From Bryobacterales bacterium (lineage in GTDB: Bacteria; Acidobacteriota; Terriglobia; Bryobacterales; UBA6623): 64,000 bases of DNA. Positions 1 through 64,000 of this stretch are shown piece after piece. Location: contig OY729428.2 in NCBI GenBank assembly GCA_963422375.2, forward strand, positions 2,528,001-2,592,000, read 5' to 3'. Numbering within the stretch: position 1 is the stretch's first letter; the number at the start of each line of letters is the position of its first letter. Made by a program: the position numbers and the translations under genes. Below the pieces are notes generated by a model. It was not told the DNA's origin. It searched no databases and was given only the letters and a program-made list of their open reading frames with translations.

Positions 1-5
1 TCCAA

Positions 6-2144
6 GTGGAGGGAAACACTGTCCACGACGTCGAGCTTGCGCTCGCCCCGCTGGAGGACTCGATCACCGTCGTGGGCAACGCGCTTCCGGCCTCCGCCGC
101 CGACTCGGCCAAGAGCGTCGCCGCGGTCGATGGAGGCGACTACCGCAAGCGCATCGAGCCCAGCCTGGTCGAGGGCTTGCGCGCGATAGCCGGCGTGCGC
201 GTGCAGCGGCTGCGGACGCCCGGCAGCGGTGCGACGGTGCAGTTCCGCGGGCTGCGGAGCCATGACACGGCCGTCCTGATCGACGGGCTGCGCTTTCGCG
301 ACGCCTCGTCGGTGTCCGGCGAAGCCACGCCGTTCCTGTCCGACATGGCGTACTTCGACACGGAGCGGGTCGAGGTCCAGCGAGGCGCGAGCTCCACGCT
401 ATACGGATCCCACGCGGTGGGCGGCGTGATCGACATCCGCTCGTCCCGCGGCGGCGGGCCGGCTCACGCCGAGATCTCGGCGGAGGCCGGAGGCCTGGGA
501 TCCGCCCGCGGGCTCGTGCGTATCGGCGGCGGCCTCGGCCCGGTCCAACGCCTGATCTACAGCGGCGGAGGCTCGCACCGGAACGTCACTCGGGGCGTTG
601 ACGGGTTCGATCCTTACCGCAACACCGGTGGGCAGGGCTACGCCCGCTTCACCCTCGCGCCAGCGCTGACGCTGAGCGGGAGGATCTTCGGAACGGACTC
701 CTTCCTGGCCATCAACGAGAGCCCGTCGGTGCCCGACGCCGTGCTGGCCAACCTCGGCGGGAAACTGGCCGTGCCCGCGGTCGCGCTCCCGCCGCACGAA
801 GTCAGAGCGTACGAGGCGGGCCGCGAGATCCGCGCGGGCGACGCGACGTTCGTGCCCGACTTCAATGACCCCGACGCCCGACGGGCGGCCTCGTTCTACG
901 CAGCGGCCATCATCCTGAGGCACCAGATCTCCCCCGACCGGTCGCTCAGGGCCAGCTACCAACAGGTCCGCACGAAGCGCCGCTTCGGCGACGGACCCGG
1001 TGGCGTCGGAGCCTTCGAGCCGCCGTTCAGCACCGCGGCGCGGTACACGGGCCGGATCGACACCCTCCAAGTCCGGGCTGACCTCGCGAGCGGGCCCCGC
1101 CAGACGCTGACGGCCGGGTACGAGTTCGAGCGCGAGCGGTACGAGGACCGGCATTCGAACGGGGCCCCCGACGCGGCCAGGCTCGATCTCACCGAGTCGT
1201 CGGCGCAACAGTCGAGCCACGCGGCCTTCGTGCAGGACTCGCTGCGCTGGAAGAGCCTGCAGGTCACGGTCGCGGGCCGGTACCAAGTGTTCCGACTGTC
1301 CGGCCCCAGCTTCACGGGCGGCTCCAATCCCTACGGCCTGACCGCAGCCGACCCGCTTGGCGGGGCATTCACGGCCGACCTATCTCTCGCCTACTTCGCG
1401 CGCGACAGCAACACCAAGCTCCGGGCCCACGCCCGGTCGGGCTACCGAGCGCCGGCACCGTTCGAACGGTACGGTGCGAGCTTCTTCCTAGGGACGGCCA
1501 GCTTCTGGGGAGCGCCCTCGCTGTCGCCGGAACGCTCGGTCTCGTACGAAGCGGGCTTCGACCAGTGGCTCGCCAGGGGCAAGGCCAGGGCCAGCGCGAC
1601 GGCGTACTATGCAGGGGTCCGGGATGTAGTCACATTCGACTTCGGGGTGATCGACCCGGCCACGGACCCGTGGGGCCGCTCCGGCGGCTACCGGAACGGC
1701 GTCGGCCTGCTCTCCAGAGGGATCGAGGTCGACCTCTCCGCCTCGCCCACACGGTCCACCACCCTGCGGGCCGCCTACACCTACGTGAACTCCGACTCGA
1801 AGGCTCCGACCGTACCAGGCACGGACTTCCACAAGGCGCTGGGCGTGTCAGATCACATGTTCGGCCTAAGCGCGATCCAGGCGATCGGCAAGCGCCTCGA
1901 GCTAGCACTGGACTGGTCCGCGATGACGAGCTATCCCCTGCGGTTCTTCCGCGCGCCCGGGTGGCAGGTGTTCCCCGGCCCGCTGAAGGTCGACGCGGCC
2001 TGCACCTACAGGGTGCCTCTCGAAGGCGCACGGGGCATCGACATCTTCGTCATGGTCGAGAACATCCTCAACCGGCAGTACTACGAGGACGGTCAAGCGG
2101 CCCCGCGGGCATGGGCCGTCGGAGGCCTCCGGTTCCGCTTCTGA
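6..2144 (+). CDS. TonB-dependent outer-membrane receptor (BtuB/siderophore/heme type), probably 5'-truncated by the window edge
   Basis: Plug motifs (VQFRGL..., VLIDG, VEVQRGASSTLYGSHAVGGVI), NILNRQY near the end and a C-terminal Phe; first gene of an ABC uptake cluster. Confidence 0.9.
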   Translation: MEGNTVHDVELALAPLEDSITVVGNALPASAADSAKSVAAVDGGDYRKRIEPSLVEGLRAIAGVRVQRLRTPGSGATVQFRGLRSHDTAVLIDGLRFRDASSVSGEATPFLSDMAYFDTERVEVQRGASSTLYGSHAVGGVIDIRSSRGGGPAHAEISAEAGGLGSARGLVRIGGGLGPVQRLIYSGGGSHRNVTRGVDGFDPYRNTGGQGYARFTLAPALTLSGRIFGTDSFLAINESPSVPDAVLANLGGKLAVPAVALPPHEVRAYEAGREIRAGDATFVPDFNDPDARRAASFYAAAIILRHQISPDRSLRASYQQVRTKRRFGDGPGGVGAFEPPFSTAARYTGRIDTLQVRADLASGPRQTLTAGYEFERERYEDRHSNGAPDAARLDLTESSAQQSSHAAFVQDSLRWKSLQVTVAGRYQVFRLSGPSFTGGSNPYGLTAADPLGGAFTADLSLAYFARDSNTKLRAHARSGYRAPAPFERYGASFFLGTASFWGAPSLSPERSVSYEAGFDQWLARGKARASATAYYAGVRDVVTFDFGVIDPATDPWGRSGGYRNGVGLLSRGIEVDLSASPTRSTTLRAAYTYVNSDSKAPTVPGTDFHKALGVSDHMFGLSAIQAIGKRLELALDWSAMTSYPLRFFRAPGWQVFPGPLKVDAACTYRVPLEGARGIDIFVMVENILNRQYYEDGQAAPRAWAVGGLRFRF

Positions 2145-2163
2145 ACCGGGAGTCCGGCAAGAG

Positions 2164-3156
2164 ATGGGCACGGCAAGACGCAAACTCTGGCTGGGCGGGC
2201 TCGGTCTGTGCCTGTTGGCCGCGATGGGCGCCGTCGCGTGGATCGGCATGCACGGCCAGCGCCCGCCCCCGGGCGCCGCCGGGACGGCTGCGGGCGTCGA
2301 GGCGAGCGACGGCTACCCGCGTCAATGGAAGGACGCTCACGGCATCCCCGTTGATCTGCGCGCGCCGCCGCGAACGATCGCTTCGCATGCGGTCGCCACG
2401 GACCACCTGCTCTTCGCGATAGTGCCGCCGTCCCGCATCGTGGCCGTGAGCGCGCTGGCCCGCCTGCCTCAGTACAGCCACATCGCGACGGATGTCCGCG
2501 CGCTCGGGATCCCGGCCGCTCGGGACGCCGAGACCGTGCTGACCCTCGAGCCGTCGCTGCTCGTCGCCTCGGAGATCTCCGCTCCCGACTTCCTCCGGGC
2601 CGTGCGGGCCAGCGGCATCCCGGTCTACGCGATGCGTACCCTGTTCGCCCGGCTGGACGAGATCGCAGACGCCATGGAACTCGTGGGCGAGCTGAGCGGG
2701 AACAATGAGGCCGCACGACGGGCGGCCGACGACTTTCGAGCGGAGGTGCGGGCTGCGAGCGGCTGCGAGCCGGACGGCTCTGCCCCGCAGCGCGTGCTCG
2801 GAGTGACCTATTCCCGGCACTGCTACGGTCGCGGGTCGCTCTTCGAGGACATCGCGCATGCTCTAGGAGCGGTCAATGTCGGCAGCGAGCAGGGCCTCGG
2901 CCCCTCCCAGAAGATCGACCCCGAACAGATCGCCGCCTGGAATCCCGACTGGATCGTGGCCGGAACGGGCGGGCGACCGCCCGGCGAGGCACGCGCCGCT
3001 CTGATCGCGGACCCGGCAGTGCGCCTGACGCGGGCCGGCCGCCTCGGGCAGATCCTCGCGATCGAGGACCGCGACTTGACGGCAATGTCGCAGCACGTCC
3101 TCGGCACGATGCGCGCGCTTGCCGAAGTTCTGTGTCCGGCAACGAGTCCCCGATGA
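2164..3156 (+). CDS. Periplasmic substrate-binding protein, BtuF/FhuD-like (class III)
   Basis: N-terminal anchor; PRTIAS, AETVLTLEPSL and IDPEQIAAWNPDWIV motifs; operon context. Confidence 0.88.
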   Translation: MGTARRKLWLGGLGLCLLAAMGAVAWIGMHGQRPPPGAAGTAAGVEASDGYPRQWKDAHGIPVDLRAPPRTIASHAVATDHLLFAIVPPSRIVAVSALARLPQYSHIATDVRALGIPAARDAETVLTLEPSLLVASEISAPDFLRAVRASGIPVYAMRTLFARLDEIADAMELVGELSGNNEAARRAADDFRAEVRAASGCEPDGSAPQRVLGVTYSRHCYGRGSLFEDIAHALGAVNVGSEQGLGPSQKIDPEQIAAWNPDWIVAGTGGRPPGEARAALIADPAVRLTRAGRLGQILAIEDRDLTAMSQHVLGTMRALAEVLCPATSPR

Positions 3157-4217
3157 GTGCCGACAGCGGTCCAGGCCTGGCGCGACGGCGCATGGGGCCA
3201 ACCGCGTTCCTAGCGCTGTCGGCGGGGTTGCTAGCAGTCGCCGGCCTTGCTGGCCTTTCGATCGGAACGACCTCGCTCGACTGGAGGGTCGTCGCCCAGG
3301 TGCTCGCTTCGCGGCTCGGGCCATTCAACGGCACGTTCTCGGAGACCGAGGAGTTCATCGTCTGGTCCGTCCGCCTGCCTCGGATCATCGTCGGCGTCCT
3401 GTCCGGCGGCGCGCTGGCGGTCGCAGGGGCGGCCCTGCAAGGACTGTTCAGGAACCCTCTGGCCGGCCCGGGGGTGATCGGCACGAGCGCCGGGGCGGCG
3501 TGCGGCGCGGTCCTCGTGCTCATGACCGGCCTCGCCGCGCACTCGGCGCTGTGGCTGCCGCTGGCCTCCTTCGCCGGCGGACTGCTCGCCCTGTGCCTCG
3601 CCTACGGCATGGCCACGAGCGGAGGGAAGACGCCCCTGACCGCACTGATCCTGTCCGGCGTGGCCTGCGGCGCGTTCTTCGGGGCGATGACTTCCCTGCT
3701 GATCTCGCTGCGCTTCGAGGATTGGCAGGTAGCCTCCGAGGTCGTCTTCTGGATGATGGGCGGCCTCGACAGCCGGTCATGGGTACACGTGTGGATCGCA
3801 CTGCCCTTTGTCGCACTCGGTGCGGGCCTAGTCTTCTTCCGCTCGCGCGAACTCGACCTGATGCTGACGGGCGACGAGTCGGCGCAGACGCTCGGCGCGG
3901 ACGCGGAGTGGACCAAGCGGACGGTCCTCGTCGGGGCCGCCATGCTAACCGGCGCTTCCGTGGCGGTGAGCGGCATCCTGGCGTTCGTCGGCCTGGTCGT
4001 GCCCCACATGGTCCGGCTCGTCGTCGGGCCGCTGCACCGGCACTTGCTGCCGTTGGCGATGCTTGCGGGCGGAGGCTTCCTCGTAGCCTGCGACATCATC
4101 GCGAGAAGCGCCTTCGCCCCGGCGGAAGTGCGGCTCGGCGTGGTGACCTCGGCCTGCGGCGCACCCTTCTTCGCCTGGCTCCTCCTGACCCGCAAGCCGC
4201 ACCTGGAGGGGTCGTAG
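3153..4217 (+). CDS. FecCD/BtuC family ABC permease
   Basis: VRLPRI, LQGLFRNPLA, AQTLG, AFVGLVVPH, GAPFF motifs; ATG 3153 overlaps the upstream TGA (ATGA). Confidence 0.93.
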   Translation: MSADSGPGLARRRMGPTAFLALSAGLLAVAGLAGLSIGTTSLDWRVVAQVLASRLGPFNGTFSETEEFIVWSVRLPRIIVGVLSGGALAVAGAALQGLFRNPLAGPGVIGTSAGAACGAVLVLMTGLAAHSALWLPLASFAGGLLALCLAYGMATSGGKTPLTALILSGVACGAFFGAMTSLLISLRFEDWQVASEVVFWMMGGLDSRSWVHVWIALPFVALGAGLVFFRSRELDLMLTGDESAQTLGADAEWTKRTVLVGAAMLTGASVAVSGILAFVGLVVPHMVRLVVGPLHRHLLPLAMLAGGGFLVACDIIARSAFAPAEVRLGVVTSACGAPFFAWLLLTRKPHLEGS

Positions 4218-4219
4218 TC

Positions 4220-5011
4220 GTGCTGGAAGCCGACCGAGCCGGATTCGCGCGGGGCGGCACGTGGATCCTGCGGAATCTGAGCGTGCAGTTCCGGGCCGGG
4301 ACCGTCGCGGCCGTGGTGGGCCCGAACGGCTCGGGCAAGTCGACCGCGCTGCGCCTGCTGGCCGGATTGCTGCGCGCCTCCGAGGGCCGCGTGTCGATCA
4401 ACGGGAGGCCGGCTCACATGATCAAGCGCGGCGAGCTAGCCCGGATCGTGACATACGTCCCGCAGAGCCCTCCCGCCGTCCCGACAGTTACGGTCCGGGA
4501 ATGCGTGGCAATGGGCAGGTACTGCCATCGCGGACGGTTCCGGGCGGAGGGGGAAGCGGACCGGAAGGCGGTGGGCGAGGCGCTGGAGACGATGGATTGC
4601 GCCCGTTTCGCGAACCGTCTCATGGGCGATCTCTCGGGAGGCGAGGTCCAGCGCGCGATCCTAGCCCGAAGCCTCGCCACGGCCGCGCCCTACCTCCTGC
4701 TGGACGAGCCAACCGCCAGCCTCGACATCGAGCACTCGCTGTCGATCCTCGACCACGTCGCGGCCGCGGCGGAGGCCGGGCGCTGCGTGGTAATGGCCCT
4801 GCACGACCTCAACAGCGTGATCCGCTCCGCGGACTTCGTGTGCGTTCTCAAGCGCGGGACGGTGCGGCACGCGGGACCGCCGCTCCAAGCTCTCGACCCA
4901 CAGGTCGTACGCGACGTGTTCTCCGTCGAGTCCGAGCTGCTCCAAGGCCGTACAGGAGCGGCCTTCCGCTTCGATCCGGTCGGGCACGCGGATCCCTGCC
5001 GGCGGGCCTAG
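4220..5011 (+). CDS. ABC ATPase, BtuD/FepC family
   Basis: Walker A GPNGSGKS, LSGGE signature, LLLDEPT, LHDLN; GTG start after GGAGG, in frame with ORF 3119..5011. Confidence 0.92.
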   Translation: MLEADRAGFARGGTWILRNLSVQFRAGTVAAVVGPNGSGKSTALRLLAGLLRASEGRVSINGRPAHMIKRGELARIVTYVPQSPPAVPTVTVRECVAMGRYCHRGRFRAEGEADRKAVGEALETMDCARFANRLMGDLSGGEVQRAILARSLATAAPYLLLDEPTASLDIEHSLSILDHVAAAAEAGRCVVMALHDLNSVIRSADFVCVLKRGTVRHAGPPLQALDPQVVRDVFSVESELLQGRTGAAFRFDPVGHADPCRRA

Positions 5012-5147
5012 CGAGACGGTCGATAGGCCCGGTCTCCCGGGAAGAATCGGACCAGTCAACAGGCCCTAAACGGACGGACGGCCCCGTCGCGTGCGCGGCT
5101 GTATAGTACGCTATCCCTAGCAGAGCAACGGTTGCGGGCCGCTCCCC

Positions 5148-5771
5148 ATGAACCTGCCCAACATTCTCACGCTTTCGAGAATCTTCCTTGTCCCGCTGCT
5201 GGTAGCCGTACTCCTGCGCAAGGAGGCGATCCAACTCGACACCGGCTGGGTGGTGGTGACCAGAGAGGTCATCGCGCTGCTCATCTTCCTCTCGGCCGCG
5301 CTCACCGACCTGCTGGACGGATACATTGCCCGGCGGCGGCGGCAAGTCACCACGGTGGGCAAGCTGCTGGACCCGATCGCGGACAAGCTGCTGGTGGCCG
5401 GCGCGCTGATCTCGCTGGTCGAGCTGGACCGCGTGGCCGCATGGATGGTCGTGCTGATCGTGAGCCGCGAGTTCGCGGTCTCGGCTCTACGGAACCTCGC
5501 CCTGACGCAGGGCGTCGCCATCTCGGCCAGCGAATTCGGCAAGGCTAAGATGGTGGCGCAGGTGGCAGCCGTCTCGCTGCTGCTCCTCGCCCCGCATTCG
5601 CGCGTCGTCGAGCAGGCCGGCTACATCGCGCTCTGGCTGGCCATCCTTATCACCACCTTTTCGATGGTCGACTACTTCCGCGCCTTCTGGCGGCGGCCGG
5701 ATGTGCCGGGCGGGCCAGAGGACGTGGTGGTGATGCGCAAGAACCTGCCGGAGGCGAGCAACCGTCCCTAA
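5148..5771 (+). CDS. pgsA: CDP-diacylglycerol--glycerol-3-phosphate 3-phosphatidyltransferase
   Basis: MNLPNILTLSRI start; CDP-alcohol phosphotransferase motif TDLLDGYIARRRRQVTTVGKLLDPIADKLL. Confidence 0.95.
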   Translation: MNLPNILTLSRIFLVPLLVAVLLRKEAIQLDTGWVVVTREVIALLIFLSAALTDLLDGYIARRRRQVTTVGKLLDPIADKLLVAGALISLVELDRVAAWMVVLIVSREFAVSALRNLALTQGVAISASEFGKAKMVAQVAAVSLLLLAPHSRVVEQAGYIALWLAILITTFSMVDYFRAFWRRPDVPGGPEDVVVMRKNLPEASNRP

Positions 5772-6335
5772 CACCCCTATCACGGGGGCGGCAGCAGGAC
5801 AAGCTTCGCCCGAAGCAGATGCCGAGTAGAGCGTGCAGTTGCTCTTGACGGCCGCACCCGAGATGCCGTCTAGCTCGCGCGCCGGGACCTGCCGACGAAG
5901 TGAATCTCGACCGGGTCCGTGAGTCTGCGGGCAGCCTCGCCCAGTGACACCCGCGGTGGCGTGACCGACCGCTCTAGCCTGGCCTTGGATGACTGACCGG
6001 TCCGGGGCGCAAGTTCGACGCAGCGCGGCTGCATTCCGGTCGCCGGGCTCGACATCCTAGTAGCCTTCGTCGACAACCCTTTTGGAGCAGGGATCCTTGT
6101 GCCGATGGCTTGCCATCGATGCAGATTAGGTCCGCGCCCTACCCGTCCCGCAAGCACACCCAGTTAAGAGAGCCGCTGTATCTCGTAGGTTCTTGCTTTC
6201 CTCTGCAGTGCGGTTCGAGCCGCCGAATGCCCGGTTCGCGGGCGCGGCGGGCTGTGGTCGGGTAGAGTCGTGCGCGAGAGAGCGGACCGGGAGGCGAGCG
6301 TGACGGACTGGGAACCGTCGGGGAAGGAGCTTGCG

Positions 6336-6934
6336 ATGGCGAGCGCCGGTTCTCGGGCCGGGCTTGTGCGCCTCGAATCGAAGCAAGCCCGGTGGGTGCC
6401 GTCGCGCTACAGCGCCCGTGCGATGCCGTGCTTTCGGGCGGCACATGTCGGGTTAGTGCGCGAGTTGCTGGAGCAGTCTGGGGGCATGTAGGCCTGCCGG
6501 GGTATCTGCCGGAGCGGGGCTTCCTATTCAAGGAGTCGGTGAACGAGCCACAGCGCTTCGGTCACCGGTTGTTAGAGCAGCAGCCGAGTCCAGACTGGCT
6601 GGAGTTGATTCTGCTCTCCTCGGAGAACTGCAACTCCCGCTGTCGAAAGCGCTACGAGTCGTCCCCGCAAGGGACGATGGATCCTTGGGTTCGCGAGGCG
6701 ATTGTCGGTTTAGTGGAGGCACGGGCGCCGCGGCTGGACCGGCTGTCGGTCAGCCATCTCGGAGGAGAGTCGCCGCTCAGTTCGGAAGCGGTGTATGAGA
6801 TTGCGTCGGCGGCCGTGAGAATCGCCGAGACGCCCGGCATCCGATACTGTTTCGCTGGGTTTGGTTTGTGTAGTGATTATGGCAACAGGCATAGCTGTGA
6901 GTGTATTGATGTCTCGACGAGTGTCAAAGATTGA
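6336..6934 (+). pseudogene. Degraded radical SAM (SPASM-type maturase-like) gene
   Basis: ATG 6336 after GGAAGGAG; WVPSRY N-terminal motif; after a frameshift YLPERGFL, LELILLSSENCNSRCRKRYE (decayed CxxxCxxC), GTMDPWVR, LSVSHLGGESPL (decayed WFGGEPL); truncated. Confidence 0.7.
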
Positions 6935-7569
6935 CCCGATTCGACTTCTCCGGAGCCAAGGAAATCTTGAATTCGTGTCAATTGCATTCAAGTTGGACAC
7001 GATTTAAGGAGGTCTTCCTTCCGTCATATAGCTGATCCAAATGCCTAGGAGTCGGTATATGGGATCGGAGAATTGGGATGATTCGATCTTACTTCTAATG
7101 GCTCCGAAATCCTGCCGTCTAGATTTGAGAAATGCGGAATCTGTGCCCGACATAGGTCGGCCAATCATCCAAGACCACTGAATCTAGATCACCGCAGATT
7201 TCAATTTGGACGTCAAGCCGGAGGCTGCAAGAAGTCGGTAGGCATTTTAATCGAGCGTAGTCGAACGTAATCGCCTGTTGCGAGCAGTCGCGATCCTACG
7301 TGCCTATTGAACGGAACCACAGTTGCGCATTCGGGGTGCGAACCGCTACGCGCAGGCGTGGGGGAACTCACTGCGAGACAGACACCTTGACGGGCTAAGC
7401 GACCGGGATCCGCTTGGCGAGCTGGGGTGCGGCAGAGTCAGCCGCCGAGTGATGATGAGGCGGGGTGCTGACCAACCGCTGCCAGCCTGGAGGGCACGCT
7501 GGAAGCTCCCCGAGTGAGCGGGCAAGCGTAAGAGTGGCTGCGTCCGCGGGTGGGCGAGCGGATCTAGGC

Positions 7570-8330
7570 TCAAGGAATGATCATCTGCAAGGGCTTCGCA
7601 GCCCTTCGATGCCAGCTCTCACAGCGGTTTAGGGTCTTCTGCATCTCGAGTTGGCGCGGGATCGACAGCGCCATCTTGCGCGTGGCCGCCAAGACCGTCG
7701 GGCGAGCATGCACTTGCGCACTCCAGCTGCCCTCGGCGTACTCGGCACTGTCGCGGACTCGTTGAATCCCGTTCTCCACCGTCCCCGGTCGCCTCGGCCG
7801 GGTCCATGCTCATGATCAGATCGACCGTCACCAGCTCGGGCGCATCGCAGGTCTCGCGCATGGTGACCTCCCGGATCACTTGCGCCGCGACGCGCATGCC
7901 TGGGAAGTCCGTTCCCTCGACTGCCTAGCGATCGCCTTCGGGCCGCCGACCCTGCGCGTCGCGTATCTCCATCGCACGGATGCGGCGGGTCTCGTCGCGC
8001 CCATGGACCTAGCCTACCTCCGCCTATGCCACCAAGCGCTCCCAATCGCAGACGGCCGAGGCGTCCGGCCGCGAGGGCCGATTGCCGCTCACTTCGAGGA
8101 GATACGAGGCCCTCCGACCGGGAATCACACGTGCCCTGCCGGGCTCGGTTTGCAGCGCGTCGGCGACGATTCAGCGCCCCTCGACATTCGTCGTTGCGAG
8201 CACATCGCATCGCGGTCCACGCACCCCGTCGGCATCGTAATTGTTGCCGCTGAACCCTTGCTGTACATTGACTTGCCTCGCCTCCCACCGCGGTCAGCTG
8301 CTCCTCCCGTTGGCTCTTCTCCTCACCCGG
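7570..8330 (-). pseudogene. ISAs1-family transposase remnant
   Basis: Fragments in several frames: VHGRDETRR (~7982-8008, cf. HGRIExR), FPGMRVAAQVIREV, ENGIQRVRD...PTVLAATRKMALS (cf. IENxLHxxRD...LAxxRNxAL). Confidence 0.6.
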
Positions 8331-8369
8331 CAGCACCCGTCGGATAGTGTAGTGCGGCGGCGGGTGGCA

Positions 8370-8781
8370 CCCCTTGCCGGCGAAGCGCGCCGCGTCGACG
8401 AGGGTCTTCGCCAGCAGCGGGTGGTAGCTGGTGCCGACATGCCCGTCGGCGGCTAGGCCACGCAGCTCCAAGGCCGGCGCGCACGAGGCAAGGCAGCGCG
8501 TGCGCCCGGCCGTCGGCAGCAGCAGGCAAGGCGCGTTCGAGGCCACCGCCTCCAGCCGGTCGCGCCCCTGCAGGGCGCTCCACCCAATCTACCGGGCCGC
8601 CACGCAGGGTCACGGCCTGGCGGCCGAGCGGCACCAGCCAGAGCCCGCCGCGCGGCCACCTGCTTCCACCAGGCCCCCGCATGTTGCGAAACCAGAGATA
8701 ATTGTGCTTGCGCATCAACGCGCCCCAGCGTTCCGCTTGGCCAGGACGCACCGGGCGCACTCGGACCTCGCTCAGCGGCAC
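8370..8781 (-). pseudogene. DUF4338 (DruA-like, transposase-associated) domain remnant upstream of the ISAs1 remnant
   Basis: LSEVRVRPV...ERWGALMRKHNYLWFR and ASNAPCLLLP...LAS...HPLLAKTLVDAARFAG (cf. NNxRFLLLP...HPLLLAETFVDPxRFxG), split by frameshifts. Confidence 0.65.
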
Positions 8782-9296
8782 CGGCTCGCGAGCATTACTC
8801 GCGCTATCGCAGATTTAGCCGAAGTTGCTAGGCCTCGCTTCAAGTAGTCAGGAATCGCGGCGGTTCCACGACTTTGGCGTTGCCTTGGGAGAAGCGGACC
8901 AACTGCTAGCTGGACCGGGAGGGATCGGAACTAGCCGGTGATTCCGCCGTGGAGATGCCCATTTCCCGATCCAACGGTCCCGGATCAAATCCGTGATAGG
9001 ACTGGCGAGAGTGTCGGATTTGGGCCGACTCTAGAACCCTCTGGTGAAGCAAGGAACTTCGGCATGTCTAAGATTTTCGGCGTGCCCTCGACGCCGAGAG
9101 GTCATTGAGATACCGGTAGCTCTGTATGCTCTCTGCCTTGTGGATGGCGTCCTCGTTGTGCTTGCAATCTTGCCGTCGTTCCGATCGGTTTCGTGGTTCT
9201 CTCTGACCAAATTCCTCGGCCCGCACGGGTCGCCGAATCTGATACACTCAAAGGTTCGGTAAGACTCAAGGGAACGCCTGATCGGAGGATGGCGCC

Positions 9297-10550
9297 ATGG
9301 ACAAGCCTCGAATCGGATACGCAAAGAAGAAACGCAAGCGCCGGATTGTCGTCGGAGCTGCGGTATTGGTCGCCGTGCTGCTGGCCGGCTGGGCGGTTTC
9401 GCGCTTGGAGCCGGCCCCGCCGGGAGTTGACGCTGCCCTGGTCTTCACCGACACCGTGAAGCGGGGCGAGATGCTGCGGCAGGTCCGCGGCATCGGCACG
9501 CTGGTTCCCGAGACCGTGGTCGTGATCGGTGCCACCGATGCCGGCCGGGTGGAGCGACGGCATGTCCAGGCGGGCCAGCCGGTCCGACCGCGCACCGTAC
9601 TCCTCGAACTCAGCAGCCCCCGAGTCGAGCAGGAATACCTCGACGCCGCGGCCCAGCTGCGTGAGGCGCAGGCCGACCTGGCCAATCTCCGGGCGCAGCT
9701 CGAGGACCAGCGCCTCACGCAGGAGTCGGTGACGGCCGACCTCGAAGGCCAATACCTGCAGGCGAAGGCGCAGTTCGATGCGGACCTCGAGCTGTCCAAG
9801 GCCGGCCTGAGCGACAGCGTCACGCTGATGAAATCGAGGGTGGCCATGGAGCAGCTGCGGAAGCGGCATCGCCTGGAGCTTGCCCGCGAGGGCGCCCGCA
9901 AGCCCTCGGCGGAGGCCCAGACCGCGGCGCAGGAGGCACGCATCGAGCAGCTGGAATCGCTGCTCGCACTGCGCGGAGATCGAGTCGACCAGCTTCGGGT
10001 GCGGGCGGGGATGGCAGGGGTCCTGCAGGTCATGGGAGTCGAGGTGGGGCAGCAAGTCGCTCCCGGGGACGAGCTGGCGCGGGTCTCCGACCCGACGCGC
10101 CTGAAGGCCGAGCTGAAGGTGCCCGAGACGCTGGTCAACGACGTGTCGGTCGGGCAGCGCGCCGAGGTCGACACCCGGAACGGAGTCATTCCAGGGGAGG
10201 TGTCGCGCATCGACCCCGCGGCCGTCGAGGGCACCGTCCTGGTCGACGTGAAGCTGCTGGGCGAGCTGCCGCGCGGAGCGCGCCCGGACCTGAGCGTGGA
10301 CGGCACCGTCGAGCTGGAGAGGCTCGAGCGGGTGCTGCATGTCGGGCGCCCGATCCACGCCCGCGAGGACAGCGCCATGGGCGTCTTCAAGCTCGAGCCG
10401 GACGAGGCCCACGCCGTGCGCGTCCGTGTCCGGGTGGGCAAGGTGTCCGTCAGCACGGTCGAGGTCCGGGAGGGGCTGGCCGAGGGGGACAAGGTCGTCC
10501 TGTCCGACATGTCGGCCTGGGACGACTACGATCGCATCCGGCTGGAGTGA
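9297..10550 (+). CDS. Efflux periplasmic adaptor (HlyD/MacA-like membrane fusion protein)
   Basis: Basic N-terminus plus TM helix, VKRGEMLRQVRGIGTLVP, lipoyl halves, coiled coil, GLAEGDKVVLS; GGAGG upstream. Confidence 0.9.
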   Translation: MDKPRIGYAKKKRKRRIVVGAAVLVAVLLAGWAVSRLEPAPPGVDAALVFTDTVKRGEMLRQVRGIGTLVPETVVVIGATDAGRVERRHVQAGQPVRPRTVLLELSSPRVEQEYLDAAAQLREAQADLANLRAQLEDQRLTQESVTADLEGQYLQAKAQFDADLELSKAGLSDSVTLMKSRVAMEQLRKRHRLELAREGARKPSAEAQTAAQEARIEQLESLLALRGDRVDQLRVRAGMAGVLQVMGVEVGQQVAPGDELARVSDPTRLKAELKVPETLVNDVSVGQRAEVDTRNGVIPGEVSRIDPAAVEGTVLVDVKLLGELPRGARPDLSVDGTVELERLERVLHVGRPIHAREDSAMGVFKLEPDEAHAVRVRVRVGKVSVSTVEVREGLAEGDKVVLSDMSAWDDYDRIRLE

Positions 10551-10628
10551 CCGGAGCAAGCGGTCGGCCCGCCCGCGACGACGCAGGCCCGTCGCGCGGG
10601 CCATACTGGAAAGCAGGACTTGGCGACA

Positions 10629-11324
10629 ATGACGAACGGCGGGGAGCCGCTGATACATCTGGAGTCCGTCTCGAAGGTCTTCCTCACCGACGAAGTGGAG
10701 ACGCACGCCCTGTCAGGCGTCGACCTCGAGATCCGCGAGGGCGAGTACGTCTCCGTGGCCGGCCCGTCGGGTTGCGGCAAGTCCACGCTGCTGTCGATCC
10801 TCGGCCTGCTCGACACGCCCACCGAAGGCGTCTACCGGCTCGACGGCGAGCCGGTCGAGAACCTCAAGGCGCGCCAGCGGGCGCGCATCCGCAACCGCCG
10901 GATCGGCTTCATTTTCCAGGCGTTCAACCTGATCGGCGACCTGACGGTGTTCGAGAACGTGGAGCTGCCGCTGACCTACCGGGGCATGGCGAAGGCGGAG
11001 CGCAAGCGGCGGGTCGAGGAGGCCTTGAACCGGGTCGAGATGAAGCACCGCATGAAGCACTTCCCGTCGCAGCTGTCCGGCGGGCAGCAGCAGCGCGTGG
11101 CAGTGGCCCGGGCCTTAGGCGGGGATCCCGCCCTGCTGCTGGCCGACGAGCCGACCGGCAATCTCGACTCCAAGAACGGCGAGGCCGTGATGAACCTCTT
11201 GCGGGACATTCACGGCGCAGGCGCGACGATCTGCATGGTGACCCACGACCAGCGCTTCGAGGCATACGCCCGGCGCGTCGTGCGGCTCTTCGACGGGCGA
11301 GTCGTCGACGATCCGCCCCACTGA
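10629..11324 (+). CDS. ABC transporter ATP-binding protein (LolD/MacB-ATPase family)
   Basis: [55 protein letters not shown]; start could instead be TTG 10620. Confidence 0.93.
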
Positions 11325-11535
11325 GGCGATCCGTTGCGCGGGCAAGACCCTCTTGCCGTGCCTGCTCCGCTGAGCTGCAAGGCGGCGCCAGGGCGTCGTC
11401 GCGGGAATTGCAGGTCCCGCGAGGGCAGCTTCCGTCCTGCATTTCACGTCTAGAGGTATGATGTAGCCTCCCGCACCGTGCTTCAGGGTACGATTTCAGC
11501 CTCGTAGCAGTCGCTCAAACCCCTAGGAGTCCCCC

Positions 11536-12205
11536 ATGCGATTGGTCTTGGCATTGTGCGTCGCTTCTCTTGCCATGGCACGCGCCGATGCTCATCCGTC
11601 TGCTTGGTCGATGGCGTGACCGGTGCCGTCGAACCCGGCCGAATCAGTATCGAGACGGAGCGGTGGACAGTCGATTACGAGATTGGGGGTACGTTGGATC
11701 TGAGGCAGCTTGGGCCTTGGTCTGGCAAGAATTTTCGGCCGACGGGCTGGATCCGGTCACTGCGAGCTACCTTAGCGTGTCCGGCACCCCGGAAAGACGG
11801 ACTCGACAGCAGTGTAGGACTTGGGACAATCACCCCAAGTCACTGGCATCGGCCGGACGACTCCCATCGGTGACGGGTCCAGCAGCATCGGCAGCCTTCC
11901 ATTCGCCCAACGGCGTTGCCGCAGACGGGCTCGGCAACCTAGTCATCGCCATTTCAAGCGACGAACGAGTGCGGAGAGTTGATCTCTATGGCACCATCAC
12001 CAGTGTGGTCGGCGACACTTTCTGGGGCCGTATCTACGACCTGATCGCCGCCAGCTTTCTCCATCCCAGCGGCGTGGCCGGAGGGCGGGCCCGCCAATGT
12101 CTTAATCGCGGACGGTGGAAACCGTCACGTGCGAAGTATGAGGGTCTCCCCAGCAGGCGAGCGCGTCCTTCATGGCACATTCATCGTGGTACATCAGGGG
12201 GATGA
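11536..12205 (+). pseudogene. Secreted NHL-repeat protein remnant
   Basis: AGGAG then ATG 11536 with a signal peptide (MRLVLALCVASLAMA) and an early stop; downstream GPAASAAFHSPNGVAADGLGNLVIA..ERVRRVDLYGTITSVVG and frameshifted FLHPSGVA..NVLIADGGNRHVR NHL repeats. Confidence 0.6.
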
Positions 12206-12666
12206 CACTTCTCATAGTTCCGTAACTACTTGAATCCCGGAGCGCCTCGGACGCATCCTCGATTTACTGATTCCTACCCTTGGGCACCAGACGAATCCAT
12301 CCTAACGCCCATGAATTCTCCGGTCACCCAATCTGGCTCGGCTCGTCGGCGCACCCCGAGCGGCTTGGCGGAGAATCCGCCGGACGGAAACGAAGCCAAA
12401 TGAAACCAACCTGTTACAGGCATGCCTGACAGCGGCAGTCGCGGGACGGCTCGCCTTCCATCTTGTTCGCCTCCGACACTCGGAGGAGAGTTCTGAGTGG
12501 CACGGGCCGACTGGGTTCTCGAATGACCGGCTCAACGCGACACGGCCCCTGATCGGCCCTGCGGAGTTGGAATCCCGGTGCGTCGCGCTCTGGCTGTATC
12601 ATGGGAGCGTCGAATATAGCGTTGCGACTAACCGGACGCCAGCTAGAGTGAAGGCGCTAGGACACG

Positions 12667-15414
12667 GTGCCTCTCAATTGCAGATGTTGGCCACTACCTG
12701 AAGTGCGGGCGACGGCTCGCAGTCTGGCGAGCGTCGTGGCAGGCCTGCTCGCGCTGGCCAGCCTGTGTCCCAGCTTGGCGCACAGCGAGGGCCTAGCGGA
12801 GTACTTCGAGAATCGGGTCCGTCCCCTGCTGGCAGAGAAGTGCTTCTCGTGCCACGCCCAGACAAGAATGGGCGGCCTCGAGATGGTGTCTAGGGAGGCG
12901 CTGCTGCGCGGCGGCCAGTCCGGCCCCGCCGTCGAGCCGAGAGCCCCGGAGCGGAGCCTGCTGATCAGGGCAATCCGCTACACCGATGATCGCCTGCAGA
13001 TGCCGCCGACCCAGCGGCTGGCACCGGCGGAGGTCGAAGTCCTCACCAAGTGGGTCGAAGACGGAGCGGTCTGGCCCGAGACCCCTACCGTCGACAGCGA
13101 CGCGGGCGACGGTAGGCTAGCCATCACCGACGACCACCGCAGATTCTGGGCCTTCTTGCCCGTGTCAAGACCGGGGCCGCCTCCCGGCCGCGGTACGCTG
13201 ATCGACCGATTCGTCAATGCCAAGCTGGACGCGGCCGACCTCTCCGGCTCTCCCCCGGCCGACAGACGCACCCTTATCAGGCGCATCTCGTACGACCTGA
13301 CGGGGCTGCCGCCCTCCCCGGAAGAGGTCGACGCCTTCGTGGCCGACGACTCGCCCCGGGCCTTCGCGGATCTCGTGGACAGGCTGCTCGCTTCGCCGCT
13401 CTACGGAGAGCGCTGGGGAAGGCACTGGCTGGACGTAGCGCGCTACTCGGACGACCGCCTCAATTCGACGCAAGACGAGCCCTACCCGAACGCCTGGCGC
13501 TACCGCGACTGGGTCATCAGGGCCTTCAACGACGACATGCCCTACGACGTGTTCGTCAAGGCGCAGTTCGCGGCCGACCAGATGGACGAGCGTGACCGCA
13601 AGTCGTGGACGCCCGAGGAGCTTCTACCCGGTCTCGGGCTGTTCGGACTGAGCCCGAAGTTCCAGGACGACAGGATCGACGTGACCGGAAGGGGCTTCCT
13701 AGGCCTGACAGTGGCGTGCGCCGAGTGCCACGACCACAAGTTCGATCCCATTCCGACGGAGGACTACTACGCGCTCCTAGGCGTCTTCAACAGCAGCGAG
13801 GAGCGGGAGGAGCCACTCGCGGACGAGCGGGACGTTCAGGCCTACGCCGAAAGGAAGAGGGCGGCGGACGCCGCCAGAGCGAGGCTTCAGGCGTTTCTCG
13901 ACACGCAGTCGAAGCAGCTGGTCGACGCCACGGCGGCCCGGACAAGCGAGTACATCGTGGCGGCGTGGAGAGTTGGCGGTCCGCCGGGCACCGCGCTCGC
14001 GGCGACGGCCAGCGAGCTAGGACTGGACGCCGAGACCCTCGAGCGGTGGATCAGGTACCTCTCCGGATGGCCCAAGCAGCATCCTCTGCTCGACGAGTGG
14101 CAGGTCCTGGGAAGCGACGAGGGAACGCTGGCCGAAGTCGAGACATTCGCCGAGCGCATCGAGGACCAAGTCATCCGCCTCATCGCCGAGAAGCGGCGGA
14201 TCGAGCGAGAGAACGACATCCGCTTACGCGGCGACCGCTCCGGCACCAACATCCGCCGCACCGCGCTCCTGGCGCTGCCGCGCGACGAGTTCTACCTGTG
14301 GAACGATGTCGCCTCCCCGCACTCCCGCGACCTGCCGGAACGCGCCGAGACCGGAATCCTGTACTACGAGGACGAGGCCGTCGAGCGCTTTCTTTCAGGG
14401 GTCTGGCTCGACCACGTCGCTCGCAGCCGCGAGGAGATCAAGCGTCTCGAGGCGGCGATCCCCCCGAAGTATCCCTTCCTGCACGCGCTGGCCGACAGGG
14501 ACGTGCCCGCCAACGAGCACGTCCGCATCCGCGGCAGCGCCGACAACCTCGGAGACGAGGTCCCGCGACGGTTCCTGCAGATCCTGAGCGCCGGCAAGCC
14601 GCGGCCCTTCGCCCGAGGCAGCGGGCGGCTGGATTTGGCGCGCGCGATCACCTCGCCACGGAACCCGCTCGCAGCCCGGGTCATGGCGAACCGGATCTGG
14701 ATGCATCACTTCGGCAGGGGCATCGTGGGGTCCCCCAGCAACTTCGGCCAGATGGGCGAGCGGCCCACGCACCCGGAGCTGCTCGACTACCTCGCCGCCC
14801 GCTTCTTCGAGAGCGGCTGGTCAGTCAAGGCGCTGCACCGCGAGATCCTCTTGACGGACGCGTACCGGCGCAGCATCCGCGACATCCCGGCCAGCCGGGC
14901 AGCCGACCCCGAGAACCGCCTGCTGTGGCGGGCGAACCGTCGGCGCCTGGACGCGGAGAGCCTGCTGGACTCGATGCTCTTCCTGTCCGGACGGCTCGCC
15001 AGCGAGGCGGGCGGGCCGCCGCAACCGTGGGACGAGCTTGGAATTCGTCGCCGGACCGTCTACAGCTTCGTCAGCCGCCGGCGGCTCGACGTCCGCTTGG
15101 GAGTGTTCGATTTCCCCAACCCTAATCGCACGAGCCCGCGGCGATTCGGCACGAACACCGCGCTGCAGGGCCTGTTCTTCCTGAACAGCGAGCTGCTGAT
15201 GGAGCAGGCGCGCGGCTTGGCCGAGCGCATCCTAGCGGACGCCGGCGCCGATGCCGACGAGCGGATCCGCTACGGCTACCGCCTGCTGTTCGGACGTGCC
15301 CCGAGCGACGAGGAGCTGGCGCTGAACCGCGAATTCGCAGCCACTGCGGACGCCCCATGGCCGCGACTTGCCCAGACTTGGCTGAGTTCGAACGAGTTCC
15401 GATATGTCAACTAG
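12667..15414 (+). CDS. PSD1/DUF1549-DUF1553 planctomycete cytochrome c domain protein
   Basis: YFENRVRPLLAEKCFSCH, YGERWGRHWLDVARY, CAECHDHKFDP, ARVMANRIWMHHFGRG, PTHPELLDYLA, SNEF at the C-terminus. Confidence 0.93.
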   Translation: MPLNCRCWPLPEVRATARSLASVVAGLLALASLCPSLAHSEGLAEYFENRVRPLLAEKCFSCHAQTRMGGLEMVSREALLRGGQSGPAVEPRAPERSLLIRAIRYTDDRLQMPPTQRLAPAEVEVLTKWVEDGAVWPETPTVDSDAGDGRLAITDDHRRFWAFLPVSRPGPPPGRGTLIDRFVNAKLDAADLSGSPPADRRTLIRRISYDLTGLPPSPEEVDAFVADDSPRAFADLVDRLLASPLYGERWGRHWLDVARYSDDRLNSTQDEPYPNAWRYRDWVIRAFNDDMPYDVFVKAQFAADQMDERDRKSWTPEELLPGLGLFGLSPKFQDDRIDVTGRGFLGLTVACAECHDHKFDPIPTEDYYALLGVFNSSEEREEPLADERDVQAYAERKRAADAARARLQAFLDTQSKQLVDATAARTSEYIVAAWRVGGPPGTALAATASELGLDAETLERWIRYLSGWPKQHPLLDEWQVLGSDEGTLAEVETFAERIEDQVIRLIAEKRRIERENDIRLRGDRSGTNIRRTALLALPRDEFYLWNDVASPHSRDLPERAETGILYYEDEAVERFLSGVWLDHVARSREEIKRLEAAIPPKYPFLHALADRDVPANEHVRIRGSADNLGDEVPRRFLQILSAGKPRPFARGSGRLDLARAITSPRNPLAARVMANRIWMHHFGRGIVGSPSNFGQMGERPTHPELLDYLAARFFESGWSVKALHREILLTDAYRRSIRDIPASRAADPENRLLWRANRRRLDAESLLDSMLFLSGRLASEAGGPPQPWDELGIRRRTVYSFVSRRRLDVRLGVFDFPNPNRTSPRRFGTNTALQGLFFLNSELLMEQARGLAERILADAGADADERIRYGYRLLFGRAPSDEELALNREFAATADAPWPRLAQTWLSSNEFRYVN

Positions 15415-16789
15415 CTGCACGCGTCGCGACCTCCTGCGCCTGACCGGGGCAGGCACGGGCATGCTCGGGCTCTCCCAAGCGCTCGCGGGCCAGTCCGCCT
15501 CCGGCCCGCTCGCGCCCAAGGCGCCCCACTTCCAAGCCAAGGCCAAGCATGTCATCCACCTATTCCTGAACGGCGCGCCATCGCAGGTCGACAGCTTCGA
15601 CCACAAGCCGGAACTGACCAAGCTCCACGGCCGGCCCTACCCGGGCGGAAACCTGCGCACCGAGCGCAAGACCGGGTCCCTCATGCGGTCCCCGTTCGAA
15701 TTCTCTCCCTCGGGCAAGAGCGGCATCCCGATCAGCGAGATCTTCCCCAGGCTCGGATCGGTAATCGACAAGTGCCTGGTCATCAACTCGATGCATACGG
15801 ACGTGCCCTTCCACGAGCCGTCCCTGTTCATGTTCAACTGCGGCCAGCGCGTGGCGGGGCATCCCGCCTACGGAGCGTGGATGACCTACGGCCTAGGCAC
15901 CGAGAACCAGGACCTGCCGGGCTTCGTGGTGCTGTGCCCGGGCTACCCGGTCGTGGGCCCGCAGCTGTGGACGTCCGCGTACCTCCCCGGCGCCTACCAA
16001 GGCGCCTACGTGCGCAATGCTGAGGTCGAGCCCGAGAAGCTGGTGCCGTTCCTGCGCAATCCGAGCCTGTCGCTCGAGGCACAGCGGGAACAGCTGGACC
16101 TGCTCGGCCGGCTGAACGCCCTGCACCTGCGGCGCGAAGGCGCCGCGCCTCAGCTGGAGGCGGCAATCCACGCGATGGAAGTCGCGTTCCGGATGCAATC
16201 CGAAGCTACGGACGCCTTCGACGTCCGCCGCGAGAGCGACAGGACGAGGGAGCGGTACGGCAACAGCAACTTCGCCCGCGGCTGCCTCGTCGCCCGGCGA
16301 CTTGTCGAGCGCGGCGTGCGGATCGTGCAGCTGTACTACGGCAACCTCCAGCCGTGGGACACTCACGACGACATCCAAGACATGCGCACCCTGGCGGCCA
16401 AGTCGGACGGCGCGATGGCCTCGCTCATCGAGGATCTCGACGCCAGCGGACTTCTCGATGAAACAATCGTGCTGATCGGCGGGGAGTTCGGCCAGACGCC
16501 CACCGTGGAGATCGCCGGCGTCACCAAGCTGCACGCGGGGCGCGACCACAACAACCACGGCTTCAGCGTCGTGGTCGCCGGCGGGGGGTTCCGGCAGGGG
16601 GTGAGGTACGGCTCGACGGACGAGTTCGGCTTCAAGGCTGTCGAGAACAAGATCCACGTGCGGGATCTGCACGCGACGATGCTGCACCAAATGGGGATCG
16701 ACCATGAGCGTCTCACTTACCGCCACAGCGGCCGGGACTTCCGGTTGACCGACGTAGAAGGCGAGGTCAAGACGGACCTGCTGGCATAG
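15404..16789 (+). CDS. DUF1501 domain protein (Tat-exported, sulfatase-like)
   Basis: TRRDLL Tat motif, AKAKHVIHLFLNGAPSQVDSFD, ARRLVERGVR, WDTH, GRDH, GRDFRLTDV; overlaps the PSD1 gene end. Confidence 0.93.
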   Translation: MSTSCTRRDLLRLTGAGTGMLGLSQALAGQSASGPLAPKAPHFQAKAKHVIHLFLNGAPSQVDSFDHKPELTKLHGRPYPGGNLRTERKTGSLMRSPFEFSPSGKSGIPISEIFPRLGSVIDKCLVINSMHTDVPFHEPSLFMFNCGQRVAGHPAYGAWMTYGLGTENQDLPGFVVLCPGYPVVGPQLWTSAYLPGAYQGAYVRNAEVEPEKLVPFLRNPSLSLEAQREQLDLLGRLNALHLRREGAAPQLEAAIHAMEVAFRMQSEATDAFDVRRESDRTRERYGNSNFARGCLVARRLVERGVRIVQLYYGNLQPWDTHDDIQDMRTLAAKSDGAMASLIEDLDASGLLDETIVLIGGEFGQTPTVEIAGVTKLHAGRDHNNHGFSVVVAGGGFRQGVRYGSTDEFGFKAVENKIHVRDLHATMLHQMGIDHERLTYRHSGRDFRLTDVEGEVKTDLLA

Positions 16790-16855
16790 CTCGGGGCCCG
16801 CCCACTCCGGCCCGGTCCCGTGCTTGGGGCCTGCCTTGGGCGACAATGGCGGTAG

Positions 16856-17572
16856 ATGCGCAACAACGGTAGGCATCCCGACCAAGCGCGGCAGACGAGG
16901 ATCCAGCCGGGCGTTCTCGCAGCGGCAGAGGGATCCGCGCTGATAGAAGTCGGCCATACGAAGGTCATTTGCGCCGCCACCGTGGACAGCACGGTGCCTC
17001 CGTTCCTTCGGGGCTCGGGCAGCGGGTGGGTCACCGCCGAGTACAGCATGCTGCCTCGGTCCACGGTGACGCGGACGCCGAGGGAAGTCCAGAGGGGCCG
17101 GCCGTCGGGCCGCACCTCGGAGATCCAGCGCCTGATCGGGCGGTCGCTGCGGGCCGCGGTGCGGCTTGACCGCCTAGGCGAGAGGACGATTATCGTCGAC
17201 TGCGACGTGATGCAGGCCGACGGAGGCACCCGCACGGCCTCGATCACGGGCGGCTGGGTCGCGATGGCCATAGCGATCCAGCAGCTCGTCGAGTACGAGG
17301 TAATCCGGAAGACGCCGCTCCGGCACTATGTGGGCGCCACCAGCGTCGGCATCGTCGACGGCAGGCCAATGCTCGACCTGTGCTACGAGGAGGATTCTCG
17401 GGCCGAGGTCGACATGAACGTGGTCATGACTTCTAAGGGAGAGTTCATCGAGGTTCAAGCCAGCGCCGAGGGGCGTGCGTTCTCCCGAGCGGAACTCGAG
17501 AAGCAGCTCTCGCTGGCCGAAGCGGGCATCCGGTCGCTTGTCGAGGCCCAGCGCAAGCTGGTGGAATTCTGA
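16856..17572 (+). CDS. rph: Ribonuclease PH
   Basis: AEGSALIEVGHTKVICAA, GWVTAEYSMLPRST, EIQRLIGRSLRA, DCDVMQADGGTRTASITG, DLCYEEDS. Confidence 0.97.
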   Translation: MRNNGRHPDQARQTRIQPGVLAAAEGSALIEVGHTKVICAATVDSTVPPFLRGSGSGWVTAEYSMLPRSTVTRTPREVQRGRPSGRTSEIQRLIGRSLRAAVRLDRLGERTIIVDCDVMQADGGTRTASITGGWVAMAIAIQQLVEYEVIRKTPLRHYVGATSVGIVDGRPMLDLCYEEDSRAEVDMNVVMTSKGEFIEVQASAEGRAFSRAELEKQLSLAEAGIRSLVEAQRKLVEF

Positions 17573-17576
17573 CGGA

Positions 17577-18158
17577 ATGCTCGAACTAGTCTGCGCCACG
17601 TCGAATCGGCACAAGCTCCGCGAGTTCCAGCAGGCATCGGGCAGCGACGTGGCCGTCAGGGGCTGCGAGCCTCTCGCCTGCCCCGAGACCGGATCGACGT
17701 TCGAAGCCAACGCCCTGCAGAAGGCTTCCTGCTACAGCGCCGCGACTGGCGCGCCATGGCTGTTCGCCGACGACTCCGGCCTGGAGGTCGACGCTCTCGG
17801 CGGAGAGCCCGGCATTCTGTCCGCCCGCTACGCAGGCGCCGACGCGGACGACCTCGCGAACAACCGCTTGCTGCTCGCCAGCCTGTCAAGCGTGCCCTGG
17901 AAGGAGCGGACCGCCCGCTTCGTGTGCGCGATCGCGTTACTACGGGACGGCGCCCTGGCGGCCACCTTTCGCGGCGTCGCGGAAGGCCTGGTCCTGCGAC
18001 GGCACTCCGGCACGCACGGCTTCGGATACGACCCCCTGTTCTACTTCCCTCCCCTTCGGAAGAGCTTCGGGCGGCTGCCCGCCGCAGAAAAATGGCAGCA
18101 TAGCCACCGCGGCAAGGCGTACAGGGCGATGCTTGGCTGGATCCGCCAGCGGTCATGA
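17577..18158 (+). CDS. rdgB: Non-canonical purine NTP pyrophosphatase (RdgB/HAM1)
   Basis: ATSNRHKLREF, ETGSTFEANALQKA, ADDSGLEVDALGGEPG, GFGYDPLF, SHRGKA; follows rph. Confidence 0.94.
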   Translation: MLELVCATSNRHKLREFQQASGSDVAVRGCEPLACPETGSTFEANALQKASCYSAATGAPWLFADDSGLEVDALGGEPGILSARYAGADADDLANNRLLLASLSSVPWKERTARFVCAIALLRDGALAATFRGVAEGLVLRRHSGTHGFGYDPLFYFPPLRKSFGRLPAAEKWQHSHRGKAYRAMLGWIRQRS

Positions 18159-19144
18159 ACGGGGACCCGCTCGTTCTCGCCTTCGAGACTGGGGGCACGA
18201 AGCTGGTGGCGGGAGTCGCCGGCATGGACGGGCGACTCGTGAAGACCGTGGCGGTCAGACGCGCAGAAGCTGACAGGGCCCCTCGAAGCTTTCGGCGCAT
18301 CGTAGCCGCGGCGGTGGAACTGCTCGCGGAAGCCCAGTTCGCAGAGAGGCGGCTGGCGGGCATCGGATTCGGATTCGGCGGCACGGTTCGACGGTCCGCA
18401 GGAAGCCCGCACCTGTGCCTTCACGAGGACGGCTGGGACGAAGTTGACGTCGCCGGCCAGCTGGAAGCGCGGTTCAAGGTGCCGGTCTGGATCGAGAACG
18501 ACTGCAAGCTGGCTGCCCTGGCCGAGGCGCATTTCGGCGCGGGCTCGGGAGCGAGATCCCTGTTCTACGTCACCCTCGGAACGGGCGTGGGCGGGGGTTA
18601 CGTCAGGGACGGCGAGATTCTCGCGTTCGGAGACCTAGGCGAGGCGGAAATCGGCCACATCGTAGTTGCCCCGGACGGGCCGGAGTGCGCCTGCGGCAAC
18701 ACGGGCTGCGTCGAGGCGGTCTGTTCCGGCCCGGGCCTGGTAAAGCTGTGCCGCCTGCTCGCCCTGAGGAGCCCCCTTGGGTGGCAGTCGTCGGCCCTGT
18801 CGTACCGGGCGACTCCAGACGAAGTGAAGAGCGAGGCGATCATCGGGGCGTGGCAGGCCGGCGACGGATTCGCAACTCACGTCGTCGAGCGTTCAGCCGC
18901 CAGCCTCGCCTCGGCACTAGCCTCGGCGATCAACCTTCTCGTTCCCGAACGCATCATCGTCGGAGGCGGTCTCGGCACGTCGACCCCGCACCTGCTGGAC
19001 CTCTGGCGACAGTACACCGAACCGCTCGTGGTGCCCTATTTTCGAGGGAGCTACCAAATCGTCAATTCGGACCTGCGGGAAGACGTAGTCACGCAGGGAG
19101 CCGCCGTGATGGCGGCCCAAGGGGTGAAGGACTTAGGCTTCTGA
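18155..19144 (+). CDS. ROK family sugar kinase (glucokinase-like)
   Basis: ETGGTK, IENDCKLAALAE, TLGTGVGGG, EIGHIVV..GPECACGNTGCVEA. Confidence 0.9.
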   Translation: MNGDPLVLAFETGGTKLVAGVAGMDGRLVKTVAVRRAEADRAPRSFRRIVAAAVELLAEAQFAERRLAGIGFGFGGTVRRSAGSPHLCLHEDGWDEVDVAGQLEARFKVPVWIENDCKLAALAEAHFGAGSGARSLFYVTLGTGVGGGYVRDGEILAFGDLGEAEIGHIVVAPDGPECACGNTGCVEAVCSGPGLVKLCRLLALRSPLGWQSSALSYRATPDEVKSEAIIGAWQAGDGFATHVVERSAASLASALASAINLLVPERIIVGGGLGTSTPHLLDLWRQYTEPLVVPYFRGSYQIVNSDLREDVVTQGAAVMAAQGVKDLGF

Positions 19145-19691
19145 TCCCGCGGGAAAACGTCACCGGTCCAGTCGAGTCATTCGCCAAGATCCGAGGAACA
19201 CTGTCAACAAATTTAGCGTCGCTTTAGGCATCACCTAGCAGACCAATCTGACCCGATATCCCGCCATCTTGTGCCTTCTTTGCAGCGACCATTCCGTGTA
19301 CTACATGCGATGGTTAATGGAGACTTCCGTATCAATAATCGATCCATAACAGCGCGCATAGCCGTTCTCTGTCGCGTAATTCACGGCCGCTCTTGTCGCA
19401 GAAAGCGATGCATGCGCATCGGGCCAGCGTCCAGAACAGGTGCCTACTCCCAGTAGGAGATGACCATTGAAGAGAATTCCCGTTCCGCATGCGAAGCGAG
19501 TGTTAAGACCACAGTAGGACCACTGCCGGGCCACTCGGAAGGCTGCACGCAACCGACGCGAAGAGGTGGGTCTCCGCTTCCGCCAGCAAGGTCGCCGACA
19601 CAACATCCGAGCAACCGACGGAGTCGCGGCGCATCTTGAAGGTCGCGGCGAGGAAGCCTCGGGCAGTGGAGATCCGATGTCCCGCTGCGCC

Positions 19692-20984
19692 TCACCAGAC
19701 GCGCAGGGCGTCGCGAAACATCGCGGCCAGATCCGCCTCGTCAAATGGGCGCGGCGAGAGCTTCGTGACACGATGCTGCGGGAGCGTGCCTCGCACGAGC
19801 TCCGGGATTTCGGCCTCGGTGTACCCCAGCCCGGCCAGTCCGTTGGGCACCCCTAGCCGCCGCATGAACCCAATGATGGCGTCCGCCAGCGCGTCGCCCG
19901 CCTCCTCGGGGGGCACGGCGTCCGCCTCGACCCCCAGAGCGGCTGCCGCCGCGAGGTGCCTGCGCGGCGCGGCCGGGGCCGTGAACCGGAACACGGCGGG
20001 CGCGTTGAGGATAACCGAGACCCCGTGAGGAACCATTGCGTGGCCGGTCGGGTAACCCGGCATGCGAAACTCCCGCACCATGCCCGAGACCGGGTACGAC
20101 ATCCCGTGCGGCAGATGCACGCCCGCGTTCCCGAAACCGATGCCGGCGTACGATGCAGCCAGCAGCATCATGCCGCGGGCCTCGTCGTCCGACGGATCCT
20201 CGACGGCCCGCGGCAGGTACGTCCGGACCATCCGCAGGGCCTCCAGCGCCCACAGATCGCTGATCGGATTCGCCCCTTGGTAGGCGGGCCGGTACTTGGG
20301 CCGCGCCGGCGCGGGCCGACGTCTGAAGTCCATCGCCGTGTAGGACTCGATCGCGTGGGACAGGACGTCCAAGCCGGTCGAGGCCGCGACCGCGGCCGGA
20401 AGCGACCGCGTGTTGTCCGGGTCCAGCAGCCCGAGCGTCGGCTTGAGGCCCCGGTCGGCGATGCCCGTCTTCGCATGCATTTCGACGAGGTCGAAGATCG
20501 CGACGCCCGTCGTCTCGCTCCCCGTGCCCGCCGTCGTGGGGATCGCGAAGAGCGGCTTCAGGGGTCCCGGGACGGGCACCCCCTTCCCGATGGGCGGGTT
20601 GACGTAGTCCAGAAAGTCGGCCGGATACGTCGAATACAGATTCGCCGCCTTGGCGGTGTCGATCGTGGACCCGCCCCCCACGGCGACGAACGCCTCCGGG
20701 GCTGCATCCGTCGCAGTGCGGATGGCATCCAGGAAGGACCGGTCCGTGGGCTCCACCTCGACGCACGCGTACACCGTCGCGCGGACGCCCGCCCGGTCCA
20801 GAGAGGCGAGGGCCGTACGCACCGGATGCAGGTCGGCCAGGTACGGGTCGGTGAATAGGAGCGCGCTGCGGATGCCTCGGTCCGCGAGGTCCGGCCCCAG
20901 TTCCCGCGTGACGCCGGCGCCGAAGCGAATGTTGGAAGTCGCGAGCTCGACCGCCCTCTCCGAGATTCCGTTGGATTCCGTCAT
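19692..20984 (-). CDS. Hydroxyacid-oxoacid transhydrogenase (ADHFE1/HOT, iron-containing ADH family)
   Basis: VEPTDRSF, AVGGGSTIDTAKAANLY, YVNPPIGKG, PTTAGTGSETTG, RPAYQGANPISD, GNAGVHLPHGMSYPVSG. Confidence 0.9.
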   Translation of the reverse strand: MTESNGISERAVELATSNIRFGAGVTRELGPDLADRGIRSALLFTDPYLADLHPVRTALASLDRAGVRATVYACVEVEPTDRSFLDAIRTATDAAPEAFVAVGGGSTIDTAKAANLYSTYPADFLDYVNPPIGKGVPVPGPLKPLFAIPTTAGTGSETTGVAIFDLVEMHAKTGIADRGLKPTLGLLDPDNTRSLPAAVAASTGLDVLSHAIESYTAMDFRRRPAPARPKYRPAYQGANPISDLWALEALRMVRTYLPRAVEDPSDDEARGMMLLAASYAGIGFGNAGVHLPHGMSYPVSGMVREFRMPGYPTGHAMVPHGVSVILNAPAVFRFTAPAAPRRHLAAAAALGVEADAVPPEEAGDALADAIIGFMRRLGVPNGLAGLGYTEAEIPELVRGTLPQHRVTKLSPRPFDEADLAAMFRDALRVW

Positions 20985-20990
20985 GTCCGT

Positions 20991-21221
20991 TCAGTTTGCT
21001 CCGAGACGCCGGATGCAGGCCGGATCGAAGCGATGCCGGAACAGCTCCAGCGCGCCCGCCATGGCCACGGGGACGTGCCAGCCGTAGCGGTCGCACAGGT
21101 CGCGATCAGAGTCGACGTCGACTTCCTCGATCTCCAATTCCGGAAGGGCAGCCTCGAGCGCCCGTCTGGCGTCCTCGCAGAGATAGCAGCCGGGCCGGGA
21201 GTACAGCGTTACCCGCGGCAT
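20991..21221 (-). CDS. Glutaredoxin-like protein (DUF836)
   Basis: VTLYSRPGCYLCEDAR...EEVDVD..RYGWHVPV. Confidence 0.85.
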   Translation of the reverse strand: MPRVTLYSRPGCYLCEDARRALEAALPELEIEEVDVDSDRDLCDRYGWHVPVAMAGALELFRHRFDPACIRRLGAN

Positions 21222-21263
21222 GCCGCTCCCAGTATGACAGCGGCGGCGCGCCAGCTAGGGCCC

Positions 21264-21956
21264 TCACCCGCGCCACGTGCGCGTCCAAACCCGCCGTCGC
21301 GGCCGCGTCAGGACGATGAGCACTCCCGCCACGAACCCTCCGATGTGCGCCCACCACGCCACGCCCCCGCCCGCCCCGCCGCCGGTCCCGCTGTATACCT
21401 GAATCGCGAACCAGTAGGTCAGCATCAGGAAGGCCGGAAGCTCCACGGTGGTCCAGATGATGACGATCGGGAGCAGCACACTGACGCGGGCGCGCGGAAA
21501 TCGGATCAAGTACGCTCCCATGACGCCCGCGATCGCCCCGCTGGCGCCGACCATCGGGATGTTCGACCCGAAGTCCGCAGCGTACTGCGCGAGGGCCGCG
21601 GCGAATCCGCAGGCGATGTAGAAGAGCAGGAAGGTCAGGTGGCCCAGCTCGTCCTCCACGTTGTCGCCGAATATCCACAGGAACCACACGTTTCCGAGCA
21701 GGTGCAGCCACCCGCCGTGCAGGAACATCGAGGTCAGGAAGGGCAGCAGTCCGCCGACCACAGGGCCGGTCAGCGTGAGCGCCCCGCTGACGCGCTCGGG
21801 AATCAGCGCGTACGCCCCGACGAAGGCCATCTCGGTCGGAGGCGACTCGAACCAGAGGGCGAACTGGTAGATGTACACGACGACGTTCGCGGCAATCAGC
21901 AGGCCCGTGACGACCGGAACAGTCAGGCGCGGCGCGTCGTCCCGAAGCGGAATCAT
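21264..21956 (-). CDS. Rhomboid family intramembrane serine protease
   Basis: MIPLRDD start, SMFLHGGWLHLLGN, GDNVED, VGASGAIAG, VAWWAHIGGF. Confidence 0.93.
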   Translation of the reverse strand: MIPLRDDAPRLTVPVVTGLLIAANVVVYIYQFALWFESPPTEMAFVGAYALIPERVSGALTLTGPVVGGLLPFLTSMFLHGGWLHLLGNVWFLWIFGDNVEDELGHLTFLLFYIACGFAAALAQYAADFGSNIPMVGASGAIAGVMGAYLIRFPRARVSVLLPIVIIWTTVELPAFLMLTYWFAIQVYSGTGGGAGGGVAWWAHIGGFVAGVLIVLTRPRRRVWTRTWRG

Positions 21957-21972
21957 CCCTTGCCCCCTGCGC

Positions 21973-22926
21973 TCAACCGCCCGACCGGCGGGTCAGGAAC
22001 TCCGGCTTCGACCGGCGCTCGCCGGTCGCGATCAGGCGGCGCGCCGCCTTGATGCCGCCGATCCCACCCTGCGCTCCCAGCGCCTTGCAGTTCAGCGCTG
22101 CCATCGCGTTCGACAGTTCCAAGGCGTCCTTGATGGAGAAGTCCTTCACCACGGCGTAGCAGAATGCGCCGTGGAACACGTCACCGGCTCCCGTCGTGTC
22201 TTGGCAGTTCACAACGAAGGCCGGCGAATAATGGAACCTACCGTCCGCCAGCGCAAGGGCCCCGTAAGGTCCCAGCGTCATGGCCGCGACCCTCATCCCG
22301 TATTCCCTCTGGATCAGCTCTAGAGCTAGGAACGGATCCCGCTGGCTGGTCCATTCGACCGGAAAGTTCGTGCTGGCGATCAAATAGTCGACGTAGGGCA
22401 GAACCTGGTCGAAGCCGCGGTAGATCGTGTCCACGTCGACAGTGACAGGGATGCCGCCCTCTCGGGCGATGCGCGCCGCCCGCTCCACCGCGGCCGTGTC
22501 ATGCCCGTCGATATGCAGGAGCCTCGCGCATTGGATCTGGTCTGGGGCAATATCTTCGGGAATGATTCGGAGGCAGTCCGGCCGCTGCCACAGGATCGTG
22601 CGCTCCCCGGTGGTCTGGTCGATCACGATGTATGCGGACTGGTTCGGGCAGTCACGCCGGAGCTGGACGTGGGAGATGTCGATGCCTGATTGCTCCAAGC
22701 TCTGCATCAATATGCGGCCGCCCTCGTCGTCGCCGACGCTGCCGATGTACTTGGTCCGAAGCCCGAGCTTCACGCAAGCGACCATAGCGCTGGCCACCTG
22801 CCCCCCAGGGGACCGGATTTCCTTAACGAAGGGCGCCTTGCCCCCGTAGGCCGGGAACTGCGGAACGAGCAGGAGCGTATCCGTGGCATTCAGCCCGACT
22901 CCGACCACATCGAAGGACTTTCCCAT
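21973..22926 (-). CDS. PfkB family carbohydrate kinase (YihV/sulfofructose-kinase-like)
   Basis: GGQVASAMVA, IGSVGDD, DTTGAGDVFHGAF. Confidence 0.88.
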   Translation of the reverse strand: MGKSFDVVGVGLNATDTLLLVPQFPAYGGKAPFVKEIRSPGGQVASAMVACVKLGLRTKYIGSVGDDEGGRILMQSLEQSGIDISHVQLRRDCPNQSAYIVIDQTTGERTILWQRPDCLRIIPEDIAPDQIQCARLLHIDGHDTAAVERAARIAREGGIPVTVDVDTIYRGFDQVLPYVDYLIASTNFPVEWTSQRDPFLALELIQREYGMRVAAMTLGPYGALALADGRFHYSPAFVVNCQDTTGAGDVFHGAFCYAVVKDFSIKDALELSNAMAALNCKALGAQGGIGGIKAARRLIATGERRSKPEFLTRRSGG

Positions 22927-23147
22927 TCCCTAGCCCCTACTCTAGACCCGCCGAGCCGACAACCGCACTGCGCATGCCTGCGCTCCGACTCCGCTGGCCG
23001 TCCGCGACAGTCCTGCCCCATGTCCCGGAACCGTTGCCCCCGAGCGCCGGTGCGCAGGTCGGCGCTGGGGCTACAAGAGGCACCTTGCAACTTACCACGG
23101 ACAGCGCCGGAACGGATTCAGGCCGACCTGCTGATAAACTCCAGTAG

Positions 23148-24392
23148 GTGTCGGCAGCCGTCCACGGAAGAGCCTCGCGGACGGAATCCCCGCCCGAGGG
23201 CTGGCCGGCGCGCATTGCCGCCGTGGACGCCCTTCCGGGCGTCCAGCGCGCGAGCGCCCAAGCGGCTCGCGATCACGCCTGGCTCAATCGACAGCACCTG
23301 GAGCTCTGCCGCGTGCCCGCGCCGACCTTCCAGGAGGCCGAGCGAGCCGAGCACTTGCGCCGCCTATTTGCCCGTCTGGGACACCGACCCAAGATCGACG
23401 CTGCCGGAAACGTGGTCGTTCCGGTGGTGCATGCGGACGGCCTGCCATTCGTCGCCGTGACGGCGCACATGGACACGATCCTCGCGCCCGCCCGCCCGGA
23501 GGACATCAAGGTGGACCTCAACGGGACCATGCGCGGTCCGGGGGTCACGGATAACGGCACGGGCCTCGCGGCCTTGGTGGCGCTGGCCAAGCTGCTGATC
23601 CGCCCGCTCGTCGAAGGTCCGGCCCGCAATACCTTGCTGGTGGCGAACGTGGCCGAGGAGGGCGAGGGGAACCTTCACGGCATGCGGTACGTCGCGAGGC
23701 ACTCGCCGTACGCCGACAGCATCGACCGGTACCTAGTCGTGGACGGGGCCTCGATCAGCCATATCACCACGGCCGCCCTCGGGAGCCAGAGATTCGAACT
23801 CTTGATCGAGGGATCCGGCGGGCACAGCTGGAATGACTACGGCCGCGCGAACCCCGTCCACGCGCTGGCCCGGGCGGTCAGCCTCATGACGCAGGCGCGA
23901 CTGCCGTCGAATCCCCGCACGACGCTGAGCGTGGGCGTGATCGCCGGCGGGACGAGCGTGAACGCCATCCCCAGCTCGGCCAAAGCCAAGATCGACGTGC
24001 GCTCGGTGGACGAGTCGAGCATTCTCAAGGCAAGGCAGATCGTCGAGAATAGCGCGCGAGCGGCCGTGCTCGCCGAAAACAAGCGCGCAACGAACAGGCT
24101 GAGCCGCTTCCAGCTGCGCGAGATCGGCAGCCGGCCCGCGGCGCGCCCACTCGTGCGCAACCCGGTAGCGGACTGCTTCCTAGCCGTCGACTCGCACCTG
24201 CGCATCCCGTCCACCTTCGACTGCGCGTCAACCGACGCCAACGTGCCGCTAGCCGCCGGCGTGCCGACCGTCGCTGTCGGCTCGGGCGGCCGCGGCGGGA
24301 ACGCCCACGCCCCCGGAGAATGGTACGACCCCCAAGGACGGGAGCTGGGACTCCGGCGACTGGTCCTAGCACTCGCCTGCCTGCAGCAATGA
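23148..24392 (+). CDS. M20/M25/M40 family metallo-hydrolase
   Basis: AHMDT, GPGVTDNGTG, VAEEGEGNLHG, GGHSW, GGTSVNAIP, STDAN, GNAH. Confidence 0.9.
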   Translation: MSAAVHGRASRTESPPEGWPARIAAVDALPGVQRASAQAARDHAWLNRQHLELCRVPAPTFQEAERAEHLRRLFARLGHRPKIDAAGNVVVPVVHADGLPFVAVTAHMDTILAPARPEDIKVDLNGTMRGPGVTDNGTGLAALVALAKLLIRPLVEGPARNTLLVANVAEEGEGNLHGMRYVARHSPYADSIDRYLVVDGASISHITTAALGSQRFELLIEGSGGHSWNDYGRANPVHALARAVSLMTQARLPSNPRTTLSVGVIAGGTSVNAIPSSAKAKIDVRSVDESSILKARQIVENSARAAVLAENKRATNRLSRFQLREIGSRPAARPLVRNPVADCFLAVDSHLRIPSTFDCASTDANVPLAAGVPTVAVGSGGRGGNAHAPGEWYDPQGRELGLRRLVLALACLQQ

Positions 24393-25465
24393 CGGCACCC
24401 ACTCCTCGGGGATCGAACCGGCCGCAACGCAGCCGCCTGGCGGCCACGGGCTCCGGCCGGCCCCCCGCCCCGCGCGCCGTCACGCTGGCGACGGTCGCCG
24501 CGAGCCTCGTCGCCGTCGGCGCGGCCTGCTCCACGAGCCACCGGCTCATGATCGGCGAGTCGATCCGTGTCGAACAGGACGAGGTCCTCGCGCAAGTGAC
24601 CTGCATCGCCTGCTCCATCCAAGTAGACGGAGTCGTGACCGACACCGCCGTCCTGGTGCTGGGCCGGCTGGCAATCCGCGGCGAAGTGCGGGGGACCGCC
24701 ACCGTGGTCGGCGGCACGCTGGAGTCTAGCGGCGAGATCGGCGGGGATTCCGTCGTGATCGCCGGCAACATGCGGCTCCTCGGAAGCGTCGGCGGCGACG
24801 CCATCGCCGTGCTGGGCAACATCCAGGCCGATGCGCCGGACCTGCGGGTCGACGGCAGCGTCTTCACGGTGATGGGGCGGGCGATCGGACTCTCGCCCAG
24901 CTCCGTCGGCGGCACGGTCGAGCAGGTCGGCGAGGAGCGGCTCGGCCAGCTAGTGCTGTCGGGCGTCCTGATCGCGCTGCTAATTCTGGCCGTGGTGCTC
25001 CTAGCGCTGCTCGCGGGCCTGAACATCGTGGCCTACCTCGTCCTAGGTTCGGAGCGTGTCGAGACGATCGGGCATTCACTCAACGGCAGTCCGGCCGCTT
25101 GCTTCCTTGGCGGCTTGGCCACGTGCTTCGCGCTCTTCGTGATCGGTCTCGTCGTGGCGGTGCTGCTGCCCGTCTCGCTCCCGATCATGCTGGTGTTCCT
25201 AGCGGTGTCGGTCGCGGGCTACAGCGGGCTGAGCTACTCCATCGGCCGCAACCTGCTACCGAAGTGGTCTCCTTTCGCCTCGACGGTCGCGGCCAGCGCG
25301 ATCATCATCGTGATCCAGCTCATCCCGGTGGTGGGCTGGCTGGTCATGCTCGTGCTCTGGAACATCGCGATCGGCGCGGCCGTGCTGAGCGGCTTCGGCA
25401 CGTCGAAGGACTGGCTGGTGTCCCGAGCGGAAGGCGGTGCGTGGCGGAGAGGACCGGTCCGATGA
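24389..25465 (+). CDS. Membrane protein with a bactofilin/polymer-forming-like beta-repeat N-domain and a multi-TM C-domain
   Basis: Repeated G.V.GD.V..GG units followed by about 5 hydrophobic helices (IPVVGWL); ATG overlaps the peptidase TGA. Confidence 0.72.
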   Translation: MTAPTPRGSNRPQRSRLAATGSGRPPAPRAVTLATVAASLVAVGAACSTSHRLMIGESIRVEQDEVLAQVTCIACSIQVDGVVTDTAVLVLGRLAIRGEVRGTATVVGGTLESSGEIGGDSVVIAGNMRLLGSVGGDAIAVLGNIQADAPDLRVDGSVFTVMGRAIGLSPSSVGGTVEQVGEERLGQLVLSGVLIALLILAVVLLALLAGLNIVAYLVLGSERVETIGHSLNGSPAACFLGGLATCFALFVIGLVVAVLLPVSLPIMLVFLAVSVAGYSGLSYSIGRNLLPKWSPFASTVAASAIIIVIQLIPVVGWLVMLVLWNIAIGAAVLSGFGTSKDWLVSRAEGGAWRRGPVR

Positions 25466-25493
25466 GATTCCCCGAGTCCGCACGGGACTTGCG

Positions 25494-26400
25494 ATGAGCG
25501 CGATCCATGTAGTCGGCAGCCTGAACGCCGACCACATCATCTCGGTCGAGCGGTTGGCCCGAGCCGGCGAGACCGTTTCCGGAGGCGGCCTGCGCCTGTA
25601 TTCCTGCGGCAAGGGTGCGAATCAAGCGGTGGCGGCAGCGAGGCTAGGCGGACAAGTCCGCATGATCGGCCATGTCGGCAAGGACCTGCACGGGGACTTC
25701 CTCGTCGAGAGCCTGCGCCGGGCCGGCGTGGACACTCACGGAGTGGGGGAGGCGCGACACCGAGAGCGGGTTGGCTTGGATCCAAGTCCTGCCCGGCAGG
25801 GCGAACGCCATCGTCGTCTCGCCCGGCGCCAATGCCGCGCTGACCCCGGGTACGGTCGAGACCCTGCTCGAGTCCGTCAGAGAAGGCGACTTCGTGCTCT
25901 GCCAGCTGGAGGTCCCGCTCGAGGCCGTCGAGACGGCGTTGCGGCTCGCAAGGGACCGCAACGCCACAGGCATCCTGGATCCCGCGCCAGCGCGCCCCCT
26001 CAGCGCGTCGTTCCTCGGCCTCGCCGGGATCGTCACCCCGAACGAGACGGAAGTCGCGCGACTCTTCGATACGAAGCACCTCTCCCCCTCGCTGGCTACC
26101 GTCGCGCTGCCCCTCGCCGGCACGCCCCGAGCGGTGGTCAAGAACGGCAAGGACGGCACGTGGATCTGCGACGGCGCAGGCAGCCGCCACATTCCGGCCT
26201 TCGAGGTGGAGGCGGTCGACTCGACCGCGGCGGGAGACACGTTCAACGGAGCGCTGGCCGTCACCCTGAGCGAGGGACTGAGGTTCGACGAGGCCGCGAG
26301 GTTCGCCGCAGCCGCAGCGGCGGTCTGCGTCACGCGCGCAGGGGCCCAAGCTTCCTGCCCCGCGAGGCAGGAAGTGGATGCGCTGCTCGCGGGCGAATAG
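25494..26400 (+). pseudogene. rbsK: Ribokinase, split by a +1 frameshift near 25755 (pseudogene or sequencing error)
   Basis: N-half VVGSLNAD...GKGANQAVAAARLG in one frame; C-half SGLAWIQV..NAIVVSPGAN, QLEVP, TPNETE, DSTAAGDTFNGAL in another. Confidence 0.85.
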
Positions 26401-26469
26401 GGCGCAGCCTGCAGGCGGCCATGCGGCGGGTGCCAGGGCCGTTGCTGCTACGGTAGGAGAGGTTCTTGC

Positions 26470-27882
26470 TTGCCCCGGACAAAGCCACAGACTCCCCGCG
26501 TCAGTCCTGAGTTAGTTGCCAGCCCCAACCAGCTCGAGGCGCTGGCGCGGCGCTTGGCGCAAGAGCCGCTGATTGCGTTCGACACGGAGTTCCTCTGGGA
26601 GCGAACCTACTCGCCGCGTCTCGGGCTCATCCAGGTGGCCGGCCCGGACGCGGTGTGGCTCGTTGACCCGCTGGCACTCTCGCGCCCCCAGATGGAGCCC
26701 CTGCTGGAAGTGCTGGTTGCGGCCGAAACGCTAAAGGTCGCGCACGCTATCGATCAGGACCAGATCTGCCTGCATCGCTCGTACGGTGTCGTAGCCAAGC
26801 CTGTTCTTGACACGGCGGTCGCCGCGGCCATGACCGGCATGGGGGACCAGATCGGGCTTTCGACCCTCTTGAAGAAGCTGCTGAGAGTCGACATCGACAA
26901 GGGCTACACCCGCACGAACTGGCTCAAGCGGCCGCTGCCAGCCGAGATGATGCAGTACGCGGCGGACGACGTGGTCCACCTGCCAAGGGTCGCGGACAAG
27001 CTGCTCCGGCGTCTGCGCGAACTCCAGCGCGAGGAGTGGGCTCTGGAGCTGTCGGGCCAGGCCGGAGCGTTCGCCCAAGCCCAGTTCGAGCCTCATGCAG
27101 TCGCTAGGAAGATTGCCGAGGGGCGGGGACTGGACGAGAGCACGTACGGGGTGCTGCGGGAGCTGGTCGCGTGGAGGGAGCGCGAAGCCGACCGGATCGA
27201 CAAGCCCCGGCGGTGGCTCGCCGAAGACAAGATCTTGGTTAAGCTGGCGCAGGCTCGCCCGTCGAGCGTCGCGCAGCTGGCGGACTTCCGGGGCCTGAGC
27301 GTGTCCAACCGTTCCAACGGAGCAGGCAGGGTCGTGCAAGCGATCGAGAAGGGCCTGAATGCCTCGCCTGACGGGTACAAGCGGCCCCAGCGCCAGCGGA
27401 ACCCGACCCCGAGGGAATCAGCCGCGATGGTGGTTCTGAGGTGCTTTCTGAACGCGCTGGCCGCCGACAACCAGATTCCAGTGCGCCTGCTGGTTGACAA
27501 CGGCGCCATGGTGGATCTCCTACGCGGACGATTCGAGGATGTCGCGCAGCTACGCGATTCGGGCCTCCTGGACGATCGGGTGGTCGACCTTGTCGGAGAG
27601 GACTTAGTAGCAATCCTCGGCGGGCGACGCGGCTTGCGCTTGGTCAACGGTGTGGCCACTCAGCATGACGAATCATGCGACCTGCCTCGCGCGCAGGGCA
27701 CGGACTCGCAACCAGCCGTAGGAACAACTCCCGACGGGCCGGCTGCCGACGGTGGGAAGATCGGCATCCGGGAAGTCCCGCAAGACGGTGATCGCAAGGG
27801 GAAGCCCGCGCCGCGGAGGAGGAGCGCGGTCCCGCTTACCAGAACAAATGGTTCAGGGGGCGCGCAAGCGGCAAAGGACTAG
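26470..27882 (+). CDS. rnd: Ribonuclease D (DEDDy exonuclease + HRDC)
   Basis: AFDTEFLWERTY..LGLIQVA, HAIDQD, DTAVAA, TNWLKRPL, YAADDV, WREREA...KPRRWL. Confidence 0.9.
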   Translation: MPRTKPQTPRVSPELVASPNQLEALARRLAQEPLIAFDTEFLWERTYSPRLGLIQVAGPDAVWLVDPLALSRPQMEPLLEVLVAAETLKVAHAIDQDQICLHRSYGVVAKPVLDTAVAAAMTGMGDQIGLSTLLKKLLRVDIDKGYTRTNWLKRPLPAEMMQYAADDVVHLPRVADKLLRRLRELQREEWALELSGQAGAFAQAQFEPHAVARKIAEGRGLDESTYGVLRELVAWREREADRIDKPRRWLAEDKILVKLAQARPSSVAQLADFRGLSVSNRSNGAGRVVQAIEKGLNASPDGYKRPQRQRNPTPRESAAMVVLRCFLNALAADNQIPVRLLVDNGAMVDLLRGRFEDVAQLRDSGLLDDRVVDLVGEDLVAILGGRRGLRLVNGVATQHDESCDLPRAQGTDSQPAVGTTPDGPAADGGKIGIREVPQDGDRKGKPAPRRRSAVPLTRTNGSGGAQAAKD

Positions 27883-28764
27883 GTTGTCCTGATCCAAGTT
27901 GCGCGACCAGATGAAATCGGCCCTTCCGAACTTTTCGGAATAGTTGCGGTACGCGGGCTGGTTCGTTACTGCGCTTGCAGGGTAGGTCGACGCTCCGAGC
28001 CAAGCAGAGTCGTCGAATCCGGGCTCCGCCCAGTCCTGGGGTACCGTGAAGTGAAGGGCCCGGCAGGTGGTCGGGTCGCGTTCCACGCACGGCGGACGCT
28101 CGGGGCAGGCCGATGAATCGGGGCCCGGCTTCACGCAGGAACGGTCCTCTAGAGGGCTGATGTAGAAGGCGCGGCACGTCCAGCCGGATCCGGTCTCCGT
28201 CCCGTCGCTGAACCGGGCAATGAAGCCGCCGTCTCCCACGTTCCAGCGGTCATACTCCATGCCCACTCCGAGATGCGTGCCCCAGTCCACCAGTTTCACG
28301 GCGTAGGTGAACGGGCGCTTCGCCTTGAATCGGACGACACCGGAATTGAACGGAATGAAGCCGATCGGGTCGCGCGCCACGATCGTCCCGTTGACGTACA
28401 GCTCGTAGTAGTTGTCGCCGAAGACGTACCCGGTCACTTCCTCTCCGTCCGGATCGATTACGACGGTCTCGAGATCCTCCAAGTGGGACGGGTTGTGCCC
28501 TTGGCCACTGCAATCGTTGTAGAGGTCGGTCGGATCCGGCCCCGAGGCCGGGACGGCGGGCACCTGCCTGCGCGTGCCGTCAGGGGCGGCAACGAGCCCG
28601 CAGCGCGCCTCCATGAAGCGCCGTGCACTGCCGCTGCACGACCTGGCTAGGTCGCCGCAGGAGAACGCCTCGCTCGCGAGGCCCTGCGTGACCACGCCGG
28701 CGTCATCCGCTTCCTGGGCGGTCAAGCCGCTCGAGACCAAAGCAAGGACAATCAGAAATCGCAT
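27853..28764 (-). CDS. Secreted Cys-rich hypothetical protein (beta-sandwich/lectin-like)
   Basis: Signal peptide MRFLIVLALVSSGLTA; GDNYYELYVNG, GDGGFIARFSDG, WAEPGFDDSAW, FIWSRNLDQDNLVLCR; protein-like composition. Confidence 0.72.
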   Translation of the reverse strand: MRFLIVLALVSSGLTAQEADDAGVVTQGLASEAFSCGDLARSCSGSARRFMEARCGLVAAPDGTRRQVPAVPASGPDPTDLYNDCSGQGHNPSHLEDLETVVIDPDGEEVTGYVFGDNYYELYVNGTIVARDPIGFIPFNSGVVRFKAKRPFTYAVKLVDWGTHLGVGMEYDRWNVGDGGFIARFSDGTETGSGWTCRAFYISPLEDRSCVKPGPDSSACPERPPCVERDPTTCRALHFTVPQDWAEPGFDDSAWLGASTYPASAVTNQPAYRNYSEKFGRADFIWSRNLDQDNLVLCRLRAP

Positions 28765-29319
28765 CCCTGATAGTGTGACAGAACACCATGCCAGCCTAGT
28801 ACGTGCCCCGCTCCGGGTTTCCGGGCTAGCCATTTGCCTGCAACACGACGCCCGGGCAGGGACTGCAGGAAGCCACTGACACGCTACTTGGCGGGCGCGC
28901 GCAAAGGGACCGGGAGCTAGGCTCGCGCGCCGAGCCGGCTCGGACATCCCGTGATCGTCTGCGATGCCCTAAGCGGGTTGACACCGGCGGATCGTGTGAC
29001 GCGCACCAGCGGCAAGTGTGCCGGGCACGGAACAGCCGGGGCCGATTTCGATGCCGCTGACATGCTTGTACCCCTCCAACGGCCCCGTCGCGCCACTTCG
29101 ATGCCCAGGACTAGGGCTCCGGTCTATCTGTCCCCGACTCAAACCCGCTACGGGACCAATCAGACGGTCGGCATTCTGCCGATCCCGGAGATTGGCTTGT
29201 GAAATGAGAATCCTCCGCCGGTCGGGGACTCGCTCCCCACTTTCAACGCCGGGCGGTCTCGGGCTGCCAAGAACTACCACATCATAGTCAGCCAACCTTC
29301 ACCTTTGCATGGTTTAGAT

Positions 29320-29397
29320 AGTGCTTGTGACAAAACCCCTGAATTCTGGCCTGATCAGCATTTCATACTACATCCTGATGTCCGATGGATCTCCAAA
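29320..29397 (+). repeat. 78-bp truncated copy of the MITE end at 56951-57028
   Basis: 76/78 identical to 56951..57028; begins AGTGCTTGTGACAAAACCCCTGA; similarity stops where the IS1182-like end begins. Confidence 0.9.
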
Positions 29398-29605
29398 GAG
29401 CCTTTTGCAAAATTCAGAAAAGAGGGCTGACCGCCCCATGAACGACTAGTTTCCGGGCTGTTATTCTCGCCGAAAAAGACCCCCTTCAGCTGGGCTTGCT
29501 CCGCTGCGGGGCGCTCCTGCGAGGAGCGGCCCCGTGCAGGCGCAGCTCTCCCGGCCCGGCCCTGCGGGCGGGCGCTCTGCCCGGCCGTCCCGGCGGCCCG
29601 GGCTC

Positions 29606-30753
29606 TCACAGCGCCAGGCGCAGGAGCTGCTCCACCGTCAGCGCGAGCACGCCGAACAGGAGGTGGCACAGCACCTTGCCGCGGCCGCGGACGCGCACGC
29701 AGCGCCCGCCGAAATCGTCCTTCAGGCGGCCGTTGACACGCTCCACCGTCGAGCGCTCGCGGTAGCGCAGCTTGGCGGGATCCGCCCGCCCGGCGCTGCG
29801 CAGCGCCTTGGCCTCCCGTTCCAGATCCGCCTGCAGCTCCGTCCGGCCGCGCGGGTTGACAGCGATGAGCGGCACGTGCCCGAGCCGCTCGCTGAAGGCC
29901 CGGATCCCGGCCGCGTCGTACGCGCTGTCCATCCGGTCGTACAGGTTGTCGACGCGGCCCGCGGTCCGTGTCGCCAGCGGGATCGCGGCCTGATCGCGGC
30001 CTGGCTGTCGTGCAGCGAAGCCGCGGTGAGCAGGCAGCTGACCGGGATCCCGCCGTCGATCGCGTCGATAGGCAGCTTGTAGCCGCGCCAGCTGACGGTA
30101 CGGCCCTTGGCGTTGCGCTTGGTGCCGGTATCGCAGCCCTGCGGCAGGTCGTGCAGCATTGCTTCGAGATTCATGTCGGGCTGCCGCGCCAGTCGGCGCG
30201 GAGCGGGCGGCCGCTGCTCGCCCTTGCGAGGGCGCCCGCGCTTGCGTTTCGGCTCCGGTTCCGGCGCGGGCTTCCCGGCGGGCCGCTCGCGGCCCTCGAT
30301 GGCGGTCGAGTCGCGGGAGACGTGCCCTGCCAAGTGGCCGTCGAGCGTCCGCGCGAGCAGCGCCTCGTGCAAGCGTCCGGGCAGTTCGCCGGCGGCGAAC
30401 TCGGCGCAGGCGCGCGAGAAGGTTGCCTCGCCGGGCACGGCCCCGGCCAGGTCCCGGCCGCACAGTCGGCGCAGGGTGCGATCGGTCTGCAGGCGCTCGA
30501 CCGGCGAGCGCGTAGCGGGCTGGTCGAAGACGACCTTGGCGATGAAGGCGCGCGCCATGGCGGCGCGGCTTGCGAGGGGGCGGCCGCGGCCGCCCTGCCC
30601 GACGGGCAGGCAGTCCTCGACCTGCGCCAGTTCCACCGCTTGGACGAAGCTGCGGCAGCGCTCGCCGAGGGGGCCGAGTTCCTGCTCGAGCCAGGGGAAC
30701 AGCCCCTGCTGGAACGTGAACCAGTACGCGGATACGGTTTCTATCAAGGACAT
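29606..30753 (-). mobile_element. IS1182/IS5-like DDE transposase, frameshifted
   Basis: RAFIAK, LRRLCG, EATFSRA, SRDSTAI, WRGYKL, ASLHDSQ, MDSAYDA, ERSTVERVNGRLKDDFGG; an 11-bp tandem duplication at 29981-30002 breaks the frame; probable end GAGCCTTTTGCAAAATTC at 29398. Confidence 0.85.
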
Positions 30754-30795
30754 ATTCGTTGAATCCTGCCAGCTGTTTACTAGGCTTGCATTACA

Positions 30796-30825
30796 ATAAT
30801 AGCACGGAGGGCAAGGGATTGTCAG
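30796..30825 (-). promoter_or_regulatory. Putative sigma70 promoter of the IS1182-like transposase
   Basis: Minus strand CTGACA-N18-TATTAT with extended -10 TG, about 43 bp upstream of the ATG. Confidence 0.5.
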
Positions 30826-32090
30826 GAAACTCAAAACGCAGACAAGCCATTAAAACTACATTTACTACAGTTCTATTTCATTTATTATATCGCCCATTCA
30901 ACTCCGAAGTGCGACACGCGCCGAGCCACAAGGTGGCAGGGAGGGGAGAGGGGGGCAGCGACCGGTGGTGTCGCGGCAGTAGGCTGGTAGGTGCTGGAAG
31001 GAGCAGGGAGGCAGATGCCGAAGAGCTACACGCACGTGACGAAGGAGGAGCGCTGCCGGATCGAGACGCTGCGGGCGGCGGGCTGGGGAGCGGACAGGAT
31101 CGCCGGGCAGCCGGGCCGCAACCGGGCCACGATCTACCGGGAAGTGAGCCGCAACGGCCGACCGGCGGAGGGCGAGCGCGCGGCGAGCTACAGCTTGGGG
31201 AGCGCGCGGGAGCGCGCGGAGCGGCGGCGGCGCGCGGCGTCGTGCCGGCCGCGCCAGCTGACGTCGGCGCTGCGGGCGCGGAGCGAGGACTGCCTGCGGC
31301 AGGACTGGAGCCCGGAGCAGGAGCCCGGAGCAGGTCGCGGCGCGGCTGAAGCGGGAAGGGGCGCTGGAGATCAGCCCTGAACGGATCTACCAGCTGGTGC
31401 GCGCGGACCGGCGGCAGGGGGGCCGGCTGTACCGGCACCTGAGGCAGGGCGGCCGCAAGCGCGTGCGGCGGGTCGGCCGGACGGCGGGCCGCGGCCTGAT
31501 CCCGGGGCGCGCGGACATCGCGGAGCGCCCGGCGGAGGCGCGAGCGAAGGCGCGCGGCGGCGAGCGGGAGGCCGACACCGTGATCGGCGGGCAGCGCCGC
31601 GGGGCGCTGGTGACGCTGGTGGACCGGTTCTCTAAGTACCTGCTAGTGCAGCCGGTTAGCCGGCGCACGGCGCGGCTGGTCGGGGCGGCGATGACGGCCA
31701 TGCTCGCAGGCAGCGGGGCCGTGACGCGCACGATCACGGCCGACAACGGCAAGGAGTTCGCGGGGCGCCGGGAGGTGGCGCAGCGGCTGGGGGCGGGCTT
31801 CTGCTTCGCGCGGCCCTGCCACTCCTGGGAGCGCGGGCTGAACGAGCATGCCAACGGGCTGCTGCGGCAGTACTTCCCGCAGGGGACGGACCTGCGGCGA
31901 GTGGACCCGGCCCGGGTGCGGGAGGCGCGGGACCGCCTGAACCGGCGTCCGCGGAAGGTGCCGGGCGGGCGCACGCCGGAGGAAGTCTTCCTGGCGGAGC
32001 GGGAGCGGGTGCCGCGGGGCTGAGGCCGGGCTGGCAGCCCGCCGCGGGGACAGGGGCGCGGGGGAGCTGCGCCCGGACAGGCGCGGATTC

Positions 32091-32163
32091 GACCCTCCGG
32101 GCCTTGCTGCGGTCGCTCCGCTCCCTGCGCAAGGCCCGGAGGGTCCCCGTTCCGGAAACGGGG
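32091..32163. other. Strong hairpins in the IS30 3' non-coding region
   Basis: 17-bp perfect stem GACCCTCCGGGCCTTGC (32091-32107) / GCAAGGCCCGGAGGGTC (32129-32145), followed by a CCCCGTT..AACGGGG stem. Confidence 0.7.
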
Positions 32164-32216
32164 CACGCATTCCCGCCTGCCCGGGACGCGGCCCCCCGCT
32201 GCGGCCCGGCAGCGGC

Positions 32217-32245
32217 TTGTCCGGCGCCGCTGGATCTGCTACTAT
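32217..32245 (+). promoter_or_regulatory. Putative outward-facing sigma70 promoter near the IS30 right end
   Basis: TTGTCC-N17-TACTAT with extended -10 TGc. Confidence 0.4.
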
Positions 32246-32727
32246 GGTCCTAGTATCCTAGCCCACCGTCCCTTACCCGCGTGTCGCACTTCGGAGTTGA
32301 ATGGGCGACTTGAATCATTCTGTCACAGTATCCCTCACAAAATGCCGAGCCTCCAATTTCACTAAGCTCGCCTTTCTTAGCAATAAAGAACGGAAATATG
32401 AGCTCTATCTTTGGCTAATAAGACGGACCAAGACGATATTTGATAGCACTAGAACACAGATTGGGTACCCCAGTAAGGAGTGCTTCCAAACTTTGAACCG
32501 CACCGCTTCATAGATTCCTTCTAAGTGTCGCTGAGCGCTGGCGTCGTCCAATACATCCAAAGCACTGTGCCACTCTAGTCTGTGCTCTTCGATGATTGGC
32601 TGAGTCCAATTGTGGCGACTTAAATAGAAACTGAAGCAGAAGAAAATGACCGTTATCTTATGTGCAAATCTAAGCAATATACTGATTCGTTATCTCAAAA
32701 TGACGTAGGCAAGATAGTCAAATGAAA

Positions 32728-34248
32728 GGGAATTATATATCTGAGTGCCGCGGGAATCAAGTCGGCAAATTATCAAGCCATTATAAGATTTCATATTTCT
32801 TCCGACTTTCCGTTGACATTCTGTGGTGCTTCTTGGTAGAATAGTTCCAGTAGGGGATACCGTAAATGAAGAAATCATGTCCCGGAAAGTGGTTCCGTAA
32901 AGGCATCACATTGATCGAAGTGATCGCCATGTTCCCCGATGACGAATCCGCGGAAAAGTGGTTCGCCTCCATGCGCTGGCCGGACGGTCCCGCGTGCCCC
33001 CGCTGCCGCGGCTCCAGCGTGCAGTCCGACGCGGCCCACCCTTCGATGCCGTACCGTTGCCGCGGCTGCGGCAAGCGCTTTTCCGTGCGCGCCGGCAGCG
33101 TGATGGCCGACACCAAGCTCGGCTACCGCACCCGGGCCGTCGCCCTGTTCCTGCTGACTACCGGCATCAAGGGCGTCTCGAGCATGAAGCTGCACCGCGA
33201 CCCGGGCATCAGCCGGAAGTCGGCCTGGCACCTGGCGCACCGCATCCGCGCGTGCCGGGAGCGGGATCGGGGCCTGTTCGCCGGCCCGGTGGAGGTGGAC
33301 GAGACCTACGTCGGCGGCAAGGAACGCAACCAGCACGAGAGGAAGAAGGCCCGTGCCGGGCGCGGGCCCGTCGGCAAGACGCCCGTGGCGGGGGCGCGCG
33401 ACCGCGCCACGAACGCAGTGGCCGCGCGGCCGCTGGCGGGCACCGCCAAGGGCGACCTGCAGGGCTTCGTGCGCGCCCGCGTCGCGCCGGGGGCGCAGCT
33501 CTACTCCGACGAGGCGGCGGCCTACGCCGGCATGGAGGAGTTCCCGCACGAAGCCGTCAGGCACTCCGGCTGCGAGTACGTGCGCGGGGCGGCGCATACG
33601 AACGGCATCGAATCGTTTTGGTCCCTGTTCAAGCGCGGCCTGTACGGAACCTATCACCGGATGAGCGTCCGTCATCTCGGCCGCTACCTCACGGAGTTCG
33701 CGGGACGGCGCAACGACCGCGACTGCGACACGGCGGAACAACGGCGGAACGGATGCGGCGCATGGCGCGGGGCTTGGTCGGCCGGACGCTGACCTGCCGG
33801 CAGCTGACCGGCAAGGCCGCGGTCGCGGCCTGAGCGGCGCCCGCCGCGCTGAGCGCGGCAGCCCGCTGCGGGCGCGCGCTTCACGCTCGGTACGAGGGGC
33901 GCGCCGGATCCGGCATGCCCCGGCGCGACCCCGGTCCGGTCCGGACCGTCCATGCAGGCCGTCGAGCACCGGGGATCCGCTGTCTTCGGCCCTCGCAGGG
34001 CCTGCAAGCGGCTTGCAAGGCGTGCCCTGCCACCGCCAACCGGGTTTCACCGGGGCAACCGGGGCATGCGAGGCGGCCTCTCTAGTCCCTTCCTCGTCCA
34101 ATCCGCTGGCAGGCTCGATTCAGATACGATCCCACCCCTCCGTGCCTGCCGCGACCGCACTCGAATGACCCGAGCTCGACACCGACCTCCCTGCTCACAG
34201 CAGTTCTAGTCGGACCTGGCGTTGTCGGCACTCAGATATATAATTCCC
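32728..34248 (+). mobile_element. IS1595 family element (transposase 32866..~33833, late frameshift)
   Basis: Perfect 23-bp TIRs GGGAATTATATATCTGAGTGCCG (32728-32750) / 34226-34248; Zn ribbon CPRC..YRCRGC, VEVDETYVGG, YSDE, HTNGIESFWS, YHRMSVRHLGRYLTEF. Confidence 0.93.
32813..32842 (+). promoter_or_regulatory. sigma70 promoter of the IS1595 transposase
   Basis: TTGACA-N18-TAGAAT with extended -10 TG, 23 bp before ATG 32866. Confidence 0.65.
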
Positions 34249-34589
34249 ATTCGTTTCGAAGGACGCTCCCGACGAAGCCCATGCAAGGAATGATCCACGA
34301 ATGGGGTATCGCTACATGGCTCACGCCGCGGGTCCGTTCGCCGAATCCCTGCCTCGCCGCAGCCTCTCCAGCAATCTAGGGCAACAGGACCGCCGAGCGG
34401 CCGCTGGATGATAACACCGGACTGGTGACTTGGGACAGTATCTCCACGCAACCCACGAAACACTCCTGCCCAAGACGATCTTCGGCGAATGCCGGGCGCA
34501 GTCGAGCCTCCCCGGCCAGCAATCCCTGCAGTCCGCTCGCCGTGACCCGCTTCGGCATCCGACTACCGGGCTGGCCGTAGCTCTCGCCG

Positions 34590-35420
34590 TCATACCTCGA
34601 ATTCGCCTCTCCCGACGATTCGGGCGGGGCCAGTCAAGCGGATTCCGTCCGCCCAGTCGACGGACAGGCAGCCGCCTTCGGCATAGATATCGACAGGGTC
34701 TCCGACCCAGCCGTGGTGACGCGCAGCCATCGCGGCACCGAGGCAGCCGGTACCTGAACTCAGGGTCGCTCCCGCGCCGCGCTCCCAGAATCGAACATGG
34801 AGGTCCACGCGCCTCCCTGCAGCCGCATCGACCTTGACGAACGACACGTTCGACCCGTCCGGGAAGTGAGGATGGCACTCCAAGGCGGCGCCCAGCGACC
34901 GCCAGTCGAAATCAAACGTCTCGACGCGGTGGACACACTGGGGGTTCCCGACATCGACCGCTGTTACGGCAAGCCTGCGGCCTTGGACCTCCAGCAGCAG
35001 TGACTCGTCCACGACGCGGCAGGCGCGTGGGTCGGTTGCCATCCGGAATTCGAATTCCGGGGATTCCGCCCTAATGCGATCAAGCTGCCGCGGGCCCGCT
35101 CCAGTATCGATCATGAACCGGTCGGGCACTCCTCCACGGTCCGCCAGGTACGCCGCAACGCATCGCGTGCCGTTGCCCGAGATCTCCGCCTTGCTTCCAT
35201 CGCTGTTCCACAGCTGCGCCCGGGCGAGAGCAACCGGTGTCTCGAGCGCGCCCACGACCTCCATGCCGTCAGCGCCCATGCCGAAGCGCCGGCTGCAAAT
35301 CTGCCTTGCGAGCTCTGGAATGCGTTCCCCGACGATTCCTAGCCGATCAAGGTCGTCGCGCTCCACCACCAGAAAGTCGTTCCCCGCACCGTGAGCCTTG
35401 GTGAATGCAAGTGAAGGCAT
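34590..35420 (-). CDS. dapF: Diaminopimelate epimerase-like protein (Ser in both catalytic Cys positions)
   Basis: FTKAHGAGNDFLV, RRFGMGADG, NSDGSKAEISGNGTRC, VDVGNPQCV, FPDGSNVSF, WERGAGATLSSGTG, LTGPA. Confidence 0.88.
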   Translation of the reverse strand: MPSLAFTKAHGAGNDFLVVERDDLDRLGIVGERIPELARQICSRRFGMGADGMEVVGALETPVALARAQLWNSDGSKAEISGNGTRCVAAYLADRGGVPDRFMIDTGAGPRQLDRIRAESPEFEFRMATDPRACRVVDESLLLEVQGRRLAVTAVDVGNPQCVHRVETFDFDWRSLGAALECHPHFPDGSNVSFVKVDAAAGRRVDLHVRFWERGAGATLSSGTGCLGAAMAARHHGWVGDPVDIYAEGGCLSVDWADGIRLTGPARIVGRGEFEV

Positions 35421-35618
35421 GCCCCTAGTTTGGACCCACGCGGGCGGCGCCCGTTCGGACTTGCGAGGCGCTCGGCCATCCAGACGCCAACCGTTCAGCC
35501 ACCGGAGTCTCCGGCCGCAGGCATGACGGCAGCACCGACACCGACAGCCTCGCGACTCGTGGGGATGGGGTCGCGGGCAGCCCGCCGAAACTGACTGATA
35601 CGCTGATTTGAGGGGTCC

Positions 35619-37631
35619 ATGTCCAATCCTCTGACCGAGATCCAGTTCGACGTCCCGTTCGAGTCCATCCGGGCGGAGCACGTCAGGCCAGCTATCGACC
35701 AGCTGCTGGCAGGAGCCCGGAAGGCGCTCGACGCTCTGGTCGCCTGCGACGACCCTCCGACCTACGAGAACACCCTTGCAGCGCTCGAAGACGTCGGGGA
35801 GACGCTGGGATACGCCATCGGCGTCGTCGGGCACCTCGAGAGCGTCGCGACCTATCCGGACTTGCGAGCAGCCTACAACGACGTCCAGCCGCAGGTCAGC
35901 GAATTCTTCTCAGGGATCCCGCTGCACGAGGGCGTGTGGCGGCGGCTCCGGGCCCTAGCCGATTCACCCGAATCCGAGGTACTCAGTCCCATACGCAAGC
36001 GCTTCCTCAAGAAGACCTTGGACGACTTCCGCCGGAGCGGGGCAGCACTTGAGCCTGGCGCCAAGAAGAGGCTCTTGAAGATCAACGTCGAGCTAGCCAA
36101 GCTCACTACGAAGTTCGGCGAGAACGTTCTCGACGCCACCAACGCCTTCGAACTCATCATCGAGAACGAGGAGGGCCTAGCCGGCCTGCCAGCGACCGCG
36201 AGAGCGGCGGCCCGGGAGAGCGCCGCCAGCAAGAACAAGAAGGGCTGGCGATTCACCCTCCAAGCCCCGAGCTACATCGCGGTGATGACCTATCTCGACG
36301 ACGCTGCCATCCGGGAGCGGATGTACCGCGCCTATTCGGTACGAGCCGCGGACGGCGAATTCGACAACACCGGGAACATCCAGAAGATTCTGGACCTGCG
36401 GCGCGAGAAGGCCCGCCTCCTCGGTTACGGTGACTTCGCCGACCTGGTGCTCGAGAACCGCATGGCCAAGTCCGGCGCACGCGCTTGGGATTTCGTGAAC
36501 GATCTCCGTCGACGCACCCGAGCGGCTTTCGATCACGAGAACGGCGAGCTCCATGTGTTCGCCAACGGAACCGTCAGGCCTTGGGACTTGGCCTACCAAG
36601 CCGAGAAGCTCCGCAGGAGACTGTATGACTTCGACGAGGAGGATCTGAGGCCGTACTTTCCCTACGAGAGCGTGCTCAGCGGCATGTTCGGGGTCGCCCG
36701 GCAGCTCTTCGGCATCGAGATCCGGCAGCGGGACGGCGTGCAGGTATGGGACAAGGGAGTGGACGCGTACGAAGTCAGGGATTCGGACGGCAGTCACCTC
36801 GGCTCCTTCTACGCAGATTACTTCCCGCGCGAGAACAAACGCGGCGGGGCTTGGATGGACTCGCTGATCACAGGAGAGCCCATCGAAAATGGCTTCTCCC
36901 CGCATCTCGGCTTCAATTGCGGCAACCTGACCCCGCCCACGTCCGGCAATCCGGCCCTGCTGACTCACAGGGAGGTCGAGACGGTATTCCACGAATTCGG
37001 CCACCTGCTGCACCACCTGCTGAGCAAGGTCGAGGTCAAGAGCCTCGCCGGCACGAACGTGGCATGGGACTGGGTCGAGCTTCCCTCGCAGATCATGGAG
37101 AACTGGTGCTGGGAGCGCGAAGCGCTCGACCGCTTCGCCCGGCATTACGAGACAGGCGACCCGATTCCGGGCGAGCTGTTCGAGAAGATGCAGTGCGCTC
37201 GGAACTTCCGCGGCGCGAACGCGCAAATGCGGCAGATCAGCTTCGGCACGCTCGATCTCGCCCTTCACACGAGATTCGACCCCGCGGCCGACGGCGACGT
37301 CGTGAGCTACACGCGCGCAATCCTGCAGGATCACTCTCCCGCCAAGCTTCCCGCCGACCATGCGATGGTCGCCTCGTTCGGGCACCTGTTCTCGAGCCCG
37401 GTTGGATACGGAGCCGGCTACTACTCCTACAAGTGGTCCGAGATGCTCGACGCCGACGCGTTCACGCGCTTCGCGAGGGAAGGAATCTTCAATCCCGCGA
37501 CCGGCAGGTCGTTCCGCCGGAAGATCCTGGAGCGAGGCAACAGCGACGATCCGGAGCGCCTGTTCTATGCCTTCATGGGAAGGGACCCCGACCCGGAGGC
37601 ACTGCTGCGACGACTAGGCCTCGCAGCCTGA
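35619..37631 (+). CDS. prlC: Oligopeptidase A (M3A metallopeptidase)
   Basis: MSNPL start, RENKRGGAWM, FHEFGHLLH, WDWVELPSQIMENW, YGAGYYSYKWSE, FMGRDP. Confidence 0.94.
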   Translation: MSNPLTEIQFDVPFESIRAEHVRPAIDQLLAGARKALDALVACDDPPTYENTLAALEDVGETLGYAIGVVGHLESVATYPDLRAAYNDVQPQVSEFFSGIPLHEGVWRRLRALADSPESEVLSPIRKRFLKKTLDDFRRSGAALEPGAKKRLLKINVELAKLTTKFGENVLDATNAFELIIENEEGLAGLPATARAAARESAASKNKKGWRFTLQAPSYIAVMTYLDDAAIRERMYRAYSVRAADGEFDNTGNIQKILDLRREKARLLGYGDFADLVLENRMAKSGARAWDFVNDLRRRTRAAFDHENGELHVFANGTVRPWDLAYQAEKLRRRLYDFDEEDLRPYFPYESVLSGMFGVARQLFGIEIRQRDGVQVWDKGVDAYEVRDSDGSHLGSFYADYFPRENKRGGAWMDSLITGEPIENGFSPHLGFNCGNLTPPTSGNPALLTHREVETVFHEFGHLLHHLLSKVEVKSLAGTNVAWDWVELPSQIMENWCWEREALDRFARHYETGDPIPGELFEKMQCARNFRGANAQMRQISFGTLDLALHTRFDPAADGDVVSYTRAILQDHSPAKLPADHAMVASFGHLFSSPVGYGAGYYSYKWSEMLDADAFTRFAREGIFNPATGRSFRRKILERGNSDDPERLFYAFMGRDPDPEALLRRLGLAA

Positions 37632-37651
37632 AGCCGCAGCGGGGCTGGAAC

Positions 37652-38260
37652 GTGGAGCCGTCCGAGATCGATGCTCTGACGGCCGTCCCTAGCCGGGGCT
37701 TCTACGCCCGAGCCACCGAACAGGTGGCTCGGGATCTCCTCGGGACGGTGCTGACGCACTCCACCGCGGAGGGACTTCTAGCCGGGCGGATCGTCGAAGT
37801 GGAAGCCTACCTAGGCCGCGGCGACCCGGCCGCCCACAGCAGCGCCGGACGAACGCGTCGCACCGCCGTGATCTTCGGCCCGCCCGGTCACGCGTACGTT
37901 TACAGGATCTACGGCATGCACTGCTGCCTCAACGTCGTCGCCGAGTCGGACGAGAAGCCCGGATGCGTTCTCATCCGCGCCTTGGAGCCGCTTTGTGGAA
38001 TCGCGGCCATGCGGTCCCGTCGCGAGACGGCAAGGGCGCGACGCGACCTGGCCAGGGGGCCGGGGCGGCTGACGAAGGCCATGGCCATAGGCATGGAACT
38101 CTACGGTGCCGACCTGACACACGGGCCGCTGACGATACGGGTGCAGCGGGAACCCGCCCGGATCAAGGTCGCAACGTCGCGCAGAATCGGAATCACCAAG
38201 GCCACAGAGCTGGACCTCCGCTATTGGATCGCGAACAGCGAGTACGTCAGCCGCCCGTAG
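37652..38260 (+). CDS. mpg: DNA-3-methyladenine glycosylase (MPG/AAG family)
   Basis: VARDLLG, GRIVEVEAYLG.DPAAHS, FGPPGHAYVYRIYGMHCCLNVV, VLIRALEP, GPGRL, RIGIT. Confidence 0.92.
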   Translation: MEPSEIDALTAVPSRGFYARATEQVARDLLGTVLTHSTAEGLLAGRIVEVEAYLGRGDPAAHSSAGRTRRTAVIFGPPGHAYVYRIYGMHCCLNVVAESDEKPGCVLIRALEPLCGIAAMRSRRETARARRDLARGPGRLTKAMAIGMELYGADLTHGPLTIRVQREPARIKVATSRRIGITKATELDLRYWIANSEYVSRP

Positions 38261-38366
38261 GGCAGGACCCGGCGCGTTTGCCGGGCCCGACCAGCAAGCG
38301 CGTCGCGGCCGGCGTGCCGCGACCCCGGCCGCGCGCGAAGCGTCCGGACTCGCAGGAGCCCCCAAG

Positions 38367-40064
38367 TCATCGCTTCCAGCTCTCGGCGAGGTAGAAGCGA
38401 AGCAGGATCGGTTCCATCAGCGTGTTGAGCTGCTCGTTCTCCGTTGCCAGGTCGCTCTTGCCGAATGCCAGGGATGCCTTGAACCGGTCGAGCGTGAGGT
38501 ACTTCAGCCGCGCCCCGTCCAGGGCGAACCCGTCGAGCCCTAGAAGGCGCTCGCTCAGTTCCGCGTCCTGGGCCGCTGGCTTCCATGCCAGGACCCATCC
38601 CCAGTCCCCGAAGCTCGGGACGTTGTCATGATACGGAACCGCATCGTAGCCGGCACTCCGAATGGTCCTGAGGATGCACAGGAACGACTCCTTGGCATGG
38701 TACGGCGATGTCGACTGTACCGCCATCATTCCGCTAGGAGCGAGCAGCCGATTCACCTTGAAGTAGAATTCCCGGCTATAGAGCTTGACCAGATCGACAG
38801 AGTTCGGATCCGGGAAATCGATCAGAATCACGTCGTAGGGTCCGCTCAGGTCCTCGACGATCTTGTCTGCGTCGACTGTCAGCACATTGACAACTGCGGC
38901 TTGATCCGGGCTGTCTTCGGTATCGATTCCGAGACCCTTCGCATGCTCGAACACCGGTCTAAGGGATCGATCAGCCTCGGCCGCTTCCGGAGAAACGGCA
39001 GTTACGCGTGCGTCGCGGAACGCACCCGCGTTCAGTTCGTTCATGACGTGGTCTTCCCGAGCGAACTCGATCATTTCCGGATCAATGTCGACCAACGTGA
39101 CCTCTTCGGTTTCGCGATACTTCAGAATTTCCCGCAAGGCTAGGCCGTCGCCTCCTCCTAGAATCAAGACGCTGCGGCGGTTTCGTGCCAAGGCCATCGC
39201 AGGATGCACCAGCAGTTCATGGTAGATGTGCTCGTCTAAGCTGGAGAACTGCAGGTTGCCGTTGATAAAGAGCCGGTAGTCCGTCGGATCCAGCTTCGCA
39301 GTCATCACTACATGCTGGTACTTCGTGGTAGTAGAGGAGACAATGGGCTCGCTGTAGAACCGCTGTTCAAGCAACCGGCTCCAATCCCTGTTCTCGAAAT
39401 ATCCATAAACGAGCCCGGTTGCCGTCAAGCCGATCATCGCGATCACTGACCGACTCCTTGAAGCAACGCCGCGGAAGGAGAAATACGAATACGTGAGCAG
39501 CGCGACCGCGAAGTTCACTGCCGCTACAAGAAAACTGATCTCCGTCAACGGAAACGCCCTGAGCAAGACATACACCCACACAATAGCACCGACGAATGCA
39601 CCAATATAGTCTGTGCTGAATATCGATGCGATATTCGACTTGAGCTGCGGCAGAAACTGGCGATTGATGCGCAAGACCAAAGGAATCTCCAGTCCGATCA
39701 GGAATCCGATGGAAAGCACGAAGAAATACTGGACAAGAATGAAATGCGCGTCCATCGACGAATATGCCGCGTATACCGCGATTGGAGCGAAGCCGCCAAG
39801 CAGCGCCAGACCGGTTTCGACGAGCAGGAATTTTTCGACAAGCCGGTCGTCGCTGATCCTACGCTGCTGGATGCCCGCGAATCCCATCATGAGCATCATG
39901 AGCGATATCGTGACCGAGAATTGCTCGATGCTGTTCCCGAGGACGAACGTTCCCACAGTGCTGAGGATGCATTCGAAAACAAACCCGCTCGCTCCGGTCA
40001 GGAACATCGAGCTGGCCAGCAGAACCGTGGCGACACGGGGGCGGACTCTGGAATGCGCGGCCAC
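38367..40064 (-). CDS. speE: Membrane-anchored polyamine aminopropyltransferase (spermidine-synthase-like, about 7 N-terminal TMs)
   Basis: TM region (GNSIEQFS, IGFLIGLEIPL, DYIGAFVG) followed by LFINGNLQFSSLDEHIYHELLVHP, LILGGGDGLALREILKY, LVDIDP, IDFPDP, KLYSREFY, VPSFGDWG. Confidence 0.92.
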   Translation of the reverse strand: MAAHSRVRPRVATVLLASSMFLTGASGFVFECILSTVGTFVLGNSIEQFSVTISLMMLMMGFAGIQQRRISDDRLVEKFLLVETGLALLGGFAPIAVYAAYSSMDAHFILVQYFFVLSIGFLIGLEIPLVLRINRQFLPQLKSNIASIFSTDYIGAFVGAIVWVYVLLRAFPLTEISFLVAAVNFAVALLTYSYFSFRGVASRSRSVIAMIGLTATGLVYGYFENRDWSRLLEQRFYSEPIVSSTTTKYQHVVMTAKLDPTDYRLFINGNLQFSSLDEHIYHELLVHPAMALARNRRSVLILGGGDGLALREILKYRETEEVTLVDIDPEMIEFAREDHVMNELNAGAFRDARVTAVSPEAAEADRSLRPVFEHAKGLGIDTEDSPDQAAVVNVLTVDADKIVEDLSGPYDVILIDFPDPNSVDLVKLYSREFYFKVNRLLAPSGMMAVQSTSPYHAKESFLCILRTIRSAGYDAVPYHDNVPSFGDWGWVLAWKPAAQDAELSERLLGLDGFALDGARLKYLTLDRFKASLAFGKSDLATENEQLNTLMEPILLRFYLAESWKR

Positions 40065-40159
40065 GGGCTCTAAAACAGCGGAAGGGGGCAGCCGAGCAGT
40101 CCCACATGGGGCGCATCCGCTGCCGCCGGGCCTCCCGCGACACGTCGCGGCCGGTGCCG

Positions 40160-41818
40160 ATGGCCGCCCGACCGCTGGTTCCGACTGTCCGAGCCCATCG
40201 TATCACCAGCCGAGGCCGCACGGTACCCTATACTGGGCGCTTGCTGCCCGCGAAGACCGGGGTATCGCGTCGAGCCGTCCTGCGCTCGGCAGCTTGGGCC
40301 GGCGGGATCGGCGCCGCTGCCGGCGCCGCGTTCCTGTTCCGAAAGCCCCGGCCCATCGAGGGCGCCTATGTCGACAACAGCCACCGGATCGGTCACGCGA
40401 TTCGGGACGGGCGGGCCGGGCGGCCGGGGGCGGAGCGCGCCCGGGTCCCTGTCGTCATAGTCGGAGGCGGCATAGCGGGCCTTTCCGCCGCTTGGCGCAT
40501 GCGGAGACTCGGATTCGAGGATTTCGTCCTCCTCGAAATGGAGTCGGACGCCGGAGGGAATTCCCGCTGGGGCCAGAACGAGATCTCGCCATACCCCTGG
40601 GGCGCGCACTACGTGCCGGTGCCGGACCGACGGATTCCGCTAGTCGAGGAGCTCTTCTCGGAACTTGGCGTGCTGCGCAATGGACGCTGGGATGCCAGCC
40701 ATCTCTGCCGGGAGCCGCTCTGGCGATTGTTCATCGACGGCGAATGGAGGCCCGACATCGAATCGGACAAGTCGACAGCCCAGGCGCATCACGACCAGTT
40801 CGACCGGTTCTGGGACCGGATGGACTACTTCCGCCGCGGCCGGGAGTTCACCATCCCCGTTCGCTCCCCTCCTAGCACGGCAGCCCTCGACGCGACTTCC
40901 ATGAAGAGCTGGATGGTCCGCGAGGGCTTCCACAGCGAGCGGCTGCGCTGGTACGTGGACTACGCCTGCCGCGACGATTACGGCTGCTCCTACGGCGAGG
41001 CTTCCGCCTGGGCCGGCATCCACTACTTCGCCGCGCGGGCGGAGGACGAGGAGGACTTCCTGACCTGGCCGCAGGGGAACGGCTGGATCGTGCAACGACT
41101 GACGAGCGAGCTCTCGCCGTGGCTCCGGCACGGCGCGCCAGCGCATCGAATCAAGGCGGACGGACAGTCCCTGGAAGTCGTCACCCGGGACGTGACCTAC
41201 GTCTGCGAGGCCATCGTATTCGCCGCTCCCTCCTTCCTCGCGCCCTATCTCATGCCGGATCTTGACCGACAGCTGCTGGCACCGGGAGAATTCGCGTACT
41301 CGCCGTGGTACACCGCGAATCTCGTGATCGACTGCCTGCCCGAACAGCGCGGCGCCGGTCCGGCGTGGGAAAACGTCATCTACGGTTCCCGCGGCCTCGG
41401 GTACGTGATTGCAACTCACCAAGAGCTCAGCGCGCCCGACGCCCCCACGGTTTGGACCTACTACCGTGCGTTGGCCGGCCAGAATCCGACCGAGGCGCGC
41501 CGCTCCCTGCTCGCAACGACGTGGAGCGACCGCAAGGAGGAAGTGCTCCGCGACCTCGAGCAGGCCCATCCGGACCTACGAGGCTGCGTGGCCCGCGTGG
41601 ACATCATGCGCCTAGGGCATGCGATGATCCGACCTGTCCCGGGCTTCCTGACCTCTTCCGCGCGAGAGCGCCTGGCGTCAGCGGACGGCCCGGTCCAGTT
41701 CGCCAACTCCGACCTGAGCGGAATTTCGATCTTCGAGGAGGCGCAGTACCGGGGAGTGCGTGCCGCCGACCGGACGCTCAGCCGGCTGGGATACAGGGAC
41801 TTGGAATACGCTGGCTGA
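40160..41818 (+). CDS. FAD-dependent oxidoreductase (amine-oxidase-like), Tat-like N-terminus; start uncertain (40106-40260)
   Basis: SRRAVL, VVIVGGGIAGLSAAW, LLEME..AGGNSR, YPWGAHYVPVP, DYACRDDYG, SAWAGIHYFA, GHAMIRP, SDLSGISIFEEA. Confidence 0.88.
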   Translation: MAARPLVPTVRAHRITSRGRTVPYTGRLLPAKTGVSRRAVLRSAAWAGGIGAAAGAAFLFRKPRPIEGAYVDNSHRIGHAIRDGRAGRPGAERARVPVVIVGGGIAGLSAAWRMRRLGFEDFVLLEMESDAGGNSRWGQNEISPYPWGAHYVPVPDRRIPLVEELFSELGVLRNGRWDASHLCREPLWRLFIDGEWRPDIESDKSTAQAHHDQFDRFWDRMDYFRRGREFTIPVRSPPSTAALDATSMKSWMVREGFHSERLRWYVDYACRDDYGCSYGEASAWAGIHYFAARAEDEEDFLTWPQGNGWIVQRLTSELSPWLRHGAPAHRIKADGQSLEVVTRDVTYVCEAIVFAAPSFLAPYLMPDLDRQLLAPGEFAYSPWYTANLVIDCLPEQRGAGPAWENVIYGSRGLGYVIATHQELSAPDAPTVWTYYRALAGQNPTEARRSLLATTWSDRKEEVLRDLEQAHPDLRGCVARVDIMRLGHAMIRPVPGFLTSSARERLASADGPVQFANSDLSGISIFEEAQYRGVRAADRTLSRLGYRDLEYAG

Positions 41819-41936
41819 GTTCCCCGCCCTCGGGTCTGCGCGCCTGTCCGCTCGTCCGGAGCGATTCCGGTCCGGGAATCAAGAACGTCGCGGCGCCCGC
41901 ACACCCTGAGTCCGAGCTGCTCGACGGCCGCTCGCT

Positions 41937-42839
41937 CTATATGACCAAGGAGCCGATCATGATCGCGAGCGCGATCTGGGCGCTGACCGTTACCGAGGAC
42001 GCAGCGACGTTTCGGTCCCGCTCCACTTCGATCTTCAAGGTTGTGTGCGGGAGGAAAGCCCGGTCGATGAGCCGTTGGAACGGCACGAGTAGCGCGATCC
42101 CGACCGTGCCACTGACCGCGAAGCCGACAATCCCTTCGACCCAGCCAGTAAAGGGGCCGGACACCGCGAAGGCGAGCACGACTCCCAGCGAGATCAACGT
42201 GCCGCCGAGGATCAGGCCCGCCGCGGTGTTGCCCTGCTTGATCTCCCCGAGGCAGTCGAACGGGGTGGCCCACTCGTAGAGGAACGCGAAGACGATCAAC
42301 GCCACCTGCCCCATCGCGAAGAAGGCTACGGACGTTTCCCATCCGCCGCCTTCGCCGTGGAAGGAGCCATAGGCAACCAGTCCGGTAGCCACCAAGATTC
42401 CGAATTCCGCGAAACCCACCGCGAGATTCCCGGCATGCAGCTCGCGCGCGTTGTGGACGTGACCGAGGATCACGCGCTCGGCGAGGAGCTGGGCCACGAA
42501 GAAGAACACCAGCAGGACGGCACAGTAGACGAGGATCTCCAGTGTGCTCTCGAGCAGCGCCTCCCATCCGTCGGCCCAATGCGCCACGCCGCCGCTGACC
42601 ACGCCGGCCAGCCCGAGACCGAAACCGACACCCAAGCCGCAGCGTCGCAGCGCGATCGCCAGATTACTCTTTTCCTCGATCTGGTGGTCGACGGTCAGTT
42701 CCGGGGAGTCCTCCATGCCGCTGCGGAGCAGCGAGGATCGTATGAAGCGGTCACTGACAACCTTCGCGACCAGCAGCGCGAGGAACACCAGAAGCGTGTC
42801 CGCCACCCCTTGGATCAGCGTTTCGAGAACCTCTATCAC
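41937..42839 (-). CDS. DUF350 (YjfL-like) tandem-domain membrane protein
   Basis: About 8 TM helices with repeated [E/Q]I/L..GN.A units (QIEEKSNLAIAL, ELHAGNLAVG, EIKQGNTAAG, EVERDRNVAAS). Confidence 0.8.
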   Translation of the reverse strand: MIEVLETLIQGVADTLLVFLALLVAKVVSDRFIRSSLLRSGMEDSPELTVDHQIEEKSNLAIALRRCGLGVGFGLGLAGVVSGGVAHWADGWEALLESTLEILVYCAVLLVFFFVAQLLAERVILGHVHNARELHAGNLAVGFAEFGILVATGLVAYGSFHGEGGGWETSVAFFAMGQVALIVFAFLYEWATPFDCLGEIKQGNTAAGLILGGTLISLGVVLAFAVSGPFTGWVEGIVGFAVSGTVGIALLVPFQRLIDRAFLPHTTLKIEVERDRNVAASSVTVSAQIALAIMIGSLVI

Positions 42840-42854
42840 AGCGTGCCTCCCTGG

Positions 42855-44465
42855 CTACTTGCCGCTTGCGCCAAACGCAGTGGTGCGGCCGGCGGGGCCA
42901 GCTCCTCTCACCGTCGAGAGAGGCTGGCGGAATCCGCCCGACCGCGCCAGAGTCGTGCCCTGCATCCTAGGGGAAGTCCGCACGGTCTGGCTTCGGGTGC
43001 CCCATTTCGGGGCTGAAGTCGTGCCTCCGTAGTAAGGCCTGCTGCCGCGATACCCGCCGGACCAGTCGGCCCACTCGCTGCGGCCGTATCGAACGGGCGA
43101 CCCGAAGAGCGTGGAATAGAACAGATAAGGCCCGGCCCAGGCCCAGATCGAGCCTCCCGCCCCGTCGGACCTCCATCGCCCGTAGTGCGGGTTGCCGACG
43201 TACGCCATTCCCGGCGGAGCCGCGTGCGCGAGCTTCTCCGATTCGAACGAGCCGTACGGTTTCGACTCCACGTCCATCCCGAGGTTGTCGATGTTCGCCA
43301 GGAAGAACTCCTCGCCGACCGGCGTCCAGTCGGACTCGTTCGTGGCGCCGTTTTCCTGCACCAGATACTTGTGGAAATAGCGCGAGTCGGCTTCCTGCAC
43401 CCAATACTCCGCATCGGTGTCCCCGCTGGGCCACCGCTGCAGAGGGTCGATCTCGAGCGCAGACCACATCCGTTCGTCAGTTCCGGACCGCATGGACAGC
43501 CGGGACCCAAAGAACGACCTCCTGTAGGCTGCCAGCACGCCTTGGATGCTAACGAGATGCTCGAATACCGGTCGCTCCACGTTGGTGAAGCGATAGTCCA
43601 GCCGGTTCGGCGTCGGATAGTCCAAGGCGTCATTCCAGCTCGCGCGCTGGATCAACAGGTCATGCTCGACCTTCATGTCCATGAGCGTCCGGGAGTAGCT
43701 GCGATCGAGCTCGGCTAGCCGGGCCCCGAGTTCCGGGACTCCCTTCAAGAACGCTTCAGCGTTCTGGCGCGCTTCCCGGCAGGAGTCCGCGAACACCGCC
43801 AGATCGAACTCGCCTCCGGCCTCGCGCTTGCGGAACTCGGCTCGCGCGGCTGCCACGGCGTCCACCGAAGGAGAGCGGAGGTCACTCAGCTGCGCGGCCC
43901 GCTGGCCGATGTCGTCGGCCCGGGCCGGGTGGGCGCGCTTCACGCGCTCGACGGAGAAGGCCATCCCGGCATGGGCTTCCTCAATCTCGGATGCCGCGGC
44001 CCCGCAGTCCTCCATCACGCTAGCGACGCTGTCGGAGACGCCCTTCAGGAAGTCCCGCCGTTCGACCCAATGGCGCGAGGACCGGCGCGCACCGTCGAGC
44101 AACGGAGGAATCTTCGCGAGAGCGGCTGTGGCGGCGCCCGTCCCATCCGGCGAATCCTGCTTGATCAGGGGCAGGATCTCCACCTTGTAAACGCTCTCCG
44201 CCGACCGGAGCTTTGCCTCGGCGGCGCGGAAGTGCGACGGCCACGCCTCGCGCTCGGCGTAGGCCTCGAAGGCGCCGTACTCAGGCGTCTGGCGAAAGCT
44301 CTCGAAATCCCGCTCGGAAGACGTGACGCGACGCGCTTCGCTCTCGATGAGGGCCTGCTGCCGACCGGCCTCGTCAACCACGGACTGCGGCAGCCCGGCG
44401 CACCCCGCGAGGACAACCGCGAGGGCGGCGGACGCCGCAACGCCCTTCACCATTGGGTACCGCAT
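42855..44465 (-). CDS. Large hypothetical lipoprotein with helical N-domain and Gly/Tyr/Trp-rich C-tail
   Basis: Lipobox VVLAG-C; APPGMAYVGNPHYGRW; low-complexity tail ending in GASGK; RBS GGAGG. Confidence 0.8.
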   Translation of the reverse strand: MRYPMVKGVAASAALAVVLAGCAGLPQSVVDEAGRQQALIESEARRVTSSERDFESFRQTPEYGAFEAYAEREAWPSHFRAAEAKLRSAESVYKVEILPLIKQDSPDGTGAATAALAKIPPLLDGARRSSRHWVERRDFLKGVSDSVASVMEDCGAAASEIEEAHAGMAFSVERVKRAHPARADDIGQRAAQLSDLRSPSVDAVAAARAEFRKREAGGEFDLAVFADSCREARQNAEAFLKGVPELGARLAELDRSYSRTLMDMKVEHDLLIQRASWNDALDYPTPNRLDYRFTNVERPVFEHLVSIQGVLAAYRRSFFGSRLSMRSGTDERMWSALEIDPLQRWPSGDTDAEYWVQEADSRYFHKYLVQENGATNESDWTPVGEEFFLANIDNLGMDVESKPYGSFESEKLAHAAPPGMAYVGNPHYGRWRSDGAGGSIWAWAGPYLFYSTLFGSPVRYGRSEWADWSGGYRGSRPYYGGTTSAPKWGTRSQTVRTSPRMQGTTLARSGGFRQPLSTVRGAGPAGRTTAFGASGK

Positions 44466-44486
44466 GCTCGAACCTCCTGCGACGAT

Positions 44487-45086
44487 TCAGACTCCGGCCA
44501 GCACACCGTGCTCCGCCCGGTCTCGAGCGGACGCGGCGACTCGCACGGTAGTTGCGCTGAACACGACCAGCCCTTCCGACGGATACGAATGCGCGGTTCG
44601 CGCGATCACGCCGCGCGGCTCGGCTGCAGCCCACACCAAGGTCTCGGGCGCGCCCGCGACTCGGACGGACGCGGGAAAGCGGTAGGTCAGGCCCAGCTGC
44701 GCCCGGAAGCGCTCCGCGCGCTTGGTAAGGCCTCGGAGCTGGGCCAGTTCGACGGCGGAACGCTCCAGGTCCAGCACTCGAGCCTCGAAGCGGTACCGAA
44801 TTCCCTTGCCAGCGATGTAATCGAGAGCGGAATCGCCCGGCTGCCACAGGGCCAGAAGCCGACCCGCCGGAGGCGCCTCGCACGCAAGCAGCTCGGTCAG
44901 CGAGAGCGCCCCCGCTCGAATCTGCATCATGTGGCTCGAGCCGATCACGGAGGCCCAGATCTCAAGGTCGCCCCGCACGGCCCTCCCGTTGGACAGCACG
45001 GCCGCGTCCGGCCAATCCGGAAAGCCGCCGTAGAGTCGCAGGCGCAACTCGTGAGCGGACCGGTCCTTGTAGTGGATCGCCGTCAC
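44487..45086 (-). CDS. DUF2617-like protein
   Basis: VIGSSH, LTELLAC, YRFEA, TAHSYPSEG.VVFSAT motifs; overlaps the upstream gene by 4 bp. Confidence 0.65.
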   Translation of the reverse strand: MTAIHYKDRSAHELRLRLYGGFPDWPDAAVLSNGRAVRGDLEIWASVIGSSHMMQIRAGALSLTELLACEAPPAGRLLALWQPGDSALDYIAGKGIRYRFEARVLDLERSAVELAQLRGLTKRAERFRAQLGLTYRFPASVRVAGAPETLVWAAAEPRGVIARTAHSYPSEGLVVFSATTVRVAASARDRAEHGVLAGV

Positions 45087-45694
45087 CTGTCCCCTCCCGC
45101 GACAACCACTTCGACAGCCTTCGGGTCGAGGTAGGCACTCAGAATGACGTTGTGCTCGTAGCCCTCGTTGTCATCCCCCCACTCCTCGACACCGATATAC
45201 TGCCGCAGATCCGCGTTCTTGAACAGGTACTGGTGGAACGGCGTGCCGGAACCCTTGCCGTCTCGATAGAACGTCACCGCCGAGTCCTCGAAATAGCCGT
45301 AGGAGACGCCCCGGTAGCGAACCTCTCCCTCTTCCGCCTCCGACAGCTCCCACAGGCGCTCCTTGTTCTTCAGGCCCACCTGGCCGAAGCCGAGCTTCTC
45401 CCGCGAGACGTAGATCGAGATCTCGTCTTCCTTCTCCCATTCCAAGTACTGCGTGGACCCGTCGTTCAGGCGATAGAGCGCCAGCTCGGGCCAGCGAGCG
45501 CCTTGCCGCTCGTAGATGTTGACGCCGGTTATCTCGTAGGTCAGGCCCTCGAAGCGGAGATAGCCGCCAACGCCGACATCCTCGATCGACACCCGGAACC
45601 GCTCGCCCTCCGGGATGGGGGCGGGCATGCGCCGGATGGCGGCGAACTGCTCGCTAATGCGCGCACGCTCGGCAGGCTGCAGCAGGGCGGGCAT
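45083..45694 (-). CDS. DUF4178 domain protein
   Basis: GGYLRFEGLTYEITG, YLEWEKED, EVRYRGVSY...E..A, YIGVEEWGD...YE motifs. Confidence 0.7.
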   Translation of the reverse strand: MPALLQPAERARISEQFAAIRRMPAPIPEGERFRVSIEDVGVGGYLRFEGLTYEITGVNIYERQGARWPELALYRLNDGSTQYLEWEKEDEISIYVSREKLGFGQVGLKNKERLWELSEAEEGEVRYRGVSYGYFEDSAVTFYRDGKGSGTPFHQYLFKNADLRQYIGVEEWGDDNEGYEHNVILSAYLDPKAVEVVVAGGDR

Positions 45695-45719
45695 AGGAGT
45701 GGACGGCTAGGTTCGGGGC

Positions 45720-46901
45720 CTAGTCCGACGCCGGTGCCTCCAGTCCGCCCGGAATGTCTGCCGCGGGAAGCTCCCGAGCGGCGCGCAGCGCCTCGACCTT
45801 CGGCTCGAGGGCGGCCGACATCTGCGACAGCTCGGCGATGCCCGCGCGGGCTTTCTCGGTTCCCACCGCCCGGATCTTCTCCATCTCGTCCATCGCCCCG
45901 ACCAAGGAGTTGTAGGCGTTCTTCACGCGGTCGAGGGCGATGACGGGATTGTTCTGCATCTCCCCGATCTCCTTGGTCTGCCGCCCGATGGACGCGGCGT
46001 TGGCCTCGAGCATCGCGGCAGTGCTGTCCTGTACCTGCTTGACCGCGCTGGCTATCTGCTTCTGGTTCGCCAGAGCGGCTTGGATCGCGAGGCCCACCGT
46101 CAGGAGGCTCTGCGTCACCATGACCGTGCGATCGATTTGTTCGCAGAGCGCGTCGTTGTTCTGCAGCGTCATGTCGATCGAGGCGAAGAACTGCAGGTTG
46201 ACCTGCTCCATCGTGCGCAGATCCTGCACGCGCATCCCCACCTTGTGCTCCATCGAATTGAGCTTCTGCCGCTGAGCGGGCTCGGTCGCGGTCAGGGACT
46301 CCTCCTCGATGCGCTGCATGAGCAGCTCGCCGACGTAAGCGCTCTGCTGGACGCCGTTCTGCGCCGCGCTGACCTGGTCGTACAGCTGCTCCAGCTCGGC
46401 GTTGTCCTGGATCAGCCTGTCCTTGCCGTGTCGCAGCCCCGCCATGATCCCGTCGATCTGCGTCTGGACTGATTCGTACTTGACGGCTATTCGCTTGAGC
46501 ACCTTGCCGATGCCCGGCGTCCGGCCCAGCAGCTTGGCTATGCCGCTCGGCTGGCCCAGCACCTGCGGGTTGATCTCGTCCATCGTATGCCGCAGCTGCA
46601 CGAGCGTCCGGGGGATTTCGGCCCCCTCGCCGTCGAGCTGCGAAAGCATGGTGCCGACCCTAGTCTTGAGAAGGCCGATCTCCTTGGAAGCCCTCTGCTG
46701 CTCGCGCACGCCCATCGCGCCGACCTGGCGGCCCAGCTTGCGGTCCCCCGGGTCAGCGATGACGGCCAGCGCGAGCTGGTCGGCCTTCTCGGCCAGCTGC
46801 GCCTGCCCTTGGGCGTCGAGACCGGCGGGAGGCTTGGCGTCGAGCGGCGAGGTGGCGGGGACGCTCGCGGAGTCGGACTGGGTGGGTTCAGCGGTTGCCA
46901 T
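45720..46901 (-). CDS. telA: Toxic anion resistance protein (TelA/KlaB family)
   Basis: Long helical protein: LVQLRHTMDEINP, KYESVQTQIDGI...L..GKDRLIQDNAEL, RVQDL, NNDAL..IDRT, ALANQKQI, MLEANA. Confidence 0.85.
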   Translation of the reverse strand: MATAEPTQSDSASVPATSPLDAKPPAGLDAQGQAQLAEKADQLALAVIADPGDRKLGRQVGAMGVREQQRASKEIGLLKTRVGTMLSQLDGEGAEIPRTLVQLRHTMDEINPQVLGQPSGIAKLLGRTPGIGKVLKRIAVKYESVQTQIDGIMAGLRHGKDRLIQDNAELEQLYDQVSAAQNGVQQSAYVGELLMQRIEEESLTATEPAQRQKLNSMEHKVGMRVQDLRTMEQVNLQFFASIDMTLQNNDALCEQIDRTVMVTQSLLTVGLAIQAALANQKQIASAVKQVQDSTAAMLEANAASIGRQTKEIGEMQNNPVIALDRVKNAYNSLVGAMDEMEKIRAVGTEKARAGIAELSQMSAALEPKVEALRAARELPAADIPGGLEAPASD

Positions 46902-46910
46902 GCTTACTTG

Positions 46911-47489
46911 TTACAAACTCTGGACGAAGCGGGCGCGGAGAAAGGCCGCCTTGGCCTTGAAGTCGCCCATCTTGTCGCTCCGCACCAACTCCGCGACGTT
47001 GTCAACCTCGGCCTCGAGACCGTCCAAGCTGCGCAGGATCTCCGCGCGTGACCGTTCGCGGTCTTCGGACGAGAGGGCGAGATAGGGGTCCGTCACCTTG
47101 CGCAGGTACTCCTTGGCCATCTGGTTCACTGTCCAAGTCAGGTCGTGACCCGGGTGGCGCTCGTTGATCTCCTCGAGCAGGCCGCGGAGCGTGTCGATGA
47201 TTTGCTCCAGCCGCGCGACGACTTCCCCGGCCAGCGCCTGCTCCCGGATGCGGATATTGAGATCCACCAGACCCGCCAGCATGCGGAGCAACTCGGAGCG
47301 AGGATCCGGCTTAGACGATGCGGGCTGCGCCCTCCGCTCGCGGTAGCGCAGCACGAGGAGCGTGACCAGCGCGGCGACCGCCGCGCTCACGATGGCCACG
47401 ACGATCAGCTGCAGCAGGGCGTAGACCACGCCCAGCGCAACTAGGCCCGCAGCGATCAGCCAGATCCAGCGCTTCGCCGCTCGCGTCAT
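46911..47489 (-). CDS. Membrane-anchored helical protein, XpaC/KlaA-like partner of TelA
   Basis: Two N-terminal TM segments, then EYLRKVTDPYLAL...FKAKAAFLRARF; sits directly upstream of telA, as xpaC/klaA do. Confidence 0.62.
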   Translation of the reverse strand: MTRAAKRWIWLIAAGLVALGVVYALLQLIVVAIVSAAVAALVTLLVLRYRERRAQPASSKPDPRSELLRMLAGLVDLNIRIREQALAGEVVARLEQIIDTLRGLLEEINERHPGHDLTWTVNQMAKEYLRKVTDPYLALSSEDRERSRAEILRSLDGLEAEVDNVAELVRSDKMGDFKAKAAFLRARFVQSL

Positions 47490-47559
47490 ATGCGTCGTTC
47501 CGAGCGGGCCCCTGCCCGAATCCAGTATAAGCACAGCGGGCGGGCGCCCTCGCGGTCTC

Positions 47560-48867
47560 TTGGATCTAGACTGGGGGGCGGCCCCGCACTTGGCAGAGAG
47601 CAACTCATCGCGGAGGGTGGTCTGCCATCTCGACATGGACGCCTTCTTCGTGTCCGTCGAGGAGCTCTCGGATCCGAGCCTGAAGGGCAGGCCGGTGGTG
47701 GTCGGGGGCCAGCCCGGGGAGCGGGGCGTGGTAGCCGCGGCCTCGTACGCTGCGCGCAGGCACGGCGTCCACTCGGCCATGCCTCTGCGCGAAGCGTACC
47801 GACTGTGCCCTCAGGCGGTGTTCCTCGAAGGCCGTCCCCACGAATACCGGAGGTACTCGCTCATGGTGCGGGCGACGCTGGCGGAATTCTCGCCCTCCGT
47901 CGAGGCGGCCTCAATCGACGAGGCGTACCTCGATCTGACCGGAACGGAGAAGCTGCTGGGCCCTCCGCTTGCGGCCGCGCATGGCCTGCACGAGGCAGTC
48001 CGAGCGAGGACTTCCCTGCCCTGCTCGATCGGAATCGGCACCTCCCGGCTCGTCGCGAAGATCTGCTCCGGCCTCGCCAAGCCGAACGGGGTGCTCTACT
48101 TAGTGCCCGGGGCGGAGTCGGCCTTCCTGGCGCCGCTGCCGATCCGAAAGGTCCCCGGCGTCGGGCGAGTGACGCACGAGAAGCTCAAGGGGCTGGGCAT
48201 CGAGACGATCGGGGACGTCGCTAGGTACGAGGACGAGATTCTCGAGCGCCATCTAGGCAAGCAAGGACCCGAGCTGGCGAGAAAGGCCCGGGGGATCGAC
48301 GCGGGTGCTTGGTTCAGTCCGGCCCTAGCGCCGGACGCCTCGCCCAAGTCCATCAGCCACGAGACCACGTTCGCGACGGACAAGTCGGACCCGGCCCTGA
48401 TCGACGCGACCCTAGCGAAGCTGTCGCAGCTGGTCGGGCGCCGCCTCCGCGAGCACGGTCTGTGGGCGGGCACTGTCCAGATCAAAATCCGGTTCGCGGA
48501 CTTCACCACGCACACCCGTTCAAGGACCTTGGAGGAAGCGACGCAGCTGGACACGGTGATCCTCGAAACGGCCCGTTCGCTCGCGCGGCGCGAGCGACAG
48601 CGCGGGAGGACAGTGCGCCTGCTCGGTGTCCACGCCGGCTCGCTGCGCGCCCGCCCGCCAAGGCAGGAATCCCTGTTCGAAGACCGCCGACCCAGAATGG
48701 GCTTGGCGCTGCAAGCGGTCGATACCCTGCGGGATCGCTTCGGCGAGGCGTCAATCGGCCTAGCGTCGGCGCTGCGCCACGGCCGCAGGGAGCGGGTCCA
48801 CGAGAACCCGGCAGGGCTGGCCGGCCCCAGTGGCCGGCGGAATGCGCAAGGCCCGGACCGGACCTAG
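47560..48867 (+). CDS. dinB: DNA polymerase IV (Y family); start uncertain
   Basis: HLDMDAFFVSVE, RGVVAAASYAAR, SIDEAYLD, AKPNG, VPGVG, KSISHETTF, VRLLGV. Confidence 0.95.
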   Translation: MDLDWGAAPHLAESNSSRRVVCHLDMDAFFVSVEELSDPSLKGRPVVVGGQPGERGVVAAASYAARRHGVHSAMPLREAYRLCPQAVFLEGRPHEYRRYSLMVRATLAEFSPSVEAASIDEAYLDLTGTEKLLGPPLAAAHGLHEAVRARTSLPCSIGIGTSRLVAKICSGLAKPNGVLYLVPGAESAFLAPLPIRKVPGVGRVTHEKLKGLGIETIGDVARYEDEILERHLGKQGPELARKARGIDAGAWFSPALAPDASPKSISHETTFATDKSDPALIDATLAKLSQLVGRRLREHGLWAGTVQIKIRFADFTTHTRSRTLEEATQLDTVILETARSLARRERQRGRTVRLLGVHAGSLRARPPRQESLFEDRRPRMGLALQAVDTLRDRFGEASIGLASALRHGRRERVHENPAGLAGPSGRRNAQGPDRT

Positions 48868-48878
48868 TTGCGGGACCC

Positions 48879-49361
48879 TCAACCGGGGCGGAAGGGCAGC
48901 ACGGCCTCGTTCGGCCGGAACGGAGGCGCCACCTTCAGCTTGCGGGCGATCTGCTCGACGTCCGCCTTCGACCAGCTGACCATCGTGTGAGCGATGCTCC
49001 CGCCGGGCTCGACTAGGAACACCGTGGGCACGTTGGTGAGGCCGTACGCGTTCGAGACCGAGAATCCCGACTCCTGGAGGTCGAAGACCTGGCGCGTCTC
49101 GTACGCGAACTCCGCCTTGAACCTCGCGCCGTCCGACGGCGTGTCTTGGCAGACAGCAACCGCCGAGGCGGCCGCGCCGCGGAGCGAACGAGCGAGTCGG
49201 TCCAGGAACGGCAGCCCGTACTGGCAGGTCGGGCAGCCGGACTTGAAGAACGTCACCAGCACGGGCCCGGAGCGAAGTTCCTCGTAGAGACGGAACTCCG
49301 TGCCTCCGGCGTCGCCAAGGGTGAAGTCGGGCGCGCGCGAGTTCGGCGGCAAGGCAGCCAT
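48879..49361 (-). CDS. Redoxin/TlpA-AhpC family thiol oxidoreductase
   Basis: APDFTL, FFKSGCPTCQY (CxxC), YGLTNVPTVFLV. Confidence 0.85.
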   Translation of the reverse strand: MAALPPNSRAPDFTLGDAGGTEFRLYEELRSGPVLVTFFKSGCPTCQYGLPFLDRLARSLRGAAASAVAVCQDTPSDGARFKAEFAYETRQVFDLQESGFSVSNAYGLTNVPTVFLVEPGGSIAHTMVSWSKADVEQIARKLKVAPPFRPNEAVLPFRPG

Positions 49362-49442
49362 GCCTTCAGTATGCAGCGTCAACGCGGTTCGCCCGGCTTC
49401 CGGGGCCGGCCCGGATCCGGCACCGGTACAATGGTCGCCGGG

Positions 49443-49745
49443 ATGAGGAAGCCGGTTTTGGCGGCGGTGCTGTTCGTCGCCGCCGTCCTAGTCGCGGTCG
49501 TGTACTTCTCGATGGGACTGCGGCAGTTCACCTGCGAGGTCTGCATGGACTTCCAAGGGCGCAGGAATTGCGCCACAGCCTCCGGTACCACCGAGGAGGA
49601 GGCTGTCCGCACCGCGACCGACACCGCCTGCGCGACCATCTCGGCGGGCATGACCGAGAGCATTCAGTGCAGCCGCACGCCGCCGCTCAGCGTGACTTGG
49701 AAGAGTGAGCTAGCGGCTCCGGGCCCGGTGCCAGGCGAACGATAG
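49443..49745 (+). CDS. Small membrane-anchored Cys-containing hypothetical protein
   Basis: N-terminal TM, CEVCMDFQGRRNCAT...AC....C; protein-like composition. Confidence 0.7.
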   Translation: MRKPVLAAVLFVAAVLVAVVYFSMGLRQFTCEVCMDFQGRRNCATASGTTEEEAVRTATDTACATISAGMTESIQCSRTPPLSVTWKSELAAPGPVPGER

Positions 49746-50339
49746 CAGCAGGACGGTGCCGACCGCCCCGAGAACCAGCGCCGTCACTCGCCAGTCGACG
49801 GGCTGGGCCGCGAGCGGACTTTCGGGAGCCGCCAGGGCGGGCACGACCAGCAACGCGCTGAGATGCGTCACGGCGGCGAAGCGGAGCGAGCCCGCCGCGT
49901 CCCGGCCCAGCAGGCCGGTTGCCGCGACCAGTCCGCTGGCACCCGCAAAGGCGCAGCCCAGAGCCAGTCCCGTCGCCAGGCCGGACGAGTCGTCGATCCG
50001 GGCCAGGGCGAGCCTGCCCGCGCCTACCATCGCGGCGCACAGCACGGGTCCGGGAAGGACGGAGAGCCAGTCCGGCGGCTTGCCAAGTCGGCTGCGTCGT
50101 GCGGACCCGTACGACAGGGCCGCGTGGACCGCTATCGCCGGAAGCCAGAACCGAACATCCAGGACGACCGCGAGCGCCCCGTCAGCTGACAGCGACTCGG
50201 CGGCAAGCCCGCACATCGCGCCGGCCAGCAGAAGCATAGGACCGTATGCGAAGGCGAGGCGCGGCCGGACACGCAGAAGCCGCGCGTCCCGGATGCAGAA
50301 CAGCACGGCGACCGCTCCGAACACGAGGCTGCGATCCAT
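49710..50339 (-). CDS. Hypothetical integral membrane protein
   Basis: About 6-7 hydrophobic segments, Leu/Ala-rich. Confidence 0.6.
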   Translation of the reverse strand: MDRSLVFGAVAVLFCIRDARLLRVRPRLAFAYGPMLLLAGAMCGLAAESLSADGALAVVLDVRFWLPAIAVHAALSYGSARRSRLGKPPDWLSVLPGPVLCAAMVGAGRLALARIDDSSGLATGLALGCAFAGASGLVAATGLLGRDAAGSLRFAAVTHLSALLVVPALAAPESPLAAQPVDWRVTALVLGAVGTVLLLSFAWHRARSR

Positions 50340-50397
50340 GAGCCGGGTCCAGACTACCAGCGACGCTACGCCGGGCGGGGACCGGCGGCGGGCCGAC

Positions 50398-50835
50398 TCA
50401 CTGCGACGAAGACTCCTCGGCCGCGCCGTCCAGAAACGACGTCAGCGTCTCGACGAGTTCGGCCGTGTCCCTCTTCTTGATCTGGCATTCCCAGATCGTC
50501 AGCACGCTCCAGCCGAGCGCCTCAAGCTCGGCCCTGTTCTCGGCGTCGCGCTCCTTGTTCCGCCGCAACTTCGGCAGCCAGTACTCCTGGCGCGAAGACG
50601 GGGGGCGACCGTAGCGGCAGTCGTGCGCATGCCAGAAGCAGCCGTGCACGAACACCACCTTCTTGCGCCCCGCGAAAACGAGGTCAGGGCGGCCAGGCAG
50701 GCCCTTCTTGTGGAGGCGATAACGGTAGCCGAGGCTATGGGCAAGCCGGCGCACGGCCATCTCGGGACCGGTGTCCTTGCTCTTGACCGCCTGCATGGCC
50801 CGCCGCCGCTGTTCTACGGTCAGCCAGTCGGCCAT
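50398..50835 (-). CDS. vsr: Very-short-patch repair endonuclease
   Basis: MADWLTVEQRRRAMQAVKSKDTGPE, GYRYRLH, LPGRPDLVF, VFVHGCFWHAH, YWLPKLRRNKERD, GWSVLTIWECQ. Confidence 0.95.
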   Translation of the reverse strand: MADWLTVEQRRRAMQAVKSKDTGPEMAVRRLAHSLGYRYRLHKKGLPGRPDLVFAGRKKVVFVHGCFWHAHDCRYGRPPSSRQEYWLPKLRRNKERDAENRAELEALGWSVLTIWECQIKKRDTAELVETLTSFLDGAAEESSSQ

Positions 50836-51026
50836 AGCAGGTCCAATGTAGCCGACTCGGCGCCGAGCGGCTTGCGGACGGAGCTAGCGATCCGGCCGGA
50901 GATTCAGGTTATACATTAATTTCAATGCTATATCTCAACGAATACAATTGCCAGCAAGTCCGTATCCTTGATTCGCCGTCCGGACTGCGGACAGGACGGT
51001 CGCCGGCTCGGTAGAATGTATGATTC

Positions 51027-51881
51027 ATGGGAGTCCGGATCGGGATCATCGGCGGGAGCGGCTTGTACCGCATGGACGCGCTCGAGGAGAGGCGCGAGGT
51101 ACGCGTGGACACTCCCTGGGGGGAGCCGTCCGATGCATTCGTCGTGGGGCGGGTCGCGGGCCGCGAGGCGGTCTTTCTCGCGCGCCACGGCCGGGGTCAC
51201 CACGTCATGCCCTCGAACATCAACTTCAGAGCCAACATCTACGGCCTGAAGGCGCTGGGCGCGGAGTACGTCCTCTCGTACAGCGCCGTCGGCTCCCTGC
51301 GGGAAGAGCTCGAGCCGATTCACTTCGTGCTCCCGGACCAGTTCTTCGACCGCACTCGCGGCCGGGCGTCGACCTTCTTCGACGACGGGCTCGTCGCGCA
51401 CATCACCTTCTCGCATCCGGTATGCACCACGCTCGCCGACGCTGCGGAGGCAGCCTGCCGGGCCGCGGGCGTCACGGTGCATCGCGGGGGAACCTACTGT
51501 TGCATGGAAGGGCCCGCGTTCTCGACACTCGCGGAGTCGAATCTCTACCGCTCGTGGGGGATGGACGTGATCGGGATGACGAACCTGCAGGAAGCCAAGC
51601 TCGCCCGCGAGGCGGAAATGTCCTACTGCACGGTCGCGATGGTGACCGACTACGACTGCTGGCATCCCGAGCACGATTCCGTGACAGTGGACAAAGTGAT
51701 GCAGTATCTCGCCAAGAACTCGGAGAACGCCCAGAGGGTGGCGGTCGAAGCGGTCAAGCGCATTCCCGAGACGCCCAGCCCGTACGCATCTTCCTTGAAG
51801 AACGCGATCATCTCGGACCGCGCCGCGATTCCGCAGCGCGTGCGCGAGAAGTACGCGTTGCTGGCGGGCAAGTACCTCTAG
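51027..51881 (+). CDS. mtnP: S-methyl-5'-thioadenosine phosphorylase
   Basis: IGIIGGSGLY, TPWGEPSD, FLARHGRGH, NFRANIY, AVGSLREE, MEGPAFSTLAES, IGMTNLQEAKLAREAE, VTDYDCW. Confidence 0.95.
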   Translation: MGVRIGIIGGSGLYRMDALEERREVRVDTPWGEPSDAFVVGRVAGREAVFLARHGRGHHVMPSNINFRANIYGLKALGAEYVLSYSAVGSLREELEPIHFVLPDQFFDRTRGRASTFFDDGLVAHITFSHPVCTTLADAAEAACRAAGVTVHRGGTYCCMEGPAFSTLAESNLYRSWGMDVIGMTNLQEAKLAREAEMSYCTVAMVTDYDCWHPEHDSVTVDKVMQYLAKNSENAQRVAVEAVKRIPETPSPYASSLKNAIISDRAAIPQRVREKYALLAGKYL

Positions 51882-51906
51882 GCTAGTGCCTCGCGGAAAG
51901 ACCGGG

Positions 51907-52821
51907 ATGCCCCTGCTCGTCGTCGGGTCCGTCGCGTACGACGGCATTGAGACCCCTCACGGAAAGGTTGACCGCGCCCTTGGAGGGGCGGGCTCCTACA
52001 TTGCGCTCGCCGCAAGCCATTTCACGGTCGTCCGGCTGGTAGCCGTTGTCGGCGATGATTTCGCGCCGGAGGACGAAGCGGTGCTGCGCCGACGCAACGT
52101 CGATCTTCAAGGCCTGGAACGAGCGCCGGGGCTGACCTTCTACTGGAAGGGCGTCTACCTCGAACAGATGAACCAGCGGCGCACGCTCGCGACCCACCTG
52201 AACGTATTCGCCCGATTCAGGCCCCGTTTGCCCGCGATCTATCGCGACACCTCGCACGTTCTGCTGGGCAACATCCACCCGGACCTGCAGTCCGAGGTCA
52301 TCGACCAGACCACGGCTTCCGGGTTCGTCGCGGGCGACACGATGAACTACTGGATCGAGCGGACGCCGGACGAACTGGCGCGGGCGGTCCGCCGTTGGGA
52401 TTCGATCCTCATCAACGACGAGGAGGCCCGCCAGCTCACCGAGATCACCAACCTCACGGGCGCGGCAAGGGCGGTTCGCGCGATGGGCCCGAACACGGTC
52501 GTGATCAAGCGCGGAGAGCACGGGGCGACCCTGTTCAGGGACGGCGAGTGCTTCGTCGCTCCCGGGTACCCGCTCGAGCGGGTCGTGGACCCTACCGGCG
52601 CGGGCGACGCATTCGCCGGGGGCTTCATGGGGTACATGGCGCATCGAGGGTTCCGCGAAGCTGGACAAGCGGACAGCGCGGACCTGCGTCGGGCGATGAT
52701 CTATGGATCGGTGATGGGCAGCTTCTGCTGCGAGCACTTCGGCGTCGAGGGGCTGAAGGGACTGACCCGCGAACAGATCGACAGGCGCTTCGAGGAGTTC
52801 CGCACGATGACTGCCTTCTGA
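51907..52821 (+). CDS. PfkB family (nucleoside/sugar) kinase
   Basis: LLVVGSVAYDGIETP, LGGAGSY, DTMNYWI, INDEEA, IKRGEHGA, DPTGAGDAFAGGF. Confidence 0.9.
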   Translation: MPLLVVGSVAYDGIETPHGKVDRALGGAGSYIALAASHFTVVRLVAVVGDDFAPEDEAVLRRRNVDLQGLERAPGLTFYWKGVYLEQMNQRRTLATHLNVFARFRPRLPAIYRDTSHVLLGNIHPDLQSEVIDQTTASGFVAGDTMNYWIERTPDELARAVRRWDSILINDEEARQLTEITNLTGAARAVRAMGPNTVVIKRGEHGATLFRDGECFVAPGYPLERVVDPTGAGDAFAGGFMGYMAHRGFREAGQADSADLRRAMIYGSVMGSFCCEHFGVEGLKGLTREQIDRRFEEFRTMTAF

Positions 52822-52849
52822 ACCTCTGCGCTCGGAGCACGCGTTGCCG

Positions 52850-53810
52850 GCCTACCCGGTCAAGGCGCCCGTCCGCGGCCAGTCACCCGTCGCACGGGCT
52901 CTTCGCGCAACTTCTCCGCCAGCTGGTCCAGGTGCATCGCCCTGCGCTGGAAGAAGGCCTCTTCCGCATCGCGAATGCCATTGATTCTAATCGGCCTCGT
53001 GCTGTCCCGGCCCACCTCGTGCCTGAATCAGGCCTGGTCGCAGACGGCGTTGATCAGCCACAGCGGACCCTTCGTCCTGCACCGCAGGCGCCCCGCGGCC
53101 TCCGGCGCGAACGCCTTCCCCGTCTCCGCCGTGTGCTGGCTAGGAGCTCCGCGAATTCCGCGCGGCTGAACGCCCGCGGTCGCAGCGACCGGGCCCTGAT
53201 GTTGAAGCCGCTTCCGCCGCCACGGCCTCGCCTTTCCGGCCCGAGCGGAGGTGCCAATCGCGCTCATCGCACAGGACAATGCTCTGCGGAAAGCTCCTCG
53301 GGCGCATTCTGAAGCAGGAGCGCACCGGACGCAGCACCGGGAACGGGGTGCCGCCCGCTAGGGAGTCGATTTCGTCGAGCAGCGGCACCCGGGGCCGCGA
53401 GTCGGACTGTGCCCACGGCGAGAGGACTTCCGCCAGAGCGAAGTCCGGCCCGGCCACATCCAGGGCCGCTGCCTGCTTGCTCTCCACGAAGGCGTCGCCT
53501 AGCCGGAGACGGGCGAACCGGCCCAACGCCTCGAGGACGCCTCGCATGCCTCACTCCATCTCGTCGGGCGTCGTCCGGCCGCCCTCAACTCAGACGTGGA
53601 CGCAGCGGTAGGAGCCGTCGTCTCGCAATTGAGCAGGTCCCGCCAGGCTAGCAGCACGGAGGTCTTGCCCGTCTGCCGCGGCCGGTGCAGGACGAAGTAA
53701 CGGCACCGGGCAATCATTTTCAAGATCGAGTCCCGGTCTACCCTCGCCTGCGGCGCAGTGTCTTGGTGCCGCTCCTCCCCGACGGAGCCGGTGACGTTGA
53801 CAGTGCGCAT
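52850..53810 (-). pseudogene. AAA-like ATP-binding protein remnant (multiple frameshifts)
   Basis: MRTVNVTG.V...YFVLHRPRQTGKTS.LLA (Walker A), LLDEIDSLAG (Walker B), FPQSIVLC, FNIRARSLR, TKGPLWLINA, HLDQLAEKLRE in different frames. Confidence 0.75.
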
Positions 53811-54188
53811 GCAAGAGCCGTATCGTCCACTCGAACCTGGGGACCGCTACGGTCGCCCCGTCCGCTTTCTCGACTGAACTGGCATGGCGGGCAGGGCCAC
53901 TGGCGCCGGTCCAAGTACCATGGCGCGGTTGGACGAAGCGATGGGAGCCGACCGTCCCCTCGGTACGCGCAATGTCGATTGGCACGCATGACATGGAGTG
54001 TGTGCCCACTGAGGCGCAGTGCTGCCGAGGGGGCTCGGGCAGCGCTCGCGAGACTTCGCGTCACTCGGCCAGCGCCCGCCCGAGACGCATGGCAGGCTCG
54101 ATCGCGCATTCGACCCGGTTCAGCACGAACTTGAAGTCACGCCACGGGCCGAGAGTCCGGCGTCGGCAGTTCGTGTCCTCAATGGGAA

Positions 54189-55193
54189 TCCTGATTACCC
54201 ACGAGACTCAGCCAAGGTTAGGAGGCGGTAAGGCCTGGGCGGGGTGCGCACGGAGGCGTGGAGCAGGCGGGGGGCCAGCGCCTCCGGATCGTAGCGGCGG
54301 TTGAAGCGGTAGCGGAACTCGGCGAGGTACCGCGGCAGGTGCTTGCCGTCGAGCGCATGGCAGGCTCCCGCCAGGGACTGCTTGACGTGCGCCAGCATCG
54401 TGCTGACCCGGACGTTGACCCGGACGAAGCGGGAATCCCCGCAGCTCCGCTGCCCGCCTCCGGTGACGGTCGGCACGTGCTCGCAGCCGGCGCCGGCCAC
54501 GCCCCGCAAGCAGGCCGGGCCGTCGGAATGCACCTCCGTGCCGGGCTGCAGGTGCCGCCCGGCCCACGCTGCCAGCGTCTTCTTGCGCAAGCCCGCCACG
54601 CTGCTCAGGCGCATCCTGTCCGGCTGGCCGGCGGCGCTGACCTGCACGGCGGCGACGAACGGCGTCTTGCCCGCCGCTCCGCTCCCCGCCCCGGTAGGCG
54701 TCGTCCACCTGCACGATGCCGCCCAGAGGCACGCGCTCGTCGCGCTCCTTCATCACTTGCAAGAGCTTGTGCTTCATCTTCCAAGCCGTGTTCCGGCTCA
54801 CGCCCGGCTGCCGCGCCAGTTCCAGCGACGAAACGCCGTGCTGGCCCTGCGTCAGCAGGTGGAGCGCCAGCAACCGGACGGTCAGCGGCAGCTGGGTGGC
54901 GGCGAAGATCGTGCCGGCGACCAGGGAGGTCCGGCGGTGGCAGGCGTGGCACTGCCAGAGCTTGCGGGAGCGGATGCGGCAGTGCCGCCGGGAGCCGCAC
55001 TCCGGGCAGCGGGCGTTGAAGACGGCCTGCTCGCATGGCCCCTCGCTGCCGTAGCGCTGCAGGAACTTGCCCGGGCTGAGTCCCTTCTGCATTGCACGCG
55101 ATTGCGTTTCATCTGCTAGCCCCTTTCCTGTCAGAGATTTCCGACGTCCTTCAGTATAGCATATCCTCGGCTGACGTTCGTTGGTAATCAGGA
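54189..55193 (-). mobile_element. IS1595 family element; transposase 54195..55112 frameshifted
   Basis: 25-bp imperfect TIRs TCCTGATTACCCACGAGACTCAGCC / GGCTGACGTTCGTTGGTAATCAGGA; NRVQ.QKGLS, CPECG..WQCHAC, VQVDDAY, HSDG, KHLPRYLAEFRYRFNRRY. Confidence 0.92.
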
Positions 55194-55213
55194 TCTTCGT
55201 TGAGGAACCGCCC

Positions 55214-56942
55214 GTGAGGACCGCTCAGGAGATCCAGCTCACCCTTGGCCGGACTGCAATCGAGGATATCGATCCCGACGTCCGTTCCCGCGACGATATC
55301 CCGGCCATCTTGCTAGGAATACAATCCATCTATCGCACCGAGGAGTTGCGGGACAGGGTTTTCGGACTGCTCGAGAGCCGTATCCTCGGCCTCGGCGAGA
55401 GTAGCGGGAACGGCGGGAACGGAAGCGATCCTTCCGCAGGCGAGTCCGGCAGGATCAACCCTGCCCTCGGTCGTCCCGGCATGCAGCTGTGGAACATTCT
55501 CGTCCCGGGCCTGCTCAAGCAGGGATTGAATTGCGACTGCGACCGCGTGACGGAGCTGGCGAACAAGCACGCGGACGTCCGGCGCTTCCTCGGTCTGAAC
55601 GCGACGCTCGACGAGCGGGTCTTCAGCTACCGGACAGTCAACCGGAATCCGAAGCTTCTCACGCCCGGCCTCCTCGCGGAAATCAATCAGCTGGCCGTGC
55701 GGGAAGGGCACGCGCTGGCGGAGTGCGAGGAAGGCGAGCCGCTGAAGGCGCGGCGCGACTCGTTCGCGGTGGAAACGAACGTGCATTGCCCGACGGACGT
55801 GAGTCTCCTATGGGACGCGTTGCGCTGCCTGATTCGCTCTATTGCGCCGCTGTGCAAGGGGCGCGGCATCGCCGGCTGGCGGCAGAGCGCGCGGCTGCCG
55901 AAGACGCTGAAGCAGGAATTCAACCGGGTGCGGCAGGCGAAGAGGAGGAAAGCCAACCCGGAGAGGGTGCGGTCGTACCTGGAGGCGGCCCTGGAGATAG
56001 CGCGGCGGGCGGAGGGTGCGCTGGCGGCCCTGGCGCGGGCCGGGGAAGACGAGGGAACCTTGGGAGCGGCAAGGAGTGACCTCGGGTGCGTGCAGCTCCT
56101 GGCGGACCCGGTGGAGCGGCGCGTGCTGCGGGGGGAGAAGATCCCGCACGAGGGGAAAGTGTTCTCGATCTTCGAGGAACACACGCGCTGGTGCGTGCAA
56201 GGAAAAGCGGGGGTGCCGGTGGAGCCGGGCGTGCCGGTATGCATCGTGGAAAGCGAGCACCGCTTCGTGATGAATCACGAAGTGACGTGGAAGGGCAGCG
56301 ACGCGGACGTGGCGGTGGGAATCGTCGAGGGGGCGCAGGGGCTGTACGCGGGGCTGTCGAGCTGCAGCTTCGACAAGGGCTTTCACAGCCCGGCGAACCG
56401 GACGCGCTTGGCGGATACTGCTGTCGTGCCACGCGATGCCGCGGAAGGGGAGGCGGTCGAAGGCGGCGAAGGAGACGGAAGGCGCGCCCGAATTCGCGGC
56501 AGCGAGGCAGGCGCACCCGGCCGTGGAGTCCGCGATCAACAATCTCGAGTGCCGCGGTCCGGACGGGGTGACGGACCGGGGAGCGGAGGGATTCGAGCGG
56601 ATGATCGGGCTGGCGGTCCTGGCGGCGAACGTGCATCGAGTGGGCCGGATCGTGCGCGACAGAGAGCGCGACAGAGAGAGGGAGCGTCTCAAGACGGGAC
56701 CCTTGCCGCTGGCTGCATAGGCAGTCGGCAGCGATCTGAATTGCCCTGAATTGAAATCTTGAAGAGACGAGGTTCAGGAACAGTGTACAACTAGAACAGA
56801 ACTAACTGTATCCTCACAATGAAAATGGAATATGAGGCAATGAGTTCGGGTAATTGGCGCAGCCTGTTTCTTCCATAGCTATCATTTGGTGGGGATCTAT
56901 TAGCTAGAATCCCCAAAATATCAGGGTTTTGTCACAAGCACT
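55214..56942 (+). mobile_element. ISNCY-type DDE transposase (55214..56720, frameshift ~56420) with right end at ~56942; left end not seen
   Basis: RSRDDIPAIL, GRPGMQLWNIL, DSFAVETNVHCPTD, EKIPHEGKVFSIFEEHTRW, SFDKGFHS, HPAVESAINNLE; terminus TCAGGGTTTTGTCACAAGCACT. Confidence 0.85.
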
Positions 56943-56950
56943 AACTAAGC

Positions 56951-57207
56951 AGTGCTGGTGACAAAACCCCTGAATTCTGGCCTGATCAGCATTTCATACT
57001 ACATCCTGATGTCGGATGGATCTCCAAACACAACGTATAGGCCCCAAGGCCGGAAGTTGCTCAGCCGCCAATCGCGAAGATTTCCGCGCTCTACCCAGAA
57101 TTGGCAGGATTTCGGACCAGTCGTAGCATTCCAGTGAAATCTTCGCCTTGAGATATTGGATCTAACACCTTTTTTGTCAAGGGGATATGAGTTTTCTCAC
57201 AGGCACT
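56951..57207. mobile_element. Putative MITE (~257 bp) sharing termini with the adjacent ISNCY element
   Basis: Ends AGTGCTGGTGACAAAAC / GTTTTCTCACAGGCACT are imperfect IRs matching the ISNCY right end; low GC; no transposase; second partial copy at 29320. Confidence 0.7.
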
Positions 57208-57279
57208 AAGTAAACCATATCCTAGCAGGTTGCGAGCGCACCTTGAGAAAACGCCGCGCACCCAGCTCCCACACTGCCT

Positions 57280-58650
57280 TCAGAACTTGATCGCCATCGC
57301 CAGGAACGAGAACGTGTTCCCGGCCCCTGGCGTGTTGGCCTTCAGGAACGGTCCCGGAAACATGTACCCGATGCCGCCGCTGAGCCCGATCGCGCCGGTC
57401 AAAGGCGTCGAGAACGTCAGGTTGATCTCGTCACCGACCTTCTTGTCCGCCACCCCGTCTGCAGGCGGCGACACGGTCAAGCGACCCCCGACGTTGTACA
57501 GCGCGTCGCGTGCGCTCACGAGCCAGAACGAATGGAAGTCGACTTGCAGCCGCAACTTCTCGTGCGGCTTGAACGCGCTTCCCAGGCGAAGGTTCTTGAT
57601 GTTGCGCCAGCCCACCAGATCGTTGTAGCCGTACCAGCGGTGCGCCGTGGGGTAGACGTCCACGAAGCCGCCGACCTCGCCATCGTTCGGATCGTCGTCG
57701 CCCGAGCCGAAGTTGTACTCCGCGTACAAGCGCGGCTGCCAGTCCGAGTCGAACTCGTAGCCGAGTTCGGTGTAGTAGGCCCAAGCGCGGATCGCCGCGC
57801 CGGCCAGGTTCCCGCGCTGCGCGACCAAGGCGACGTTGTAGTCCCACGGCCCGAGCCCGTCGCCCCAGATCCTCGTCCCGGTGGTGTAGCGATCCATGTC
57901 GCCGCGCATCTGCAGCTCATTGGCTACCGAAGGCGTTGTCTGCCACAGCACATAGGGCTCGATGGTCGAGCGCGGGATGACATTCCCAATCGCGGCATAG
58001 ATCCCGTGCAGGTTGTTACCTGCAGCGGACTGGTTGACGCGCCGTTCCGGATCCATCTGAACGACCGAGGCCGAAAACACATCGACCCGGACATTCTTCG
58101 CCCGCAACTCCAGCCTCACGGCATCGAACACTCGCGAGACATTGGACCAATCGAGAGCACCGACCAAGCGCTCGTCGCCGTACTTCAGCAGCTGCCGCCC
58201 GACCGTGACAGCCGCCCGGGACTTGGCGGAACCCATCCGGACATAGGCCTGGCGCACGTCGAAACGATCCTCGAACGCACCCAGTCGCGGGCCCTCGCGA
58301 AGGCCCGGCGCGAGCGAATCCTGGCCTTGAAAGTTGAACTCGAACCACGAAGCGGGCGTGATTCCGATATCCACGCGGGTGCGAACCAACGTGTAACCGT
58401 CGTCGCTACCCTCTTGGTAGCCCAAGCTCTGGCGACCCTCAAAGCGCGTGCGGAACTCGCCTCCCAGCGACAGCCAGCTCGGCATCTTGGTTGAATCGGC
58501 GGTCGGTGGCGATCCGCTCCTTGGCGGATCGGCAGCGCTCGGATCCTGGCCCTGCGCCTGAAGCGCCGCGACAGCGAGGACGGCGGCCATCGCTAGCGAT
58601 CCTGAGCGGCGAACCGCACCTGCTACGACTCTCTTTGTGGGCATAGTCAT
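57280..58650 (-). CDS. Alginate-export-family outer-membrane beta-barrel (porin)
   Basis: Signal region, WLSLGGEFRTRFE, VGRQLLKYGDERLVGALDWSNVSRVFDA, SGDDDPNDG, YPTAH, C-terminal Phe. Confidence 0.85.
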   Translation of the reverse strand: MTMPTKRVVAGAVRRSGSLAMAAVLAVAALQAQGQDPSAADPPRSGSPPTADSTKMPSWLSLGGEFRTRFEGRQSLGYQEGSDDGYTLVRTRVDIGITPASWFEFNFQGQDSLAPGLREGPRLGAFEDRFDVRQAYVRMGSAKSRAAVTVGRQLLKYGDERLVGALDWSNVSRVFDAVRLELRAKNVRVDVFSASVVQMDPERRVNQSAAGNNLHGIYAAIGNVIPRSTIEPYVLWQTTPSVANELQMRGDMDRYTTGTRIWGDGLGPWDYNVALVAQRGNLAGAAIRAWAYYTELGYEFDSDWQPRLYAEYNFGSGDDDPNDGEVGGFVDVYPTAHRWYGYNDLVGWRNIKNLRLGSAFKPHEKLRLQVDFHSFWLVSARDALYNVGGRLTVSPPADGVADKKVGDEINLTFSTPLTGAIGLSGGIGYMFPGPFLKANTPGAGNTFSFLAMAIKF

Positions 58651-58678
58651 GATGGCCGGATTGCTCGGCGGATCCCCG

Positions 58679-60016
58679 TCACGCGGGTTCCGGCTGGGTC
58701 CGTGCTCGTGCCAGGCGGGCCTTGGTTTCGCGCGCAACGGCCGACTCGTCCGCCTCCGAGAATCGGACGGAGAATGCCAAGAAGGACACGACCGTGACGG
58801 CCGCTCCGAGAATGAGCAGCGCCTCCGTCCAGGCTAGGCTGTCGGCCCTGAACAGGAAGCCCGCGGCCACGGCTCCGGCGTTGCCCCCGGCACCGACGAC
58901 GCCCGCTACGGCCCCCAGCGCCCTCTTGTTGATGAACGGCACGACCGAGTACGTGGCTCCCTCCGACATCTGCACGCACAGGCTAAACAGGATCAGCGTC
59001 GCGATCGCCACCGGCAGGACAGTCTGCTGGGAGAACAGCATCAGAGCCAGCCCCTCGACGAAAAGAATCGTCGCAAGGAACCAGACGCGACCGCGCAGGC
59101 CCCAGCGCAGGCCCCACCGATCACCCACCGCTCCCCCGAGAGTCCGAGCGAATACGTTCATCAGCCCGAACAGGCCTGCCACGATGCCCGCGGTCGTGAG
59201 ACCGAGGCCGAAGTAGTCGTGGAAGTACAGGGCGGCGATATTGTTGATCGTCAGCTCGACGCCGAAGCAGGCACCGTAGACTACGAACAGGGCCCACACC
59301 CGCCGATCCGCCAGCGCCTTGAGAAAGGTGCCTTCCACCGTCCTCGAACTCGCGAGGGCCCCTTCGCGCCTCAGTCCTTCGTAGCTGCCGTCGGGGGAAT
59401 CCTCCGTGTACCGCCAGTACAGGACCGACATCGCCAGCAGGGCGAGTCCCGGCGCGACCATCGCCAGGCGCCATCCGACGGCCTCGTCGGCAACGAACGC
59501 CAGCGCCCCGGCGAAGACCAGCGGCATCGCCATCTGCGTTACGCCGCCGCCTAGGTTGCCCCAGCCGGCGGTGGTCGCGTTCGCCGTCCCTACGGTATTG
59601 GGCGCGAACATCACCGACGTGTGGTACTGCGTGATCACGAAGGAGGCGCCGATCGCGCCGATCGCCAGCCGGAAGAGCAGGAACGTCTCGTAGCTGTTCG
59701 CTAGGCCTACCGTGATCACCGGGATCGAGCCGAGCGCCAGCAGCCACGTGTAGGCCTTGCGCGGGCCGATCTTGTCGCACAGCCAGCCGACCGCCAGCCG
59801 GGCCAGCACCGTGATCGCGACCGAGGCGATGATGGTGTTCCCGACCTGCTCCTTCGTCAGGCCGAGGTCCTCGCGGACCACGGCCATGAGCGGGGCGATG
59901 CCGAACCAGCCGAAGAAGCATAGAAAGAACGCGACCCATGTCATGTGGAACGCCCGCATCGGAATCGTGCTGAAGCTGAAAAGGCGGATCTCGGTCGCTT
60001 TGCCGTTGAAGTCCAT
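58679..60016 (-). CDS. narK: Nitrate/nitrite MFS transporter (NarK/NRT2 family)
   Basis: MRAFHMTWVAFFLCFFGWF, GASFVITQYHTSVMF, GTANATTAGWGNLGGG, FGVELT, FARTLGG, EGATYSVVPF, GAGGNAG. Confidence 0.95.
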   Translation of the reverse strand: MDFNGKATEIRLFSFSTIPMRAFHMTWVAFFLCFFGWFGIAPLMAVVREDLGLTKEQVGNTIIASVAITVLARLAVGWLCDKIGPRKAYTWLLALGSIPVITVGLANSYETFLLFRLAIGAIGASFVITQYHTSVMFAPNTVGTANATTAGWGNLGGGVTQMAMPLVFAGALAFVADEAVGWRLAMVAPGLALLAMSVLYWRYTEDSPDGSYEGLRREGALASSRTVEGTFLKALADRRVWALFVVYGACFGVELTINNIAALYFHDYFGLGLTTAGIVAGLFGLMNVFARTLGGAVGDRWGLRWGLRGRVWFLATILFVEGLALMLFSQQTVLPVAIATLILFSLCVQMSEGATYSVVPFINKRALGAVAGVVGAGGNAGAVAAGFLFRADSLAWTEALLILGAAVTVVSFLAFSVRFSEADESAVARETKARLARARTQPEPA

Positions 60017-60156
60017 GTCGTCCTCCTGATTGCCGGACGCACCGCTCCGGCGCCGCGCGCGGCTCGGGCCGCGTCCGGCAGTCTTCCCTTTGCCTTCATG
60101 AAGGCCGGACGTCAGGGTCCGGCTCGCGCCCCGGGCGGACTAGGCGGGGCTGCTTG

Positions 60157-62388
60157 CTAGCGAGCGGCGCTGCGAGGGCCGCTCCTCTCGACGCGGACCG
60201 CTGCCTGCTTGTAGTTCGGCTCCCGCGAGATCGGGTCGAACGCGCTCTGGGTCAGCCGGTTCGAGTTCTTCTCCTCGTAGTGGAAGGGCATGAAGACCTG
60301 CCCGGGGGCCACGATCTCCGTAATCCGCAGTTCGACGTTGTCGATGCGGCCGCGCGGCGACGCGACCGTGACGAGGTCGTGCGGTCGCAGGCCCAGCTGC
60401 CTGGCGTCGCGCGGGTTCATCTCCAGCCACGCCGACGGCGCCATGCGCTCGAGGATCTTGACTTCCTTGGTCTTGGTGCGGGTGTGCCAGTGCTCCACCG
60501 TGCGCCCGGTGTTGAAGACGAACGGATACGCCTCGGTCGGCTGCTCCGGGTACGGCTCCCACTCGACCGCGAACAGCTTGGCGCGCCGGTCCGGCGACTC
60601 GTACCTCCCGTCCCCGTAGAGCCGCCTGGTCGCCGGACGGCCTCCGCCGGCCTCCGCTGCGTCGGCTGCGTCGGCTGCGTCGGCATGCGCGAAAGGCCAC
60701 TGGATCCCGTGATAGCGGTCCAGCAGCGCGTAGCTGAGGCCGGAATAGTCGCACAGGCGGCCCTTGGAGACCTTCCGCCATTCGTCGAAGGCGTCCTCGA
60801 CACCGGCCCAGCCCGGATAGAGCCTGTCGCGCACGCCGAGTCGCTCGGCGACTGCCATGCAGATGTCGAAGTCAGCGCGCGCCTCACCGGGCGGGTCGAC
60901 GGCCTTGTTCACCTTGCTGACGCGCCGCTCCGAATTCGTGTAGGTGCCGGTCTTCTCCCCCCAGATGGCCGCCGGCAGAACCAAGTCGGCGATTTCCGTC
61001 GTCGGCGTCGGATGGAAGCCGTCCTGCACCGCGAGGAATTCGAGGTTACGGAGGCCTTGGCGCAGCACGCCGATGTTCGGGAACGAGACGAGCGGATTCG
61101 TGGCGATGACCCAGAGAGCCTTGACCCGGCCCTTCACGCAGTCCTCGACGATGTCCGGGTAGGCGTGGCCGCGCGACCGAGGCAGTTCGCCGGGGTCGAC
61201 GTTCCAGAGCCGCGCCAGCTCGGCCCGGTCCGCCTCGCTCGCGAAATCCCGGTAGCCCGGCATCGACGCGGTGAACCCCGTCTCCCGCGTGCCCATCGCG
61301 TTGCACTGGCCGGTAATCGAGAAGGGCGATGCCCCGGGCTTGCCCACGTTGCCTGTCAGCAAGGCCAGATTGTTGATTGCGTTGACCGTCTCGGTCCCCT
61401 TCGTCGAGTGGTTGACGCCCATCGTCCATGCCAGCAGCGGCGCCTTGGCGCGTCCGTAGAGCAGCGCGGCGCGGTAGACCTGCTCTTCCCCGAGCCCGGT
61501 CGCGGCCGCGACGCGTTCCGGGGTGTATCGCCGGAGATGCCGCTCGAGCTCCTCGTATCCGGAGGTATGGGCGTCGATGTAGTCCCGGGCGATCAGGCCC
61601 GCCCGGATCAGGACGTGCGCCATCCCGTTGAGCAGGGCGATGTCCGAGCGCGGCCTGAGGGGCAAGTACAGGTCGGCCATGCGGGCGGTCTTGCTGACGC
61701 GCGGGTCGGCCACGACCACCGTCTTGTCCCGGTTCTGTTCCAAGCGGTAGCAGAGGATCGGGTGGTTGTCGGCGATGTTCGCCCCGATCAGGAACACCGC
61801 GTCCGCCTGCTCGAAGTCGTCGTAAGCCCCGGGCGGGCCGTCGCTGCCGAACGAGCGCTTGTACCCGGACACGGCGCTGGCCATGCAGAGGGTGGTGTTG
61901 CCGTCGTAGTTGGTCGTGCCGAACCCGAGCTGCACGAGCTTGCCCAGCGCGTAGAACTCCTCGGTTACGAGCTGGCCCGTGCTGATCACGCCCAGCGCCT
62001 GCGGGCCGTGCTCCGACTGCACCCGGCGGAACTCGCGGACTAGTGCGTCCAAGGCGTCGTCCCATCCGACCCGCTCCAGACGCCCCTTGCGGTTCCTCAG
62101 CAGCGGGTGCCGGGCGCGACTGGCGGCATGGAGGGTTTCGTGCTCCGCCAGGCCCTTGGGGCAGAGCTTGCCCAGATTCACCGGGTGGGCCTCGTTGCCG
62201 CGCACCGCGACGGCTCTGCCGTCGCGGACGCCGATCAGCATGCCGCAGCCGACCGAGCAGTAGCCACAGGTGGTGGGCACCCAGCGTTCGGGGATCTTCG
62301 CCGCGGAAACGAAGCCGTGCCGGGGGTCGCGGCCGTAGGCGTACTCTTCACTGCGGGTGTCGAAGCCGAGGATTCGCTTGAGATTCAT
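60157..62388 (-). CDS. Assimilatory-type nitrate reductase catalytic subunit (Mo-bisPGD, NasA/NarB-like)
   Basis: TTCGYCSVGCG, HPVNLGKLCPKG, GQLVTEEFY, DGNTTLCMASA, GQCNAMG, TNSERR, NTGRTVEHWHTRTKT, DPISREPNYKQAAV; no Tat peptide; next to narK. Confidence 0.9.
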   Translation of the reverse strand: MNLKRILGFDTRSEEYAYGRDPRHGFVSAAKIPERWVPTTCGYCSVGCGMLIGVRDGRAVAVRGNEAHPVNLGKLCPKGLAEHETLHAASRARHPLLRNRKGRLERVGWDDALDALVREFRRVQSEHGPQALGVISTGQLVTEEFYALGKLVQLGFGTTNYDGNTTLCMASAVSGYKRSFGSDGPPGAYDDFEQADAVFLIGANIADNHPILCYRLEQNRDKTVVVADPRVSKTARMADLYLPLRPRSDIALLNGMAHVLIRAGLIARDYIDAHTSGYEELERHLRRYTPERVAAATGLGEEQVYRAALLYGRAKAPLLAWTMGVNHSTKGTETVNAINNLALLTGNVGKPGASPFSITGQCNAMGTRETGFTASMPGYRDFASEADRAELARLWNVDPGELPRSRGHAYPDIVEDCVKGRVKALWVIATNPLVSFPNIGVLRQGLRNLEFLAVQDGFHPTPTTEIADLVLPAAIWGEKTGTYTNSERRVSKVNKAVDPPGEARADFDICMAVAERLGVRDRLYPGWAGVEDAFDEWRKVSKGRLCDYSGLSYALLDRYHGIQWPFAHADAADAADAAEAGGGRPATRRLYGDGRYESPDRRAKLFAVEWEPYPEQPTEAYPFVFNTGRTVEHWHTRTKTKEVKILERMAPSAWLEMNPRDARQLGLRPHDLVTVASPRGRIDNVELRITEIVAPGQVFMPFHYEEKNSNRLTQSAFDPISREPNYKQAAVRVERSGPRSAAR
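60657..60684. repeat. In-frame 9-bp tandem repeat (CTGCGTCGG)x3 in the nitrate reductase gene
   Basis: Directly visible; encodes ADAADAADA. Confidence 0.85.
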
Positions 62389-63908
62389 GCGGCGGCCCTC
62401 CCCCCGAGGAACGGCATGGCCATGTTCTTGGGCACAACGCTGACGAAGAACAAGTAGCGCCCGAGCAGCGCGCCAGCGGCCGCGAGGCCGAAGCCCGCCG
62501 CGGCGTAGCCGAGAGCGGGCAGCACCGCCCCTCCGGCGGCGAGCAGGCCCAGCCGGGCCAGCAGCAGCCGCGCGAGCGGGCCCGACAGCAGCCGCGCGGT
62601 GGCCTGTCTCTCGTGCTCGTCGGACCGCACCAGTCCGAGGAAGCGCCAGATCTCCGCGAGGACGTGGGCGACCGCGGCCGCGGAGGCGAGCAGGGCCGCC
62701 TCGTGGGGGCCGCCCAAGGCCGCGAGGAGGAGCGGTCCCAGCGTGCAGCCGGTCAGGAAGAAGTCGGCGATCGTGTGCGGGCTGTTCCAAGCCGGGCGCC
62801 CGGGCACAAGATAGATGCGCGAGGTCGCGTACATGGCGATCAGCCCGACCGCCGTGGCGCAGCCGCCGACAGCGGCCGCGCTCCCCGGGAGTAGCGCCAG
62901 CAGACCCGCGTACGCCCCGGCCAGCAGGCCGAAGGCCGATAGAGCGACGATCTCCCGGCTGAGCCAGGAGGTCCGGACGTTCCGGACGGCGAGCGCCGCG
63001 AAGGCCGGCCGCCCGAGGTGGAGCGGGGACGCGGCGAACGCGGCGACGCCGAGCGCCAAGGAGACGAACGCGGCGGCTTCGAGGACGGCCGACCCGCCGA
63101 ACAGGCTCAGAAGCCAGGTCGTTGCGAAGCCGGCGACCGACAGTTGCGTGAGCACGGTCATCAGCACGAGCGAGTAGTGGGGCTTCGCTGGCCGCAGCCG
63201 GTGAAAGTCAGCCTCGCCGGCATCGAGCGGCATCTGGTCGGGCAGCGTCACGCGGGTCGTCGAGATGGTGTCGTCGGCGCTGGGCAGCCCCGGGGCGTTC
63301 GCTTCGCCGCGGTACTTGGCCCGCCACTCCCCGGCGTCCACGATTTCGATCGCAAGCGCCTCCGCCGGGCACGCGCTCACGCAGGCAGGCGCGTTCCCCT
63401 CCTCGAGCCGGCCGTGGCACATGTCGCACTTGCCGACCACGCCGCGCTCCGCGTTGTACGTCGGCACGCTGTAGGGGCAGTTCCAGATGCAGTACTCGCA
63501 GCCGATGCAGGCATCGGCGTTGTGATGCACGATGCCGGTCCGCGGGTCCTTCGTGTACGCGTCGGTGGGGCAGCCAGTCATGCAGGAGGGATCCAGGCAG
63601 TGATTGCAGGCCATCGACAGATGCAGGCTGTGGGTCTGCGGGAAGACGCCGCCCTCGATCTCGCCGACGCGCCGCCAGCTCACGTCGGGCGGGTTGTTGT
63701 TCTGCTCGGCGCAGGCCACCTCGCAGCACTTGCATCCCACGCACTTGGACATGTCGAAGTGGAACCGGTACTGCTGGCCGTCCTCGAGCGGGATGTCGGG
63801 CACCAAGGGGGAACGCCGGTCGAGCCCGCGATCGGCGCGGGACGGAGAAGCGTTCAGGATGGTGAAAGGGTTCCCGACGGACTGGTCGGTGTTGGCCGTA
63901 GCCTGCAT
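62385..63908 (-). CDS. 4Fe-4S (DmsB-like) - DmsC/YnfH membrane anchor fusion; start could be 63947
   Basis: YRFHFDMSKCVGCKCCEVAC, MACNHCLDPSCMTGCP, CIGCEYCIWNCPY, KCDMC, PACVSACP; then LVLMTVLTQLSV, HLGRP, SWLSREI, GRYLFF; stop overlaps the nitrate reductase ATG. Confidence 0.92.
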   Translation of the reverse strand: MQATANTDQSVGNPFTILNASPSRADRGLDRRSPLVPDIPLEDGQQYRFHFDMSKCVGCKCCEVACAEQNNNPPDVSWRRVGEIEGGVFPQTHSLHLSMACNHCLDPSCMTGCPTDAYTKDPRTGIVHHNADACIGCEYCIWNCPYSVPTYNAERGVVGKCDMCHGRLEEGNAPACVSACPAEALAIEIVDAGEWRAKYRGEANAPGLPSADDTISTTRVTLPDQMPLDAGEADFHRLRPAKPHYSLVLMTVLTQLSVAGFATTWLLSLFGGSAVLEAAAFVSLALGVAAFAASPLHLGRPAFAALAVRNVRTSWLSREIVALSAFGLLAGAYAGLLALLPGSAAAVGGCATAVGLIAMYATSRIYLVPGRPAWNSPHTIADFFLTGCTLGPLLLAALGGPHEAALLASAAAVAHVLAEIWRFLGLVRSDEHERQATARLLSGPLARLLLARLGLLAAGGAVLPALGYAAAGFGLAAAGALLGRYLFFVSVVPKNMAMPFLGGRAAA

Positions 63909-64000
63909 GGACGTGCTCGACTCCTCTCCGGATTGCGCGGTGCGCACGGCTGACTAGCCGCCGGCGCGCTCCCGCGTTGCGGAAGCGCGCCGGGCGTTGC

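What the first reader, a model, noticed from the sequence alone, without database searches (positions are those of the whole stretch)
38367..47489. Candidate undescribed envelope-stress/polyamine system: XpaC-like + TelA + DUF4178 + DUF2617 + lipoprotein + DUF350 + amine oxidase + membrane spermidine synthase
Seen: six minus-strand genes tightly packed (gaps 9, 25, -4, 21, 15 bp), followed by an FAD oxidoreductase and a TM-anchored aminopropyltransferase. Established knowledge (from memory): DUF350, DUF4178, membrane SpeE and amine-oxidase genes form conserved neighbourhoods of unknown function that often include PspA/SPFH scaffolds, and TelA-XpaC pairs are a separate envelope/toxic-anion stress module. 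Inference: here TelA+XpaC occupies the position PspA/flotillin usually takes. The result would be a membrane complex coupling stress sensing to aminopropylation or polyamine turnover at the envelope, possibly acting on the lipoprotein or a lipid rather than making bulk spermidine.
Basis: partly seen in the sequence, partly recalled or inferred. Interest (0 to 1): 0.85.

Follow-up and report, generated by a model that had tools for sequence, protein, structure and literature searches.

The report
TelA-headed periplasmic aminopropyl-transfer module
This is a real, widely conserved eight-gene envelope module in which a TelA protein and a small membrane partner sit where related operons carry the membrane-stress protein PspA, and it likely attaches an aminopropyl group to the tail lysine of its own lipoprotein outside the cytoplasm, with the unknown protein DUF2617 predicted to stand in for the missing S-adenosylmethionine decarboxylase.

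Summary
The eight genes are real and the gaps are exact. Pfam/NCBIfam confirm every domain call except XpaC. The oxidase lies on the + strand, so this is a six-gene operon plus a divergent oxidase/speE pair.

The core is the PspA-linked operon of Ravi et al. 2024. The TelA version was not found in print in my searches, but this scan noted it on other genomes.

The TelA-for-PspA swap holds: 53 TelA loci and 32 PspA loci, none with both, of 119. In 131 Bryobacterales genomes TelA occurs only in the 30 with this operon, and 28 of those lack PspA.

Added here:
(1) Membrane topology predicts an extracytoplasmic SpeE domain, beside a Tat-exported oxidase and the lipoprotein.
(2) The lipoprotein's terminal Gly-Lys is lost in 19 of 19 loci without SpeE (one lineage).
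(3) DUF2617 and SpeD (SAM decarboxylase) are nearly complementary in distribution, and DUF2617's invariant residues mirror SpeD's catalytic motifs split over two halves. The profile score is not significant.

All function is inferred. Verdict: new variant of a known kind.

The parts
46911..47489 (-). g1: 192-aa protein, two N-terminal hydrophobic segments plus a helical domain; constant partner upstream of telA; XpaC-like in place and shape only
   Evidence: 50 of 53 TelA loci carry it; XpaC tests fail or are inconclusive; weak PspM hit E 1.5e-6, below cut-off
45720..46901 (-). TelA-family protein, 393 aa; predicted all-helical with a long helical hairpin (131-204/208-277) and one hydrophobic stretch (260-278)
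   Evidence: PF05816 186 bits; model pLDDT 65.9 (87); no significant fold match; hydropathy
45083..45694 (-). DUF4178 protein, 203 aa, no membrane segment; follows TelA here and PspA in the sister type
   Evidence: PF13785 44 bits; gene order
44487..45086 (-). DUF2617 protein, 199 aa; candidate single-chain pyruvoyl SAM decarboxylase replacing SpeD (inferred)
   Evidence: PF10936 60 bits; invariant G49 S51 H52 E65 C69 T149 H166 Y168, near-invariant P169 E171 (115); distribution against SpeD; profile match not significant
42855..44465 (-). Lipoprotein, 536 aa: lipobox Cys22, helical stalk to about residue 254, beta-rich domain, disordered basic tail ending Gly-Lys; candidate acceptor
   Evidence: no Pfam family (7); alignment; model pLDDT 86.9 (139); no fold match; tail survey
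41937..42839 (-). Tandem DUF350 (YjfL-type) membrane protein, 300 aa, eight hydrophobic segments
   Evidence: PF03994 122 bits, two stretches; hydropathy
40106..41818 (+). Flavin amine-oxidase-family protein, inverted relative to the operon, with a twin-arginine (Tat) motif; true start probably about 40-50 codons inside the ORF (inferred from homologues)
   Evidence: PF01593, PF13450 (7); strict Tat pattern in 15 of 17 homologues, RR in the other 2 (98); homologue alignments start at residues 49-54 in 3 of 4 relatives
38367..40064 (-). Seven-transmembrane aminopropyltransferase (SpeE-like), 565 aa; catalytic domain predicted to lie outside the cytoplasm
   Evidence: PRK03612 568 bits; catalytic residues invariant in 65 of 65 (98); K+R alternation in loops; only Spermine_synth gene found in the genome

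Best explanation
The locus is a TelA-headed version of the DUF4178/lipoprotein/DUF350/membrane-SpeE envelope module, and it likely works as a membrane-spanning modification cycle in which the predicted outward-facing SpeE domain would aminopropylate the terminal lysine of the module's lipoprotein, DUF2617 would supply decarboxylated SAM in place of SpeD, the Tat-signal oxidase would oxidise or remove the amine, and TelA with g1 would provide the inner scaffold that PspA provides in sister operons. SHOWN: genes, domains, order, conservation, the TelA/PspA either-or pattern, the conserved SpeE active-site residues, the Tat motif, the Gly-Lys tail tracking SpeE, and the near-complementary distribution of DUF2617 and SpeD. 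INFERRED: topology, acceptor, donor supply (the six-helix membrane part of SpeE or DUF350 would have to pass the donor across the membrane), the oxidase's role, the scaffold role, and any link to envelope stress.
For: Either-or: TelA in 53 loci, PspA in 32, both in 0 of 119. In 131 order-level genomes the 30 with the window-type lipoprotein are exactly the 30 with TelA, and 28 of them have no PspA match. All 22 genomes with another lipoprotein type have PspA. One genus holds both types in different genomes. The order 140-aa protein>PspA>DUF4178>long lipoprotein is colinear with g1>TelA>DUF4178>DUF2617>long lipoprotein. Breadth: 42 of 42 metagenome loci with enough upstream DNA carry g1 and TelA, with TelA down to 22% identity. 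A complete copy with speD lies on an Alteromonas mediterranea plasmid, found through TelA. Topology: mean K+R per loop over 65 SpeE sequences is 1.8, 0.05, 2.6, 0.02, 2.3, 0.95, 2.5, giving N-in, seven helices, C-out. Tail: GK in 76 of 82 TelA-type ORFs, 15 of 15 short-type and 67 of 68 database homologues, against 0 of 19 in loci without SpeE; 16 of those 18 genomes lack the orthologous SpeE. Donor: no AdoMet_dc in this genome or in 61 of 62 family genomes, while DUF2617 is in 33 of 33 family genomes with the operon. All 9 DUF2617-negative operon genomes elsewhere in the phylum have an AdoMet_dc match. speD directly follows DUF4178 in L073, the slot DUF2617 holds here. Among the 14 control genomes DUF2617 rings only in C. 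glutamicum and H. volcanii, which have Spermine_synth but no AdoMet_dc.
Against: No function was measured. TelA shows no sequence or fold relationship to PspA (hhalign 0.3%; Foldseek PspA row E 0.41), so 'same slot' need not mean 'same job'. DUF2617 against SpeD is not significant by profile (1-3%), finds no SAM decarboxylase in the PDB, and lacks the Glu before the putative cleavage Ser. Exceptions: G496 has membrane SpeE but neither SpeD nor DUF2617; G044 has both; G435 has DUF2617 and a weak AdoMet_dc match; the L. lactis control rings for Spermine_synth with neither. Only 3 of 119 loci contain speD, so locus-level exclusivity is weak. The Gly-Lys loss is confined to one family and may be one event; 2 of those genomes keep a membrane SpeE elsewhere. 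The oxidase is missing from most TelA-type loci, and speE is detached in L029 and pushed 1.4-6 kb away in L001 and L002. The metagenome sample was picked with the lipoprotein profile, and kin are not independent.
Confidence: 0.45

Rival explanations
1. The same module, but the acceptor is a small amine or a lipid/cell-surface polymer; the basic Gly-Lys tail is only an anchoring or recognition element.
For: SpeE keeps the full residue set of polyamine aminopropyltransferases. A flavin amine oxidase and, in many loci, a K+ channel travel with it. Ravi et al. propose polyamine monitoring or aminopropylation of other substrates.
Against: The terminal Lys is nearly invariant with SpeE and is replaced by Arg/His where SpeE is lost, although the tail stays basic. 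The predicted extracytoplasmic active site is a poor place for bulk spermidine synthesis.
Confidence: 0.3
2. g1-TelA is an independent antimicrobial-peptide/toxic-anion resistance pair that is co-regulated with the module but does not do PspA's job; exclusivity reflects lineage history.
For: Canonical TelA occurs in unrelated settings. Listeria telA is tied to nisin and tellurite tolerance (PMC12791056 passage). There is no TelA-PspA homology. Operon TelAs form one side of the tree with only 34% support.
Against: In the order survey TelA never occurs without the operon (30 of 30). It holds the same slot across lineages 22-40% identical and in the rearranged L073 and L147. No locus of 119 keeps both heads.
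Confidence: 0.15
3. The SpeE-like domain uses SAM itself (methyl or aminocarboxypropyl transfer) and needs no decarboxylase; DUF2617 has an unrelated role.
For: No AdoMet_dc in 29 of 30 TelA-type genomes. G496 has neither enzyme. The DUF2617-SpeD profile score is not significant.
Against: The GGGDG aspartate, recalled as the residue that excludes SAM's carboxyl group, is invariant in 65 of 65. speD is embedded in the module in L073, L119 and L147.
Confidence: 0.1

Closest known systems
CesT/Tir-PspA operon with 7TM-spermine-synthase, YjfL/DUF350, Ctha_1186 lipoprotein and DUF4178 (Ravi et al. 2024, PMC11237479, 'second major group'; Shewanella SO_3765 region)
   Same: DUF4178, lipoprotein, 8TM DUF350 and 7TM-SpeE. 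The window lipoprotein's C-terminal domain matches the short lipoproteins of CesT-PspA loci.
   Different: g1-TelA replaces CesT-PspA; DUF2617 and an inverted Tat oxidase are present. TelA and XpaC are not mentioned in that paper's main text (TelA searched) or its one held supplement. Identity of this lipoprotein with the Ctha_1186 domain was not tested directly.
Dyad-less DUF2617 variant, M. tuberculosis Rv2597-Rv2601 (TM+DUF4178, DUF2617, DUF4247, YjfL, TM-SpeE; same paper)
   Same: The order DUF4178>DUF2617>exported protein>DUF350>SpeE.
   Different: No TelA head there, and DUF4247 instead of the 536-aa lipoprotein. The paper calls DUF2617 a predicted beta-sandwich enzyme of no assigned activity.
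XpaC-TelA/YaaN pair of Firmicutes (Listeria lmo1966-lmo1967; Enterococcus xpaC-telA)
   Same: A small membrane protein directly upstream of a TelA-family gene.
   Different: The partner fails the XpaC HMM. The window TelA is 23-29% identical to the TelA matches in plasmid records and is embedded in an aminopropyltransferase module.
Class 1b S-adenosylmethionine decarboxylase (SpeD, PF02675; T. maritima 1TLU/3IWB)
   Same: SpeD invariants E-S-H, H-T-x-P-E and C (cleavage after residue 62 shown by chain lengths) have ordered counterparts in DUF2617: S51-H52...E65...C69 in the first half and T149...H166-x-Y168-P169-x-E171 in the second. This split recalls class 2 enzymes (recalled, not tested).
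   Different: No significant profile match, no Glu before the Ser, altered spacing, and no fold test was available.

Membership tests
Ravi et al. CesT-PspA/7TM-SpeE operon | 7TM-fused spermine/spermidine-synthase domain | tested here: met
Ravi et al. CesT-PspA/7TM-SpeE operon | 8TM DUF350, DUF4178 and a lipoprotein | tested here: met
   lipoprotein C-domain homologous to those of CesT-PspA loci
Ravi et al. CesT-PspA/7TM-SpeE operon | CesT/Tir-PspA dyad | tested here: not met
   no PspA match in G000, 96% complete; no CesT or PspA in any of 53 TelA loci
Ravi et al. CesT-PspA/7TM-SpeE operon | all genes co-directional in one operon | tested here: not met
   oxidase on + strand separates speE from the six-gene unit; co-directional in most distant loci
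TelA (PF05816) | Pfam score over the cut-off | tested here: met
   186 bits against 30
TelA (PF05816) | tellurite or antimicrobial-peptide resistance phenotype | not testable with these tools
   needs bench work
XpaC (PF10112) | Pfam score over the cut-off | tested here: not met
XpaC (PF10112) | remote homology by profile or embedding | tested here: inconclusive
   hhalign 3.8% against at most 1.7% for reversed and 20 shuffled controls; global alignment colinear; Atlas lead 0.83 to a PF10112 cluster (39)
PspA/IM30 (ESCRT-III-like) | sequence or fold homology of TelA to PspA | tested here: not met
   hhalign 0.3% (93); Foldseek has no match at E<=0.001, on a model of only pLDDT 66
Polyamine aminopropyltransferase | Q, DE-x-x-YHE, GGGD, D-x-D and D-x-x-D residues | tested here: met
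   invariant in 65 of 65; their roles are recalled
Polyamine aminopropyltransferase | a SpeD donor enzyme in the genome | tested here: not met
   the class 2 search had no positive control
Pyruvoyl SAM decarboxylase (for DUF2617) | profile homology to PF02675 | tested here: not met
Pyruvoyl SAM decarboxylase (for DUF2617) | ordered S-H...C and H-x-aromatic-P-E catalytic constellation | tested here: inconclusive
   present, split over two halves, Glu before Ser missing; the C-half motif scored 17.9 against at most 15.6 for 37 controls, while the N-half did not beat its controls
Pyruvoyl SAM decarboxylase (for DUF2617) | alpha-beta-beta-alpha sandwich fold and self-cleavage | not tested

The most novel reading that the evidence does not exclude
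An extracytoplasmic protein-lysine aminopropylation cycle (writer: 7TM-SpeE; substrate: the lipoprotein's C-terminal Lys; eraser: Tat-exported flavin oxidase), fed by DUF2617 as an unrecognised single-chain class of pyruvoyl SAM decarboxylase, and organised by TelA as a non-homologous stand-in for the ESCRT-III-like PspA. This would also explain the 'orphan' spermidine synthases of Actinobacteria and haloarchaea that have no SpeD.
Probability: 0.3. Interest if true: 0.88.

Novelty: new variant of a known kind. Interest (0 to 1): 0.64.

Why it matters
Three long-standing unknowns become cheap to test. First, what TelA does: the swap with PspA predicts a membrane-scaffold role and gives a complementation assay. 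Second, what membrane-fused 'spermidine synthases' modify: the prediction is one named lysine and a +57 Da shift. Third, how genomes with SpeE but no SpeD obtain the donor: DUF2617 should self-cleave at a named serine and complement E. coli speD. That last prediction applies to every DUF2617 carrier, far beyond this locus. A cultured marine bacterium (Alteromonas mediterranea CP48) carries the TelA version on a plasmid.

Tried and rejected
- 'Long lipoprotein goes only with TelA': rejected. 18 genomes of the sister family have a long lipoprotein and PspA, adjacent in the loci fetched.
- g1 as XpaC or PspM: not shown.
- TelA as a PspA or ClyA-type fold: only non-significant Foldseek rows. The wide structural search could not be queued.
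- Complex prediction of TelA with g1: no verdict, used neither for nor against.
- Lipoprotein: no solved relative by sequence (coiled-coil noise) or by fold; no phage copy.
- The 140-aa gene before PspA in the sister type has no Pfam hit; its alignment to CesT is colinear but not significant.
- Promoter/terminator scan at chance level.
- Expression: no RNA holder listed. Three runs of one sample, only guessed to be RNA, have short contigs within 41977-47477 and none on the oxidase, speE or flanks; this is not evidence of transcription or co-transcription.
- MTA phosphorylase and pfkB 3.5 kb upstream were not found in the four nearest loci, so they are not counted as parts.
- The whole-library profile search with DUF2617 never finished.
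- Li et al. 2019 (BCJ20190561) could not be read; it is known to me only as reference 89 of Ravi et al. and from recall, and could mention this variant.
- Literature blanks: PspA+TelA+DUF350 0 papers; two searches returned only Ravi et al. and unrelated papers; TelA+XpaC 3 listed; DUF2617 3 listed; empty. Subscription papers, the bioRxiv supplements and the authors' web tables were not seen.
Full report
OBSERVATION. The window is G000:C2:2528001-2592000. The nearest named loci are Bryobacterales MAGs. The six minus-strand ORFs and the gaps 9, 25, -4, 21 and 15 bp are as stated. Pfam confirms TelA, DUF4178, DUF2617, tandem DUF350, Amino_oxidase and Spermine_synth over their cut-offs, and NCBIfam assigns PRK03612. 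Two corrections follow. The oxidase is on the + strand, convergent on DUF350 and divergent from speE. The same inversion occurs in 8 related loci (L001-L004, L027, L028, L030, L031), while in L058, L067, L074 and L082 the oxidase is co-directional upstream of g1. The first gene is not demonstrably XpaC: there is no PF10112 hit in the gene or the genome, 1 of 34 homologues hits weakly, the profile-profile probability is 3.8% with a colinear global alignment, and the Atlas gives a lead of 0.83.

CONSERVATION. A lipoprotein profile (68 of 92 homologues) retrieved 121 metagenome matches, of which the tool kept 80. Of these 80, all 42 with at least 3.2 kb upstream contain g1 and TelA and none contains PspA. 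All 50 with at least 2.2 kb downstream contain DUF350, and 48 contain SpeE. The remaining loci are too short to score. TelA identities fall to 22%, and database names include Desulfobacterales. A TelA query independently found a whole copy with speD on an Alteromonas mediterranea plasmid; its g1 and lipoprotein match my profiles at E 6e-12 and 5e-60. A quick tree (the careful search did not finish) puts 23 operon TelAs on one side against 12 others, with only 34% support.

TelA VERSUS PspA. In 401 phylum genomes the lipoprotein profile matched 19, 4 of them marginally. Of the 14 fetched, 13 have a short lipoprotein (about 190-250 aa); 12 of these show CesT_Tir_1>PspA and one contig is too short. 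In 131 order-level genomes, 52 have the lipoprotein. Thirty have the window type, and exactly these 30 have TelA, about 3 kb away. Twenty-eight of the 30 have no PspA match anywhere; G435 and G527 have one on other contigs. All 22 others have PspA. One genus contains both types (G511 against G439 and G501). In the sister family the order is 140-aa protein>PspA>DUF4178>long lipoprotein, colinear with g1>TelA>DUF4178>DUF2617>long lipoprotein. Across 119 loci, TelA occurs in 53, PspA in 32, and both in none. These genomes are kin, so the counts overstate independence. TelA is not a detectable PspA homologue. Its moderate-confidence model is a long helical hairpin with one hydrophobic stretch and has no significant fold match. 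The scaffold role is therefore an inference from position.

THE ENZYMES. The SpeE residues Q272, D277, E278, Y281, H282, E283, GGGD306, D326, D416 and D419 are invariant in 65 of 65 sequences; their catalytic roles are recalled. Mean K+R counts alternate 1.8/0.05/2.6/0.02/2.3/0.95/2.5 over the N-terminus and six loops, on helix boundaries I set by eye. This predicts an N-in, seven-helix protein with the catalytic domain outside. The oxidase has a twin-arginine motif in the window and in 15 of 17 homologues by a strict pattern. The lipoprotein model (pLDDT 86.9) shows a helical stalk, a beta-rich domain and a disordered tail, with no fold match. All three would share the extracytoplasmic side.

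THE ACCEPTOR. Earlier scan notes pointed to the lipoprotein's Gly-Lys tail, so I tested it. GK ends 76 of 82 closed TelA-type ORFs. One more ends in K, and 5 do not and look broken or truncated. GK also ends 15 of 15 short-type ORFs, the Alteromonas copy and 67 of 68 database homologues. It ends 0 of 19 lipoproteins from loci without SpeE; 18 end in Arg or His and one in His-Lys. Sixteen of those 18 genomes have no orthologous membrane SpeE, though 4 have weak hits to longer proteins and 2 have an orthologue elsewhere. This natural control is one lineage.

THE DONOR PROBLEM. G000 has one Spermine_synth gene and no AdoMet_dc, and 61 of 62 other family genomes also lack AdoMet_dc. DUF2617 is present in 33 of 33 family genomes with the operon and in 0 of 17 sister-family genomes. 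Phylum-wide it is in 5 of 401, all operon carriers. Among the 13 short-type phylum genomes, all 9 without DUF2617 have an AdoMet_dc match (7 strong, 2 weak with intact E-S-H). Of the 4 with DUF2617, 2 have none, 1 has a degenerate match and 1 a weak intact one. In L073 speD follows DUF4178, the slot DUF2617 has here. In the tool's 14 control genomes DUF2617 rings only in C. glutamicum and H. volcanii, which have Spermine_synth but no AdoMet_dc; L. lactis has Spermine_synth with neither. DUF2617's conserved residues (S51-H52, E65, C69; T149, H166, Y168, P169, E171) mirror SpeD's E-S-H...H-T-x-P-E...C (cleavage after residue 62 in the T. maritima enzyme), split over two halves as I recall for class 2 enzymes. 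Against this, the profile probability is 1-3% and only the C-half motif beat its controls, there is no PDB hit, the Glu before the Ser is missing, and G496 has membrane SpeE with neither enzyme. I put about even odds on DUF2617 being a SpeD replacement. I found it neither in the three papers listed for DUF2617 (passages read in two, listing only for the third) nor in the scan's notes.

MECHANISM. Most likely, DUF2617 makes decarboxylated SAM in the cytoplasm, the membrane part of SpeE or DUF350 passes it out, the SpeE domain aminopropylates the lipoprotein's last lysine, the exported oxidase oxidises or removes the group, and TelA-g1 with DUF4178 organises the complex from inside. Every step of this chain is inferred. 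The rivals are a small-amine or lipid acceptor (0.3), an independent TelA resistance pair (0.15) and SAM-direct chemistry (0.1).

RELATION TO KNOWN SYSTEMS. Of Ravi et al. 2024 (PMC11237479) I read section 19 whole, other passages by term search, and term hits in one supplement. It describes the CesT-PspA/DUF4178/lipoprotein/DUF350/7TM-SpeE operon, a dyad-less DUF2617 variant, and a band-7 variant with SAM decarboxylase and polyamine oxidase. TelA does not occur in its main text or held supplement. For TelA-XpaC I saw one passage of PMC12791056 and the listing of PMC6811118. No paper joining TelA with this module turned up. Li et al. 2019 was not available. The scan has noted the TelA-headed operon on several other genomes; those notes are not independent evidence.

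VERDICT. The module is real and conserved, and is a new variant of a described but functionally unsolved kind. Interest is 0.64, carried mainly by the testable acceptor and DUF2617 predictions. The novel case has probability 0.3 and interest 0.88 if true.

Noticed in passing
L147 (NZ_CP018025.1 198364-206248); also NZ_CP018028.1: Alteromonas mediterranea 600-kb plasmids carry the TelA module; in L147 the order is speE>speD>g1>telA>DUF4178>lipoprotein>DUF350, so the module can be plasmid-borne.
   Followed up: partly
L107, L156-L173: A reduced sister type in another Bryobacterales family: 140-aa protein without Pfam hit>PspA>DUF4178>long lipoprotein (DUF350 in 3 loci, no SpeE), with tails ending in Arg/His.
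   Followed up: yes
L111-L113, L115, L116, L174, L175: CesT-PspA loci also end in an inverted oxidase+speE pair; L113 and L116 have two membrane SpeE genes, and DUF2617 often lies just beyond.
   Followed up: partly
L026, L028-L031, L046, L052, L061, L075, L081, L108-L119: A two-helix K+ channel with an RCK domain accompanies many loci of both types but is absent beside the window's operon.
   Followed up: no
L058:4491-5366: A Band-7/SPFH gene precedes oxidase>g1>telA on the same strand in this locus, so TelA and SPFH are not strictly exclusive.
   Followed up: no
L197, L198, L199, L201: Weak, divergent SpeD-like proteins in some Acidobacteria; L199 lacks the E-S-H cleavage motif.
   Followed up: partly
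window 51027-52821 (+): A PNP_UDP_1 phosphorylase (MTA-phosphorylase-like, label recalled) and a PfkB kinase 3.5 kb from the module; MTA is the by-product of aminopropyl transfer, but the linkage was not seen in four relatives.
   Followed up: partly
window 29700-33800 and 54200-56750: Several transposase-like ORFs, some broken (judged from the translations only), flank the region.
   Followed up: no
window 38001-40000: The speE bin is 59% GC against 64-69% in neighbouring bins.
   Followed up: no
L145:2258-3340, L120:2584-3660, L153, L154: Other TelA genes sit beside predicted exported binding proteins or vWA/OmpA/ABC genes, a further TelA context.
   Followed up: no
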